Under the pieces are notes generated by a model. The model did not search any database, was not told the DNA's origin, and was given only the letters and a program-made list of their open reading frames with translations. From Trichosphaerium sp. ATCC 40318 (Eukaryota; Protista; Tubulinea): 64,000 nt of DNA. The stretch is from positions 36,627 to 100,626 of the forward strand of contig JALMLS010000387.1 in assembly GCA_038496445.1 (NCBI GenBank). The letters are read 5' to 3'. This document shows positions 1 through 64,000 of this stretch, piece by piece. The translations under genes and the position numbers were made by a program. Within the stretch, counting starts at the first letter, position 1; each line of letters opens with the position of its first letter.

Positions 1-72
1 AGTAAAACCGCGACGCAGTGAAAGAAAATTCATTGTTGAGGCTTAGTTCCTGTGTTTACTCAGTTGAGTTTA

Positions 73-959
73 TTAAGCATTATTTAACTTAGTCGTTGGA
101 CAAGCATACTTTGAAATTGCAGTCATTTTGTACACTAGATGGTTGTTCGAATCAAAGCTTGTATCGTTTACCCCAAAGTTTTCCAATACTGATTTAACAA
201 AAGTAAGTTAGCGTTGAGTTAAACTGCAATAAGAAACCGTACCTCCAGCACTAGGAAAACAACTTATTGTGACTAACAGTGGTAAGTAAGGAGTATAAAA
301 TATGTATCATACAAGCAACATGACGTAAGCTCAGGGTATCAGGAAGCGTGTAGTACAGTTCAACACCTTTCCCATCATTTAATCCAGTTGTATTTTGTGA
401 AGAGAACATCCCGAGGCAATTCTGTTTTGATAAAAATCTATAAGTGACGTATTGTAATGTGAAGTATGTTACTTGGTTTGAAGGGTTGTCATAGTTCATC
501 CATGATTGGCACGCGCCACATTTTGTCTTACCAACAGTCTAAATAAGTCGTTAGCTTTAGTTCACTTATAATATAGGATAATTAGTGTGCCGAATTTTTG
601 GCTGTTTTTTTTGACAAAAGTTAAGCATATTTGGGCTTCCGGTAATTCCGATAATTACGTGATATAAAGATAACGCACTGTACCACACTGTTCTTCTACG
701 TCGCTACACACAGAAACACGGTATTGGAATAGATCATCCTTATAAGAACGATTAGATGGTTTTACGTGTTAAATAGGAAAAAGAGGGGTGTGAGTACCAC
801 GCAGATGGGACAAAATAAGCTTCCATAGCCTGTAATAATTTTTCCATCGACTGCGCTCAAATCATAGCGAGATCCGTCTGGAGCTACGATGTCGGTACAG
901 TGTTTACTATTTGCGAATAGTACAAACAAACACAAAAGTAAGAAGACGTGTTGTACCAT
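73..959 (-). CDS. Secreted protein with mannose-6-phosphate-receptor-homology (MRH)-like domain, multi-exon
   Basis: Signal peptide MVQHVFLLLCLFVLFA, then DGSRYDLSAV, YRVSVC, CGACQ, CLG, GVELYY and terminal SKYACP, a typical MRH pattern. GT-AG introns; TAA at 73-75. Confidence 0.55.
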
Positions 960-2079
960 GTTAGTGAGTGAAATTGACAATTTATTAAGTTGTGTTTGTG
1001 CTAAGTCATGGGAGGTATTTAATTCCAAAGTCAGTTAGGCCTGCTACGTGAGCTCTATCAACTAAGGCATGCGAAACTGTCATCTATTGATCAGCTATTT
1101 CAAGACAGGTAGTATGTGATAAGGTACCACATATGGCGTTAGGGAGATTGTAACGAAAAGCAATAAGTCAAAGTAAAAGTTGCTTTTTTCACAAAAAGAT
1201 AGGGCCGAGCAGACATCCTCTCCTTAATAACCCACAGAGCGCCCCACTCCATTGACAACGGCGTACACTGGAACACCGGTCAAAGGACACTCGAGACCAA
1301 GGAACTGTACCAGTTCATACCAGTTACTCTTAGTCTAACATGATCCTACATTGATGTTTGTGTTGAGAATCAGGTACGATACCTCGAGGCACTGAATTCT
1401 CTCACCAACTTCAAATCATGGCGTTATTTTCTATTTAGAAAGCTCCAAGAGAACACACACTCCTTTTGCTTTTCATTATCTGAGGAATCCAGAAATCCTT
1501 TTATACATCCAAGTTTATCCACAAAATAAATTGTGGGATAACACAAAGTTGTAGCGTTTGTCACGTTGTTTAGAGGATGGTGATTTTGGATTGAATTGAT
1601 ACGCGTTGAACCGAGATATTGGGGTTATACTGAAAGTGATGATAATGCACATGTAGCAGAGGTAATGCCACCTATCGACATCCAACTTTGGACAGATTTT
1701 GTTAGTTTTCAAGTGAGTAATTTATTAAACATCATCAGACACGCTACAACGCTCAGACGCACTCCTCTAACGTGTGTAAACGGTTTAATTCATATGGATA
1801 TTTTACGGTTACAAACAAATTCAAAAAAATTGATACCGCTCGAATTCCACCTTTGTTTGAACCGGTATTGGTATAAAAAACCGTTTCAATGCGATTGGAA
1901 GTAAAGAAATTGTGTTTGTGGTTGGTTAGGACGAATAAGATTCTACAACCGATAAATAGCGTTTTGACAAGAGAAACATATAGAAACAAGCGTGGAAGTG
2001 ACAATTTCGTTTGAAAAACGAGCTACTGTAAAGATTTAGCGAAATAACTGCAGATCACGTTTTTTAACCAAATTCGAAC

Positions 2080-5000
2080 CAAAATTGTTCGATACGTTGT
2101 AGATCTTGTATTTACACCCTTGTTGATAACGTACCAGTGAATTGAGAGCGATACTCACTCAGGTAAGGTATGTTTACAATCACAACAGCGGAAAATACTG
2201 CTACTTGGTTACTGCGTGCAATTTGTGTTTTATAGAGCGTTTCACAATACGATTGTATTTTTTTTTTTCTCGTACAGTAGCACCACATTTCTTTCAGAGA
2301 TTTTGACACTTATAACGGTATCAACATGTTACATTAACTGCCTTGAACGAATCCACTGAGTATACGGGCTATGCGTGACAGACAATCTTATCTTTCCTGA
2401 ATATATTGGAAGCCACAATTGTTTTTTGTCAAACGCTATTTTTCCAGCATTGTACTTGTATGAGCTAAGTATCACGTGTTTATACCCGAAAAAAGCAAAA
2501 GTAGTCAATCTTTGGTCACATCAACAAGAGAATACATACGTGGCTCCTAGTCCTGCTTTGTACATTGATTACGCACCCACAAACTGTTGACAACCATATA
2601 CGATAATCAGCTCACCCAATGTCGCTATTATTCGTGTTACTTTTCCTTCTCACGATAATACCCAATAACGTTTCGTCTCAAAGTTCATCATTTACATCTA
2701 CGATAGATACAAACACAACTGGCACGTGACTTTTAAATCTTGACTAAAAAGCTAACATTATGCTTAGCTGTTATAAGCCAAGCTTTTGGGGTCTTACCAG
2801 AATCTCCCTCTACTATTCACTTACTTCTGAGATCATACACACCACTTCCTATGAAGTCGTGGAGTAGCTATTGGAATTTCTCAATGGGGAATTTCAGTTA
2901 CGAGGTAAGAGCCAACCGATCAGATCTTGCCATTGGAATAATATCTGCATGTGATATCGTGAAATATGGTACAGACGAATCTGAAGACTTGTTTACAAAC
3001 TATGCTACAACAAGTACAGAATTCTTTAATATTACTATCACAGCCTCATTTAACCAACGTACGTTGTTGACCTTTGATTTTCAAAAACATCAAAAAGCGC
3101 GTGGTCTTTTCTAAACAGAAAGCAAGAAAAAACTGAAAATCAAAAAACGCCCTCTTTATCTTCCTCAGCATCTTTTACAAAGCACATGATTTTCACGTGA
3201 TCAATATAAGACTATGCACAGTTGGCAACATTAATACGTGTTTTTTATGTTTAGTTATGAATGCTGCATTCGACAATTGGTATGAACTCGGTCCGTATCA
3301 ATCAATAAAATACTATCAAGATCCGCCTTCGTCCAATGTACCCAAGTCCAAACTATTTGAATTCCGTGCTCTACACTACTACTACAATAAGGTGGTACAA
3401 TTAAAAATACGATCTCTTGGCGGTGAAGTTGAAGAATGGTCAAAGTACGTGTTTCTTTATAAGTTGCTCCTCCTAAACTGGTATTGTTGCCTCACTAAAA
3501 ATATTTGAATACTTTAACTTGTAAGACACTCACTCTTTATCCAAGCGACTTTAAAGATGTATATGTTGGTCTTTATGATGACTCATGTGATACTACCAAA
3601 GGAGACATGTTTTTGATTAATGAAGGCAATACAGACTCTGCAATTATAAAAACTACAAAATTAATACCGGCCAAAGGAGTCGTCATGAAAAATCACAAAA
3701 AAAAAAAAACTGTCACAAATTTATTAGGAGGTTATTTTCCTGTCCCTGTGAGAAGCAATTCCGTTGCAATTCCTTGTAAAAAACCTTTGGGAGTAAGGGC
3801 TCCGTTTTGACACTTATACAGAATAAAAGCAGATGTGAGGGTGTAGTAAAACCAACCAACAAGAAGTGTCATGTTCCATTTTTTGAACCGCCTATCTGTA
3901 CAATAGGACTTGACCAGCTGGCCAAATTGATCACTATTTCCCTTGGTGTGATCATTTTTATTTTTGAACATACCTTTTATTGCTACTGTCAAATGAACTT
4001 TTGTCATCATGCACACAGTAGAGAGTGGTGGCCAACTTTACGATTTCATTGTTATTTGTTGCAACGGCAACAGTTTTGTCCAATGGTGCCAATCTTGTGT
4101 ATCCCACAGGCACTTTTTTTGCAAGTGATTGCTTCAAGGCCACTGACAGTGGTTGGTATTACATGATACAGTAGCGTCTAAGCCATATTCCCCCGGCTTG
4201 TTGAGATCCATGGCTGAACAAAAATTAGAGTCACATGTAAAAAAATGGCACCTTCCAATTGTTTTCGACCATTTTGCACATGAAAGAAGGACTCATTTGG
4301 TGTGAGATGAGGCTATATCAAAGCATTGATAAAGTCAATCAGATGCCTAGTTCGAATCATCGAGACACTTCAATTCTATGGCCCATGCGTATGGTTTCCT
4401 AGTGTTGTGAGTTTTGATATGGCAATTGAAATATTATGATGGAATACAGATTTCATCAGCACAAGTGAAATAACCTGGTACCATGTGGCGCTTAAAGACA
4501 ATCACTAGAAATGAATGTACCCTGTTAGCATCAAATTTCATGTTGGCAGAGATGTTGAAGTAGTGATTAAGTTGCAACAAACCTGTTTTCCCAGTAAATA
4601 AAATTTATGCTTCACCTGTGCTCCACAATGAGTGAATATTCTGTATTCCAATAATCCCATGCCATATCACTATGCCAGAGAAGTTCGTCATATGGGTAGT
4701 GATCCCATTTTTTAGGTCAGTGTGATGTTGTTCATATGTGCTTGTGAGTAACAAGTTTTCAAAAATCTTATTATGCCACTTGAAGGTGAAAAATGCCATT
4801 GGTGTCTTGGCTTTTCCAATACCAATAATGTTACGTTGCTTTTAAAGTTTAGTCCAAACGTCTAACACGGGATAGTCAACATAGGTAAATCCGTAAGGCT
4901 TCAATGCTGCTGTCAAAATCGGAGCCCAAAGAAATATTAGTTGCCAGTATCGCAGATGTTATGAAGTACATACTGTATGGATTCTCTGTTTGACCGTTTC

Positions 5001-5398
5001 AACACGCGCTCCTTTGGGCGTTTGTCATAATACTTGGAAAAGCCACGGCGTTGTTGCGACATTGGGGAGTTACGTATTCTTTATTGTGAAATCCACAATT
5101 TTTGGGTTTACAAAAGTTGACTTTTTTGATGACGACTCGATGGGCCGGTTATCAGTAGAGGTGATTATATCTATGTTTTTTTCAAGACACTTCCAAGTGA
5201 CTACTGGATAAAGGTCAATCCGAACAAATACGAGATGGTTGTATCTATTATTGACGCTCCAACTGAAGCGGATAAACCGTTTCCATTTCTACTTATAGGT
5301 TTAGTTGTTGGTATTGGAGGTGTTGTATTGATTCTAGCAATTGCTTTGGTTGGATTCATCATTTATAAGAGACGTAGGAAGTATCGTTCTGTTCAGTA
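2080..5398 (+). pseudogene. Degenerate multi-exon type-I membrane protein gene, interrupted by a piggyBac relic
   Basis: Last exon (~5213-5398) encodes LLIGLVVGIGGVVLILAIALVGFIIY-KRRRKYRSVQ* (TM, basic stop-transfer, YxxPhi). Upstream exon-like segments contain in-frame stops. 5' boundary approximate. Confidence 0.4.
3661..4845 (-). mobile_element. Degenerate piggyBac-family transposase relic
   Basis: Minus-strand fragments TPMAFF..IFENL, GIVIWHGIIGIQNIHSLWS, PGYFTCADE, KTHNTRKPYAWAI, TCDSNF and TKGNSDQFGQLVKSYCTDRRFKKW..AFILYK follow the piggyBac motif order. Multiple stops and frameshifts. TTAA at 3661 and 4842; no TIR recognised. Confidence 0.75.
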
Positions 5399-6109
5399 AC
5401 TAAGCTTGTTTTCATTTGAAATAAACAAAAGTGTAGTTTGAAGTTTCTGTTACAACTAGGTATTTGTAGGACCTGAGGTCAAATTATGTGACAAAAATTA
5501 TGAGGAATTGAAAAAGATAATCGTTAATCCCATTTTTTGGATTTGAGAAAAAAGATGATGTAGATAATCACGTTTTTTTGTTTGTATTTGTTCATCACTA
5601 TGAGCACTCAGTGCATTGTAACAAATTATTTAATTCACTTGATCCGTATTATCAAATATGAGTCATGGATAACGATGGACTAAAAATGGGAGTATCGACA
5701 ATCTTTTTTGTCGATAATCCTGTTCAAATCAGCCATAGTTTGAGCTGTTTCCACGCTTTGATGGATACGAACATAAAGAAAGGCATTGTTTATAAGTAAA
5801 GCACTAGGGTAAACAGTAAACTATCTAACCATATGTGTATAGTTTAGCTTTACCCACACCATTTTTCTGAATGTTTATCAATAGTTTACCAGCTTGTTCA
5901 TGTCAGTTACAAGTCATTTCATTAACATATGTACCCCTTGAGTCTGAGACTCGCGTCAGATGCTGTCCAGGCTCTAGCAGGTTTTAAGACTCGTTCATTT
6001 CCATTGAGCCTAGTTGAGGGGTTGATGGTGATTGCTAATGCTTAGGTGAGATTAAGCCAATCTTAGAAAGTCCAGCTGTATAACTTACATCATGAGCTTC
6101 TCTGGCTTA

Positions 6110-6385
6110 AATTTGGCTATATTCATACTGTTAGTCTTTCTGGGTGTAAATGCATAACATGCTCAGGAATCAAAGCACTCAAGGATGTTCATACCATCAA
6201 TCTTTCTCAAACTAGAGTTACAGATGAGAGTGTAATAAGGCGTTCACTCAATTTACCTTTATGGAACTTTTGTTACGGATGAGGGTAAAGTGCTAGTAGA
6301 TGCTCACACCGTTGGGGTTGATAGATGCTTAAAAGTGACAAATTGAATGTATTAAATTACTCAAAGCCTCATTTGTTACTGTAAA
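6110..6385 (+). pseudogene. Fragment of the GVHTI-type leucine-rich-repeat family
   Basis: GYIHTVSLSGCKCITCSGIKALKDVHTINLSQTRVTDE, followed by frameshifted repeats. Confidence 0.65.
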
Positions 6386-7073
6386 ATAAACAAGTATTGC
6401 CCAAAAATCTGTAGCAAATAATTATCCTACCTAAACAGTATTTGGCGGATTCGTCACGTGTCTAACAGTGCATTCTTAAGCTTAAGTCAAACTGTAACTA
6501 TTCACCTTACTATTGATATCAAGTACCAACATTCCAGGGACACTCAAGGTCATATGCTCGCTTGAGCTTCTCATTATTAAAAAAACAGCGAGATTACTCA
6601 TGTAGCAGGTTCTTGTGCTGGATTTAGCGAGATATAGTATACCATCACGTGATAAGCAAAGCGATGCAGTGTATGTGAAGTTCCTTGGAAACCTTTATGG
6701 CTCTTTTTGACAAGGGCACGGAAACGTAAGTTCTAGTCATCAACTTGTTTGGGAAAAAAAAAAAAGTAAAAAATTTGTGACTCACGGTTTTCCCAAAAGG
6801 TTAAGGCGAAAGAAGCAATTATAGCAATAGTAATTACCTTTCTCCCTTTTTTTTAAAGAAGTACTCATTTAATGTTCAGCCAACAAATCGTGTAATTGTT
6901 ATTTTCTTGGTTAGAATAATCAAAAGTTTTGTTTTTGTTTGTTCTAGAAATGTACCACGTGGTTGCCAGGGACATACAAAGCAATGTTCTGAAAATATTA
7001 TTATCATAACAACATGCCTTAAAAAGAAATCTCCCGAACAATTGGCCCGCTAGTTTACCTTTAACTTCTCAAA

Positions 7074-8210
7074 ATGTTCAACACCTCCACTCTTTGTTGG
7101 CTCTTGTTGGCATGCCTTACACTTTGTTTAGCCCAAGGAAACGTAACATGTACTGGATGCGATACACTCGGTCTCAGTGGCACTCTACTAGTAGTTGGAA
7201 AGGTAGCAAACTCTTTGAGCTTCATAGACATGTCAACCGGCACAAACACGGGTCCAAATGGTAACATTACAGTGACAGACGAACCCCACGAAGTCTCTGT
7301 CTCCAGGAATGGTAAACTCGCTGTTGTTGGTAACTACCGTTCTATTCCATCTTTCCTCACCGTTGTCGATGTCAGGAGACAAACGATTAGAAGGATTATC
7401 GATATTTTCCCAAACCAAGCACCTCATGGTGTTGAACTTATCTCTGGCAATAAGTTTATTATCACGTGTGAGGAAAGTGATAGTATTCTCATTATTAATG
7501 CAAGGCGTGGTAGAATCCTTCATACAATTGACACGAACGGGGCTAGAACACATTTAGTGAAGGTAGCTAATCGACGTTTTGCAATTGCTACAAGCAAGTT
7601 TGACAATAATACTATCAGCCTTGATCTCCGAAGGAAAAAGGTTGTTGATTACTTGGCTACTGGCGCTTTTTCAGAGGCGATAGATATCTCCAAAAAGGGT
7701 TTGGAAGTACGCTGAACTGAAAAAAAAAAAAAGAAAAAAAAAGTTGTAGTTGACTTCACTCGCTTATTCGTGTTTTAGGGCAGCTTCCCTAGAACTTTTG
7801 GTGGCGTACCTGTTTGGATAGGTAATAGAGAAGATCAGCTACGCATCCTAGACCTTGACACAGACCTTAAATTGAGTCAAACCGATCTAATCGACTCTGA
7901 TCTTACGCTCCCTATCCGCATCAAGATTGTTATCAATGAAGCATCAACACGTGCCAACAACGAAGAAGTTTGGGTTACCCAACCACGATCTGGTGGTGTA
8001 AGAGTTTACGATTCTGAGGCGCCTTATGATCTCATCGCTGTTATCGCAACTGGACCACGACCAATCGGTATTTTGGACATTGACTTCGAGTACATTTTAG
8101 TAGCTAACTCGATTGGTGGGACAATATCTGTTATTGATGTCGCTACCAAAGCAGTTGTAGCCACTCTATCTGGTTTTAGTGACCCTGACGGATTAGCATA
8201 CATTCCTTGA
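7074..8210 (+). CDS. Secreted YVTN/YncE-like beta-propeller protein (2 exons)
   Basis: Signal peptide; repeats such as EPHEVSVS..G..AVVGN, APHGVELI and TGPRPIGI..ILVANSIGGTISVID. One intron (~7707-7778) joins GLE to GSFPRTFGGVPVWIGN. Confidence 0.8.
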
Positions 8211-8390
8211 AGTTAATACGAAATATGTAGCATCAAAAACATTTCATTTACGTAAAAGTGTCATTTGTACTTTTTTCAAAACATCCAGTCTTCCTCAAGC
8301 ACATCCCTTTGATGGGCGTTCAATAAGTTGTATTACCTTTAATTTTATTCGTATTATTGTTTTGACTGCTGTTTGTTCATGTACATAAGT

Positions 8391-9121
8391 TCACTTCAAG
8401 TAGTGCCTAGTTTTGTAGTACTTATATTTCGCAAATCTGTCTATCATTCGCTTACCAGTCATTATCTCGCCACTAAAACTAATTCTCTTTATATTCTTAA
8501 AAGCCCTTATACCGTCTTTTGTGATATTAGAACTTCTTGAAAGACCAAGAGATTCTACACTTGCAAGAGACTTATATCCTTCATCAGTAATCAAGCCACA
8601 TCCATGTACATCAACTCTTAACAACCAAGAAGAAACTGCCTTTATGCCAACATCAGAGACTGCTGTATACCTGACACTAAGCAGTCTTACACCTGCTAAA
8701 GGAATTATACCTTTATCAGTAACTTGAGTATCGTTCAGCCTTATATTAAAAACACCAGCAAGAGCTTGAATGCCCTCATCTGTAATCAATTGACAACTAT
8801 CAAGACTTATTGTATGTACACCTGATAGTGCCTTTAGACCCGTGTCTGTAACATCAGTACGATCAAGACAAATAGCATGAACACCAGCGAGTGCTGTGAT
8901 ACATCATTTGCAGTTTGCATCGTTATCTTTGTGTTTTTCAAAATAGCCTTGTATTTTTTTACAGTATTGACATCAGAAGGCTTAATTGTAGCTTTATCAT
9001 AACCCACAACATTATGTATTATGTCAGCGAGAAGCTTACACACTTGTGAAGCAATATATCGTTCTGTACCAATAAACAGTAGTATATGCGCCAATATCTC
9101 AGGTGGTAGGCTTAGCATCAT
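8391..9121 (-). pseudogene. F-box + LRR protein with a single-base frameshift
   Basis: F-box LSLPPEILAHIL. The frame shifts near 8903 into CITALAGVHAICLDRTDVTDTGLKALSGVHTI repeats that continue into ORF 8391-8789. Confidence 0.7.
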
Positions 9122-9355
9122 TCGATGTCAAAAAGTAATAAGTAAGATCTCCTTAGAAGTCAACAGACTTCTGGGGCTTGAGACGGTCGATGACGAGGCA
9201 GAAATTCGAGTTGAGTGTGAGATTTTCGGGTGGTTACTATTACAATCGGAGTATCACGTGCTTTGATTTTTCCCAAAGCGCACATTCGACACAACTGTTT
9301 TCAACAAAAGTCTTTTTATCCTTTTTTGTGTGCACTCTAACCCGATTTACCCACT

Positions 9356-11003
9356 ATGGCAGCAAGAGTAAACAAGCAAATATTACTTACATCGTACGCA
9401 GAGCGTGAACCAAAAGCAACAAACTTCAAATATGTTGAAGTGGTAAGAAAGCGTATCAACTAGCGATTTAACGGTGTTTATAGCCTGTAGAGGAGGTTGC
9501 AGATGGCAAGGTGCTTGTCAAGGTCTTGTATCTTTCATTAGACCCTTATATGCGTATTAAAATGATAGATTTCGGCGGTAAACGCGACGGCTACTTCTAG
9601 TACGCGTTTTAAACACACTTTTCACCTTTTCTATAGTTTCTCCGTTAATCCTAAAAATTCTTCCTTAGCTCTCATCCTTTGAATACACCTATGCTTGGTC
9701 AGGGTATAGGACAAGTTATAGAGTCGAAAAATGAAGCCTTTCCTAAAGGAATACTTGTTGTAGGCGGTTTTGGGTACGATTCTGTAATTACATTTTTTTT
9801 TTTTGAAGTTCAAAAAGTGGGACCTCTGTAACACGTGCTAGATGGCAAATGTACGCTATTTCAGATGGATCAGGTTTATACGCTGTAGATGACTCCAAAG
9901 TACCTGCGTCAGCGTTCATTGGAGTGCTGGGTGCATATTTCTGGGTTTTTTCAAGTTTTTTGGGTCTTTTTTGTTCTGACTTAACGTGTTAGGTCTTACT
10001 GGGTTTTCTGCATGGGTAGGTATGAAGTTTATTGGCGAGCCAAAAGAGGGCGAGACTTTAGTTGTTTCTGGCGGCGCTGGAGCTGTAGGAAGCGTTGTAG
10101 GTCAGCTCGGAAAAATTAAAGGTAACGATCTTTGTTTCTTTTTTTTGGATTGTGTTACTTCTAAGCACGTGATTTGATAGGATGTCGTGTTATTGGTATT
10201 GCTGGAGGCGATGAAAAGGTTAAATGGATGAAAGAAGTAGCTGGTTTCGATGAAGGCATGTTATTTAATGTTTTTTTTATTTTTTTTTATTTCACGTTGG
10301 ATTTCCCACGTGATACTTTGTCGGCAAAGACCTGTGTGGGTTTATTTTGTATTTCTTAATCGGCAACGCCTCTTATCAAACGAGGAACACTACCTTTGTT
10401 TCTTTAAAAAGAGCTTGATAGCTATCATTGATAGCTTTTTTACATTCGAAATACACTAACAAGCTCAAGGTATCAACTACAAGACCACTAAAAACTTAGC
10501 TGCAGCTATTAAAGAGCATGCACCAAAGGGAGTAGATATTTACTTTGATAACGTTGGAGGTATGTCAATACTATAAAGGAAAACAAAGACCAGAAACTAA
10601 TCGTTCACAAGGTGAAACTCTTGAGATAATGTTAGATCAAATGAACATGCTTGGTAGGATAGTTGCATGTGGTCAAATATCCCAGTACAACAAACCTCGT
10701 ACTGAGAGTTATGGCGTCAAGAATACAATGAATATTGTTACCAAGGAACTGACATTCAAAGGTTTCTTGGCAGGTAGATACTACAAAGATCACCTTGGAA
10801 GTTTCATAAAGGTAAGTTAATCTTTGAAAACTGTTTTTTTGACATTGGTTTCTTAGCAAGCGTCTACGTGGATGGCAGAAGGAAAGCTTACGCATAAGGA
10901 AACTGTTGTAGATGGTATAGAGAATGCACCAGAAGCTTTTCAAAGATTATTTGAAGGAAACAAGTTCGGTAAACTTGTAATTAACATTTCTCAGAAAGAA
11001 TAA
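9356..11003 (+). CDS. NADP-dependent oxidoreductase, prostaglandin reductase 1/LTB4DH family, multi-exon
   Basis: LYLSLDPYMR, GVLG-LTG..AW, VVSGGAGAVGSVVGQ, IAGGDEK, GVDIYFDNVGG, CGQISQYN, GIENAPEAF..LFEG..FGKLV. Confidence 0.9.
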
Positions 11004-11214
11004 AAATGCACATTTCCGTTCTTCGCTTGTCTTGCTTACATTGCCGAAAAGATTCAGTATTAACTGCAACTATACTAGTTCACTCCTCCAACAGTTAAGT
11101 GGCAAAGGAGTCAAGAGAGGAATCACAAGGTAGTTATCAACATTGGTTACACTCAAAACAATAAGGATAAGTATAGCTTGGGGTGCAATTGCACAGATTT
11201 ATTCATAGATAATT

Positions 11215-11984
11215 CTATGGGCATGTGACTGAGGCGCATTGCATTCGCCATATTCTGTCTCCCAAAGGTCCAGGCATACTAGATGAAAATATCAGCTTAA
11301 TCAAACGAGCTTCCTTCTGTGTAACGTACCCCCAGATTGTTTGAAATCCAGTAACAAACGGTGTAGCTGCAGGACATACGACGTCGCCTGTACCATAGAA
11401 TCCTGGAGTTATGTCAAACATTGCTAGAGTGAAGTTAGCTAGACGTGGTCTAAAAGAGATAGCATACAGATCCATGTTCTTCCAGTTGTGCTGCATGCAG
11501 TTGTTGCACGCCTCCTGAAAGTTAAACATGAGAATCTCAATAAAAGTAACTATTAATGGTACCTGCATCTGAATGTGAAGGTTCTGTCATTACCTACCCA
11601 CGTCCCACCAATTATATCTAGTGTTGTTGGTTAACCCTAAAAGACAACATTACTTTAGTACCATCAATGGCATGACCGTCAGGGCAAGTGAAGAGAAAGT
11701 TATTGGTTAAAACAGAGGTAAAAGATAATGAAGGTCCTGAAAACACAACTCCATTTTCAAGCATCTCCAAGCGAAGCGCCTTGGTTGCCCAAGAGTATAC
11801 GTCCTAGCGCCAGCCATAGCACCAATAGGACATGTACGCTGCCAGGCAAAAAGCGCTGGTGTTGTTAGACCTGGTGCGAAGTAAACTATAGCGTAAGTGG
11901 TCCTTTGAGAACAGTTATAGGGCGAAATCAACTTTGGACTTACGAAACGCAAACAAGAAGAGAAAGTACGTTGATGAGGTGCAT
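11215..11984 (-). CDS. Secreted dermatopontin-like Cys-repeat protein, with an apparent 1-nt frameshift near 11758
   Basis: Signal peptide MHLINVLSLLVCVSTTYA. Repeats TCPIGAMAG..RRFAWRC, FLFTCPDGHAIDG and VCP..FVTG..DRIWRMQC. Confidence 0.45.
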
Positions 11985-12932
11985 TTCTCGCAATAAATTG
12001 TCGTTATTGTTTTAAAACCACGTGATGTTCACGTGAATTCGCTAACCGTTTGTTAATCTTGCCAACAAAATGAATAACCAGTGTTTGGCATGCCACAGCT
12101 ATTTCAACCGTTTGTGGCTTTTCATTGAAGTGGCATAATATAAAGACATCAACTTGCTTCTTGGCTATAAAACCTAAGTTCAAGAAGTTACAGTACTGAG
12201 GTACAAATAGATGTGGTTTTGAAGAATTCGTTAAATTCCAAGTCAAGGCGACAAACCAAAAGGCAAATTTGGTTTCGGTTTCGGCATCTCACTCTGGTTC
12301 CTTTTCTTCCTCATCATCTTCAGGCGATGGAAAGAAGAAAAATTCAGGCGGCTTTGGATTCGGTCTGAAAGGAAGTGCCAAAAGGTTAGAGCCCAAAGTT
12401 GGCGGAGACGTCAAGGTCCACATACCAATCTGACAACTTGAAAATAAATAGCGCAGATTGTTTTCACAACAAATAGACATGGTATACAAAAAAGTTCTGC
12501 AAGAAACTATGACTGGTATCACCATGATCAACTATTGTAAACGTTGACAGATAAGATATAGGTGGGGTTCATACCGACGCCACAACGTCGTTGTGCTTGG
12601 ACATATAAAAAGTCACAAGCAATATGGCATTTTAGTTTGTTTCTCTTCCAAAAACATAAGCTTGGTTATGCTAAGTTCGCATAAAATTATGAGTTTTCTT
12701 AGTGACGATTTGGTCGGCAACGTCCTGTAAAACCGCCAATTACGTACCATTTCTTAGTACAACAAAAGAGTGTAAGTGATTGTATGCGTAGAAAACTCAA
12801 AATTTTATACCCGTCAAAACCTGTCCCGTTTTAAATGAAACCCGACATGTTCTCTTAGTGTAGTGTACACAGTCGACTGTATCTGTTTACCCTGCTTGAC
12901 TTTGTGGTTTGACTGGTTTGTTTTGTACATAC

Positions 12933-14953
12933 ATGCGTGAAATCATAAGTATTCAGGTTGGTAAATGTGGAAATCACATTGGACAGAAATTTTGGGAGAA
13001 TGTAAACGAAGAACACGGAATTAGCGTAAACGGCCGTTGTAAAGGTTCAGACGTACAAAAATCCAACTTAGAGGTGTATTATAACAATAACAACGCAAAT
13101 CGATACGTTCCACGAGCAATTCTCGTAGATTTTGGTTAGCAGCTTCAAAAGTAGCCCTATAGTTATCTCATACGCTCGTTAGGACCTAGCGCGTTAGATG
13201 AGGTCCGATCGAGTGCGATAGGACGTTGTTTCAATCCACAGAATTTTATACATAATGCACATACCAGAACAGGTACAAGCACACTTTTTTAGACTTGTCT
13301 TTGCTTTTTCTTTTTAAGCACGTGATAAGTTTTTTCGTTGCCATTAATTAACCTCAGCTTTCTAGGTGGTGTATGGGCTTCAGGATATTATGTACGTTGT
13401 AGTTGTAGGAGCAGTCAGGAAGTGCAATCAATAGTTGCCTGTTACAAGTTTTAGTAGAGACCATACATGTTACATCGGCGACAATTGTAGCTGCACTTCC
13501 GTGACTACAATGAACTTATACGGTGTTGTAACATTGAAATAGAATGATGGAGGAGAGCTGGTTGATGATGTTATTGAGGCAGTAAGACGAGAAGCAGAAT
13601 CTTGTGAGAGCCTTGAAGGATTTCAATTTTGTCACTCTACCTGTGGTGGTACAGGATCAGGTATGATGTTACATACAACAACAAAAATCAACAAAGCCAT
13701 ACTTTACGTGTACAATTAACTTGACAAAGGGATTGGAACTCTGATTATGAGTAAACTGAAGGAAGAATATTGTGATAAGATGGTTGTTTCCTTCTCCTCG
13801 ATGATAGCGCCTGACATGCATGCATCACAAGTTACTGAGGCATATAATGTGTATGCTTGTTAGGGTGTACAACTTGATTTAACATTATTTGCCTTAGTGT
13901 TCTTTCAATACAGCAACTTGCAGAAAACGCTGATTTAGTTGTTTGTTTTGACAATGATGCTTTATTTAAAGTTTGCTCTAGACACATTAACCCAAAAGAT
14001 ATTAACTTAAAGGATATGAATCACGTCGCAGCTTCTTTAATGAGCAATATCACATGTGGCTTAAGGTTTCCAGGTACACCACATAGTGTAATTATTAATT
14101 TTGTAAATGCGCTTTTGTAGGTTCAATGAAAACTGGGTTAAGAAGGATTGCAACAAACTTGACACCCTTCCGAAAGCTTCAATTTTGTATAGCGAATCAT
14201 GTATCATTTCCACTATCAAAAATAGGTTCTTTAAAAGTAAATGCTCTACCTCAATTAGTACACGAAGCCTTCCAGGCATGTCAAAACATCATGACATTTT
14301 GAGTTGAAATGCTAACACCTGTTAGCCACAAAACTCTACAACTTGTTGTGACCCTATACAAGGGAAGTACTTGGCAGCTTATGCTATTTTCAGAGGGTAT
14401 GGTTGCTCTTTTAATGTCACTATTTAAGATGTTGTGTAGGAAGACAATAAGTGTTTGTGAAGCAGAAAATCATATTTCAAACTTTCATAAAAAGAATAGT
14501 AAGACGTTTGTTGAATGGATTCCAGACAACATTACAACATCTCACTGTAGTATAACTAGCCCTGGTATGCTTCTAGTCGTTTATTTATTCCTATCTCACC
14601 TTCATAAACAAATAGGTGATGCTATGAGCTGTACTTTATTCGGAAACTCAACAGCTATACAAACACTCTTCAAAAAAACAACCAAATACTTTGATGCTCT
14701 TTATAGAAGAAACGCTTTTATACATTGGTACGAAGGTACGTGTTTAACACTTTTCTCTAAACTAAATACCTTGTTTTATTTTGCAATAGATTTTGGCATA
14801 CAAAAAGAAGAATTCAACGAAGCACGAGCAACCTTAAACGACTTAATAAATTACTATCAAATGTATCAAGAAGTAAAGCCACATACCTCACAGGATATAG
14901 ATGATGAAGCGCATGAATATGATGAAGTTTGTTATACCAAAGAATCACAATAA
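12933..14953 (+). CDS. Highly divergent beta-type tubulin, about 11 exons
   Basis: [74 protein letters not shown] and an acidic tail. Exons splice in frame if one GC-AG intron (14276-14325) is used. Confidence 0.9.
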
Positions 14954-15272
14954 ACTCATGCTATTGTACAGCCAAGGCGACTTCATCAATAGTCACCAAT
15001 TTCGTGGAGTTTTGACTTCACATCGTTTGAGTACAAAGCTAAATGGTTTGAAGTCAACTTATGTCGATTCAGTACATGCACGTGCTACAGCTATACAGAA
15101 TTTTATGGCTTTTGTTATTAATATAGCTGTCGTGAAAGTGTAGCTGGAACTAGTACACGTAATAAAATAACTATAAAATACAATCTTTCGAAATTGGACT
15201 ATTTATGTCCATTTATTTAACATCAAAACGTTATCATGTATATTGTTTACATGGCGTTTAATGTACAAAGAA

Positions 15273-16580
15273 CTAATTACATTGAGCACCCAATGCAACA
15301 ACAGCAGCTTTTGTACACTTTGTACCAACAATAAAAACTCTAAAAGCTCCTTCAAGAGCTGATATCCCTTTGTCTGTCACAAGAGAGCACCCCATTAATC
15401 TTATTGTATGAACACCCTCAAGAGCCCTTATTCCTCTATCTGTTATCTTGGTACACTTAACTAAGGATATCTCATGTACACCAGCAAGATGAATAACACC
15501 TTCATCTGTGATTTCACTACAATCATTCAAGTAAATAGTATGCACTCCTGCAAGTGATTTCAATCCGTTATCAGTTACACCTTTACACCAACTCAAATCT
15601 ATTTTGTGTACTCCTGATAAACATCCAAGCCATGAGTCTTGTATGGTTAAACGCTTCAAAGAGATGGTGTGAATACCAGCAGAAAAGGCTGATATTGAAG
15701 CAAGAGTTATTTCTTGACACCCACTCAAGTCGAGTACACTTGCACCAACAAGAGGTGTTATATCTTCATCTTTTACAGTCAAATCGGATAAGATGATAGC
15801 ATTTACACCTGATAGTTGTTTTAAATGTTCAACAGACACAAAGTCGCATTCAGAAATGTCAATTGTGTGAAGACACATTTCACCTGTTCTGTTTTTAGGT
15901 CTAGTCAAGTGTTCAAAACAAGAACCATCAATGCCTAAGCAACTAAACATAAGTATTGTGTGAGCTCCAGCAAGTGCTTTTACACCATTGTCAGTAAAGT
16001 TGCAAGAGCTGATATTTATAGTATGAACACCAGCAAGACATTTTAATCCTTCATCTGTGCAACGATAACAACCCGAAATATTTACCTTGTAAGCACCTGA
16101 AATAGCATCCAATGAATCATCTGTCAAATTACCTATACAGCCTATATCTATGGTATGTACACCTGACAAGAATTGTATACCTTTATCTGTAATACGTTTA
16201 CATATGTATATATCTATTTCAGCAACACCAGCGAGTGCCCGAAGGCACTTATCAGTCACTGCCAAGCACCTTATTGATAATTTTTTAACACCCGCCAATG
16301 AACTTATTTCCTCGTCTGACGCCTTATATTTCGTTACTGACACAAGAGTATTGTCCAACAGCGATTTTTTCTTGATTAAACGCTTTAAGGACTCCGATGA
16401 CCTTATATCTATTAAACCGTAACCAACGTGTCTGTGGATAATGTCATAGAACAGCCAACAAGTCTGAGCGACTGGATAGCGTGTTTTATTCGGAGTGTAC
16501 TCAAAAATGCTAACAATGAGCTCTGTTGCTATTGTTTCAAGGAAGCAAGGATTTGTGCCATTATAGTGTACACTAGCCAT
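15273..16580 (-). CDS. F-box + LRR protein (intronless)
   Basis: F-box-like LETIATELIVSIF and many LAGVHTI.LS.C..ITD.G repeats. Likely ATG at 16580. Confidence 0.85.
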   Translation of the reverse strand: MASVHYNGTNPCFLETIATELIVSIFEYTPNKTRYPVAQTCWLFYDIIHRHVGYGLIDIRSSESLKRLIKKKSLLDNTLVSVTKYKASDEEISSLAGVKKLSIRCLAVTDKCLRALAGVAEIDIYICKRITDKGIQFLSGVHTIDIGCIGNLTDDSLDAISGAYKVNISGCYRCTDEGLKCLAGVHTINISSCNFTDNGVKALAGAHTILMFSCLGIDGSCFEHLTRPKNRTGEMCLHTIDISECDFVSVEHLKQLSGVNAIILSDLTVKDEDITPLVGASVLDLSGCQEITLASISAFSAGIHTISLKRLTIQDSWLGCLSGVHKIDLSWCKGVTDNGLKSLAGVHTIYLNDCSEITDEGVIHLAGVHEISLVKCTKITDRGIRALEGVHTIRLMGCSLVTDKGISALEGAFRVFIVGTKCTKAAVVALGAQCN

Positions 16581-16923
16581 TACCGCAGAGTAATAATCGG
16601 AATAGTGATTTGTAGGTTGCCTTAATGAACTAGTTAAGGACAGGAAACAAGTGCATTTAAACCTAGAGTGGGCGCTCAACTGCAATCTGCTGTCTCATTC
16701 AAATACAATTGGCTACACCCGCGAATCAGATGCCAAAAACTACAATACTGTACAAATGTTACCAATCATTGTACTATGTGCTTAATCAACAAGTTCACGT
16801 GAGTTTTCAAAAATTTGAAAAAAAATACCAAACAGTTTGTTGTTGTTGGTAATTTATTATTTGACTCTAACTAACTACTCCTGGTTTACTATTTTGTTTA
16901 CAAAAAAAATACTGTACGACTTT

Positions 16924-17937
16924 TCAGAACACATAGCAAGTACTTCTCAATGAGTTCACACATTGGACTGTAACAGCAGTATCATCAAGTGATATTACTG
17001 CAACACCTATGAGTGATTTGACACCTTCATCCGTTATGCCTTTACAGCTGGTAAGAAGAATGGTATGAACACCAGAAAGAGCTTTGAGACCTTCATCTGT
17101 AACTGACGTTCCAGAAAGACCAATAGTGTGAACGCCAGCAAGTGCTTTGACACCTTCATCTGTTATTGAAGTATAATGGAGGTAAATAGTATGAACTCCA
17201 GCAAGTGCTTTAACCCCTTCATCTGTAACAGGAGTTCCAATGAGGATAATATCATAAACGCCTTTTAGTGCTACAATACTTTCATGTGTTACTTTAGTGT
17301 ATCTGAGGTTTATAGAGTGAACACCAGCAAGTGTGGATACGTCAGTTACTTGAGTATCAGCGAGGTTTATGCTATAAACTCCAGTAAGATATTTGACACA
17401 TTCATTTGTTACTGATGTGCCAGAAAGATCAATGGTATGAACACCAGATAGAGCTTTGACACCTTCATCTGTTACTAAAGTGCCACAAAGACTGATTGTA
17501 TGAACACCACAGAGAGCTTGTATACCTTCGTCAGTTATGTTCATGCACTTTTCAAGTCTAATCTTTTGAACTCCAGCAAGAGATTTAATACATTCATCTG
17601 TTACGGGAGTATCAATAAGATCAATGGCATGAACACCAAAAAACTGTTTGACAACAGCATCATAATCTTCAAAAGCTGTAAGTTTGACTATGGTATGTCG
17701 TAGAGTGGCCTGATGTTTTAATAGTGCAGTTGCTTGTTCAGTAGTCTTGATGGTAACTCTTTCATATCCAACAACGTCATGAATGATAGAAGCAAGAAGA
17801 AAGCACGTTTGTGCAGCTGCAAACCGTGCTTTTGTGACGTTTCGTAAAATATGCGCTAAAATCTCGACAGGAAGGTCTAAAAGGCTCGTTGGTGAGGAGG
17901 GATGTATTGAAGCTAATTCTACAATTTTTTTTGACAT
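16924..17937 (-). CDS. F-box + LRR protein (intronless)
   Basis: LLDLPVEILAHIL and regular 21-aa LAGVHTI.L.GT.VTDEGVKA repeats. Confidence 0.9.
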   Translation of the reverse strand: MSKKIVELASIHPSSPTSLLDLPVEILAHILRNVTKARFAAAQTCFLLASIIHDVVGYERVTIKTTEQATALLKHQATLRHTIVKLTAFEDYDAVVKQFFGVHAIDLIDTPVTDECIKSLAGVQKIRLEKCMNITDEGIQALCGVHTISLCGTLVTDEGVKALSGVHTIDLSGTSVTNECVKYLTGVYSINLADTQVTDVSTLAGVHSINLRYTKVTHESIVALKGVYDIILIGTPVTDEGVKALAGVHTIYLHYTSITDEGVKALAGVHTIGLSGTSVTDEGLKALSGVHTILLTSCKGITDEGVKSLIGVAVISLDDTAVTVQCVNSLRSTCYVF

Positions 17938-18497
17938 TGCGTTGTAAGCCCAATGAGCGCCACGAGATGCTATTAAGGTAGAAGCGTTAAGGAGGTATGA
18001 TGTTTTGAAAATGCAGCCTGTACTTAACGTATTGAAACATCCAGACAATGTCGTAATGTAGGATTGAAATACTGCTACTTATTGTATTGCAGCGCTGAGA
18101 CTTCTTTTTAAAAGGCCACTCCGATTTGTAGCACGTGACTTGGTCAAATCCGTAGAAATATTCTGTTATTAGTAAGCACATTTATATATTATATAAATCA
18201 ACCTAAGAAGGTACGAGGATATCACATACTCCATGGCATACACAATGAAAAAATGGATTAATGTTACTAACACTACTATCATGGCTTTGAGTGGATAAAG
18301 AATTTGACCTTGATGAAAAGATTTAATGGGACAAAATAATAAAGCTAGCTATCTGAAAAAGGATTGTTTAAAACAATCTTGGCCAAAAGTCTATGCAAGT
18401 CCTACTAGTTTTGCATCCTAGGTGTTTAACCATTCTTTGTGTTATTTGTGTACCAGGACAATAAATATAAGTAAGGCATGTTAAATTAATGACACCG

Positions 18498-19712
18498 TTA
18501 TCTGTGATTTGGTTGCAGTCTTTTTAGATCAATTTTTCTAACACCAATAAGACTGTTAACTCCTTTGTCAGATATCAATTTACAACCACAAAGGCTTATG
18601 CATTTAACACCAACCAAGTATTGTAAACCTTTATCTGTCACAAGTGTATCATCAAGAAATATTGTATGCACCCCAGCAAGTGCTTTTAAAGTACTATCGT
18701 CAACACAATCTATATCTGAAATATCAATTACTTTTACTCCTGCCAATTGTTTTATCACATCATTTGTAACTGACTTACAACCAGCAAAGTCAATATGATG
18801 TACACCTGCAAAACATGACAGAGTATCACTTTGTAGTTGTATACAATTGTAAAGCTCTATCCAAGGTATACCAGCCAAAAGGTTAAACGTGTTGTTTGAT
18901 ATTTGAGTGCAGTGGCTGAGACTAATTTTTTTGATGTTCTTTGTGATTTGATTTTGTGTTAACAAATACTTTACTCCTTCATCAGTAATGCCTGTACAGC
19001 TATCAAATGATATTTCACATGCTGTTGTTGTTAACGCTTTTATACCATCATCTGTAATATCACATCCACCAACATGAATCTTGTAAACGCCATCTGAAAT
19101 GGCAATAACACCTTTGTCTCTTATATTGTTACAGCAATGTAAATTAATAGAGTGTACTCCAGAGAGTGCTGCAAGTCCACTGTCCGTTATACCAGTCCCT
19201 GAAAGGTTGATTGTATGAATACCAGCTAGTTGTTGAAGCCACTCATCAGAACAATATGCCCATGATAAGTCTAGTGTGTGAATGCCATGAAGTGATTTAA
19301 TTCCCAAACTTGTCACCTTTCTACTATATTCCAGTATAGATAGTTTCAAATGATGTACACCTGAAATATGGCCTAACATAACATCTGTTACTGGCATTCG
19401 AGAACCTATTTCAAGGTGATAGACACCAGAGATACTTTTAAAGTCATCAGCAATTGTATTAATACCATCTATAACTATTTTTGTATTTTTTAAAAGAGGG
19501 CTTTTGTTCAGTTTGAGCAGATCCTCTCTTGACTTCACGTTCACCGTGAAAAACCCTAAATGTTCCAAAATGATTGTAGAAAACAGTTTACATACAAATG
19601 TCGCAGATATACGGCATTTCTTGCCCAATAGCACCAGAATACAAAATATAAGTTCTGTAGGCAGCCAAAGCAATTCAAATGGCCTGTGAATGTGTCTTAG
19701 ACGATATTTCAT
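18498..19712 (-). CDS. F-box + LRR protein (intronless)
   Basis: LLWLPTELIFCIL and GVHTI-type LRRs in a 404-aa ORF. Confidence 0.85.
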   Translation of the reverse strand: MKYRLRHIHRPFELLWLPTELIFCILVLLGKKCRISATFVCKLFSTIILEHLGFFTVNVKSREDLLKLNKSPLLKNTKIVIDGINTIADDFKSISGVYHLEIGSRMPVTDVMLGHISGVHHLKLSILEYSRKVTSLGIKSLHGIHTLDLSWAYCSDEWLQQLAGIHTINLSGTGITDSGLAALSGVHSINLHCCNNIRDKGVIAISDGVYKIHVGGCDITDDGIKALTTTACEISFDSCTGITDEGVKYLLTQNQITKNIKKISLSHCTQISNNTFNLLAGIPWIELYNCIQLQSDTLSCFAGVHHIDFAGCKSVTNDVIKQLAGVKVIDISDIDCVDDSTLKALAGVHTIFLDDTLVTDKGLQYLVGVKCISLCGCKLISDKGVNSLIGVRKIDLKRLQPNHR

Positions 19713-19950
19713 TTTTAGGGTAACAAGTGAGATTCTGTCCTATTATTGTTCAAAAACGTACGTAGCAAGATCTGCAGAAGTACGAAGCATGTTCACTACG
19801 GGTTCAGTTAGTATTTTTTGTCAATTAAAAAGTAGACTTATTCCCAAAAAATTATCACGTGGCTACCTCTGATTGCGCTAAGTCAGTATACAAAACTATG
19901 AACTCAATTTCCACGTGACTAACGATTGCGTCAAACTACTGTTGGTTGTT

Positions 19951-20697
19951 ATGTCTGAAGTGGACGTATTCGGTTATGTACCGCCAGAGATACTCCAAGA
20001 AATATTAAAAGAAGTGGCGTTAACAAGCTTGGAAACCCTTAGCGATTGTTTGGTTGTATCTCATGCTTTTCGGTCTATAATTCTCTCAAAACGCATTATA
20101 GTACAAGCACTAACACATTACATACAGTTATGGGAAATTGAGGAGGAACCAGATATTACAAATCGTTATGGACAACTCGAAGACAACTTTCAACATAATT
20201 TGATACGTACATCATCTCAATAGCATAAGAAGTTCACAGTTTTGATGCCCTCTGAAACATGGCTTCTTCTAGACCCCAAAACATGCTCTAATGACATTAA
20301 TGATTGCCAACAGAGGCTTTTCACATTGTTGTCGTTGAAGGAGTACTTGTTATTTGAACATACAATACATTTTAATGGATTCTTTGAAGTTACTGGCTTT
20401 TTACATACCCACAACCATAAAAAAGTAGGAAAAAACAAAGATGAGTGTCCTCCATCCGGAGAGGACTTTTTGAAGCTTATTGGTATGAAAGAAGTAGAAA
20501 AACATTCAACCCCACCAATCGCAGATGTAAAGAACTTAGATTCATTTGGATTTGGATGTAACTTTAATGATATCAGTATAAAGGATACTCACTACGTTGC
20601 TACTGTTATTAACTATAATACTATTATCTTGGTTTTTGTTGGTTATAACAGGTTTGGTTATTTAGCAGGTGCTGCAGTCTTCAGATATGATCTTTAA
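19951..20697 (+). pseudogene. F-box protein with a premature stop; paralog of 52587-53315
   Basis: Near-identical protein to 52587-53315, but TAG at 20221-20223 replaces the AAG (Lys) of the paralog. Confidence 0.8.
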
Positions 20698-21861
20698 GTT
20701 ATCAACTCCAAAAATAAAACGTTTACATTTTGGAGTACACCAAAAAATACATTTGCATAATTACACTATCCTTAATGGCGATAACAATGAAGGATACAAT
20801 TAATCTACAGCAAGCAGGTATTTTTGCAAAACGTTATAATAAAACTCCTTTATTGAGAATGAACTACAATAGGCCCAGAAAAGTTCCAATTGACCGCTTG
20901 TGCTTTTGTCTTTTTTGCATCTTGCAATATCTTCTATATAATAAAGTGATATAATGCGGTTAATACGTTGAGCCATGATTTTAGCTTTGGGTCTAATAAC
21001 CTTGAAAGTACTAGTTATCTTCTCTCTTGTTCCCTCCACGACCCATTCCTATACCTCGCAGAATGACTTTGTATGTGTTACTCCCGACCATACTCATTAA
21101 TACATTTTTCTATAACTTCTCCCAATAACTCTCTCTACGTGTGTGTTTAACCATTCCTCATCTTCCATTAGCGAATCTATATTCCACCTGCTTGGAGTTT
21201 ACAGTACATGGCTTGTGCCGAAAAGCGTTCTAAAAATAATGTTTTTTTCTGAAATCAGATTAATGGGTAAAAATTAATCTTACGCATTTCCCTTCAATAT
21301 CTGGGTACTTACAAACTTATCCAAAACTGTGTGTACTTAACATCAATGACTAAGTTGACCTATAATTAGCACTAAATAAACACAAATCCGGCACCATTAC
21401 AAGGTACACATAATATGAAGATTTGTTTAATCCTTACCGTGTGTTTAGATATTCTAGCGCTGTCAAATGAGTTCAAAACCAATTACCGGCTCCCTCAAAA
21501 GCAATAAAGAGAGCACCAATGAGTACGTTAACCTTGTTAGTGTGATCTAAACGTTAAATACGCTGAGATTACCAAATTTACAGCAAAATGCGTGAATCAA
21601 GTTTATTTCGGTTTTTGAGCACGTGTAAAACCGCAAACACGTTTTTTTTCGAAAAATTACGGAGTTGACCAGTAGAGTGATAAAAAATGTCAGAGTACAA
21701 TCGCAGTGTTGAGCTCTTTTTGTTCATCACTGTGAGCATGTAGCTCCTTTTAATAAGTAAAATATGGATTCAAATTCTCACCACTTTATTTAAGTCGTTC
21801 AGAGACAGAAAAAGTCATAGCTTCTGGTTCAAACCAAGAGTGTTGCGATGAGCAAGCCAGC

Positions 21862-22737
21862 ATGCCAACAGAGAGCACAAAATCCAGTACTGATAAAAAT
21901 CAAGTGTCCAAAACCTGCAACGTTCCCAGCAGAATCACAATTTTATCGAGTGAAGATTGTGTGAATTATTCAGGAAGTCCTCTTCTTCGCCAGTCAGAAA
22001 TCTCATTGGAAGAATTTCCAGATGCAACAGATGAAGATCTCGCTCTTCTCTCTGGTGTTAAACGCTTGACACTGTGCAAAAATAACAAAATAACGAGTAC
22101 AGGACTCAGTGCAGTGTGTGGAGTAGAATATCTTAATTTGTGGTATTGTCCAAATGTTACTGATTCAGGCATATTCGCAATAGTAAAGCACCTCAAATTA
22201 ATTAGCATGGTGGGTACAAGCGTTACAGACAAGGGCGTGAAAGCGTTTAAGGGAATAGCAACAGTTGGTCTACCACACTCCAAGTTAAGCGGAGATACTT
22301 TCTCAGCCTTGTCTGGTGTTTCTTATCTTGATCTATATTCTGCTCACCTCAATAACAATGGCGGAATCTCAGCACTGACTGGAATACATACCGTTGATTT
22401 AACCAGAGCAACATTTACAGATGAATGTGTCGCAGCGCTAGCTGGAGTACATACCATTAACTTACAAGATACGATGGTTACAGACAAAGGTGTAGCGGCT
22501 TTAAAGGGCGTACACACTATCAGTCTCAAATTTTGTAAACGTATCAATGGATCTTGTATGAAAAGTCTTGCGAATGCTCACACTATTAACATTTCACGAA
22601 CAAATGCAAGAGATGATTGGATCCTTCCACTTACCGGTGTACACTTGTTAATAATGAACTATTGTCTAGACGTGTCTTTTGAAGCTATGCAAACAGTTAG
22701 AAACTATGGAGGAGAAATAGAATGTTGCTATGGATAG
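21862..22737 (+). CDS. LRR protein of the same GVHTI family, no clear F-box
   Basis: 291-aa ORF with LAGVHTINLQDTMVTDKGVAAL repeats. Confidence 0.85.
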   Translation: MPTESTKSSTDKNQVSKTCNVPSRITILSSEDCVNYSGSPLLRQSEISLEEFPDATDEDLALLSGVKRLTLCKNNKITSTGLSAVCGVEYLNLWYCPNVTDSGIFAIVKHLKLISMVGTSVTDKGVKAFKGIATVGLPHSKLSGDTFSALSGVSYLDLYSAHLNNNGGISALTGIHTVDLTRATFTDECVAALAGVHTINLQDTMVTDKGVAALKGVHTISLKFCKRINGSCMKSLANAHTINISRTNARDDWILPLTGVHLLIMNYCLDVSFEAMQTVRNYGGEIECCYG

Positions 22738-23368
22738 GCTGAGTTGTAACATCTCCACTTTTAGAAAAAAATTTGCATATAGTAATTACAGTCCAAGTCT
22801 AACCTACCAACTATTTCGACAAGAAACTAATAAACAATCACTTTCAAATAGTAACCTTTAGTATGTTTGAGATAAACAAAAGGAGGCTCTTTTTTTTTTG
22901 TTAAAGGTGTATTGTACAAGTGAATACATAACCATTCACTTCCTGTGGGTGAGAGATAAACAAGTGAACACGTGTTTGGCCTTAATCGGTACAAACCAAA
23001 GAGACCAACCAATCCAGACGTGCTAACCCCTTTGTAAGAAAGATGATGGGTAATAGGTTTGTCATCGCGTCCTTGCTTTTTAGGCCTAGCTTGCTGCAAT
23101 AGCTTTGTTGAGCCTTTACTCCATTTTTTTTTCATGAATTTTAGTGCAAATCCAATGTTTTTGTTTATTGTCTAGCTTACGTTTTTTAGTTGCTGCACGT
23201 GTTGAAGTTGCGTTCTTCTGCTTTCGCGCAATTTTTCTTTTGTTTTTGCTCGTAGGAGGCCTCTCATGTGAGATAGTTTTTGAGTCGTTTTGATGAAGTT
23301 TTACTCGTCCTAATTTTTTTTTACTAGCCCGAACGAACTTAAATAAGTAAGCCCAACAACAAAGCAAA

Positions 23369-24248
23369 ATGTCAGTCAAACGTCCTACCTCAGGCGTAGC
23401 TATTTCATCACAATCCTTGTTGTCAATACCTGTTGAGGTTCTTTTGATTATTATCGTGAGAAATGGCATTTCATGGCAAGATTTGGCTTCGTTACAACAA
23501 TCAAACCATTTTCTGGACGATATGATACGAAACAACTCAGATTATATTTATCGAGGCTTGTACCATCGTAAATGGGGTAAGGGCGCTGAAGAAATAGAGT
23601 CTGCTATCCACGTGATTATTCAGAAAAATTTAATGAAGTAAACCCATAGCACCACCTACTGCATACAAATTAGAACCAATCACGTGGAAAGAAAAGTACA
23701 AAAACAAACTTGTTCCAAACATCATTGCTGAATTGACTTGTGATAAAACACGTGTACATAACGGTGATACTATATTATTCACACTCAAACTAGAAAATGT
23801 TGGTAACAAATCAGAGACCATACAATCCAGAGGTATTGAAGGAGGTCATGGTTTATATGTATGGAATCCTAGAGTATCAGTTTCTTCTTCATATTTAGGT
23901 AATTATAGAACCATTAACTTTAGTGTTCCAAGCCTACATTACTTAGATATTATACTCAATCCAGGAGATGTACAAACATACACAGAACCTTTTCGTTTTG
24001 GTATATCACATCCATGCACAAACATTTTCTTCTCTAAGTCACAAGATGATAAACCTTCGGAAATGTTATCTCTTCATAGTAAAAGCTTAGAAGTACGTGT
24101 TGCTGATTCTTCAACACCACATGTATTTCAGCTTCAAGCGTTTTTTAAACTTAACATTGTAAAGAAAAAACGTGAGGAGATGTCAGGCCATTGTTCTTAT
24201 CTTAGTAGTAGTATTGTAAATCTTACCATGTACAAGCAAAAACAATAA
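23369..24248 (+). CDS. F-box protein with Ig-like C-terminal region (2 exons)
   Basis: LLSIPVEVLLII..WQDLASLQQSN. An intron at ~23577-23649 gives HRKW-APP..TWKEKY; later GDTILFTLKLENVG. Confidence 0.7.
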
Positions 24249-24291
24249 ACTAGATGCCCAACCAACTTGAAAATGTTTTTTGATGACTGAT

Positions 24292-25078
24292 TTATTTGTA
24301 AAAAGCATGTTTGCGTATTTGTCCATCACATGCCCACTCCCTGTACCATCCGTCCAACATGCCATTTTTAGAATAAAAGCAATGTTTGTGTAGTACGTTA
24401 TTATAGTGCCACTCCATGTACTCACCTGTCAAGCAACCTTTGTTGTAAAAGCAGTGAAGTACTAAATCACTGTCACGCCACTTTTTGTATTCTCCGTTTA
24501 ATTCACCTTGTGAATAAAAGCAACGTTGGAGCAATGTATCTGTACCGCCCATCCACTCCTTATACTCACCATCTTTTTTGCCGTTTGAGTATATGCATTG
24601 TTCAAGTGGTAAACCAGATTCATGCCATTTATTGTACTCTCCAACCAATCGGCCTTTAACATAAAAACAAATCAAAAACAGTTTGCCGTTGTCATACCAT
24701 TCTTTGTACTCTTTGCTTAACTTGTCTCTGGCATACGAACAATGTACTTTCAATTGTCCGTTTCTTAACCAGTGCTTGTGAACGCCATGACGTTTGCCAT
24801 GTTTCCAAGAACATTTACGGAGAAGCTTCCGCGTGTTGTTTTGACAATGAAGTTGTTTCATCACACACCATGCTTTCTGAGCTTAGAATCAAACCTTGTC
24901 GTCATCGCCATGTGTTTTGATAACAATGGCCATTTATAAAAAATGTCAGCGGCTAAATCAGTAATACAAAGGTGTAGCTCCACTGGGAGGTTGTGCAGGT
25001 GACTAAAATCAATGCTGTCCTTATGTATCTACTATCACGTTATAAAAATAAAAGATACACGTGTACTACCTTTTCCAT
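24292..25078 (-). pseudogene. F-box + MORN-variant (YwqK-like) repeat protein with a 1-nt frameshift; paralog of 53991-54626
   Basis: LHNLPVELHLCITDL..KWPLLSK..TTRFDSKLRKHGV, frameshift at ~24865, then GEYKEW..NG repeats. Confidence 0.7.
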
Positions 25079-25431
25079 TGTTGCGAAAGTGGTATAGTTT
25101 AATGATTTTATTCGTTCTCATTTCAATGATTTGTAACGCGCAATAAGCTTGGCTAAGTTTGTCGTCACTAACCAAAGGAGTATCTATTTACGATACTTTC
25201 CGTTAAAACATACGCCTGAAAGGTTGTTCACAAATATCGCTCTAAAACTCAGGCGCTTTTACAGTTCATTGAGACTAAATTTCGGAAAGCATTTTTTACC
25301 GTAACTTTATTCACTTATTCAATGCTCTAATTTTACATACTCTCAGCCGGTAAACTTTTATTGCGAAAGGAATAAAAAATCGTTTCGCTACTGCATTTGT
25401 AGCCTATCAAAAAAATAAGCAAAAGGATATT

Positions 25432-25503
25432 AGGCTCCACCCGGAGTCGAACCGGGGTCACATGTACCAAAAACACGTATGATAACCGTTACACCATGGA
25501 GCC
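25432..25503 (-). tRNA. tRNA-Gln(UUG)
   Basis: GGCTCCA/TGGAGCC acceptor stem, anticodon arm CGTGT-TTTTGGT-ACATG, T-arm CCCGG-TTCGACT-CCGGG, downstream T-runs. Confidence 0.93.
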
Positions 25504-25907
25504 ATTTGTTGATATGCACTAGCTGAGACGCAATACCGATCGAAAAAATATCCCAAAAGCATAGCATTTATGCAGTAGTTTAACGCTGCGAATTAGCTAT
25601 TTGACGCACGCATTATACCCACGGCAATCCTCACGTTGTGATACGCTTGTTATACGCTTGTTATACCTCATGTCGCTTGTAAAGTTGCCTAATAACTAAT
25701 TTAATTGTAGGTACGTTAAAATAGGGTCCATTTGCTTGGTATCACGATCTGGCATTTCGCTCTACCATCGCAAAAATTTTACGAAACACGCTATAACTAC
25801 TTCGACTGACATTATACTATGTTTCTGTACGTTAATTGTGAACTAGGACTTTTTTTGAATGCGGTTGGTATTTATTGTTGACGACAAAAGAACGTTTGAG
25901 TTACAGC

Positions 25908-27290
25908 TTATTCGTTTAGTAGGTCATCATCACAGATAGAAGGTTGGGTAGTCTCAGGACCTAAAACAATACCATCCACGATATTGTTGATGAACACACC
26001 ATACTGATGGTGAGCATTTGCAGCGGTCATGCCTTCGGTGGATAATACAGGCATAGTAGGAAGGGTAAATGTCCCGAAAGGCATATCAAGCGTCATTGGA
26101 TCATGAAATTGCTCTACATCCATACCAATAGTGAGAATATCGACAACGAAATCCTCTTCATCTGGGAGAGTAGGTGCAACAAGGTCATCATCACTGTTTA
26201 CAACTACAAAGGTAGTCAGTAAAATAAAAAACAAAAAAAAACAAGATTGCAAAAAAAAAAAAAAAATTCGTACCAAAAGGCATAGGAGGTTGTTGATTGG
26301 TGTTGTTGACGACTGGTAAAGATGGTAGTACCAAAGCTTCAGCGACAAAGCTTTCAACGTTTTGAGTGCACGTTGGAGGGTTTGGTGAAGCCTGAGCGCA
26401 GACGGAAGGAGGAACGTGAACCTTTGGTTCTTCTTTCACTTCGTTGATAGTACTTGGACTGTTGGCAGGCGTCCCGGAGACTGTTGGAAATAGCACAGTT
26501 GCTGGAGCGCAGGTTGGCTTCTTTACACGCTTGCAAGGTTTCGTAGTGGTGCGTGGAGCATCTTCTCGTTTGCGTCTTGCCCTACGGGCGACTGTAGGAC
26601 GAAGGTTGTTGGCGGCAATCCATTCTTTTAAATCCTTACTACGGCGGTTCCTATTGTTGTTGAACCAAGTCTTGACTCTTTCCCAGGTGATGTTGCAGAA
26701 GAAACCAAGGCGTTGTCTTTCGGCGAAGCTTGGGTATGGATCCTAATGATTGCAATGAGTACGAGAAGGCACAAAGACAAAAAAAACAAAGCGAAAAAGA
26801 AGAAAAAAATACTGAAACGTACTGTAGCGTGTTGAAAGAGCCAGTTTGTTAGGATGAGTGTAGCACGGTGAGAGAGAGTTTTAGAGGCAGCAGGGAGAGA
26901 AGCTACATTGTTGACCTCGTTTTGAATCATGGTGTACAGCCTGCTTTGTAGAAGAAGTCTCATCTGATTGAACTTTACGTCAAGTTGTTTGAGGTGGTTG
27001 TTCGTTTGTTGTTGAGTAAGAAACTCTGAAAGAGGTTCCTGAGAGGCTTCAAGCTTAAGGAGATGTACTTTCTCCTTGATGAACTTTTCAAGCTTGGCAA
27101 GCCTTGCCGTGTATTGAGTGAACATAAATGCAGCTTTCTCTTTGATGAGTTGAGAATCGAGAGCACTTCCAAATCTTTCAAAAACAGCTTTTTGAGTTAA
27201 CGGAGGTATGATTGATTCCATGAGACTCATATTACTAAGTTCTTTGTTTAATGCTTCCATAGGCGTATTTGGTAGGGCTTTGACTTCCAT
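25908..27290 (-). CDS. TALE homeodomain protein with PBC-B-like domain (class A, copy A1; 3 exons)
   Basis: Spliced HD: RATLILTNWLFQHAT|DPYPSFAERQRLGFFCNITWERVKTWFNNNRNRR (intron 26743-26822). Upstream KFNQMRLLLQSRL; Pro-rich linker and acidic tail. Confidence 0.9.
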
Positions 27291-28099
27291 GTTCGAGTTC
27301 TATTGAGGAGAGGAGTTGTTATCCGTGTGTAGCTTTGATAGAATAGTTTTTAGGCACAAAAACTTCAAAGATTTTGACCTTAAATGCCTCCTATTTCGGA
27401 CCAACCTCAACAACACCACGAATGGAATAGTGCAAGTGATTACTTATACGCCAATGTGTATATTACGCGTTTTGTTATCCCGTAATCAATCTAACAGTTT
27501 TCTGAACGCTAAGATTTGACTGGAAAATACGTAGCGAAGCAATGTGGTTGTTTGCGATGGGTTTTTGAGGTTAATGTTACCAACATTTTGGTGTTTAGAA
27601 AAGCGCTGTACTACTTCGTCATAAGCAAAAATGCGCATGCGTAGATGCTACATGGGTGTATGTACGTCCTATATACTTCGGGTACTAGAAGTTCCGTTTT
27701 AGGCATGTTTCGAAAAGAGAATTTCTTCCTTTGTGTGATAGTTTGTAGTCCCGTAATACAACACTTTTTAAAAGCTCTTTTTATCGGAAGAAACTGTAGT
27801 TATTCAATTTTGTCTGCGGTTCTTAATTAGGTCTGTTTTATCCTCAATGATATGCACTTAAACGTGTACAACGCAATCTACTATGCGCACAAACTGTTAG
27901 AGCTTTTTTGCTCAAATAATTATAAAATTAGTTCTACAACGCTAAAAACGTTCACTTTCGCTCATGACGGAGAAAGTGATTGAATTGTAAGTGATTGAAC
28001 AATAGTCATCGATCTTTAACATAAAAAGCAGAAATCTTTCAAATTCTATTTATTCATTGTCTATTATACATTATTTTTTCGTTTTTTAGCTTATCGCAA

Positions 28100-29763
28100 T
28101 CACAATAAAGCTAAATGAAGCTGAAGGGAAACTTCTTTGTTTTTTAACGAAGAAGCTTTACCCAAAGCGTCACGCCCAACTTCTAGAATTTCTTTATAAT
28201 CATTCACAACAGCTGAAGTATGTGTTAAAGTTTTGCCTAAAGCCTTAGAATCGGAAAGAAGTTTCTGTTGATCATCGATTATTCTTGTCGATTTTTGAAG
28301 CAAGACACTCGCTTCTTCAAGTTTTGTTCTCACCTGAGGCTGGTCTAACGTGACGTTATCACGTACTCTCATGATTTGAGCGACTTGGTTCACTTTGATG
28401 CTCATTTTTTTGTATTTTTCGAGACAAGCCGTTAATTCCTTTTCGAATGAGAATAGGTTTGTAGCTTGTACAGAAACAATAGAGTCACCAAACGCCTAAA
28501 CGGAAACTAAGCCTAAAAAGGGCAAAAATATATGATTGATTTTAAACAACAAAGAGAATTCTGTAGTTGTTTTCGAGAGTTGTTTTTTGTGGAAAACTCA
28601 CCTTTTGTTTGCTGTTTTCAAGCTCCGTTGATTGTTTTTTTAGTTGGGTACGAAGTTGTGAAACATTCTTTGACACTGCATAAATCTCGCCCTAAAGGTA
28701 GCATTAGTACGCAACTAGATTCGTAGTTGACGTACAAGGGTGTTTGCTGTATTCGCTTTTTTGGCGAGTGCTGCATTTTTGTTCATGAGTTGCCATTGAA
28801 GGAGTTGGGTTTGTAGAAGCTCTATACGCTTCATTTTGGTATCCTTAGACTTTTCCATTCCCATTCGGACTCGCTACAAAAAAAATAAATAAACATTCTA
28901 AAAACAAGTTGTTCCGGGCTTCTACACGAACAGAAAAAATTGAAAAAAATGCCACGCTATGCACATAATACTAATGTACTCATAGAAAACTTTTGAGCTT
29001 CAAACGATTTGATACAAACGCGCGAAAAATCGGTTAATAAAAATAGCATTTTAAATCCGAACGTACTGTCGTTAACTTTGAACGTTGCGGTTTGTTTTGT
29101 GCTGGTTTGGTAGTAGTATTGACTCTACGCTTTCTCACAACAGGAGTTTTTGTAAGAAAAGCTCTGGCCTGATTTCTCGCATTTTCACTTGCAAACGCGC
29201 TATTTCGTACTGGTTTGCGCTTCTTCATCGAAGAACGAAGCGTACCAGCTACTACCGGCTTTGGCTTTCGTTTGTGGGCCCAGTCACCTGTATGGCGGCC
29301 GATGAGTCGTCGTTTCAAAGCTTTGAGTTTAACGTACGTGTTATCATCGTTGCGCGTCTTCCATTTGGTGCTGGTTGGCGTTTTTGCAGAGCGGCAGGAA
29401 GCATTGTAGCTCTTCGTGTTTGTAGTGGCGGAAGTTGAGTAAGCGGCTTCCTGGTTTTCTTTGTGGTTGATGATGGTTGCATGTAACGTGAAGCAACATG
29501 TTTAACTACAATTCAGTGTGAGCAATTTTACCGTTATTCTTTCTTTACCTCTTCTACGTTTTGCTGTAGACGGTGCTGCAGTGCGTTTTGGTACAGTTTT
29601 TCGGTTATACGGCGTCTCAAGCAGAATATCATCAGTAGGTAGCCGTCGTTGCTTTTTTGCTAACAAATATAAGGTTTGAAGGTAGTTTTATTAGCGTTTT
29701 ACTTGTTGAGCTAAATAATCGCTTTTGAACTGATCCAAATGGCGTTTGCGAAGACAGAGACAT
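28100..29763 (-). CDS. Augmin subunit 8 (HAUS8/AUG8, QWRF-family)-like protein, multi-exon
   Basis: Basic N-terminus with VASRYMQ; coiled coil with LLQTQLLQWQLMN (QWRF-like), then EIYAVSKNVSQLR. Confidence 0.65.
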
Positions 29764-29931
29764 GATACAATCAACGCGGGAAACAAATCAAGTGGTGTTT
29801 TCAAACGAAGTCATTTTTTTTTATACAATTGGTTTATTGACGCATAGGTAGCCCATTTACATTTTTATGAGTATCATAGTACTCTTGTACAAGTAAGTGA
29901 TGAGCTAGCGTCGTCGCACGTGAAGGTTTTT

Positions 29932-30480
29932 TTACTCTTCGCTCTTCTTAGCGCGTTTCTTGTTCTTTTGTCTTTGCAATTCTTCCTCGGCCTTGCGCAT
30001 CTTGTACGCCTTCTTGGTATCTCCACGACGACGGCGGGTATTGGTGAACCATACGCTGATTTGATCAACTGATAGGCCAATATTTGCGGACATTTCTTGC
30101 TTCACTGTGAAGTCTGGGTACGGAAGAGGTAGATGACCTTGGTACCACGTGTCCATTGCCAATTTGGCTGCATCAGAGTGATTTGCTGGCCTATTATTTC
30201 CAGCTGTCGTTGGGATGTTAGGGTCAAGGTCTGTGTCGTAGTCATCAACTAAGGTGTCAGAGTATTCGCCAAGCGTTATAGATTGCGCTAACTCTGCTAG
30301 TTTCTCGTCGGTACCAGCCTTTAGAGCTCGTTGACGCTGTAAAGCTGCGGAATAGATTTCAACAAATTTTTGTTGAGCTTCTGGACTAGCGTTAATTTCG
30401 ACAGGGGCTATACTAAGAATGTCGGTGTGTTCGGTGAGGTTATCTAGTAGTGCACGGTGAACTTGTTGAGGTGTTGCCAT
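29932..30480 (-). CDS. Small intronless TALE homeodomain protein (class B, copy B1)
   Basis: RPANHSDAAKLAMDTWYQGHLPLPYPDFTVKQEMSANIGLSVDQISVWFTNTRRRR. ATG at 30480 (MATPQQ). Confidence 0.92.
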   Translation of the reverse strand: MATPQQVHRALLDNLTEHTDILSIAPVEINASPEAQQKFVEIYSAALQRQRALKAGTDEKLAELAQSITLGEYSDTLVDDYDTDLDPNIPTTAGNNRPANHSDAAKLAMDTWYQGHLPLPYPDFTVKQEMSANIGLSVDQISVWFTNTRRRRGDTKKAYKMRKAEEELQRQKNKKRAKKSEE

Positions 30481-31131
30481 TGTTGTTTGTTTGTATTTAA
30501 CTGATTTATAATAGGATTTCGCCTCGAAAAATTTGATACGAAAACTCAATAATCACTCAAGATTGAAAGACAATTATAGTTTACGCGTATAGATGGTAAA
30601 AAAGCCGAAAGATTCATATTTTGTTAAAATTCCTACTAAAGTTTATAATATCAATCATGTGTGGTACGCTGGCCTGCCTCTATAAAAGCTCTACATACGT
30701 TCTCTAAGAATTTCGAGTGTTATTTTCCGACTTACCTGTTTTGGAGAAAAGAGAAAATTATCTATCAATGCGCTTACACTACGCGCAAAATGTAGCATAT
30801 TTTATGATAGATAAATGTAAGTTGCGAAAAAAAAACTTAAAATAATCGCTTGTATACTAAAACACTGATATCGCTAGTCATGCGTAGTAGAACCATTACT
30901 CCCAGTTTCAAAGCGAACTAATCTGATTGATAGGAAATACGGAATCGCTTTCTGATGCTCCAGAAGTACATAAAATCGCTAAAAAAACACATTACGAATC
31001 GTAAAATTTGGTTTACATGTTAATTCTCCAAAAGTGGAACCAAGAATTTGGGTGGACGAGGGTTTTACCCCCAAATGCAAAGCTACACAAAAACAATCTA
31101 TCAACGACCTCAACCACTCCTTACACGACCA

Positions 31132-32494
31132 ATGGAAGAAAATAAGCAAAATCCACCTGTTAATCAAAAAGCAATCGATAAGCTGGCCGAAAGCTTCCAA
31201 AACGCTACGATAACGGAAATTCGTGACGTACCAGGAATCGTACCTCAATTGCAGCGAGCTCAAGTACTCTCGAGGTTCCCAGGAGTTACTTCAACCGAAA
31301 TTCTTGAACAGAAAATTTCGTGGCTGTTCTCGCAATATATTGGTGCTCTTACCAAACTCGAAGCTATTGTAGACGCAAAGGTCCAAAACCTGGCACGTGT
31401 ACTAGCCAAGCCTGGAGTCGCAAAGTTATTTCCAGAAGACTTAAAGAAACTCAAACTGCATGTGGTGTCGACTAAGTTCAATCCCGTGCGCATTGAGTAC
31501 CAACAAAGACTTTTCAAAGCCGTTACCGCCGAAATCGAACACCAAAAGTCTATTCCTGCAGATGGAAGAAGAATTCCTCATCGCGCGCAGCGTATTCTAA
31601 CCAATTGGCTCTTTGTTCACGCAGCAGTAAGTTATCAATCACGTATTTATTAAATGCTCACATGCTTGTTAGAACCCTTATCCTACCGAAGCTGAACGAC
31701 AAAAGCTTGCGTTTGTTTGTAATTTGACTTGGGCCAAAGTTAAGACTTGGTTCAACAACAACAGGAACCGCCGTCGCGAGGACTTGCAACAATGGCTTGT
31801 TGCTCGTGGCATCGTACCTGCTCCAAATGCACCAAGACGCCAAGCACGAAACGCCAACCCTGTAGCCAATCACGCTCCAAGACGAGTTAGAAACACCAAC
31901 CCTGTAGCCAACAATGCTCCTACTGCTGCCCCTCTCAACACTCCAACATCTCTAGCCCCTGTTGCGCGTAATACCGCTGTTCGTAACCCTAACCGTACTC
32001 GCAAGTTGAAGACGATTAAAAAAGAAAAGAAGTACGTCGAGGAAATATCTCATGAACCTCCTCAATCAGGTGCACTTCCTACACCGCCTGTACCAGCAGT
32101 CATCAGCAGTGCCAACGTTGTTTATCCTCGTACCAGTACGTTTGTCAGCAGTAGTTACAACACTTTTTCTTATTGCTACATAGCCACTTTTCCGCCAGAT
32201 ATTCTTACTGCACCTGTGCTCGAGCTAGGTAGTGCCTACATCGAACACGAAACCAACTTTCTCACCGATGGAATGATCCCAGCACTTGGTGGCGATCTAG
32301 CAATGCCCGATAGCACTTTGCTTACGTTTCAAGAGCCGCTAGAGATGCTGTTAAATCCAATGGGAGAATTCACAGTATCAGAAGATGTGAGGATTAACGC
32401 CAATGACGTAAATGAGCAAAATGCTACAGTACGCGTAGATGCCTTTGTGACTGGCCTCGTAGACAACTTTGTCTTTTATGATTCTGACATTTAA
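31132..32494 (+). CDS. TALE homeodomain protein with PBC-B-like domain (class A, copy A2)
   Basis: RAQRILTNWLFVHAA|NPYPTEAERQKLAFVCNLTWAKVKTWFNNNRNRRR (intron 31627-31672). KFNPVRIEYQQRL upstream; acidic tail. Confidence 0.92.
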
Positions 32495-33175
32495 TTGGTT
32501 TGTCCTATGTAACTCTCGAGCAATAAATTGTATTGAGTTAATTGCTCTTTCTTTTGTTTCATTTTAACCAACGCTTCCTATAGTATTCTTTGAAATACAC
32601 TATGGTTACCGTCTCTTGTAAAAGGTTGTCGTAATGTTGTTGAATGTGTTTGTAGGTTATTGAGGAAAAAACTGATCCTTGCTATGTTTAAAAGCAATTT
32701 TCGTGCCACCTACAATTTTATTGTCGTTATAAGAAGGGACTAGCATAGGCGAAAAAAGGAAATTGACTGACGTACGTTTATTCCCATTTAAACAATACAA
32801 TATTTTTGTGAGGGAGGCAAAGGCAGACTGTGCTGTTTTTCCGTTCCCAGTTTTTTACTGTTCTTCATCTGTAAGTCATAGTATTACTACGCATCCCACT
32901 GAACACACATTGCCATAGAAGGTGCCAGTGCAAAGAAAGGTTGTCTGGGTTCTAATCTGAAGAACCTTTGTGTACTAGTTGTGTTGTCGCTCTATTGGTG
33001 CTTTGTGGCTGAAATCAATGATGATAAGCCATTTAATTGCAGGTGGGCACGTGTTGCAGCAATTTGTACTCATGTTTAAAAATTCGCTTAAGCAACTGTT
33101 TTTGGATCAGCTAGCAAAACGTTCGAAAACTGTATGCGACAGTAGTGTATTTTAAGTCACTGCAATCTATAATAA

Positions 33176-33478
33176 CTAAGCATCTTGTGTACCAACTAGT
33201 TGTTTTGATGTAGTTGCAACTAGGATAGTATGTATATTCGATTCTATGTCTGTTGTACGAGCGTTGGTAAACCAGTCATACACTTGGTTAGTAGTCAGAC
33301 CAGATTGCTGAGCTATTCCATCGTATTCATCACCACTTGGGTATGGTTTTGGAATAAGGCGTTTAAACCATTGTTCCAACACTTTGATTGCAGATGGGTG
33401 AATAATACGGCCCCTTGTTGGTGCTCTTTTTTGGGATTCTATCGTTGTATGTGCTATCGTATCGGCTGAACATTGCAT
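33176..33478 (-). pseudogene. N-terminally truncated class B TALE homeobox gene (B2)
   Basis: HPSAIKVLEQWFKRLIPKPYPSGDEYDGIAQQSGLTTNQVYDWFTNAR. It lacks the family N-terminal region and the basic tail. Confidence 0.65.
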
Positions 33479-33964
33479 GGACCACCAAATTCTAATTCAG
33501 TACAAAATAGATTGGTGTTTGGCAAAAAAAAACGTGATGTGAAATTTGTTTGTGCACTAATGTCTTTTTGTGAACTAATTTCTATTGCACATAGCAATCG
33601 TTTGTTTTCTGTCTCCTTCAAAGCTTGTGCGACTGACAAATCAATGCATAACCAATTACATAGGTGCCGTCACCTCCCTACATGTGCATTTGTAATCAAT
33701 ATCTTGTTTCAATTCAGTCCAAAGCAGGTATCGCACGTGATTCTCAACTAATACATCAATTTGATATTTTGGAATGGACTGGTCAGCTCCTTAGTGCCAT
33801 CGACTTTCCTTCTACTGTGCATCGATCTGTGGTTATAAAGAAGAGAATGCCTGTTGGTGGCCAACTAAAAGGATGTAATAATATTATCATCAGTTACAAT
33901 CAAAGGTAAACATGAGATCATAGTTTATTGTTACTAATCGAACAAGTAGGACAGTACATAGGTT

Positions 33965-34498
33965 CTATTGTTCAGTTTTTACACGCTTGGCTTTGCTTTC
34001 TTCTTTTACTGAAGCCAATTTGCGTTTGTTTTCCTTGTGGGTATGTCCACGGCGACGGCGGGCGTTAATAAACCACACTCTAACTTGAGTAACACGTAGT
34101 CCGGCTTGCCTAGCGATTTGAATGTACTGATGATGATCTGGATATGGCTGTGGAATGCGAGGAGTGTACCAATCTTCCATGACTTGAATGGCATCTGCTG
34201 AATGATTCGCTGGACGATTGTGACCATTCGTATCAGGTATGGCAACATTGTAGGTGGTTTCGTAGTGGTGAATCATCCCTTGAAGGTCCTTAAGAGGTGA
34301 TTGTTCTTGATCGGTTGTTATCTCTTGCAAAAGGTTGGCAACAATCTTGTCACGTTTTTCAACAAAGTTGAGACACATTTTAGTGAACTTTTCAACGAGA
34401 GCTGAAGCGACGTGTGAGATATCAGGAGCAAATCCAATTACTTTATCGCCGTTGATCTCTACTAGCTTCTTGTATGCTTCAAATGCCATGTTGTTCAT
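33965..34498 (-). CDS. Small intronless TALE homeodomain protein (class B, copy B3)
   Basis: RPANHSADAIQVMEDWYTPRIPQPYP..GLRVTQVRVWFINARRRR. Start at 34498 by alignment with B4. Confidence 0.92.
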   Translation of the reverse strand: MNNMAFEAYKKLVEINGDKVIGFAPDISHVASALVEKFTKMCLNFVEKRDKIVANLLQEITTDQEQSPLKDLQGMIHHYETTYNVAIPDTNGHNRPANHSADAIQVMEDWYTPRIPQPYPDHHQYIQIARQAGLRVTQVRVWFINARRRRGHTHKENKRKLASVKEESKAKRVKTEQ

Positions 34499-34568
34499 GT
34501 TGATGATGAGGTGTTGTTGTTGTACTGTTGCGATAATAATGATTGTTTGAGTGTACAATATTAGACAA

Positions 34569-34596
34569 CCAAATTCTAATTCACTGTTGATTGGTT
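34569..34596 (-). promoter_or_regulatory. Conserved upstream element of class B genes, containing a CCAAT box
   Basis: AACCAATCAACAGTGAATTAGAATTTG is 26/27 identical to 36070-36096 and lies ~70-100 nt upstream of both ATGs. A variant occurs at 33485-33516. Confidence 0.55.
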
Positions 34597-35458
34597 TGCT
34601 TCTATTTTTATATATTTTCCTTTCCATTTGATAGACGAATACTATCAATCTATACATATTATTGATGGACTTATTTGGATCAACAGAGGTGAGCGGTTCG
34701 AAAAAATCAATCATCACTGAACAAAAACAAACTTTTTTCTTGAGCAGAAACTGAGCTTTCTAGCGTTTACTACCAGGTACATTGCTTGCTAGTTTAAAGT
34801 TTAGCCTAACTCTAACAAATATTCAATATAGACAACAACGACATTGTGGCATAGTTCGTATACGCTCAGAAAGTTCACAAAGGAACGCTATCAATCTGAA
34901 TAAAACAAAATCTCAAACCAATCACCGCTGATCGAAAACAGCTTTCACTCACAAACTGGAAAACGGAATAATATCAATCTATCGTCGACCTGATAACCAG
35001 CAATTGTTTTGTTTACAGAAACATGTAAAGCGACTGGTACAAAAGAGTCGTAGGTCTTAAAACCGCGTCGGGGGAACAAAATGAAATCATTTTACGCAAA
35101 GATAACCTCTTTTAGTCGAAAACAACAAAAAACAGCTTTCGGAGGTCGGTTTACAGTATTGAAGGGAAATACGTAACAACAGAACAGTTTGTTCGGTAAC
35201 GAGAGCAATCTTGCGTTCTTGCAATTCCAAAACGAGCATGTTTTGAATTTTTGCGTTTTACATCCTTACCCGACCTGGGAAGGATATCTACAAGCTACCA
35301 GAGGTAGCCGAGAATACATATCGTACATTAAACACTCTGTAAGGTACCGAAAAGAGAAATAAAAAAAGAACTCGAGAAAATACAGATTAGGCGATTTTAA
35401 GATACAAAATATTCGTTTTTATTAATTTGACAAGGGTTGTAATAGATAAAAGAATACA

Positions 35459-35998
35459 TTATTCGTCTGTATCATTCTTTGCTCGTTTTGCATTTCTTTT
35501 TGCTTTTTCAGCTTCCATTTTACGTTTGAGGTCCTTCCTTGTATGTCCACGGCGACTGCGTGTGTTAGAGAACCATACTCTTACTTGAGGAATAGATAGC
35601 TGCGCATTTTCAGCGATTTCGACTATTTGGTGGCGATCTGGATAAGGTAGTGGAAGATGTAGGGTGTACCAAGATTCCATTACTTGAATTGAGGCACGCG
35701 AATGAGCCGCTGGGCGAACGTTACCTTTTTCGACAGGTATAGCTGGGTTATAAGTGTTTTCATACTGGTGTAGCATCCCGTTAATGTCGTTTAGCGGTGA
35801 TTGTTCTTGGTCTCTTGCTATTTCTTCCAGAAGGTTGGCAACACTTTGTTCACGTTTTTCTACCAAGTCGAGGCAGGAGAAAACGTATTTCTCAATGGTG
35901 GCTGGGTCAATGTGTGATATATCAGGTGCATCACCAATTACTTTATCGCCGTTTATTTCTACTAGTTGCTTGTATGCTTCGAATGCCGTGGTGTACAT
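35459..35998 (-). CDS. Small intronless TALE homeodomain protein (class B, copy B4)
   Basis: RPAAHSRASIQVMESWYTLHLPLPYP..QLSIPQVRVWFSNTRSRR; tandem paralog of B3. Confidence 0.92.
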   Translation of the reverse strand: MYTTAFEAYKQLVEINGDKVIGDAPDISHIDPATIEKYVFSCLDLVEKREQSVANLLEEIARDQEQSPLNDINGMLHQYENTYNPAIPVEKGNVRPAAHSRASIQVMESWYTLHLPLPYPDRHQIVEIAENAQLSIPQVRVWFSNTRSRRGHTRKDLKRKMEAEKAKRNAKRAKNDTDE

Positions 35999-36069
35999 GT
36001 TGATGAGGTGTGGTTGTAGTGTGATTGATATTATATTGATATTTTTTGAGTGTAAAAAGTTGAGGTGGT

Positions 36070-36096
36070 CAAATTCTCATTCACTGTTGATTGGTT
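36070..36096 (-). promoter_or_regulatory. Second copy of the class B upstream element
   Basis: AACCAATCAACAGTGAATGAGAATTTG, 1500 nt from the B3 copy, the same offset as the two ATGs. Confidence 0.55.
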
Positions 36097-36970
36097 CTGA
36101 TAGATTTTTCGCCAATCGAGTGACACTATTATGAGCATACACTGTAAACAACGAAATAGCATTGCGGCTGTACAGGTATAGCCAGTTTAATCTCAAACTG
36201 GAACAGCTTTCGGACAAATATTAAATTCACAAAACTAACAATGAGCTAACAGCGTGCAAACATACGCTCATGTAGTTTTTAGAAAACATCGAGAGCGATT
36301 TATGAGATATCAATCAAACTCAATCAGCACTGAATTTGTTCCTTCTAATCGCTCACTTCGTCGTATCAATCTACGAGTTCACATTTTGAATATACTTTTA
36401 AAAAAAGCGCTATCTTTTGAAAAACCAATCTATAGTACAAAATACGCGTTGATGGATAATATACGAACGTTCTACAGTATATATAAGCACCTTGAATTCG
36501 TTGTAAAAAAAAATACAACCCACACAGTAATGTTTATGTCTGGGTCCTGTACTAGCAAGCTACGAATATTTTCGTTCGTGGGAACCTTTTTGGGAGTTGT
36601 TTACGCCAATTCCAAAACGAGCAAGTTCCGATTTCTGCATTTTACGTCCTTTCCGTACGTGAACAGAATTTAACAACAAAGGTACCGTTCGATAAACAGG
36701 TTTCCGGCGCAAAATGCAGCATAAGGAATTTTGTTATTTTAAAACATCGATACAGACACAGTTTACCTTCGAGGCGTACTTCTAGTAGCATAGAAAGCTT
36801 TAATACGAGTAAACTGTTAGATGGTTACAAAACTAAACAAAATCGCTAAACGAGTGCATCTACGCCTAGGGATACCATAACACAAAACAGAACATTATAA
36901 ATCAAATATTTAATTGTCATTACTTTTTTTTTGTACAATACCGCTGCCGCGGCGCCATAGGCACAAGAGC

Positions 36971-37492
36971 TTACTTCTTCTCTTGTTTGGTTTTTTGACG
37001 CTTGGCAGCTTCTTTCGCTGCTTCTTCCTCGCGTTTACGCTTAGCTCTTGCTTCCTTGATACGAGTACGCCTGTTCTGAAACCACAAGCTTACTTGCCCT
37101 TCCTTTAAACCGCACTCAATAGCGATAATCTTCTTTTCTTGAGCTGTAATATAAGTTTTCTTGTTGTACCATTCCATTAGATAGTCAACAGTATCTTGTG
37201 GATGATTTCTTGGACGTCTTCTACGAGGTGGAGGAGGTAGGTTTTCACCAGTTGCCTCATTGTCGAATTGCTCATACAACACGTCGTCTTGGCCGAGTCC
37301 AAGGTTGGCTATCATACTTTTGATCATGTGTTCTGATTCAGCATCGATGGCAGATTGTTCGTGGATTGATAGTGCACAAACTTGTTGCACTTCAAGGCTG
37401 TTAATGTCACCCAAGGATTCTGCGTCAAATTCAACGGTTTCGGATGTATTCATTGTAACCATTTTCTCTATCATTGTGGCTGTTGTTGTCAT
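36971..37492 (-). CDS. Non-TALE (60-aa) homeodomain protein, intronless (class C)
   Basis: RRRRPRNHPQDTVDYLMEWYNKKTYITAQEKKIIAIECGLKEGQVSLWFQNRRTRIK; no 3-aa loop extension; Q50. Confidence 0.92.
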   Translation of the reverse strand: MTTTATMIEKMVTMNTSETVEFDAESLGDINSLEVQQVCALSIHEQSAIDAESEHMIKSMIANLGLGQDDVLYEQFDNEATGENLPPPPRRRRPRNHPQDTVDYLMEWYNKKTYITAQEKKIIAIECGLKEGQVSLWFQNRRTRIKEARAKRKREEEAAKEAAKRQKTKQEKK

Positions 37493-38107
37493 TTTTGTTG
37501 AGAGTTGTTGTTTCGACTGTTTGATTTGTGAATTATGATTTCTACGCCCAGAAATTTAATAAAAATTGAATTGTTCTTCACGTAATACGCTGGAAATACC
37601 TATCAATCATAACCTTGCCTGATCCAAATCAATCTGAAATACGTTTAATCGAAAGCGAACAATGTGTCTGAACGACTTCAACGACTATAAAAATGTATAA
37701 TAAAGAAGAAAGCTAAAAATCACTTTTTTTTTTTCTACTCGTGATAGAATATCTGTGTCAATCAGAACTGCGGTAAACCTAAATTAAGCTTGAATTCCGC
37801 GCGTGAAACATACAAAAGGTATAGCACCGCTTTTAAAAAGTTTAGCCCGAAAATGCAAAGAATAAATGCAAGGCCTATAAACAATAACTAGGCGCGTGTT
37901 GGGAAAGTAAAGCAGTCTAAAGTTGCTTCTTTACAAAAGTAACAACATTATTCCAAAAAAGGCAAATTTTGAATTTCCACTTGTTTTATTTGGAATAACA
38001 GTTGTTAAAGCGTAAAAAGACAAGCAAGATGCATCAAATTACTTCTGCGTAGTACTTTGGTACAGTTTTGCTTTGATATAATCTATCTAATCGATCTAGG
38101 TAGCTGA

Positions 38108-39372
38108 ATGGACCAACCAGCATCTGTTGCGCTCATAAAGCAACTGCTTGCGGCGGTTAAATCAGTTCCAGGCAATATAGAAATTGTTCAGCCGCTTGTG
38201 AAAGATGATATACCCGGAATGCTTAACGGCGAACTACATAATCCAGTACTTCAGGAAAAGTTCGATTGGCTTTTCGATAATTACATTGAACAGCTCGGTA
38301 ATGTAGAAAAGGTGGCAAGGAAAAAAGTCTGCAAACTCAACGAGCTACTTTCTGATGCAGTAACCTCACAATTCTTCACACCTGAAGAAAAAAAGTTAAA
38401 ACTTCTTACTGTTCTCTCAAAGTTCAATGCACCTCGACAAAAACTACAGAAACTACTTATAGATGCACTAAACAAGGACATCAAAAGGGTGCCTTGTATT
38501 AAAAAAGATGCTGACACGAGAGCGAGAGCAGTTATCATTGATTGGCTTTTGGAAAACTCGGAGGTACAATTTTTTTTGCATAGTTTTATTTTTTGTTCTC
38601 GCTGTTCTCTTACCTGTGTCCTCCGCAGAATCCATACCCTACGGATAGAGAGAAGAAAAAGGTAAGTATAACTTGCATTTCTAAAGCCAGAAGCTCATGT
38701 ATGGGTTAGCTTGCGTATTGTAGCAATATGACATTTGCCGCTACAAAAAAAAAGATTGGTGCAATCAGAAACAAACGAAAAAAACAGTTAACGGAAGTGA
38801 ACAAGAAAAAGAATAAAGAACTTCGGCCAATAACCAAAGCTGTTGTATGGCCTGAAACAGATCCTTGTACACTCACAGAGGAAAACAAGCTCACTGTACC
38901 TCTAAGAGAAGAAACAGGTTTTCTTATACTACCATCAACTCCTTCTACAGAATCGTTTACGTCCTTATCTACAACGTCTTCTACCCTACACACATGTACA
39001 CCAACCGAAGAACTTACATATAACACATACGAGATCCTTGAAGCGCCAATACCAGATCAGGAATTGCCTGAAGGTAGAAGTCAATAGTTTTTTTTGGTTT
39101 TTTTTTAACGTGATTTGCTAGACAACCATAACAGCTTCACTGAGGTTGAACAGAATATATTTTGCAGTGATGAATGGTTAGACTCTTCACATGACACGTT
39201 AGAAACATCTGATAACACAAAACCTCTCTTCAAAGAAGTGTCAGATTCGCTATCAGATACGTTTGTACTAGGCTATGTTAGCGAAATTGCGCTTGATGAA
39301 GGGCTTAATACAGAAACTGACAACATGAACATTGAACACGATACAACAATGAGCGATTTATGGTCTTTGTGA
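38108..39372 (+). CDS. PBC-B-like TALE protein with a degenerate recognition helix (class A, copy A3; 4 exons)
   Basis: RARAVIIDWLLENSE|NPYPTDREKKK|LAYCSNMTFAATKKKIGAIRNKR. KFNAPRQKLQKLL upstream; acidic tail. Confidence 0.8.
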
Positions 39373-40077
39373 ATGACTCCCTAGCAAGGCGCCAAATGTA
39401 CATTTAGAAGAATAAAAGAGAGACTGAAATTTATTTTAGCTTTTATTAATTGTAAAACCCGTGTCGTTGTGTTCTAGACGTACAGAAAGTACATTGACGA
39501 GCGTAGGATCACCAATACCTTGGTTGTTGTAAGTTGCGAAAACGAACTCCAAAAAAGGAGAATTTTTATCTTAGCTTTTACTACGCTCAGTTGTTGCTGT
39601 GTACAATTAGACAAGACATTTAGTATTTACGAGTAGGCTTCATTTATTTACGCGCCATATAAATGCAAACTACAAAAAGTGCTATTATAAGAACATTCAG
39701 ACGTTTAGATTGACGAGGAATTTCAATCTTGCAAAGTGATTGCAAAAATGGTGAAAGCATAAATAAAAACAAACTATTCGCATAGATATCATTCGCATTG
39801 TCTTAACACTCGCGTATAGCGTCTGTCGGAGATGTTAAAATATATTTAAAAAAAACTTGTTTTATCGTCCTTCAAACACATCAAAAACCAAATTTATGCA
39901 AAAAGAACGTCAGCAAAAGAGTTATTCCTAATATTTACGAATTTTCAATAGTGAGTGCAAAACGTGTGAATAGATTTGGGTTGATATTAGGTTTTTAACT
40001 ACCCAAATTCTAGAACGAAAAAGAACATTAATCAAAACTCACTCAAACAACAAGCACTCAAACAACAAGCAACAAAA

Positions 40078-41350
40078 ATGGATGAAACTAACCACAACTC
40101 TATCACCAGCATTATAAACAGACTATCAGAAGTTTCAATCGCTCCAAAAGAAGAACACATAGTTCGTGTTGTTTCTTTGAACGACTTGATAATGCGATTC
40201 AATCGTCAGCTTACTACCCAACTTATCCAAGAAAAAGTCGATTATGTATACAGCCAATACCTTTTGTCTGTTAATAGCCTTGAAGCTATGGTAAGAACCC
40301 GAGTGGAAAGACTTCGTGAAATGCTTTCTGAAGACGAGGTCAAGTGTCTCTTCACAGTCGACGAAATCAAGATAAAACTGCATTCAGCTTCTTGCAAGTT
40401 CAACTCTGTACGTTTGGCATACCAAACCAAACTCTTTGCAGCTGTTGGAGCAGAGATTGCAAGACTCGCTACTTTGCCAACACACAAAAGAATTCCAGCA
40501 AGAGCAAAACGTATTCTCGTCAACTGGCTCTTCACCCACGCTGAGGTACGATTTTTATACAATTTTTTCACTCAAGTCGTAATTCTTGGTTGCAACTTTC
40601 TTCTTACATTCTTTTCTCTAGAACCCATACCCTCGCTTGGATGAAAGAAAAAGACTCGCTTACTACTGCGACTTGACCTGCTCTGTAGTCAAAACCTGGT
40701 TCAACAACAACAGGAATAGACGTCATGAAGATCTACAACAATGGATTGATGATGGAATGAACCAAGCAAACCCTGCTGTCACCCCTGTAGCCCCACCTAC
40801 AGCTCCTACAACTGCGCCGGCTCCTTCAGTGACTCGCGTTCCAGTTGTGCCTACTCCTACTCCAGCACCTGCTCCTATTGTAGCACCTGCTCCTTTCGTT
40901 GTACCTACTCCAGCAGCTGCTCCACCAGTTGTACTTGCTCCAAGACAAGCAGCTCCTCGCCCAGTAGTACGAGCACAACAACTTGCCCCAAGACAACATA
41001 GCGCACCTACCTCAACTAACCCTCAGCGTACGTCAAACTACTTCTATTAATCAATGTTACCTAGTACTTATTCCTTTTTTGTAGCTGCTAACGCACCTTT
41101 CGCAATGTACATCCAGCCTGAAGTTAACATGTTGACTGACGGCATGCCTGGATATCTTCACGCACCTACTGATGATGAATTGATGCCTCCTGTTTTCAAT
41201 GGTGCCATGTTACCTAGTGATTCTTTGGATGTTGAAATGCCAAACCAAGTGACGCCACAAAATGTCGATGACCTGCTTGCAGACTTTATCGATGATGCTG
41301 TAGATGTATATCTATTCGCAGACTTGGAACCATTCAACCTAAACAACTAA
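40078..41350 (+). CDS. TALE homeodomain protein with PBC-B-like domain (class A, copy A4; 3 exons)
   Basis: RAKRILVNWLFTHAE|NPYPRLDERKRLAYYCDLTCSVVKTWFNNNRNRR (intron 40546-40621). Pro/Ala linker and acidic tail. Confidence 0.92.
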
Positions 41351-41867
41351 TCTTATAAACCGAAACGTCCAAACCAGAAGAACAGAAAAAACACCAAAAA
41401 ACTTTACATACTTTTGTCTCATCAACAGCACAGAAATACAAATCTCGTTGCTCTCTTACATTGAAAAATCTTTAATAAAGTACCCATTAGTATCATACAT
41501 CGTAATTAATCATCAATCACATTATTACTGATAATAAAGAAATACCATACTACGAATTAGGGCACATGATAATCCAAAAGGTCACTTTGTATGAAATCAA
41601 TCTATATCAACGAATCAATCTAAGTACACACTTGTTGGCTGATAGATATTTGTAATCAATACTAGGGTTACCCTAGAAAAGATAATCAATCTGGTAACGA
41701 TAAGGGGAGGGGTCACTTGAAAAATGAAACGTGATGTTGGAGTTTAAAAAAAACTATTGTATACTTTTATTCACATTATTATAAATACAATCAAAGGCGT
41801 TCTTATGTACAGACACATCAAAACCTCGGTTTATGTCCTTTGCGTGTCAACTGTTATTACTACAGAA

Positions 41868-44446
41868 TCAACGTTTTCTACCTCTACCTTTCCTCCTTGG
41901 TCTTTTTTTAGGAGAAGTCGTAGAGTTACCAACATTTGGGTTCGATAGAGATACAACTTGTCCTTCTTTGATCTCTTTTTGGTCCATAGCTTCTATTTTA
42001 TCTTTTGCTTCAATATAAAGCATCAAATCACGAACTTGCTCCTAATAAAAGTGAGTTTAGATAACAACAAACGCCGAACACTAAAATTAAATATAAAATC
42101 AGTCTGTGAGCTTAAAAAGAGCTATGTATGATTCTATAAACGCCTCAATGCTATTTTCGAAAACCCAAACGTATTTAGAGGTACGCCAAGGAAGAAAAAT
42201 GCAAAAAAGCGGAAAAATGAATTAAAAACGTTTTTTCAGTACCTGCAACTCCTGAATTTTCTTATCTTTATCCACATCGTTATCAACCTCTCTAGCTTTC
42301 AAGTATTCTATCTTCTTACGATACTCATCTTGATTTTCTTGCATTGCCTTATTGACATTTCGTAAAAACTCAGATTCTTGCATTAAATCATTCATCTTCT
42401 TCTCCAAGTCCTTTGTACGGCATTTTAAACGTTGTTTTTCGCTTTCAACAGTTTGTAGACGCTTTGCGCAATCTATTTTCTGACCAAGCAGTTGGGCATA
42501 CTGATCCTCCATAAACGCTAGTTTACCGGTTTTCTGGTGATGCACCATTGCTAGCTGCTTTTCGAAGTAGTCTCGCTGTGTTTCGAGCTGCGCTGTAAGA
42601 AGGTAGGAGTACTCCAAGGATAGAGCATCTAGCTTACCCTACAAATGATTTAGACAGAGTTTGGAAAATGTATCGGGCGAAGAAAAGTCTGGAAAATCTC
42701 TAGAATTCTTGATTTCCACTACGCGTACCATATACTCCTTTCCTTTAGCCTTAGAGTACTTTGGATCTTCTTCACCGCTCATTCCAGGGTCCGGTAATGC
42801 GATTAATTTACCGTCAGCTTCATTTCTGACAAGTCTACAAAAAAAATCAGAAAAACTGCTATAAAACTGAATAAAAGTATCGCAAACACTACAAAGCATT
42901 GAGTGCTCCACAAACATGCACAAGAGTTCAAAAAAATTCTACAAAAAGCCATCTACGCGTACCTATGCACGTAGCCATCACTAGTATAATCCCAGACACG
43001 TTGCGTTTCCAACTCGAGTGCATAAGTATGTCTGCTTTGCTCGAAATGTTGAAAAGCGTGAGAGTTAACATAGCGTCCACAACCCACGTGACCACATACT
43101 AAGCATATCCAAAGAGCCTTTGACGAACCACAACCATGGCATTGAGTCTTTGAACCATTTGGTTGTTGAACATGACGACAAACTGGACAAGAATTATCTT
43201 CTCGCCACTTCCTTAGGCAGTGGCAATGAAAGTAGTGATTGCATAGTATAGTAACAATACCAGTTGCTGAACCATCCAATCGCTCTAGAATACACGTTGG
43301 TAAGCATTAATCACCAAAAAATAACAAATGTTTTTTGCTTTTTTTTGTGGATTAAAATGAATGTCTCCTGACGATTGTCGCGTACTTGCCCTTAATTGAC
43401 AAGCACACTGAAAGATACGCTTTAGGAATTTTTTATTGCTCCTTGGAGGCTGTGACACCGATTGAATTGCGGCGCACACGGTTTAAGAGCTTAAAATAAA
43501 AAAAACAAAAAAAAATTGTACCTAAGCACACCGGACACGTTGGTAACTCCTTTTCCATCTGATGTGGGAATATAGATGACTTTGAGTCAACAAAGTCAAC
43601 TCCTTTAGCAAACACTGGATAAGCTACTTCATCACCCTGTAAACAATAAGTCAGAATACCCTCAGAGGTGTCAAAATGTGTCAAATGACATTTTCGGATA
43701 AAAAACCCAGAAAGGCTTAATTATTTAGATTTTGGGCATATTAACGCCCCTCATGACTCAAAATACTGTCAAGTAGGGGAGCTGGATATCCCGTATTACG
43801 TTTTTTTCGCATTTATGAAAAAAAAAACTGATCACATGTTCATCACGTGAGAAGTAACTTACCAGTGAAGAGAATTCTTTTCCATAATAATGAAGATAGA
43901 ATTCATCAGCATGCTTTTGCTCTCTAAAATTAGCCAATACCATGTAACGTTGACTTGATGCATCACTAGTGAGGTAAAAAAGTCAGCCAAAATGAATTTC
44001 AGGTGACGTCATAATAACTGGGCGAATTGACGTGAATCAAAGCTATTCTCATACCTCAATACGCGCATGCCATCCATGTCTGCTATAAATGCTCCACACC
44101 AAGTAATAAAATCAGCAACCAAAATATAACTCGGTACTGCGAGTATTAGGATCAATCGTGAAGTTAGCTTCTAATTTGCTGCGGTTAGCGAGGATTTGAC
44201 AAGAAATAACGGTAAATGCCGTTTATAACGTACAGGAAGTTTACCGCGCTCATGTACGATACCATGCGCTTCTGCATCTCGCAATAAATGAATCACACCC
44301 TTAGTAATATGCACCGAAGGGTTTCCTGCAAAAAAATGGACAGTGCTACCACACACACCATTAGAACTCGTTTGATCTTTTTTAGGTGATTGGAGCGCCA
44401 TTGCTTCTGTTTTAGGGTCTTCACACTGTACTACCACTGAGAACAT
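41868..44446 (-). CDS. BRAP: BRCA1-associated protein 2 (BRAP2/IMP/ETP1) E3 ligase, multi-exon
   Basis: GNPSVHITKGVIHL, ELPTCPVCL, RING CNHYFHCHCL..W..CPVCR, ZnF-UBP LWICLVCGHVGCGRY..HA, QRVWDY..DGYVHR, EYSYLLTAQLETQR.YFE, EQVRDLM. Confidence 0.95.
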
Positions 44447-45306
44447 TCATTTAGGTGTTCGCAAAAGCAAGCAGCGGCCGCTTTGGTACGTTTGGCTGTT
44501 ATTTTTGTAAACTTAAGCTTCTTAAGTTAAAATGAGAAAGGGAGAAGATAGGGCGATATAGTGCACCCGTTTTTGTAGTGGCAATAAAATCAGACTGGTA
44601 TGTAGTCAAAATTATGAGAATACGTACCAGATGTCGCTTTGTGTCCTTTGGCTACGATAGGTATACTTTATCGTGTAACGACACGATCACTCACCGATCC
44701 CTAGCTTGTTGTCTTTCTTGTATTTTTTTGGGCATAAAGTCGTGATAGACATTTGTGATAGCGTATTGTGTTTTATTTGCTGGGATACAGATAAGAAAAC
44801 GAGAAAGTTGATTTGCCAACAGCACCGCTTAAGGGTACTTAAGTGTATGAGACAACACGCCTTTTTCACGTTGCTTCAATGATAAATCGAGTACCACAGG
44901 TGCGGTATTATGACAAAATCCGAATTTTCCCAAAAAGGTAATTATACTTGAGCCGTAGTTGTCGAAATGATTTGTGACACTACTTTTCTCATGATATGAC
45001 GGATGTACGCATAACCACATTAGCTCGGATAAACTTTTTGCGCAACCGCGGTAATACTAGTTCACCCGTCACCCGGTGACAAAAGGAGAAGTTCAAGCCC
45101 AAAAAACTCCGCAACACGTTGCTATATTCATGAGATAACAAGTTCGCTAGATCCAAGTAAATACAAGAACTTGTGTGTAAAGTTAGGTGCAACACAGACT
45201 TTTTCCTAATTTTGTTGGAAAACGGCACAAAAAGGGAGAGACGTAGATAAAGGGAGGTGCATTTATTGTACAGTTATTTTGTTTGTTCTGTTGTTTTCTT
45301 TTCTTT

Positions 45307-46081
45307 TTAGTCTACAGATACTTTTGTTCGGTTCTTATGTATTGGTGTATTGGTGTACCCTTGTCCCCAAACGTAGTATTGAGGTGATGATAAAATAACG
45401 GGGTTGAACTGTTTTTTATCATCTACGCTTTGACGGTTTTGCGTAGCAACATGCATTGGTGGTAGTCTCGCTAATGGAGGGAGAATATCATATTGGGTAT
45501 GTGTACGTTGAGGACAACAGTTGATTACCATATTAGGTGTTGAGCCAGTAGATAGCTTTAAGACGCCCTGACTGATTAGACTAGCAATAGAAGGTAGTAT
45601 TGGTTTATAAAAGCAAACCTTTGACTCCAATTTCCATCTATACAAGATTAGCAACACCTTTTCATATCCCTCCGATTTTGGATTTGACGTACTTGTCTTG
45701 TGAAATAAGCTTATTATTGTGCGTTGATGATGCTTTTTTCTTTGTTGGTTTAGCATGATTATGGTCATGGATGTAGCAAACGTCTCTATAACATATAATA
45801 TCAGTATCTGACGTATTTCTAAGCAGAAAAAGTAGCAAGTAGACGCACATAAAAGTGTTGTTTTCGCTGTTTTGTTGAACGTGTTTCTTCGCTGGGCAAG
45901 AGCGTAGAGCACAACGATAGTACGTGCGCTTATTCTGTGATGCTTTGAGTACGCGATTGCCAATGTTACGCCACTTCCAACCGTCGCAAGTTGTCTTGTA
46001 TTCAGCGCGTACTTGTAGCATACGCATGTTTGTAGAATTGTATTCAAAAGAGCCTCTCATCTGTCTTGTTTGATTATTCAT
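45307..46081 (-). CDS. Divergent WRKY-domain transcription factor
   Basis: DGWKWRNIGNRVLK..RTYYRCALRSCPAKKHVQ. Removing a 63-nt intron (45786-45848) yields ..CYIHDHNH, giving a C-x4-C..H-x-H zinc finger. 3' exons uncertain. Confidence 0.8.
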
Positions 46082-48891
46082 TTATATGGTTAGAATACGT
46101 CTCTACAAAGTCTTTGTTAACGATACGTTGCTTGAATATCACAGAAGAAGCCGGTTTTTGATAAAAAAGTTGAAAGCGGTTTTTGAAACGACGCCAAGTT
46201 TTCATAGATTCAAAAAAAGGGTGCCCCTGAACCGTCAACCTTATGCACTATGCAATGGGTGGACTGGAATTGAGTAGGAAAAGTATCTAATGCTTTACTT
46301 CGAAGTAGTTTTGTGCAGACGCTTATGTGTTGTTTAATATAAACTTACGCTTATAATTTCTCTTTTAGTATCTAGCGAAGAGTTGTATTGCTGTTGATGT
46401 TGCTCTAATTATGGATTAAGAATGCTCTTTGGTAACAAAACCAAGAAATTTGATAATTTTCTATTTAGTTCTCTTATAAAATTGTATCACGGTCTCCTTA
46501 CAGCTAATAAAATACATATTTTTTTTGGTGAACTTTGAATTTGTTCCTTCACTAGTTCGTTTTTCTAAACCAACCGGTTTTGGAAGACGAAAATGGTCAA
46601 CAATCTGAGATTTTCTTAGCTGGATGAAAAACACTAGTATATGTAGTGTAGGTACCTTTTCCGTTCGGATTTCGTACTGATCCAAGTTTAGAACAAGAGT
46701 GTACATCTTTATGAAAAGGGCATACGAAAAAAATTCTGTTGACTTTTTTTTTTTCGACTCGGAAATAAGTTCATTCAATACCAAACTAAAAACGCTTCAT
46801 AGGCGTATTTGATTAAATTCACGTGCTAAAAAGCATAATTTTAAGCTCCCTGATATCTAAACTCGGAAAGAGCTTTTATGCCCGCCACCATTCAGTATAT
46901 TGTCATAAATACCATTATACAGCGTATTTATGATAATTAGTACGAGAGAAAGATGTCTTCAGATAGATCTCATTTCTGTGGTGTCTACGTGTTTCATGTG
47001 GAAAATAATACTCGGAATATAATAACCATACGCGTGTACTAAATGTATGGTATGTTAACGTTGTCGATAATGAGAAGCACGTACTTTAATTTGAAAACTT
47101 TTGACACTCTAAACTTGACAACGCTGATTACCGTACGTTGGTGTAAATGCTCCCGCATGTTCCGTTAACAACTGTTGTACTTTGTTAACAATGTCATTTT
47201 TCAGACTCAGTGTGACGCTGTACAGAGATTACGAAGCTACTAGCAGCTTGAACGCCAAAATTCAGGCGACAGGTGTATTCAGACTACAAAAATTCAGACC
47301 TAAAAACCTTATGCGCTAGTGGTGAGGAACTAGCGGGTGGAGGTCCACAGGTATCTTTTTAAATAAATCTATCACTGGCTTTTTGGCTCTTTTCGTTTTT
47401 CTATTTGTAAGAACGCAAGGCCTACTAACCAGTGTGCTGAATAAGATTTAAAAGTAATGTTTTGTCAAAGTGCAATTTTTTTTTTGTTATAAGTCCAGAA
47501 TTCAGATTTTGCTCAGTACACCCCGACATTTTATTCATATATTCATTACAGACCCATTTCATGGTTTATGATATTGCTATATACTAGTACGTACATATGC
47601 ATGTATTGATAATAATTTTGTATCGCCACATTTCTGACAATCCGAAAAATACAAAAAAAAGTTGAAAAAAATCGGTTTTCAAATTCTGTTTTCGCCTTTT
47701 TTGGGTTTTGTGTTTGCCTGAAATACAGAAATCTGTCGGTACTTATTGGTTCCGGAAGATTTACACTGTTGGTACAGCTAACAATAAAATTTGATCAAAA
47801 AACAACAAACAGGCTGAAAAAAACCAAAAAAGTTTGAAAATATGCCAGTTTTCGCTTGTATGCGAACATTGACGCTAGTAACCAAACGGAAAATATTTAC
47901 TTTCTAGGCGCACAAAAATGTATTTACGAAAGTCTGACGAAACTTTGGGTCTTGAACCAAACAAGCTATCGATTTTTTTAAATTCTACCTTTCTATTAGG
48001 CCTACTATGTATTGTTCCTTGCATCCTGGAGGTAAATTTTTGTACATGCAACTCCGAGTATCGGAGGCCCAAACTCGTTTATTTTCAAAACTATGCAGAT
48101 CCCGGGCTATTTATCCGAAGGTGTCTTGCCTAAAGGCGTGAAAATAAACTGTCTTGTATTTTCTCTGTCAGTGCAGCGAGCCAACAGATTTACGCGTTGA
48201 CTTCTGTTTTAGGCGGAGGAGATCGAAAACTAAAACAAAAACTGCCATGCGATAGCCCACAATGAGTGAGTTGTTGTATTTTGATTGTTGACGTTACAAT
48301 CTACATTAAGCCACTACCGTTTTCTTAAATGTTTAGGACATACTCCATGTTCCCTTCTATCGAGCGTATGCATTGGTAATCAAATGTATTTACTAGATAG
48401 TGTCGATGCAGATTACCAACCAAAAATTACTTTCAGATGTGCAGCTTTCTTTTGTTTCTTAGTAGTCTATTTCACAGCGCTAGGTTTTAGCAAGGTTGCG
48501 AGTCTTTTTATCTATATAAGTATGTATCAATGATATTTGTTTCTCCTTGACTACCAACTACGAAAGCCGTGAAGCTGGGTGACCCTATTACTTTTGAGTT
48601 CCAAAGCCTGGCTTTAGAAACCAACATTGTAACTAGCCATAACAACTGTGGTCAACAAATAGGTACTGAGATGTATTCTTTGTTGCTTTTCCATGCTGGT
48701 ATGTACTGCTTACACTATCCATGTTTTGAACTGGTATTGATTATGCTAGATGGCAAGTGTTGAGAATAAGAGCCGGAATAATGACATACGTCAGGTAATA
48801 GCTAAATAGTAAATAAGTTGCTTACACAGCATATAATGGAGTTGATGCACCTCGTAGGCCATTAGAGCTAGAACCCGATAAATCAAGAGAT

Positions 48892-49409
48892 GAGCTAAAA
48901 AATAGACAAACCTTGCGTAAAACTCACAACAACGTTTATACCTAAAATTGGAAGTATTAGTAATCATTATTATTGTACACGCGCCAACAAACGCGTATTT
49001 ATAAACGATGAAGGCAGGCTTGCAAGAATGCCTTTTTTTGTACTTTTATTTTTTCGTACCTTTTTCATAATTGTTAGTGCGCTGAAGCTACTGCTCTTTA
49101 GCTTACAAAGGTAAACAGTTATGTGCACCCATAACGACTTTATCGTCATTGTTTTTACATTTAGTTGAAGCCCAGATACCCTTTTTGTACATGAAAAAAA
49201 AACCAATCAATTAAAAAGAATCACGTGACAAATTCTCAAGCGTAGAATTTGATTCTAGCACTCCAGTACGCTTGTGACGTGTAAGAGATACAACAAGTAA
49301 ATTGTATTATTAAAATCACGTGATTTTTTGCGTTATGACAATAATCAAAGAACGTACGGTTTGTGCACACCTTTAACATAGTTAGTGTGCGTTATAAAGC
49401 AGAAAAACA
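48892..49409. repeat. Left arm of internal inverted repeat; deleted copy of 58.9-60.25 kb
   Basis: Reverse complement of 51619-52172. Direct match to 58903-59119 joined to 59832-60252. Confidence 0.85.
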
Positions 49410-50196
49410 TTGCGTGATTTTTTTTAATCAAAGTAGTGACAAAATAAAGACCGGCTTCAAGACGAAAAAAAAAGTCAAAAACAAAAAGCATACAGTTTTT
49501 CTTTTTTTTTGCCTATGACACACTTTCAAATGATGAAAGAGCAGTGGGAGATCTACAGTTTAGCAAATTAGCAATTTGTTCGAAAAAGATATGTAAGGTA
49601 GAGCGCTAATTCACAAATTTTCGAACGGAACAAATACAAATACAAACAAATACAAATACAAACATATTTATGATCTATTTTTCACACAAATTTGTTCGAA
49701 AATACCTTTTTTTTAGTTTTTGGAAGTTAATGATGTTCGAAGTGTTTAAGAAAATGTACGTGAGTGAGTGTATCACGTGCGCTTCCTTTTTAAATGATAC
49801 ATCACGATTTGTTGAGGGTATTTCTGACCAAGAAAAACTGTGAGATTGCAGGTTTTTAGGAAGTTCCTTTTGTGCATCTATTGTGAAACGCGTGCTAAGA
49901 AAAAAGTGTCGAAAACTGTCTGGGCCGATTTAGCTTTTTGCATGGCCAATGAACGACTAGTGACGGTTTGGTGGTTATGATGTGGACGCTTTGACTTTTT
50001 CTAAATAACTTTTCTTGTTCTAAAAAACTGTTCTGCTAAACGCTTTGTTACATTGCGGAATGTTTGTTTGAAATGTTTTCTGTCATTACACACATTCAAT
50101 ACACTGCATTTTGTTCACGTATTAGTTAAGTCCAGTAGCCAAACATCTAGATCGTCATAACATTCGCAAACAAGCACATCAACTACAAGCTACAAC

Positions 50197-51276
50197 ATGA
50201 CAGAGCAACGTACGATTTACCTTTCAAAACAAAATTGCTACCATATACTGTAGCTCTCCCAACACTTTTCGGTGTTTTGGATAGTATACCAGTGCAGAAT
50301 CTAGTCCAAGGGGAGCAGAAAAAGCACAAAAGAACTAACAAAAGTGTTCCCTCAAAAAAAAGAAAAACTGGTAAGAAGATATTTGTTGTTCATTTTTTCT
50401 GCTTGAAACAACGGAATGGTCTTTTATTTTGTCGTATCTAGCTAACCAACATTTAGTAGAGAGCCTTCTTTTAGAAATTCCAAAAATACCTACGGTTTTG
50501 ACCTGCACCGATCTAGGGAAACCAAAAAACAAGATTCCTTTGGCAGCCCCTAAAATTGTAGTACCAGCAAACTCAAGTACGTTCAGTACTTCGGTATTCT
50601 ACCTAATCTTCAAAAAAACGTGTTTCTTCTCGCTCATCCTATGCTTCAAAAAACATGCGTAAGCTCCTGGGCAACTCCAAAACAAGCGCTCTGATTGTAC
50701 TAGTGTTAGTAGTGGTACGTGTTACTTCAATCAAAAACAGAATCCAATTTTTGTTTAGATTCTCAAATTGGGTGTAAGAAAGGTGACTGAAAAGGTCTTT
50801 GAAGTGTTGTACAAGCAAAAAAAACTGACTTAAATCATTTTGTGAAACATAGTTGCAAACGATCTCTACTTATGTCTTTTGATTTTTTAGTGAACGTGAA
50901 TTATTTTATCGTTGCATATTGCTACTTAAGCCTTGCAAAAAAAAGAATGCCAATGATATACAGAGTGCCCGTAAAGCTATTAAGAAGTATGATAATGTCC
51001 AGTTTTTTATTTTCCTCTTTGATCCACGATACTTATTTTCATTCCAGTTGGGTAACAATCAGCAAGAGTGAGGATTCCTGTCTGTACTTGACCGTTGACG
51101 AAAAGCGCCAAAACAGTTGGGATGCCACATATAAATTTGTACAAAGCACGTTGCAAGACGAGGAGCGTGTTCAATGCTTGTTCTACGAACAGGAAACTTC
51201 TAGGAGTCTACTATTGAACAGTTTTGAGTTTGTAGAGTCTTTGAAGGAGTATGTTACTGTTGTCTATGGCCTCTGA
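50197..51276 (+). CDS. Uncharacterised protein; inverted paralog of 60884-62505
   Basis: Shared exons LVESLL.EIP.IP..KIPL..P.IVVP and WVTISKSED..EERVQCLF..SRSLLL.SFEFV..VVYGL*. Confidence 0.5.
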
Positions 51277-52203
51277 AAGAAACGTTGTAATACATACATG
51301 CTCAACTAGTGTAGAGTAAATTGTTTAGTACCATTCACTTGTACCTCAAGCGTGACGTAGCAGTTTCCCTTGTATTTTTCTGTTGACGCTTTTTGAATGA
51401 TTCACATCAAAGTCTCAATAACACTATCTAACGCGCAATAGAGCAAAAACGAGTTCTGCTGAAGTATTTATTAATGACCAATTGTACAGCAGACTTTGAT
51501 TGCTTCAACAACGGCCTTTGCTTCGATAATGAGTGCAAATGTCTATTTGCATACGGAGGGAGTAGGTACGGCTAAGATATGAAGCGTTTGATTATTAAAA
51601 AAAATAGATATTCCGGTTTGTTTTTCTGCTCCATAACGCACTAACTATGTTAAAGGTGTGAGTACAAACCGTACGGTAAGATCCTGAATCAAATGTCTTC
51701 TATCGTTTATTATTATTATCGCAACACAATCCAATCACGTGATATTTTTGAATAATACAATTTACTTGTTGTATCTCCCACACGTCACAAGCGTACTGGA
51801 GTGCTAGAATCAAATTCTACGCTTGAGAATTTATCACGTGATTTTTTTTTAATTGATTGGTTTTTTTTTCATGTACAAAAAGGGTATCTGGGCACTTCAA
51901 CTGAATGCAAAAACAATGACGATAAAGTCGTTATGGGTGCACATAACTGTTTATCTTTGTAAGCTAAAGAGCAGTAGCTTCAGTGCTCTAACAATCATGA
52001 AAAAGGTACGAAAAAAAAATACAAAAAGGCATTCTTGCAAGTTTGTGCCTTCATCCTTTATAAATACGCGTTTTCATGGTGTACAATAATAATGATTACT
52101 AATAATTCCAATTTTAGGTGTATAAACTTGTTGCTGTGAGTTTTACGCAAGGGTTTGTTTATTTTTTAGCTCTCGCTATATTCAACCTTATGCGTGCGTT
52201 TTG
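50370..52203. repeat. Inverted segmental duplicate of ~58.9-61.75 kb with internal deletions
   Basis: Long reverse-complement identity covering both exons and introns. Confidence 0.85.
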
Positions 52204-52586
52204 TACCATGGCACCACATGCTTATTTTAAGTTCTACATGCTCTCAATGGCTTTGAAATCCGTTTGTGTTCGATACATAGGTCCAAAGCCTAGTATCAAG
52301 CATAAACAAGCAAAAAAGGTTGAGTTTTCCCTTATTTTTCTTAGCTGGTTTTCGCTGGTCCCAGAACCCTTAAACGGCTTACCGGCTATTACTATTTAGC
52401 GACCACCTCTAGTTTGTTGTTTTTTGATCAAATTTTATTGTTAGACGTACTACAAGTGTATCCTTAAATAAAAAACTGTTATCTAGTACATTTTTAGGTT
52501 ATAAACATAGTGTAATTAAGGCACTTGAATGTTTTTTTGGTGACTTCTACAATATAAAACGTTTTATTTACACAGGTGATTGCTAA

Positions 52587-53315
52587 CTAACCAAAATCAT
52601 ATCTGATTTGTAAAGCACCTGCCAAATAACCAAACCTGTTATAACCGACAAAAAACAAGATTGTTGTAGTATAGTCAGTAACAGTAGCAACGTAGTGAGC
52701 ATCCTTTATACTAATATCATCGAATCCAAATAAATCTAAGTTCTTTACATCTGCGAGTGGTGGTGTTGAATGTTTTTCTACTTCTTTCATACCAATAAGC
52801 TTCAGAAAGTCCTCACCAGATGGAGGACACTCATTTTTGTTTTTTCCTACTTTATTATGGTTGTGGGTATGTAAAAAGCCAGTTACTTCAAAAAATCCAT
52901 TAAGATGTATTGTATGTTCGAATAGCAGATACTCCTTCAACGACAACAATGTGAAAAGCCTCTGTTGGCAATCATTAATGTCATTAGAGCATGTTTTGGG
53001 GTCTAGAAGAAGCCACGTTTCAGAAGGCATCAAAACTGCGAATCTCTTATGCTTTTGAGATGATGTACGTATCAAATTATGTTGAAAGGGGTCTCTGAGG
53101 TTTCCTCCACTATCTGGTTCCTCTTCAATTTGCCATAACTGTATGTAGTATGATAATGCTCGGGCTACAATGGGTTTTGAGAGAATTATAGACCGAAAAG
53201 CATGAGATACGACCAAACAATCGCTAAGGGTTTCCAAGCTTGTTAAAGCCACTTCTTTTAATATTTCTTGGCGTATCTCTGGCGGTACATAACCGAATAC
53301 ATCCACTTCAGACAT
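52587..53315 (-). CDS. F-box protein (intact copy, intronless)
   Basis: FGYVPPEIRQEILKEV..CLVVSHAFRSII; 242-aa ORF; paralog of 19951-20697. Confidence 0.85.
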   Translation of the reverse strand: MSEVDVFGYVPPEIRQEILKEVALTSLETLSDCLVVSHAFRSIILSKPIVARALSYYIQLWQIEEEPDSGGNLRDPFQHNLIRTSSQKHKRFAVLMPSETWLLLDPKTCSNDINDCQQRLFTLLSLKEYLLFEHTIHLNGFFEVTGFLHTHNHNKVGKNKNECPPSGEDFLKLIGMKEVEKHSTPPLADVKNLDLFGFDDISIKDAHYVATVTDYTTTILFFVGYNRFGYLAGALQIRYDFG

Positions 53316-53990
53316 ACCTTCCCAGCAGTATTTTTGATGTATCGTTAGTCACGTGACAGAGAAATAGTTTGACTGTATAGTAGTAAACTCACCCGTGTTC
53401 AGTTTAACTATTGTCACGTGACATGATGTATTTAACTTTGCCTGACATTACTAACACTTGACATAACAAGCAAGTAGTATTCATCATTGTCAGTGTCATT
53501 CAAGTTTGCACAACTTTGCAACTTTTTGCTGTTTTGTATACTACTTTGTGACTTGTGGTTCTCGTGTTTAGTCAGATCTATCAAAAACTACCAGATCTGA
53601 CGGATCTCGACGCTTTTGGAAAATAAAATCCACGTGTACAACCCATGCAGATAATTTAACCAATTTTGTTTTATTTGGTACACTAGCGTATGCAGTTCTG
53701 TTGGCGTCTCTGATGACCTCTAAGGACCAACAGTTGTCTCCTATACTCTAAAACAGATTATTACGCTATGCTAATACCGTACACTCAGCGCAAGATACTG
53801 TTGGAAGCGCTTGGAATTTTCTTTGAGGTTTAACGTCTACTACTGTTTCTCAAAGTCTCTTGGCCGAAATTTATTTTTGAGCACGTGATGTGACGGTAAA
53901 GAAGTTTCTTAGTTCATCACAATACAGTAATACGAGTTGAAACGAAGCCTAGTAACACTGTACATACTTTGTGAAGCTAAATTGATAGAT

Positions 53991-54626
53991 ATGACTAATA
54001 ACCCTCAATATTGTCATCTACTGCGTCTACCACTTGAGCTACAGCTTGATATCATTGATCTAGACATTCAAGTATACGTAAAATGGCCCATTTTATCAAA
54101 AACCACAGCAACGACAACAAGATTTGATAGCAAGCTTAAAAAGCATGGAAAATGGAAAAGAATAGCAAAAACTCCGGAATACTCTACTTCTTCTTCTCCT
54201 GTTGTACAAACTGCTCTTCAATATTATATACATGGTAAACGCAATGGTGAGAGTAAGAGGTGGGATGATTATAGCCGCTTACTTCTCGATTATAACTACG
54301 TTGATGGTGTAAGACATGGAGAGTACAAAAAATTTTACAATAATGGAAAATGTCGTATACATACTTGGTTCGTTAATGGTAAGTATAATGGCGATTATAA
54401 GGAATGGCATAAGAATGGAGTGTTGTCTGTGCATTGTACTTATGTCGATGGTAAGCAACACGGGGAGTTCAAAGAGTGGTATATGAATGGCGTGCTTGAT
54501 TATCATAGTTGGTACAAACATGGTAAGAAGCATGGGGAACATAAGGCGTTTTTTTGTGCTGGGCAGATGTATGATTGGTGTATATATGTCAATGGTAACA
54601 GAGAAGTTGATAAGATGAAGAAGTAG
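53991..54626 (+). CDS. F-box + MORN-variant (YwqK-like) repeat protein
   Basis: LLRLPLELQLDIIDL, then repeated Y.DG..HGEYK.W..NG units. Confidence 0.85.
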   Translation: MTNNPQYCHLLRLPLELQLDIIDLDIQVYVKWPILSKTTATTTRFDSKLKKHGKWKRIAKTPEYSTSSSPVVQTALQYYIHGKRNGESKRWDDYSRLLLDYNYVDGVRHGEYKKFYNNGKCRIHTWFVNGKYNGDYKEWHKNGVLSVHCTYVDGKQHGEFKEWYMNGVLDYHSWYKHGKKHGEHKAFFCAGQMYDWCIYVNGNREVDKMKK

Positions 54627-54936
54627 GCAGCTATCAGCGTCAATGATTTTGTTACAGAGTGAACAGAATCAACCTTTTTGTTAGTTTAATTTTTATCACT
54701 GGATACTTTAATAAATAGACAAGAATGAACTGTTACGACTTGTAAACCAATAAACTAGATAGCTACTTATCACGTCTACATTCAAGTTCGAAGATGTTGT
54801 ACAGAGTTGTACGCCCTAAACAGCTAACATCTATCTGCGAAAAAAAAGACTAAAATTTCCGCGAAATAGCAAAAGTACACATTGAATTGTTTCAAATAAA
54901 GTTTATTTACGTAGTACTAAAACACTATTGTCTTAG

Positions 54937-57454
54937 TTATGGCCAACAATAAAAGAGTTGTAAAACGACCAAAAGAAGCGCTACTGTTGTTGTAAGTGTA
55001 GTAGCAGAAGATATTGACTCGGTAGGAGCGGCTGTCATATCAGGTGGGTTCATTGGAGCATCTGTCACTGCTGGTTCAATAAACGTTTCAGTTGGTGCAA
55101 GCGAAGTATCAGGACACGTGTCTACTTCTTCAACAAATGTGACAACAACTTTACTATCCGGACCATCTAGTACTTTGTGAATAACATACTCTTCGTTTGG
55201 TTTAAGCAAAAAAACCACGTACCACTGTTCCCTAACGGAGGATTTTGTGAAAGAACTCTATCACCTAATCCGCCACAGAATATTGCATTATCGTTAAGCA
55301 GTCCACAATATCTAGGGTTATTTTGAGATGATGATTTACGGGTGAAACGATACAAACCTCATTCTTGGCATTACTGGGTAGTAAATCAAGTACGCTTGAC
55401 ACATTTCTTCACTTGATGCAGAACCAAATATCACATCTTCGCTTGAGCGTTCAGTGTTGAAAGTGCAGTGTAAGTTAATACGATCGCCACGTGATATTGT
55501 ATAGTTGACCTCTGAGAACTGTTGGAACGCTATTGGACAAAGTAAGCGAGTTGAACTGGCGAGAATCGAGTTCTTACCAAAGTCCCAGAAGTCAATACGA
55601 TTTGAAGATGCAACAACTTTACCATCACGTGTTATGTTTGTGTAAATACTTGAACCTGAGAACAAACAATATTTAGTTGTTGTCTTTCATATCACATAGT
55701 GGTCAGGCGTACCATACTCGTGCATGTGTAAGAAACTACCAATAACTGTAATCTCATCTTCCGCCCATTGGTCGCTTGTTGTACAAGCAGGAGAGCAACT
55801 TGTTTCAGTGTGATGCTATTGTAGCAAGTAAGCAAATAGATAGTTTTCCAACAACACTTACAGCAACTGAACCAGCAGGAATAGGTGGTAGAGCTAAAAT
55901 AGGATCGCCAATACTGATGATACCAGCTTCAATAGGTCTTAGATTTGTAGTTACAAATGCGGCAATGCCAGAGCTAAATACACATAAGTAAAGAAAAACT
56001 GTAGAAACCATACTTATCACGAACACCAGCATCAAGACTTGGATTATCATAATGAATCTCAACTACCAAATCAGTTGCATCTACTGGTCCACCCATAGGG
56101 ACACCTGAACAATGGTAAGTACAAAAGATAGAGCGATTGGGGAAAACACATACCAACATTTTCAGGGAATTTGTATCCTGTAGCGCCTTTTGCCCAAGCC
56201 CATACAAGTGTACAACCAACATCACCCTTATCAGAATCTTAGCAAAATACAGGCTGTACTATTTGGTACCTGAGGCGATTTACACTGAGCACCGGCTCCT
56301 CTCCACAACTCAAGTTTTGCACGACCTGCTGGATCTGAAGCCAGTTCTGAACAATCATGAAATAGCATGTGATGAACGTATTTCTCATTGTCAATCACAG
56401 GTTCAAACTATTGATATAAAACGTTATCTCTGAGAAAATACTAGGAATAGTGTGTACCATCAATGCGTGTAACTTTGTAAGATTAGATAGTTGCCTGTAG
56501 TGGCATGAATAAGTTGTGACTTCTGCTGGTATTTCGTAGTCTAGAAAACAAATGAGTTTTAATAAACTATATCTACTCTGTACCGCTCATAAGGAATACT
56601 TCCTTTGATGTCCCAGATGGTGGTGTGAGAGGTGAGTCACCGAAAAACACAATACCACTAGCAACTAATTTGCGTAAGGAACTAGTTTCATGGTGTTCTT
56701 AGTTTATAATAAAAAGGTGTACCTCTGTTTTGTCCATGGTAAGAGACTACATCATTTGCACCCCAAGCGGCTACAACTTTATTTACTCCACTGGTAATAG
56801 GGCGATCCTAGAAAGTTGTTAAAAAGTGTATTCCAAATGGCCAAAGTAAATTAAGTAGGACGGATGCTGTACATTTTGATCTTGAGTATCAAGCTTTCTG
56901 GTGACCTCAATGATTGTCGTTGTATTGCTTTGTTCACCAGACACTATTTTCCAATGCTGACAAGAGTCCTTGATTGGTGTAATGCCAGTCTAGACACCAA
57001 GCTAAGCACAATGCATTTCGTGATATCGCCTTACCTTTGTACAGTACATGTCGCTCACTTCAACTCTTCCAGTGGTGTCTAAAGCGTATTGTTAGGCACA
57101 AACATTGTGGTATTAAACAGTACGAATAGTGTACCATCAACAAAACCCCAAACCATATCAGATCCTCCCATGCTGAAAAAGAACCATTAGTACGACGCTA
57201 ACAAAGCCAGTTAAATCCACTTACCTTCCACTTGTTGGCTCGCCAATACCAAAAGAGATGTATCCAGTTGTCTTGACTTCAAACGCTAAGAAGATGTCTT
57301 GGTTTGCTTCATCAACACGCCAATACAAAGTGAAGATATCAGAGGCAAGAGTTTGTTTGTTTGGATATTCTTGTGGATCAAAAGAAGCCGATACACATAA
57401 GTAAGGTATAACACAGAATAGAACAAGTATGAATACTGTTGGAAGTGTTGTCAT
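54937..57454 (-). CDS. DOMON + copper type II ascorbate-dependent monooxygenase (DBH/MOXD1-like), multi-exon
   Basis: Signal peptide; DOMON (LYWRVD, GYISFG, MGGSD); Cu ligands YVHHML, EIHYDNP, LHMH and EEMC; hydrophobic C-terminus. Confidence 0.9.
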
Positions 57455-58299
57455 TGTTATTATTGTTTGAATTTATTGTCTTTTCGGTACAACTGTCCGG
57501 GACAATCAAAAAGATGTTTTTGTTCACGTGAATCGAAACAATTTTCCCGCAACTTTTTTTCTATTACTCGTTAGCGATTGAGTAGAATACCTCATATACT
57601 AAAAGATACAGCGATTTAATTTTTTATGGGAACGGGAAATAAAAAAACCCTCTTCTTTTAACATTGTCTTAAGTCAACTTTTTTTTTTTTTTTCGTTCAC
57701 AACATGCATACGATCCACAGCGTATACTATCGTCGACTATTGGCTTTTAGAAGTAATACAGGGAATATTCCAAAGCTATTTTTTGGATAAAGACAAGTAA
57801 TAGCGCCAACAGTTGCGAGTTTATTACAGGGAAACATTCAACAGTTCTTACTCACGTGTTTGTTTCAAAAGACAGCTGAGTGTATGTCCAACAAAAAAAA
57901 AACAACCGCTGATCCTTCACCATCAAACTATCTCGGTTGTCGCGTTGCTCTTTATTTCGGTATAAGGCTTCCTTTTTTTGAGATAAAGGAAATACACGAG
58001 ACCAAAAACAGTGCCTGACATCACGCACTTGTTAGAGAGATTATCAAACACATTCAAAAAACAAGTACGTACTACATAGGCAAATCAACACCAATACTAC
58101 TATGCCAACTACCATAGCAATCCTGAAGCCCAAGGATCCAAAGTTGATGTTAACTTCTATGGACAACAAATTAGAAAACTCACATAGTTAATAGAGATAG
58201 AGATTAACCGACAGTAAAAATAGCAGTTACTTTTACTTTTATTTGTCTACGCGCCGGGACTGACCCATTCTTAAGCGAGCCTACATTGGTGCTCACTAA

Positions 58300-60398
58300 G
58301 GGTTGACATTTGGAGTTGCACCAAACCAATCTTCCACGTGTGTATATGACTAGGACACCAACTACTTGATTGGACCGTAAAATAGAGCGAGTTTTCTGGC
58401 GTTATAGATTTGTTTGTTGTTTTACTGGAGCATTTGAATTACTGGAGCTTTTGAATTATTTAGACTGCTAGCATGAATATGGCTGTACTTCAAAAAATAT
58501 TAAATCAAAACAGGAACTCGAGTGTTCTCGCTTTATCCCGCCGATTTTCAGCAAAGTTTGTTCCAATTTCTAGTACCTGTTACCCCGTACAACTGCAAGC
58601 GCCTTGATGTTCTTGTTTTCGACAAAATTGAGTACCTTTACAATCTTCTCATTCTTGAGAAAAGAGTTAAGGTATGTTTCTACCACGCTAAGGTTACTGC
58701 AAATCTGGGTTACATAAACAATTTTTTTTATATTTACATTTCAATCGTTTTTGCTCTCTCAGGCGTCATTGTAAACATTACACCGACTATCAAACCAGCT
58801 TCCATAAGTCTAAATAACATATGGCTTACTGCATAGAACGTTGTATAATTTTGTCCTGCCTCTTTAGTGATAACAAATGCACGCATAAGGTTGAATATAG
58901 CGAGAGCTAAAAAATAAACAAACCCTTGCGTAAAACTCACAGCAACGAGTTTATACACCTAAAATTAAAATTGTCAGTAGTCATTATTATTGTGCATGCG
59001 CTGAAAACGCATATTTATAAATGGTGAAGGCACAAGCGTGCAAGAAAGCCTTTTTGTATTTTTTTTCGTACCTTTTTCATGATTGTGTTAAGTGCGCTGA
59101 AGCTACTGCTCTTTAGCTTCGAGTATGCTATCCATCCACTAAATGCGAATATAACGCCACAAATCAACACTAAAATAACTGTATAACCCCAGTAAAAGTA
59201 ATCTAAGACACCAGATGAATCAGTTCTCCGAAGAAGGCCAACAGTAAGTTCAACTATGAGTAACACTTTTTTTGCATGAAAAGATTAGTGGAATGTTCTA
59301 TTCAACTGAATCAATTTACCTACTAGCGATGCCCAACACATCCATAATAAAAAGTGTCGAGTAATTAAATTAGGTCTTGGTTCGAATAGAGCCCTACAAG
59401 GTTGTAAACAAACAAAAATCGACGAAGACTAAAGTGGAGGCAACGAAAAAATTTCGTACAACAGTCTTGAGGTGAGTACAAAGCATGCAAATAAGGCAGC
59501 GTTACCTACTGCCCAGAATATTGCAGATACCCACAAAGGTAAATAATTATGTACATGAAAGGGATCAATAAGTTGGAAGAATGCTCTTGCTGAACAAAGA
59601 TTAATAAAAGAAAAACTAACAAAAATTGCTCAAAAACTTTGAACTTCCGGACAGCAAGTCAGGACGTTGACGCGATAATGATTTTTCTATTCAAAAAAAT
59701 AACATCGTGCGTAAATAAATACACTGCCAACTGTCTCGATACTGTATGAGGCTGGAATTTGAATGCAAAAGCAGTTACGTTTTGTATTTATCATAAAAAC
59801 TCGCCTTACCGAAACAAAGAATCATGATAGCCACCCATAACGACTTTATCGTCATTGTTTTTGCATTTAGCTGAAGCGCCCAGATACCCTTTTTGTACAT
59901 ACGCCATCTACAAGAAAAAAAAAACCAATCAATTAAAAAAAAATCACGTGATAAATTCTCAAGCGTAGAATTTGATTCTAGCACTCCAGTACGCTTGTGA
60001 CGTGTAAGAGATACAACAAGTAAATTGTATTATTAAAATCACGTGATTTTATGCGTTACGATAATAATAATAAAAGAAGGTACATTGTTAACCCCAGCAA
60101 TAATATGAATATCGCGCCTATACCTACACTGTACGTCCATAATATAGCGTCTTTTAATTAAATTAGAAAAAGTATGATCGAAGTCAGGATCTTACCGTAC
60201 GGTTTGTACTCACACCTTTAACATAGTTAGTGTGCGTTATAAAGCAGAAAAACAAACCGGAATATCTATTTTTTTTTAAATCAAACGCTTCGTATCTTAG
60301 CCGTACCTACTCCCTCCGTATGCAGATAGACATTTACACTCATTATCGAAGCAAAGGCCGTTGTTGAAGCAATCAAAGTCTGCTGTACAATTGGTCAT
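58300..60398 (-). CDS. EGF-like domain + multi-pass membrane protein (THH1/TOM1-like)
   Basis: MTNCTADFDCFNNGLCFDNECKCLSAYGGSRCE, then several TM exons including RAFFQLIDP. 3' end uncertain. Confidence 0.6.
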
Positions 60399-60883
60399 TA
60401 ATAAATACTTCAGCAGAACTCGTTTTTGCTCTATTGCGCGTTAGATAGTGTTATTGAGACTTTGAGGAATTCTTCATAGCCCTTTCTTGGACATTATAAT
60501 TCAAAAAACGTTTTGAGATTACCCAAGAGGGGTAAGATAAGTACCTCAAGCGTGATGTAGAAGTTTTTCCCTTTTATTGTTCTGTTGACGCTTTTTGAAT
60601 GATTCACAACGGCACCTTTGTAAATCCAAGTTGTTTCTTTTCCAAACTAGTATCTATAACATCAGATTATGTGATTCATGATTTGGTTTTAAAGGTACGG
60701 AATGTTACAGCAGGTACGAACATGTAATAGTCTTGTGCTATGTTTGTTGAAACACTTGCCTACTTATGTTTTCTATTAATAACGGAATACAAGCTACAGG
60801 TATTGGACTATAGTTGCTCAAGTGAATGGTACTAAACAATTTATTCTACACTAGTTGAGCATGTATGTATTACAACGTTTCTT

Positions 60884-62505
60884 TCAGAGGCCATAGACAA
60901 CATTAGCAAACTCCTTCAAAGACTGTACAAACTCAAAACTGTCCAATAGTAGACTCCTAGAAGTGTCCTGTTGGAAGAACAAGCATTGAACACGCTCCTC
61001 GGCTTGCAACGTGCGTTGTACAAAGTCACACGCGGTGTTCCAACTGTCTTGGTGATCTTTGTCAACGGTCAAGTAATCCTCACTCTTGCTGATTGTTACC
61101 CAACTGGAATGAAAATAAGTATCGTGGATCAAAGAGGAAAATAAAAAACTGGACATTATCATACTTCTTAATAGCTTTACGGACACTCTGTTTATCACTG
61201 GCCTTACAATTTTTGTAAGGCTTAAGTAGCAACATGCAACAATAGAACAATTCAGTGTTGCTAAAAAATCAAAAGACGTAAGTAGAGATCGTTCACAAAA
61301 ATGATTTGAGTGAGTTTTTTTTTGCTCGTACAACACTTCAAACCCCTTTTTAGTCTTGCTTTTTCTTACACCCAATTCGAGAATCTACAAACAAAAATTG
61401 GATTCTGTTTTTTATTGAACTTAACGTACCACTGCGAGCACTAACACAAATAGAGCACTTTTGTTGGATTTGCCTAAGAGCTTACGCATGTTTTCTGAAG
61501 CATAGCATGAGCAACAAGAAACACGTTTTTTTGAAGATTTGGTAGAATACCAAACGTACTTGAGGTTTCTGGTACTACGATTTCAGGAGTTGGTAAAGGA
61601 ATCTTTGGTTTTAGCGCAGTGTCGGTCTTAACTTGCGGTATATTTGGAATTTCTGAAAGAAGGCTCTCAACTAAACGTTGGTTAGTTAGATATGACAAAA
61701 TAAAAGAAGTCCCGTTTGCTTCAAGCTGAAATAAATGCAAACAACAAATATTGTCAGGTCATGTTGGAAGTTAACGCTTTCTTTCGTAAGTAAAATAGTG
61801 AAAAAAAAAAAGTATCGCGCAACTTTTCAAAAACACAGCCCCACAAAATACACTTCATTTTGCTTATAAAATGAGCAGTTTCAACATGAGGCTAAAAAGG
61901 TGCAAAAACCGGATAGATTATAAAGAAGTGTTAGTCCTGAACATACTTACCAAACATACGTGAGGTTTCTGGTACTACGATTTCAGTAGTTGCTAAAGGA
62001 ATCTTGCTTTTTGGTTTCCCTAGATCAGTGGTCTGAACTGGCGATATTTTTGGAATTTCTGTATACAAGATTCGTTAACATTGGAGTAAGGTAGATAATA
62101 CAAATGTTGTTTGTTCGAACAAGAAGTTGTGTATCGAACAAAAAATTTTCCTCACAGCATTGTTCGAAAAAAGTTCGAACAAAACAAATCACGTGATGGA
62201 GTGAATACCTTTAAACGTCTTCGGGAGTGATAGCGGTTTTCCTCTACAAACTTTTCTTTTTTTTGGTTTCGGTCCATTTTGAGCCCTACTTCTTTTGCGC
62301 TTTTTCTGCTCCTCTACGTGGACAGGAGATGAATTGTACGGTAGTATGTTCGTATGTTCATCATGGCTTGTTGTTGTAGTCTGTAGCGCTAGACTAAGAC
62401 CAGGAAACAGCTCTTCAGGATCTACAACATCAGTTTTAAAAACCGTAAATAAAAAAGACAATAAAGCTTACTCAGGTCTGGTTCTTTATACACGTCCTGT
62501 TCCAT
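60884..62505 (-). CDS. Uncharacterised, probably nuclear protein, multi-exon
   Basis: Bipartite NLS-like KKRKR..PKKRK; duplicated exon EIP..KIPL..EIVVPETS (~61560-61690 and ~61960-62070). Confidence 0.5.
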
Positions 62506-63243
62506 GTTGGTGTCTGCGTATGTAGGCTGTTCGAACACGTGAACTCTTACAACATTGAGCTGTACTTATACGTACTATTTGCGTTTGAGAGTTATACGTT
62601 GTGTTTAGACATGTCATTTCGTCATAGGTTGCCATTACTACGAGTTTTTATGATCTTGTTTACAGTGTAATAAAGTAAACTTTGAAAAAGAGGCAGTTTT
62701 CAGTACCCATTTGTATTATCTTAACAATGTTAGCGTGACAAGGTAATTCGGTGAACTACCACTTGGGTGTGGAACACTGTTCAATATCGTTGAAAAAAAA
62801 CAACCTAAGTTTGTTTGCTTGCTAAGATATAATCAGAATATGATACCATTCTGTTGTAGTACACTAGAGGTTTTAGGCAACAAATAAAACACAGTTTTTC
62901 AGCGGAGTTTATTATATCACGTGATGAAATGAGATTAATATCTTCTGTAAGTACTCCTAATTTTACCACCGAGGTTGTCCCTCCTGAACCAAGGCGCTAG
63001 GAAAAGTGTATCAAAAGAAAGTATGTGAATAAAAGTTCGTTACAGTTCTATTTGTTCAATTCCTACTTTGTTTTTTTTCCACAGAATGAGCTTAAGGGCC
63101 CTTAAGTATCATTTCGCTAAGTTAACCAAGTCTGGTAAAGTCAGATTAATGTTATGTTAGCCTGATTATTGTACAACTTGACTGCTGGTAACGATAGCTG
63201 CTAAAACGTAAAGGTTTTATTTAAAAAGAAGAAGAAAACGTTA

Positions 63244-64000
63244 ATGATGTCGTCAAAACCCGCATGTAGAAAGCGAAAGCGTGAGGGAACTTGTAACGAG
63301 CGTAAAAAAGCTAAAAAAGAAATACTTGAGATGAAATTGTGGAAAGTGTTTCCTGCGGTTAAAACAAAAACAATCAAAGTGGAGAAACGAGCAGTTTACG
63401 AAGCTTTTAAGACAAAAGGGTACAAAAAACTTAGACTAAAAACGTTAGTACTCTAACTCTCCCTTGAATAGTTTTGTTGCACCTCTTTGGTCTAAAACAA
63501 CCTTTGAAATTGTAAAATACATGGATCAACTAAAGTACGAAACTGTTGGATTTAATCTAGGTGTTTTGGCGCGTATTTGAGACTACTTTTTGGTTAATTA
63601 TTGATTGAAAACAAAATGAAAACGGCCGCTGTTTTGAATGTCAAACAAAAGGCGCCAAAACACACGATTTGAAATAGAACATTTGTCACAAAATTTCGCG
63701 AATAGTGGTGTAAACACAAGCACTTTTTGGTGGCTTCCCACAACTTAGTTAAGTTTTCCAAAAAAGAAAAAAAACACACGTGATATGTAAAGAAAACGTG
63801 AAATAGCAGTTTCTAGTCTCCTTTTTATCAGTCACCAAGACCTTATCATCTATTTACATTAATCTGTATTTAGGCATGTACCAGATAATAAGAGAGTCGC
63901 AAAGATGAAGACCCTTATTCAACAAGACAAGAGAGTCGCAAAGATGATTCAAAAAGACTCGGGATATTACAACAATATGAAGTAAAACTTCTTTTTTCTT
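63244..64000 (+). CDS. 5' part of an uncharacterised Lys-rich protein gene running off the window
   Basis: ATG, NLS-like RKRKR..RKKAKK and putative splice sites. Confidence 0.3.

Follow-up and report, generated by a model that had tools for sequence, protein, structure and literature searches.

A cluster of nine homeobox genes of two families in Trichosphaerium sp. ATCC 40318 with a concentration of PBX-type sites, a candidate self-regulated TALE array

The HD1/HD2 loci of basidiomycetes, such as Coprinopsis A and Ustilago b, encode two classes of homeoprotein in divergent gene pairs, with several paralogous pairs at each locus. A different arrangement is found in GSP1/GSM1 of Chlamydomonas, KNOX/BELL of plants and ORO/SAM of brown algae, where there is one gene per class and the genes are unlinked and expressed in different gametes. 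A dyad of a TALE protein with PBC homology and a second TALE protein has been inferred to be ancestral and is tied to the haploid-to-diploid transition (PMC6219170). Among amoebozoans, Acanthamoeba has a single PBC gene (PMC4053784), the product of which, AcPbx, lacks PBC-A and has a very divergent homeodomain; in this, the one amoebozoan tested, the PBC protein did not bind its MEIS partner and left the PBX site unbound in vitro (PMC3957477).

The window analysed here, the whole 64-kb (64,000 nt) stretch of contig JALMLS010000387.1, contains nine homeobox genes between 25908 and 41350 (~15 kb), and a six-frame scan of the entire window found no homeodomain motif outside these nine. A sequence-only reading of the same DNA had described such a cluster, and all nine genes were located in the order and orientation that it gave, together with its proposed flanks, a tRNA-Gln and BRAP2; the ATG-to-ATG gaps of the two head-to-head pairs, B1/A2 and C/A3, which it had put at ~650 and ~615 nt, measure 651 and 615 nt. 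The label "AUG8", which it attached to a gene interposed in the cluster, is not supported by Pfam. The genes and their flanks are as follows.

25432-25503: tRNA-Gln, flank of the cluster.
27290-26823, 26742-26274, 26203-25908, minus strand: A1, three exons, 410 aa, TALE; PBC-B-like domain at the N terminus, acidic tail at the C terminus.
30480-29932, minus strand: B1, intronless, 182 aa, short TALE; Pfam Homeobox_KN E 1.2e-10.
31132-31626, 31673-32494, plus strand: A2, two exons, 438 aa, TALE; the TALE loop is interrupted by an intron of 46 nt.
33478-33176, minus strand: B2, 100 aa, truncated, homeodomain only; helix 3 ends WFTNARTTD.
34498-33965, minus strand: B3, intronless, 177 aa, short TALE; WFINARRRR.
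35998-35459, minus strand: B4, intronless, 179 aa, short TALE; a 1500-bp tandem duplicate of B3.
37492-36971, minus strand: C, 173 aa; the homeodomain is of non-TALE type, 60 residues long, with WFQNRR; Pfam Homeodomain E 9.7e-12.
38108-39372, plus strand: A3, four exons, 367 aa, PBC-B-like domain intact, recognition helix degenerate (KKKIGAIRNKRKK).
40078-41350, plus strand: A4, three exons, 379 aa, TALE; linker rich in Pro/Ala, acidic tail.
42953-43279: BRAP2-like gene, RING + zf-UBP, flank of the cluster.

Two structurally different homeoprotein families are thus interleaved within one locus, as had been proposed. Only four of the nine genes stand in divergent pairs (B1/A2 and C/A3; another count puts two of the nine genes in A/B divergent pairs) and the other five lie in same-strand runs. 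Seven of the nine keep all key homeodomain residues despite identities of 25-40% between paralogs, and the paralogs in the cluster are, to judge from their sequences, old. The adjoining sequence carries F-box/LRR genes, another fast-evolving tandem family.

The description of A1-A4 as spliced TALE genes holds, with splice models of two to four exons and a three-residue TALE insert in all four; the same insert is found in B1-B4, giving 63-residue domains with xxx-PYP when counted back from W48. Common to A1-A4 is a phase-0 GT-AG intron within the TALE loop, just 5' of [N/D]PYP. Overall the A proteins are 25-39% identical, the first 50 residues being the least conserved stretch of their alignment, and the N-terminal model of A2 is helical with a pLDDT of 85-93 over residues 60-140. 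A3 has lost W48, F49 and N51 whichever reading frame is taken around the A9 run at 38745-38753, and it has an open frame of 367 codons across its four exons.

The A genes had been called PBC-type, and this can be upheld for one part of the protein. A profile of the A N-terminal region had a single match in 1.84 billion proteins, a Paradermamoeba PBX with a Pfam PBC domain, which also bears out the suggestion of an amoebozoan host. The GC content of the window agrees with the 37.69% published for the Trichosphaerium genome (PMC10521059). When the A profile was compared with 15 PBC proteins using hhalign the match had a probability of 96.7% (E 3.5e-10) and spanned PBC-B and helix 1, and the PBC-B match was still 90.7% when all homeodomain residues were left out. 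On the evidence of these profiles, class A carries a distant form of the PBC-B domain at its N terminus. However, no single A protein gave a hit with Pfam PBC, even at E 10, and PBC-A was undetectable in the A proteins, the alignment to PBC proteins beginning at A-profile position 52 with residues 1-51 matching nothing. A homeodomain tree recovers the A genes as one clade (97/99 support) but places it on a long branch outside the canonical PBC homeodomains, not nested within them. Against solved TALE domains the C-terminal half of the A2 homeodomain scores best with Exd/PBX. The specificity positions 47, 50 and 54 are T/N/N in the A homeodomains and N/G/I in PBX, the PBC-type recognition helix (NWFGNKRIRYKK, G50) is absent from the A proteins, and their own helix is TWFNNNRNRR, so that helix 3 reads WFNNNRNRR where PBC has WFGNKRIRYKK. 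What the A proteins have in common with PBX/Extradenticle is a TALE homeodomain, NPYP after the insert and PBC-B homology directly upstream of the homeodomain; AcPbx resembles them in having no PBC-A and in the strong divergence of its homeodomain (PMC3957477). They differ from PBC-class proteins (PBX/Exd, AcPbx and Paradermamoeba P0001) in their acidic C-terminal tail, and from the situation in Acanthamoeba, with its single PBC gene (PMC4053784), in being encoded by four diverged and clustered paralogs.

Pfam Homeobox_KN matches B1, B2, B3 and B4. The claim that these are four small intronless TALE genes is correct as to the insert, which all four have, but B2 is truncated to the homeodomain and lacks both the N-terminal domain and the basic end of helix 3. 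Gene C had been set apart as a non-TALE class, and it does lack the three-residue insert (its 60-residue domain has TYI) and its best matches are Engrailed-type; however, it aligns with B1 from end to end (E 2e-12), the gap falling at the TALE loop, and therefore belongs to the B family. Amongst solved structures B1 matches best to Exd/PBX and then MEIS, B3 to MEIS1/2 and PKNOX1, and B4 to MEIS. The resemblance to MEIS/PREP/KNOX proteins thus lies in the homeodomains of B3 and B4 and in the WFINARRR helix of B3, whereas B1 is instead closest to Exd/PBX by score, position 50 varies (I in B3, T or S in B1, B2 and B4), the proteins are only ~180 aa long and the MEIS-type site TGACAG is rare within the cluster. 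The N-terminal halves of the B proteins have no Pfam match at E 10 and no detectable MEIS-A/B, KNOX1/2 or ELK domain, their hhalign probability against PBC proteins or the A N-termini is <1%, and no homologs of this orphan domain were found in the protein collections searched. On these comparisons class B is a lineage-specific short TALE family, and its members have an orphan helical N-terminal domain ahead of a homeodomain and a basic tail resembling a nuclear-localisation signal. B3 and B4 are 60% identical and the remaining B pairs 19-35%. For B3/B4 the dN/dS is ~0.30 at a dS of 0.92, with an omega of ~0.25 for the N-terminal domain and ~0.35 for the homeodomain; these estimates indicate purifying selection on the N-terminal domain that is no weaker than on the homeodomain, which is not the pattern expected of a fast-evolving recognition domain.

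The window contains 24 copies of GATTGAT against 9.95 expected, a number reached in 0/100 shuffles, and 21 of the 24 lie within 27210-41685 (binomial P 5.6e-11). Non-coding sequence in the cluster has 17 copies, whereas the remainder of the window would predict 0.78. Most sites are 25-500 nt 5' of homeobox ATGs, upstream of A1, B1, A2, B3, B4 and C/A3, and nearly all promoters of the array have one to four copies of the extended form WGATTGATW; the own upstream regions of A4 and B2 contain no exact site. B2 and B3 have a 20-nt proximal upstream element in common. The principal groups of sites are listed below.

27485..27491, plus strand: ATCAATC, the reverse complement of GATTGAT, 195 nt 5' of the start codon of A1.
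30481..31131: divergent B1/A2 promoter, 651 nt, with GATTGAT at 30650 and 30925, two ACTACGC and an ATTTGGG/CCCAAAT inverted pair.
34644..34979: four GATTGAT sites 5' of B3, at -146, -208, -392 and -475, within an extended repeat family.
36023..36371: three GATTGAT sites 5' of B4, at -25, -311 and -367.
37493..38107: divergent C/A3 promoter, 615 nt, with GATTGAT at 37602 and 37628 and one ACTACGC.
41512..41691: four GATTGAT sites 3' of A4, before the BRAP2-like gene, with no gene there to serve.

No homeobox relic was found in the last of these regions. In the B3/B4 duplicate the sites are at non-homologous positions, and so were not simply copied along with the duplication. WGATTGATW is a tandem TGAT-TGAT, and as a sequence the site enriched in the cluster matches TGATTGAT, the tandem PBX1 core obtained by site selection (PMC6426973).

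Of the readings considered we lean towards a tandemly expanded, auto- or cross-regulated array of TALE transcription factors that would act as a switch, stabilised by feedback, for a programme of cell state or life cycle. Class A would be derived from the amoebozoan PBC (PBX) class, having kept the PBC-B helical domain and the intron-split TALE homeodomain, and its acidic C-terminal tail would be of activation type. Products of the array would bind the WGATTGATW sites and so control their own and each other's genes, and mutual regulation of this kind would stabilise the switch. The species that binds could be an A-A complex joined through PBC-B, which is the domain that mediates self-association of PBX1 (PMC6426973), or an A-B complex. 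Recognition of TGAT by the A homeodomains is assumed, as positions 47, 50 and 54 differ from PBX. Weighing against this self-regulated array are the absence of an exact site at A4 and B2, the four sites 3' of A4, the position of the A homeodomains outside PBC in the tree and the failure of the Acanthamoeba PBC protein to bind in vitro (PMC3957477).

It is also conceivable, though we think it unlikely, that this is a birth-and-death family with no collective function, in which tandem duplication has amassed fast-evolving homeobox genes, A3 and B2 are decaying and the motif is an ordinary family promoter element. B3/B4 is indeed a simple tandem duplication of 1500 bp, A3 is without its DNA-contact residues and B2 without part of its length, F-box/LRR genes provide a second fast-evolving tandem family nearby, and database searches found no relatives of either homeobox family elsewhere. 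Decay is harder to reconcile with the intact key residues of seven genes at 25-40% paralog identity, an intron position conserved across all A genes, the B3/B4 dN/dS of 0.30 and the 367-codon frame of A3 with its intact PBC-B domain; moreover GATTGAT is a known homeodomain site, and its copies show turnover rather than inheritance by duplication. Slightly more doubtful is a non-polymorphic zygote switch like GSP1/GSM1, KNOX/BELL or ORO/SAM, in which separate gamete or cell types would supply A and B, the two would first meet on fusion, and their heterodimer would enter the nucleus to start the next life-cycle phase. The proposed ancestral switch of a PBC-homology TALE and a second TALE (PMC6219170) would fit the PBC-B homology of class A, and Trichosphaerium has a full meiosis gene set and a reported but disputed alternation of generations (PMC10521059). 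That searches of public protein collections turned up neither A nor B proteins fits stage-restricted expression, and equally the absence of the organism from those data. However, the short bidirectional promoters of B1/A2 and C/A3 with the same sites predict co-expression in one cell rather than in two cell types, class B has no detectable MEIS/KNOX domain, and nine linked genes with shared promoters are far above the one-plus-one dyads of the known systems.

The least probable of these alternatives, in our estimation, is a multi-allelic self/non-self mating-type locus of the HD1/HD2 kind, where A and B proteins of the same haplotype would not pair, cross-haplotype pairs formed after fusion would start a diploid or next-generation programme and paralogous pairs would multiply the specificities. 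Two homeoprotein families at one locus with two divergent A/B-family pairs (651 and 615 nt) recall Coprinopsis A and Ustilago b, as does C/A3, where a typical homeodomain faces a TALE partner with a degenerate DNA-reading helix; the A proteins are least conserved in their first 50 residues, and the acidic tails of A and basic tails of B look complementary in function. The assembly was haplotype-reduced with Redundans (PMC10521059), so that strongly diverged alleles would persist as separate contigs. Yet most of the genes are same-strand tandem copies, only four of nine being in divergent pairs, both members of B1/A2 are TALE, and the relation to the basidiomycete proteins is confined to the homeodomain. 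Purifying selection on the B3/B4 N-terminal domain (omega ~0.25), the lack of detectable canonical contact domains (PBC-A in class A, MEIS-A in class B) and the failure of an amoebozoan PBC protein without PBC-A to bind its MEIS partner (PMC3957477) also speak against it, and over six years of culture no gametes or cell fusion were seen in the sequenced isolate (PMC10521059).

What is new here is the concentration of a PBX-type site, WGATTGATW, in a homeobox cluster. Our favoured reading is a self-regulated TALE array that probably governs a programme of cell state or life cycle in this amoeba.

Nine homeobox genes lie between a tRNA-Gln gene (25432-25503, minus strand) and a BRAP2-like gene encoding RING and zf-UBP domains (42953-43279), in eukaryotic DNA with a G+C content of ~38%; the published Trichosphaerium genome has 37.69% (PMC10521059). 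Splice models, in which open frames were joined via GT-AG introns that keep the frame, and a six-frame scan gave the gene order and strands of the earlier sequence-only reading, and its two head-to-head gaps were measured at 651 and 615 nt from ATG to ATG. The genes are as follows, class A being spliced TALE genes and class B short intronless homeobox genes:

27290-26823, 26742-26274, 26203-25908, minus strand: A1, 410 residues
30480-29932, minus strand: B1, 182 residues
31132-31626, 31673-32494, plus strand: A2, 438 residues
33478-33176, minus strand: B2, 100 residues
34498-33965, minus strand: B3, 177 residues
35998-35459, minus strand: B4, 179 residues
37492-36971, minus strand: C, 173 residues
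38108-38563, 38629-38661, 38710-39073, 39122-39372, plus strand: A3, 367 residues
40078-40545, 40622-41027, 41085-41350, plus strand: A4, 379 residues

No further W-F-x-N-x-R helix was found in a six-frame scan of the 64 kb, nor any decayed homeobox relic in a permissive tblastn with all nine proteins as queries. The gene interposed between A1 and B1 (27900-29700, minus strand) is outside the homeobox array; it had been labelled AUG8, for which Pfam gave no support, and its 5' exons are basic and rich in Ser/Thr/Pro, with a coiled coil in the 3' exon (28100-28405). Elsewhere in the window, an island of intronless F-box/LRR_6 genes (15273-22737, four ORFs of 291-470 aa) forms another tandem lineage-specific family adjoining the array, and two MORN-repeat-variant genes ~30 kb apart (24292-24864 and 53937-54626) flank the cluster on either side. 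The ORFs at 50842-51276 (plus) and 60884-61375 (minus), ~10 kb apart, encode closely similar proteins with the common stretch ...LLRSMIMSSFLFSSLIHDTYFHSSWVTISKSED..., perhaps as copies of a dispersed repeat or through duplication of a gene, and an ORF at 45662-46081 (minus) carries a WRKY/GCM1-like zinc-finger signature, ...YYRCALRSCPAKKHVQ..., that may mark a DNA-binding domain either derived from a transposase or of WRKY type.

The four A proteins share an N-terminal region of ~145 residues, and all four genes have a phase-0 intron at the identical place within the three-residue TALE insert, between H-A-x and [N/D]-P-Y-P. A low-complexity linker follows, in A4 rich in Pro/Ala/Val and encoded by imperfect 18-nt repeats (40805-40941), and then an acidic, hydrophobic C-terminal tail that aligns only weakly between paralogs. 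Even at E 10, none of the A proteins taken singly matched a Pfam N-terminal domain. When the first exons of all four were combined in a profile and searched with HMMER against 1.84 billion representative proteins, exactly one matched (E 7.7e-4), a protein of the amoebozoan Paradermamoeba levis that has a canonical PBX homeodomain and passes the Pfam threshold for PBC. In a profile-profile comparison against 15 PBC proteins of protist and animal origin the A profile matched at 96.7% probability (E 3.5e-10) over 108 columns, corresponding to PBC-B and homeodomain helix 1, and it still matched PBC-B alone at 90.7% probability once the homeodomain residues were removed. Residues 1-50, the expected place of PBC-A, gave no match in this comparison and are the least conserved stretch of the A alignment. 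AlphaFold modelled the N-terminal part of A2 as a confident helical domain (pLDDT 85-93 over residues 60-140), for which Foldseek found nothing in the PDB better than E 0.4. To our knowledge no PBC-domain structure has been solved, which would account for the lack of a structural match.

The C-terminal half of the A2 homeodomain scored best, among TALE structures, with Extradenticle/PBX. In a homeodomain tree, A1-A4 form their own long-branched clade (97/99 support), placed outside the PBC group, and helix 3 of the A proteins deviates (WFNNNRNRR versus WFGNKRIRYKK). The PBC-B homology of the N-terminus, the separate homeodomain clade and the deviant helix 3 together argue that the A genes are PBC-derived and highly divergent. 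In this they resemble the description of the single PBC protein of Acanthamoeba, which is without PBC-A and has a strongly divergent homeodomain (PMC3957477). A3 has an intact PBC-B-like domain and open frame, and its helix 3 reads KKKIGAIRNKRKK, with W48, F49 and N51 lost. A homopolymer sequencing error was considered as the cause and rejected, since helix 3 is non-canonical in the other frame through the A9 run (38745-38753) as well, reading DWCNQKQ with the W displaced by two residues.

The B1, B3 and B4 genes are intronless and each encodes ~180 residues, made up of an N-terminal domain of ~95 residues, a conserved R-P-x-N-H arm, a TALE homeodomain and a basic tail. Their TALE homeodomains match Pfam Homeobox_KN at E 1e-8 to 1e-11, and the N-terminal domain is predicted to be helical with moderate confidence (mean pLDDT 70 in the B4 model). 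This domain resembles neither the N-terminus of the A proteins nor any MEIS, KNOX or PBC domain, and for the N-terminal domains of both classes Pfam at E 10 returned only noise. Word-indexed homology searches with B4 alone and with the B-family alignment gave no matches, and no relatives were found in viral contigs scanned with that alignment; a metagenome scan gave ten loci with a match in the homeodomain only (27-51% identity), the B N-terminal domain remaining unmatched. Exact-sequence look-ups in public assemblies and protein collections returned no record for B1, B2, B3, B4, C or three neighbouring intronless genes. Describing class B as MEIS-like is only partly justified, since B3 and B4 score best with MEIS1/2 and PKNOX1 whereas B1 scores best with Extradenticle/PBX, and homeodomain position 50 varies across the four genes (I, T, S or T).

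The two genes B3 and B4 form a tandem duplicate of 1500 bp, with similarity extending ~110 nt upstream of the ATG. Their dN/dS is ~0.30 at a dS of 0.92, with 0.25 for the N-terminal domain and 0.35 for the homeodomain and tail, and the N-terminal domain is thus constrained no less than the rest of the protein. B2, which has a proximal upstream element in common with B3 (95% over 20 nt), encodes only a homeodomain in its 100 residues, from which the basic end of helix 3 is gone. C has an engrailed-like homeodomain of 60 residues, and because BLASTP aligns its whole length with B1 (E 2e-12, 27% identity across 181 positions, the TALE loop falling in a gap) it is a B-family member without the TALE insert, which makes both head-to-head pairs B-family/A-family pairs. 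C and B2 stand on long branches without firm placement in the homeodomain and B-family trees, and the insert may have been lost in C or gained in B. The division of the cluster into two classes was right in outline, with C transferred to the B family and the term PBC-type narrowed to PBC-B, which is supported by the profile-profile comparison, PBC-A being undetectable.

When k-mer counts in non-coding cluster sequence were compared with those in the remainder of the window, ATCAATC (reverse complement GATTGAT) stood far above all others, with 17 copies in the non-coding cluster against 0.78 expected. The whole window holds 24 copies against 9.95 expected, a number reached in none of 100 shuffles, and 21 of these fall within 27210-41685, an interval that makes up 23% of the window (binomial P 5.6e-11). 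The copies have the consensus WGATTGATW, ten of those in the cluster being TGATTGAT and nine AGATTGAT, and it is TGATTGAT that site selection yielded as the tandem core for PBX1 (PMC6426973). The non-coding copies are placed as follows:

upstream of A1: -195
28534, -1244 from A1: a further copy, next to the non-homeobox gene between A1 and B1
upstream of B1: -170
upstream of A2: -207
upstream of B3: -146, -208, -392, -475
upstream of B4: -25, -311, -367
C/A3 promoter: -110, -136, relative to C
41512-41691, downstream of A4: four copies of WATCAATCW within 180 nt, between A4 and the BRAP2-like gene

Upstream of A4 there is only a TGATTAAT variant, at -51, and upstream of B2 no GATTGAT site; no homeobox relic or obvious gene lies near the four-site stretch. 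The sites were not simply carried along by the B3/B4 duplication, because the distance between those of the two genes is not 1500 nt and the sequences beside them are different. Of the MEIS-type site TGACAG, by contrast, the cluster (27000-42000) has a single copy, against 23 elsewhere in the window.

Two further motifs were seen near the A genes. ACTACGC has five of its six window copies in the cluster, four upstream of A2, A3 and A4 (30778, 30882, 38047, 39580) and the fifth shortly downstream of A2 (32886). A2 and A4, the most closely related pair of A paralogs, each have an inverted pair, ATTTGGG...CCCAAAT, 60-105 nt upstream of the ATG (31046/31070 and 39974/40002, the starts being 24-28 nt apart), which may be a conserved promoter element.

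The dense PBX-type site is what is added here to the sequence-only reading, and it points to a self-wired array. The most economical account of these sequences would be an array, specific to the lineage and expanded in tandem, that comprises two homeodomain families with products acting on the promoters of the array itself. Class A would supply a PBC-B oligomerisation domain and an acidic tail, and class B a basic tail and a small homeodomain module in which the residues that contact DNA vary; the PBC-B domain mediates self-association of PBX1 (PMC6426973). We infer complexes of A with A, of A with B or both, and likewise a programme under their control. Homeodomain-less or homeodomain-only isoforms act as dominant modulators in other TALE systems, and A3, with no DNA-reading helix, and B2, with only a homeodomain, could be such modulators or else decaying genes.

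A mating-type locus had been proposed, and of the things tested only the architecture speaks for it. The idea is kept alive by the haplotype reduction of the published assembly (PMC10521059), after which very diverged alleles would persist as separate contigs. Several points weigh against it as a full explanation. The shared bidirectional promoters predict that A and B genes are co-expressed, as fits the basidiomycete model but not that of Chlamydomonas. Furthermore, there are only two divergent A/B pairs, the canonical contact domains PBC-A and MEIS-A are undetectable, the N-terminal domains of B3 and B4 have undergone no accelerated change, and Acanthamoeba's PBC and MEIS proteins, the only amoebozoan TALE pair tested, did not interact (PMC3957477). 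It would seem very unlikely that the cluster is part of a multi-allelic compatibility system with alleles or unlinked loci, evolved independently or retained in Amoebozoa, in which self/non-self is read by homeodomain proteins in the HD1/HD2 style of basidiomycetes and compatible A-B pairs switch on their own genes via TGATTGAT and drive the disputed gamont/schizont alternation of Trichosphaerium. In the literature no homeodomain mating-type genes were found for Physarum or for Amoebozoa other than Dictyostelium.

Homeobox genes are usually few in unicellular eukaryotes, commonly under a dozen (PMC4901127), and the TALE genes, where known, number only one of PBC type and one of MEIS/KNOX type. 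Acanthamoeba has 25 homeobox genes (PMC4053784), with one PBC and one MEIS among them (PMC4053784, PMC4901127). TALE dyads have been proposed as an ancestral eukaryotic switch that signals gamete fusion (PMC6219170). No paper was found that mentions homeobox genes in Trichosphaerium, including that on its genome (PMC10521059). At the locus described here, two homeodomain families of an amoebozoan, one PBC-derived and the other short, have expanded next to each other, and both appear to be wired to their own promoters via a PBX-type site. We know of no functional support for a TALE-dyad switch in Amoebozoa, and the locus could test whether TALE pairing, autoregulation and life-cycle control coincide outside plants, algae, fungi and animals, and could offer a molecular way into the dispute, now a century old, about how the life cycle of Trichosphaerium runs.

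Follow-up and report, generated by a model that had tools for sequence, protein, structure and literature searches.

Loss of the canonical recognition helix in a PBC-like TALE homeobox gene of Trichosphaerium sp.

What becomes of a TALE homeobox gene whose product has lost the residues with which homeodomains contact DNA while its reading frame stays open, and does such a gene belong to the homeobox gene next to it? This question is raised by gene A3 and its divergent neighbour C in the marine amoeba Trichosphaerium sp. ATCC 40318 (Tubulinea), which lie in the 64,000-nucleotide stretch of contig JALMLS010000387.1 analysed here (assembly GCA_038496445.1, referred to as the window). In algae, plants and fungi, the diploid programme is switched on by TALE homeodomain dimers. 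No comparable TALE system is known from amoebae outside the dictyostelids, and the sexual cycle of Trichosphaerium is debated. The HD mating-type pairs of basidiomycetes, such as those of the Coprinopsis cinerea A locus, consist of HD1, a TALE protein, and HD2, a protein with a typical homeodomain, and an HD1 and an HD2 lying side by side in one allele are not known to dimerise with each other. The first-pass annotation of the window had read A3 and C as an HD1/HD2-like unit, in which the two proteins divide the labour or A3 serves as a decoy.

Anatomy of A3 and its recognition helix

A3 (38108-39372, plus strand) is a predicted gene of four exons with 367 open codons, the introns of which all have GT..AG ends and consistent phases. 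Exon 1 (38108-38563, 152 aa) encodes a PBC-like N-terminal domain and helix 1 of the homeodomain and ends in ...DWLLENSE; it is followed by intron 1 (38564-38628; 65 nt, GTACAA..CAG, phase 0), whose position is common to all 14 long-class genes of the cluster, and by exon 2 (38629-38661), which contributes the TALE loop and the start of helix 2 as NPYPTDREKKK. Intron 2 (38662-38709; 48 nt, GTAAGT..TAG, phase 0) falls between homeodomain residues 33 and 34. The rest of helix 2, a degenerate helix 3, a Lys/Arg-rich stretch and a Ser/Thr-rich linker are encoded by exon 3 (38710-39073), while intron 3 (39074-39121; 48 nt, GTAGAA..TAG, phase 1) precedes the exon for the acidic tail, a placement found in most paralogs. 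This last exon (39122-39372, plus strand like all others) encodes 20 D/E against 2 K/R, as counted in its translation, and contains the family motif DxFVxGxV in diverged form. At the given composition, exon 3 (122 codons) and exon 4 would be open by chance with probabilities of 2e-4 and 3e-3, respectively. Reading frame, NPYP loop and acidic tail are retained, as the first-pass annotation had stated. Of the 14 paralogs, A3 alone has intron 2, which begins with the consensus GTAAGT and is of a length typical of local introns, which span 39-103 nt. If it were left unspliced, the frame would stop at the TAG of its 3' end and the protein would end within the homeodomain, as a truncated product of 179 aa.

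A3 has a conserved helix 1, loop and helix 2, with the TALE loop (...WLLENSE|NPYP...) in register with the 13 paralogs, and helix 3 alone is degenerate. At 38743-38778 (plus strand), A3 encodes TKKKIGAIRNKR compared with VKTWFNNNRNRR in 11 paralogs, and the family consensus WFNNNRNRR has become KIGAIRNKR (W48K, F49I, N50G, N51A and N52I, with R53 kept). In homeodomains, W48 and F49 pack into the core, and the base contact made by N51 is near-universal. The alignment reproduces exactly the changes W48K, F49I and N51A and the retained R53 that had been noticed before, and with them the description of A3 as an intact-looking TALE gene lacking canonical DNA-recognition residues. The accompanying statement that A3 aligns without gaps is correct for the homeodomain, which aligns gap-free to three paralogs once the 48-nt intron found in A3 alone is taken out, but not for the N-terminal domain, where small gaps occur. 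With exons 2 and 3 joined for display and counting (46 residues), 6 of the 13 invariant positions survive in the homeodomain exon. The positions lost are concentrated in helix 3, whose 27-nt core shares just 6-9 of 27 bases with the paralogs. Pfam detects no homeodomain in exon 3 at E up to 1. An alternative exon that would restore a WF.N helix, a possibility raised by the first-pass annotation, is absent from all plus-strand frames of 37493-40077. An origin of helix 3 by compensated +5/-5 frameshifts, for which the +1 frame reads KKKDWCNQ, was rejected, as shuffled blocks equalled its match count in 20-75% of trials.

The long-class family and its PBC likeness

Of 15 positions in the N-terminal domain at which the other 13 paralogs do not vary, A3 keeps 12, at an overall identity of 26%, and the three altered positions are conservative changes (I to V, L to I and F to L). 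An AlphaFold2 model of exon 1 reaches a mean pLDDT of 78, with helices at residues 46-81, 92-104, 107-127 and 137-149, and shows a helical fold modelled with confidence. When this model was used for a fold search, the matches were uninformative, all of them generic helical clusters from bacteria (TM up to 0.51). A profile built from the 14 N-terminal domains found only 12 matches among 1.84 billion proteins (E 4e-6 to 8e-4), of which all ten that were checked carry Pfam PBC; PBC+TALE proteins of the amoebozoans Luapelamoeba and Clastostelium are among them. In addition, hhalign against the PBC-only segment of one match gave a probability of 64% and an E of 6.5e-5 over 72 columns of PBC-B, with no PBC-A counterpart among the aligned columns. 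These matches support the term 'PBC-like domain' used in the first-pass annotation. A canonical PBC-domain gene is present elsewhere in the same genome.

The helix 3 consensus of PBX is WFGNKRIRYKK. The cluster family departs from it with WFNNNR in place of WFGNKR, and A3 lacks even WFNNNR. As in the PBC class (PBX/Exd; PBC-homology proteins forming ancestral dyads with MEIS/KNOX-homology partners; Joo et al. 2018, PMC6219170), a helical domain directly precedes the TALE homeodomain in the cluster family, and the long-class profile matches PBC+TALE proteins and aligns to their PBC-B part; in contrast, exon 1 of A3 is not matched by the Pfam PBC model at E up to 1, the profile matches are weak (E 4e-6 or worse), and the hhalign probability goes no higher than 64%. 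A further likeness is the enrichment of the PBX-type site TGATTGAT, which occurs 11 times in the window against 3.5 expected, with 10 of the 11 sites inside the cluster.

Degenerate recognition helices occur in 3 of the 14 long-class genes, all with open frames. Apart from A3, these are two genes of contig C292 with the helices VKRWIINNAIRR and VKRRITTNARNRK. The two C292 genes are sisters, and a single origin of all three degenerate genes, i.e. a clade of this pair with A3, is rejected on exon 1 (p-AU 0.0025), so that the helix has been lost at least twice and its loss is tolerated. The branch of A3 is by far the longest in the family (2.71 compared with a median of 0.56), which makes its placement in the tree uncertain; such a branch would fit relaxed constraint, too. 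The tail of A3 is most like that of the degenerate paralog C292:31292 (E 3e-4 over 26 aa), with which it has a DSSxDTLET stretch in common, so that a mosaic ancestry is conceivable. No allele or ortholog of A3 occurs in the assembly, the family profile search found no A3 ortholog among 1.84 billion proteins, and among the paralogs, at about 26% identity, substitutions have reached saturation.

Gene C and the versions of the locus

Gene C (36971-37492, minus strand) is a single ORF of 173 aa with a non-TALE homeodomain. Its homeodomain-coding part lies at 37034-37225 (minus strand, tblastn coordinates), and the Pfam Homeodomain match covers residues 95-146 (E 9.7e-12). Since the 3-residue TALE loop is absent and helix 3 reads WFQNRR, its assignment in the first-pass annotation as a canonical non-TALE homeodomain holds. 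A protein search returned no homologues of C at E up to 1e-3, and no exact database record of C was found. The layout of the protein, with an N-terminal region of about 95 aa, an RPxNH motif, the homeodomain and a basic tail, is that of the short class, and C can be aligned over its full length with the short-class B and D TALE genes, with a gap of exactly three residues at the TALE loop. On these sequence grounds, C is a relative of the short TALE class of the cluster, not a separate 'HD2' lineage. Basic clusters are visible in its own translation, so C would need no partner for nuclear import. The window and contig C301 encode C proteins of 100% identity from genes that differ by 5 synonymous and 0 non-synonymous changes (dS 0.049), a pattern that speaks for strong purifying selection on C.

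The cluster is present in three colinear versions (contigs C205, C301 and C292), the flanks of which are 94-97.5% identical and the cores unalignable; each version holds 4-6 long-class and 4-6 short-class genes. A3 is found in only one of them. In C301, gene C adjoins a D-class gene instead of A3, and the C292 version contains neither C nor A3. C and A3 do lie head to head in the window as previously described, C on the minus and A3 on the plus strand, with 615 bp between their start codons (intergenic region 37493-38107), but only the first 124 bp of this region (37493-37616) are common to C301, where homology with the window stops 124 bp upstream of the C ATG. Standing beside a different gene in C301, C does not form a conserved unit with A3. 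The common segment contains a perfect PBX-type site (37602-37609, minus strand), 110 bp upstream of the C ATG and conserved in C301; three one-mismatch copies lie at 37518, 37628 and 37757. Neither perfect nor one-mismatch copies occur within about 350 bp upstream of the A3 ATG or in the A3 introns. The cluster also includes a clearly truncated member, B2.

Readings of A3 and meaning of the cluster

Tentatively, and at a little under an even chance, A3 is regarded here as a selectively maintained, fast-evolving PBC-like long-class TALE paralog that has no canonical DNA binding and acts through partners. Its DNA binding, nuclear import and regulatory effect are what we infer from the parts kept and lost. 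The core-packing and DNA-contact residues W48, F49 and N51 of helix 3 are gone, whereas the PBC-like N-terminal domain, helix 1, NPYP loop, helix 2 and acidic C-terminal tail are kept; A3 itself would no longer bind sites of the type enriched in the cluster and would work via protein-protein contacts with the short-class B and D proteins and their non-TALE relative C. Its Lys/Arg-rich stretch resembles a nuclear-localisation signal. A3 might lend its activation tail and nuclear signal to a partner that binds DNA; alternatively, it might titrate partners away from DNA-binding long-class paralogs.

Both options have precedents. In Coprinopsis, the homeodomain of HD1 is dispensable, and HD1 brings a nuclear signal and an activation domain (PMC4915694), to which the basic stretch and acidic tail kept in A3 may be compared. 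KNATM of Arabidopsis and PTS of tomato sequester partners, KNATM thereby interfering with KNOX/BLH complexes (PMC4844364). Like these, A3 is a TALE-family protein that keeps a partner-binding domain and is predicted to be unable to bind DNA; unlike them, it still has its homeodomain, in which remodelling is confined to helix 3 and spares helix 1, TALE loop and helix 2; it also stands on the PBC-like and not the MEINOX side and retains a long acidic tail. The division of labour or decoy role proposed in the first-pass annotation gains from these precedents and from the second, independent degenerate lineage in the locus, but not in the part that made C the dedicated partner.

The same features might mean that A3 is a decaying or dead paralog in which a stop-bearing 48-bp insertion broke the homeodomain, the helix drifted and the downstream frame is a remnant. 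The longest branch of the family, the random-level nucleotide identity of the helix-3 core (6-9/27), the interruption found in A3 alone, the restriction of A3 to one of three locus versions and the existence of the truncated B2 all fit such decay. It is nevertheless considered rather unlikely, because exons 3 and 4 are open against the chance values given above, the interruption has perfect intron ends and a typical local length, 12 of 15 invariant N-terminal residues are retained with only conservative changes at the others, the tail motif is still recognisable and the damage is limited to helix 3 instead of being evenly spread. Retained binding of DNA with a new or no specificity, through the very basic helix 3 KKKIGAIRNKRKK together with R53 and helices 1 and 2, would be in line with the conservation of helix 1, loop and helix 2 and of R53 and the basic residues after it; with W48, F49 and N51 all replaced, two of them by non-conservative residues, and exon 3 lacking a Pfam homeodomain match, it appears improbable. 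An assembly artefact, namely a miscounted A9 run (38746-38754), is hardly credible: A9 and A7 homopolymers do occur in the region and the published Trichosphaerium assembly, if it is the one analysed here, was built from long reads, but it was polished with Illumina data (PMC10521059), adding or removing one A in the A9 run leads to stops within 25 codons and to no WF.N helix, and the compensated frameshift model performs no better than shuffled sequence.

The remaining explanation takes C and A3 as a dedicated HD1/HD2-like heterodimer, in which C binds DNA and A3 provides other functions or acts as dominant negative on C. It draws on the head-to-head genes with their 615-bp spacing, on the canonical and strongly constrained C (0 non-synonymous against 5 synonymous differences) and on the Lys/Arg-rich stretch and acidic tail of A3, reminiscent of the nuclear signal and activation domain of Coprinopsis HD1. 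However, C301 has C with the same 124-bp proximal promoter and PBX-type site followed by a D-class gene, C292 lacks both genes, and, with C in the short class, any long-class gene is as good a candidate partner as A3; moreover, the basic clusters of C would make partner-dependent nuclear import unnecessary, and the cis-encoded HD1 and HD2 of basidiomycetes are themselves not known to dimerise with each other. A dedicated heterodimer is therefore doubtful to a degree approaching improbable. Complex prediction for A3 exon 1 with C scored 0.00, which is no answer and counts neither way. The HD1/HD2-like unit of the first-pass annotation is not upheld, given adjacency in one version only, the short-class relationship of C and its identity in two versions: a specific HD1/HD2-type dimer of A3 with C lacks support, and C counts among several candidate partners without being dedicated to A3.

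For the family, A3 and the two C292 genes mean that, within a lineage-specific expansion of PBC-like TALE genes, the recognition helix has been lost repeatedly and a gene can stay intact without it. The logic is that of KNATM or Coprinopsis HD1, seen here in a lineage new to it and in the PBC half of the dyad. PBC-type TALE proteins pair with MEIS/KNOX-type TALE proteins, and switches of the GSP1/GSM1 type employ two complementary classes, one with PBC-homology, that are thought to heterodimerise (PMC6219170). The cluster resembles these haploid-to-diploid TALE-TALE switches, such as that of Chlamydomonas, in its two complementary TALE classes, one of them with PBC-homology; it differs in that GSP1 and GSM1 are one gene per class, expressed in opposite gametes, whereas each version here has several of both. 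With basidiomycete HD pairs it shares divergent TALE and non-TALE homeobox genes and a locus in several very different versions, a likeness of arrangement that need not mean common descent or a mating function. It departs from them in the C/A3 adjacency, which varies between versions, in the absence of an allele-specific N-terminus from C, which is identical in two versions, and in the relation of C to the short TALE class, the usual pairing of the cluster being long TALE with short TALE.

The whole cluster is the more consequential by-product, with at least three colinear versions that combine near-identical flanks with unalignable cores. It is unlikely, though conceivable, that an amoebozoan here has a multiallelic self-recognition (mating-type) locus of TALE homeobox genes, with these hyper-divergent versions as its alleles and with long-class members that would at least twice have dropped the DNA-reading helix and kept the dimerisation and activation parts, a division of labour independent of that of mushroom HD1/HD2. 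With at least three colinear versions and unalignable cores at hand, the question of mating type or self-recognition becomes directly testable.

Structure and coding potential of A3

A3, a gene of the long class (PBC-like TALE homeobox genes), lies on the forward strand of the window in eukaryotic DNA of ~37% G+C with short GT..AG introns. It is modelled as four exons (38108-38563, 38629-38661, 38710-39073 and 39122-39372) separated by introns of 65, 48 and 48 nt, and its product comprises 367 aa. Pfam searches and folding of A3 took exon 1 and exon 3 separately, and exon 4 was compared by script only. Once intron 2 is removed, the homeodomain gives a gap-free alignment with its paralogs, with helix 3 reading TKKKIGAIRNKR versus VKTWFNNNRNRR in the latter. 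Hence, W48, F49 and N51 are lost and R53 is kept, as the first-pass annotation had described; the basic residues following R53 are kept as well. The replaced stretch and the residues downstream are very basic (KKK...KRKK...KKKNK). The NPYP loop and the acidic tail in the last exon, both claimed to be retained, are indeed present, together with helices 1 and 2. Alternative splicing that would restore a WF.N helix was also considered, and no forward frame of 37493-40077 has WF.N coding potential. The assembly holds one copy each of A3 and the region upstream of it, and it is extremely improbable that the degenerate helix is an assembly artefact.

In homeodomains, W48 and F49 serve to pack the core, and N51 makes contact with bases. 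Since all three residues are lost, A3 should not bind DNA in the canonical manner, as judged from its sequence; that it binds DNA in an altered manner is very unlikely. The branch of A3 is the longest in the family (2.71 vs a median of 0.56) and its helix-3 core matches the paralogs at a random level of nucleotide identity (6-9/27), both of which would fit a gene in decay. Against this, exons 3 and 4 are open, with chances of 2e-4 and 3e-3 in sequence of the same composition, in agreement with the reading frame having been reported as retained. Moreover, the 48-nt interruption found only in A3 is of typical length with consensus intron ends (GTAAGT..TAG), and a family motif is still visible in the tail. 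Of the 15 N-terminal positions that do not vary among the other 13 long-class genes, A3 has 12 intact and three conservatively changed, despite an identity to these genes of only 26%. Decay of A3 is unlikely, albeit a possibility to be taken seriously. No ortholog of A3 was found among the assembly contigs or in a profile search of 1.84 billion proteins.

Long and short gene classes

The genome holds 14 long-class genes, A3 included, which follow a common plan: an N-terminal domain of ~150 aa ending four residues past WLF, a phase-0 intron of 39-103 nt, a homeodomain exon beginning with NPYP, a low-complexity linker and an acidic tail. A profile built from the 14 N-terminal domains matched only 12 of 1.84 billion proteins (E 4e-6 to 8e-4), including two amoebozoan transcripts from Luapelamoeba and Clastostelium. 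All ten matches examined carry Pfam PBC, and nine of them a TALE homeodomain as well. In hhalign, the profile aligned with the PBC-only part of one match over 72 PBC-B columns (probability 64%, E 6.5e-5). Based on both results, 'PBC-like' is a fair description of the long-class N-terminal domain, denoting likeness short of proven PBC membership. The PBC-like domain ascribed to A3 is thus upheld at the level of the profile comparisons, while a Pfam search of its exon 1 gave no match to the PBC model. The N-terminal domain (exon 1) of A3 is modelled with confidence as a helical fold (mean pLDDT 78), for which a fold search returned uninformative matches. Outside the cluster, the Pfam PBC model matches C32:352219-352437 (27.4 bits, above cut-off) and C107:25291-25491 (21.6 bits), and the genome seems also to hold a conventional PBC-type gene there. 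In all 11 canonical long-class genes, which are otherwise 26-45% identical in protein (N-terminal domain), the helix-3 codons TGG TTC AAC AAC AA(C/T) are nucleotide-identical, synonymous sites included (for example at 40697-40711 and 31748-31762); codon bias, gene conversion or overlapping constraint are possible causes.

Gene C (36971-37492, reverse strand) lies 615 bp from A3 on the opposite strand. It is a single ORF of 173 aa (Pfam Homeodomain, E 9.7e-12) and, as had been claimed, canonical and non-TALE, with helix 3 WFQNRR and the three TALE-loop residues absent. This is the sole structural difference from the short genes of the cluster (classes B and D), with which C aligns end to end and has in common its size, an RPxNH motif ahead of the homeodomain and a basic, AKR-rich tail. 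Given this whole-length alignment, C is no foreign 'HD2'. Among the short genes, B3 has a dN/dS of 0.08, and B2 (33176-33496, reverse strand) is probably a truncated pseudogene, its open frame of just 106 codons lacking the N-terminal domain and continuing after helix 3 with TTDIES in place of the basic tail. D is a fourth homeobox type (loop HLPHPMP, helix 3 WFNNRKARR).

Three versions of the cluster

The cluster is present in three colinear versions (loci L013-L022), in the window (8490-48376) and on contigs C301 (40.6 kb) and C292 (43.8 kb), which are colinear with the window along their entire length. Each of the three comparisons gives 94-96% identity over the left flank (window ~8.5-25.5 kb), and window and C292 share 97.5% identity over the right flank (42.2-48.4 kb). 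Approaching the core, identity drops from 95.5 to 94.9, 94.3 and then 89.5%, and the cores of 17-18 kb are unalignable as DNA and differ in gene content. The gene order is A1-, B1-, A2+, B2-, B3-, B4-, C-, A3+, A4+ in the window, B0+, A+, A+, A+, A+, B-, B3-, B4-, C-, D- up to the contig end in C301, and B0+, B1-, A+, A+, A*+, A-, A*+, A+, D-, B/D- in C292 (A*, long-class genes with a degenerate helix). At the left core edge, the window (25554-28102) has the long-class gene A1 on the reverse strand, and the other versions (C301:19263-20986 and C292:19195-20920) have the short-class gene B0 on the forward strand, with an intron splitting its homeobox. D is located at C301:40394-40612 and C292:35263-35817 (L014, L016) and is absent from the window version.

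Judged by sequence comparison, the simplest reading is that the versions are retained haplotigs of a polymorphic locus, and they resemble allelic forms of one hyper-polymorphic locus more than three distinct clusters; alternatively, they may be very recent segmental copies. Farther to the right, window sequence recurs on contig C320 at 98% identity. The assembly totals 70.3 Mb, and the published Trichosphaerium sp. draft (70.87 Mb, 37.69% G+C) was obtained from a monoclonal culture of this multinucleate amoeba using Canu and reduced with Redundans (PMC10521059). Window 54000-58000 contains elements that are probably transposon-derived repeats, one of ~2 kb (~55350-57450) that recurs at 68-80% identity on six or more contigs and one of ~150 bp (54008-54170) found on more than 30 contigs.

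C and A3 had been proposed to form an HD1/HD2-like pair. The block B3-B4-C is common to window and C301 at 95% identity, but this homology ends 124 bp upstream of the ATG of C; in C301, the place of A3 next to C is taken by a D-class gene with the same orientation as C, and C292 contains neither C nor A3. The protein encoded by C is identical in window and C301, the coding sequences showing five synonymous differences only (dS 0.049). Hence, C is strongly constrained, invariant between versions and without a tie to A3. With C also being a whole-length relative of the short genes, the proposed unit finds no support, and a dedicated C/A3 dimer is doubtful.

Degenerate helices are not confined to A3. 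Two further long-class genes of C292, starting at 27486 and 31292 (L018:3487-5000 and L018:7293-8800), carry VKRWIINNAIRR and VKRRITTNARNRK in open frames, with altered TALE loops (DTHP, DPHP). As these two are sisters (support 89/87) and the exon 1 data reject a clade uniting them with A3 (p-AU 0.0025), the helix has been lost at least twice. The tail of A3 is closest to that of one of them, and exon shuffling or long-branch error may lie behind these relationships.

PBX-type sites and possible partners of A3

A perfect sequence match to the PBX-type site TGATTGAT is found 110 bp upstream of the ATG of C, just inside the end of the homology with C301. The window contains 11 such sites versus 3.5 expected, a number reached in none of 100 shuffles, and ten of them fall within the cluster (27209-41519), in most cases either upstream of a short gene or within the first intron of a long one. 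Examples of the latter are 31634 in A2, C301:23758, C292:24286 and C292:33991; C301 and C292 hold 12 and 16 sites, all inside the respective clusters. No site was detected near A3 (~350 bp upstream of its ATG and the introns).

Known PBC-homology TALEs dimerise with MEIS/KNOX-homology TALEs (PMC6219170). The expected partners of A3 would therefore be the entire short class rather than C in particular. That A3 acts through partner proteins is the likeliest reading, though a tentative one. If so, A3 may provide a DNA-binding short-class protein with its acidic tail or, alternatively, may compete with canonical long-class proteins for short-class partners.
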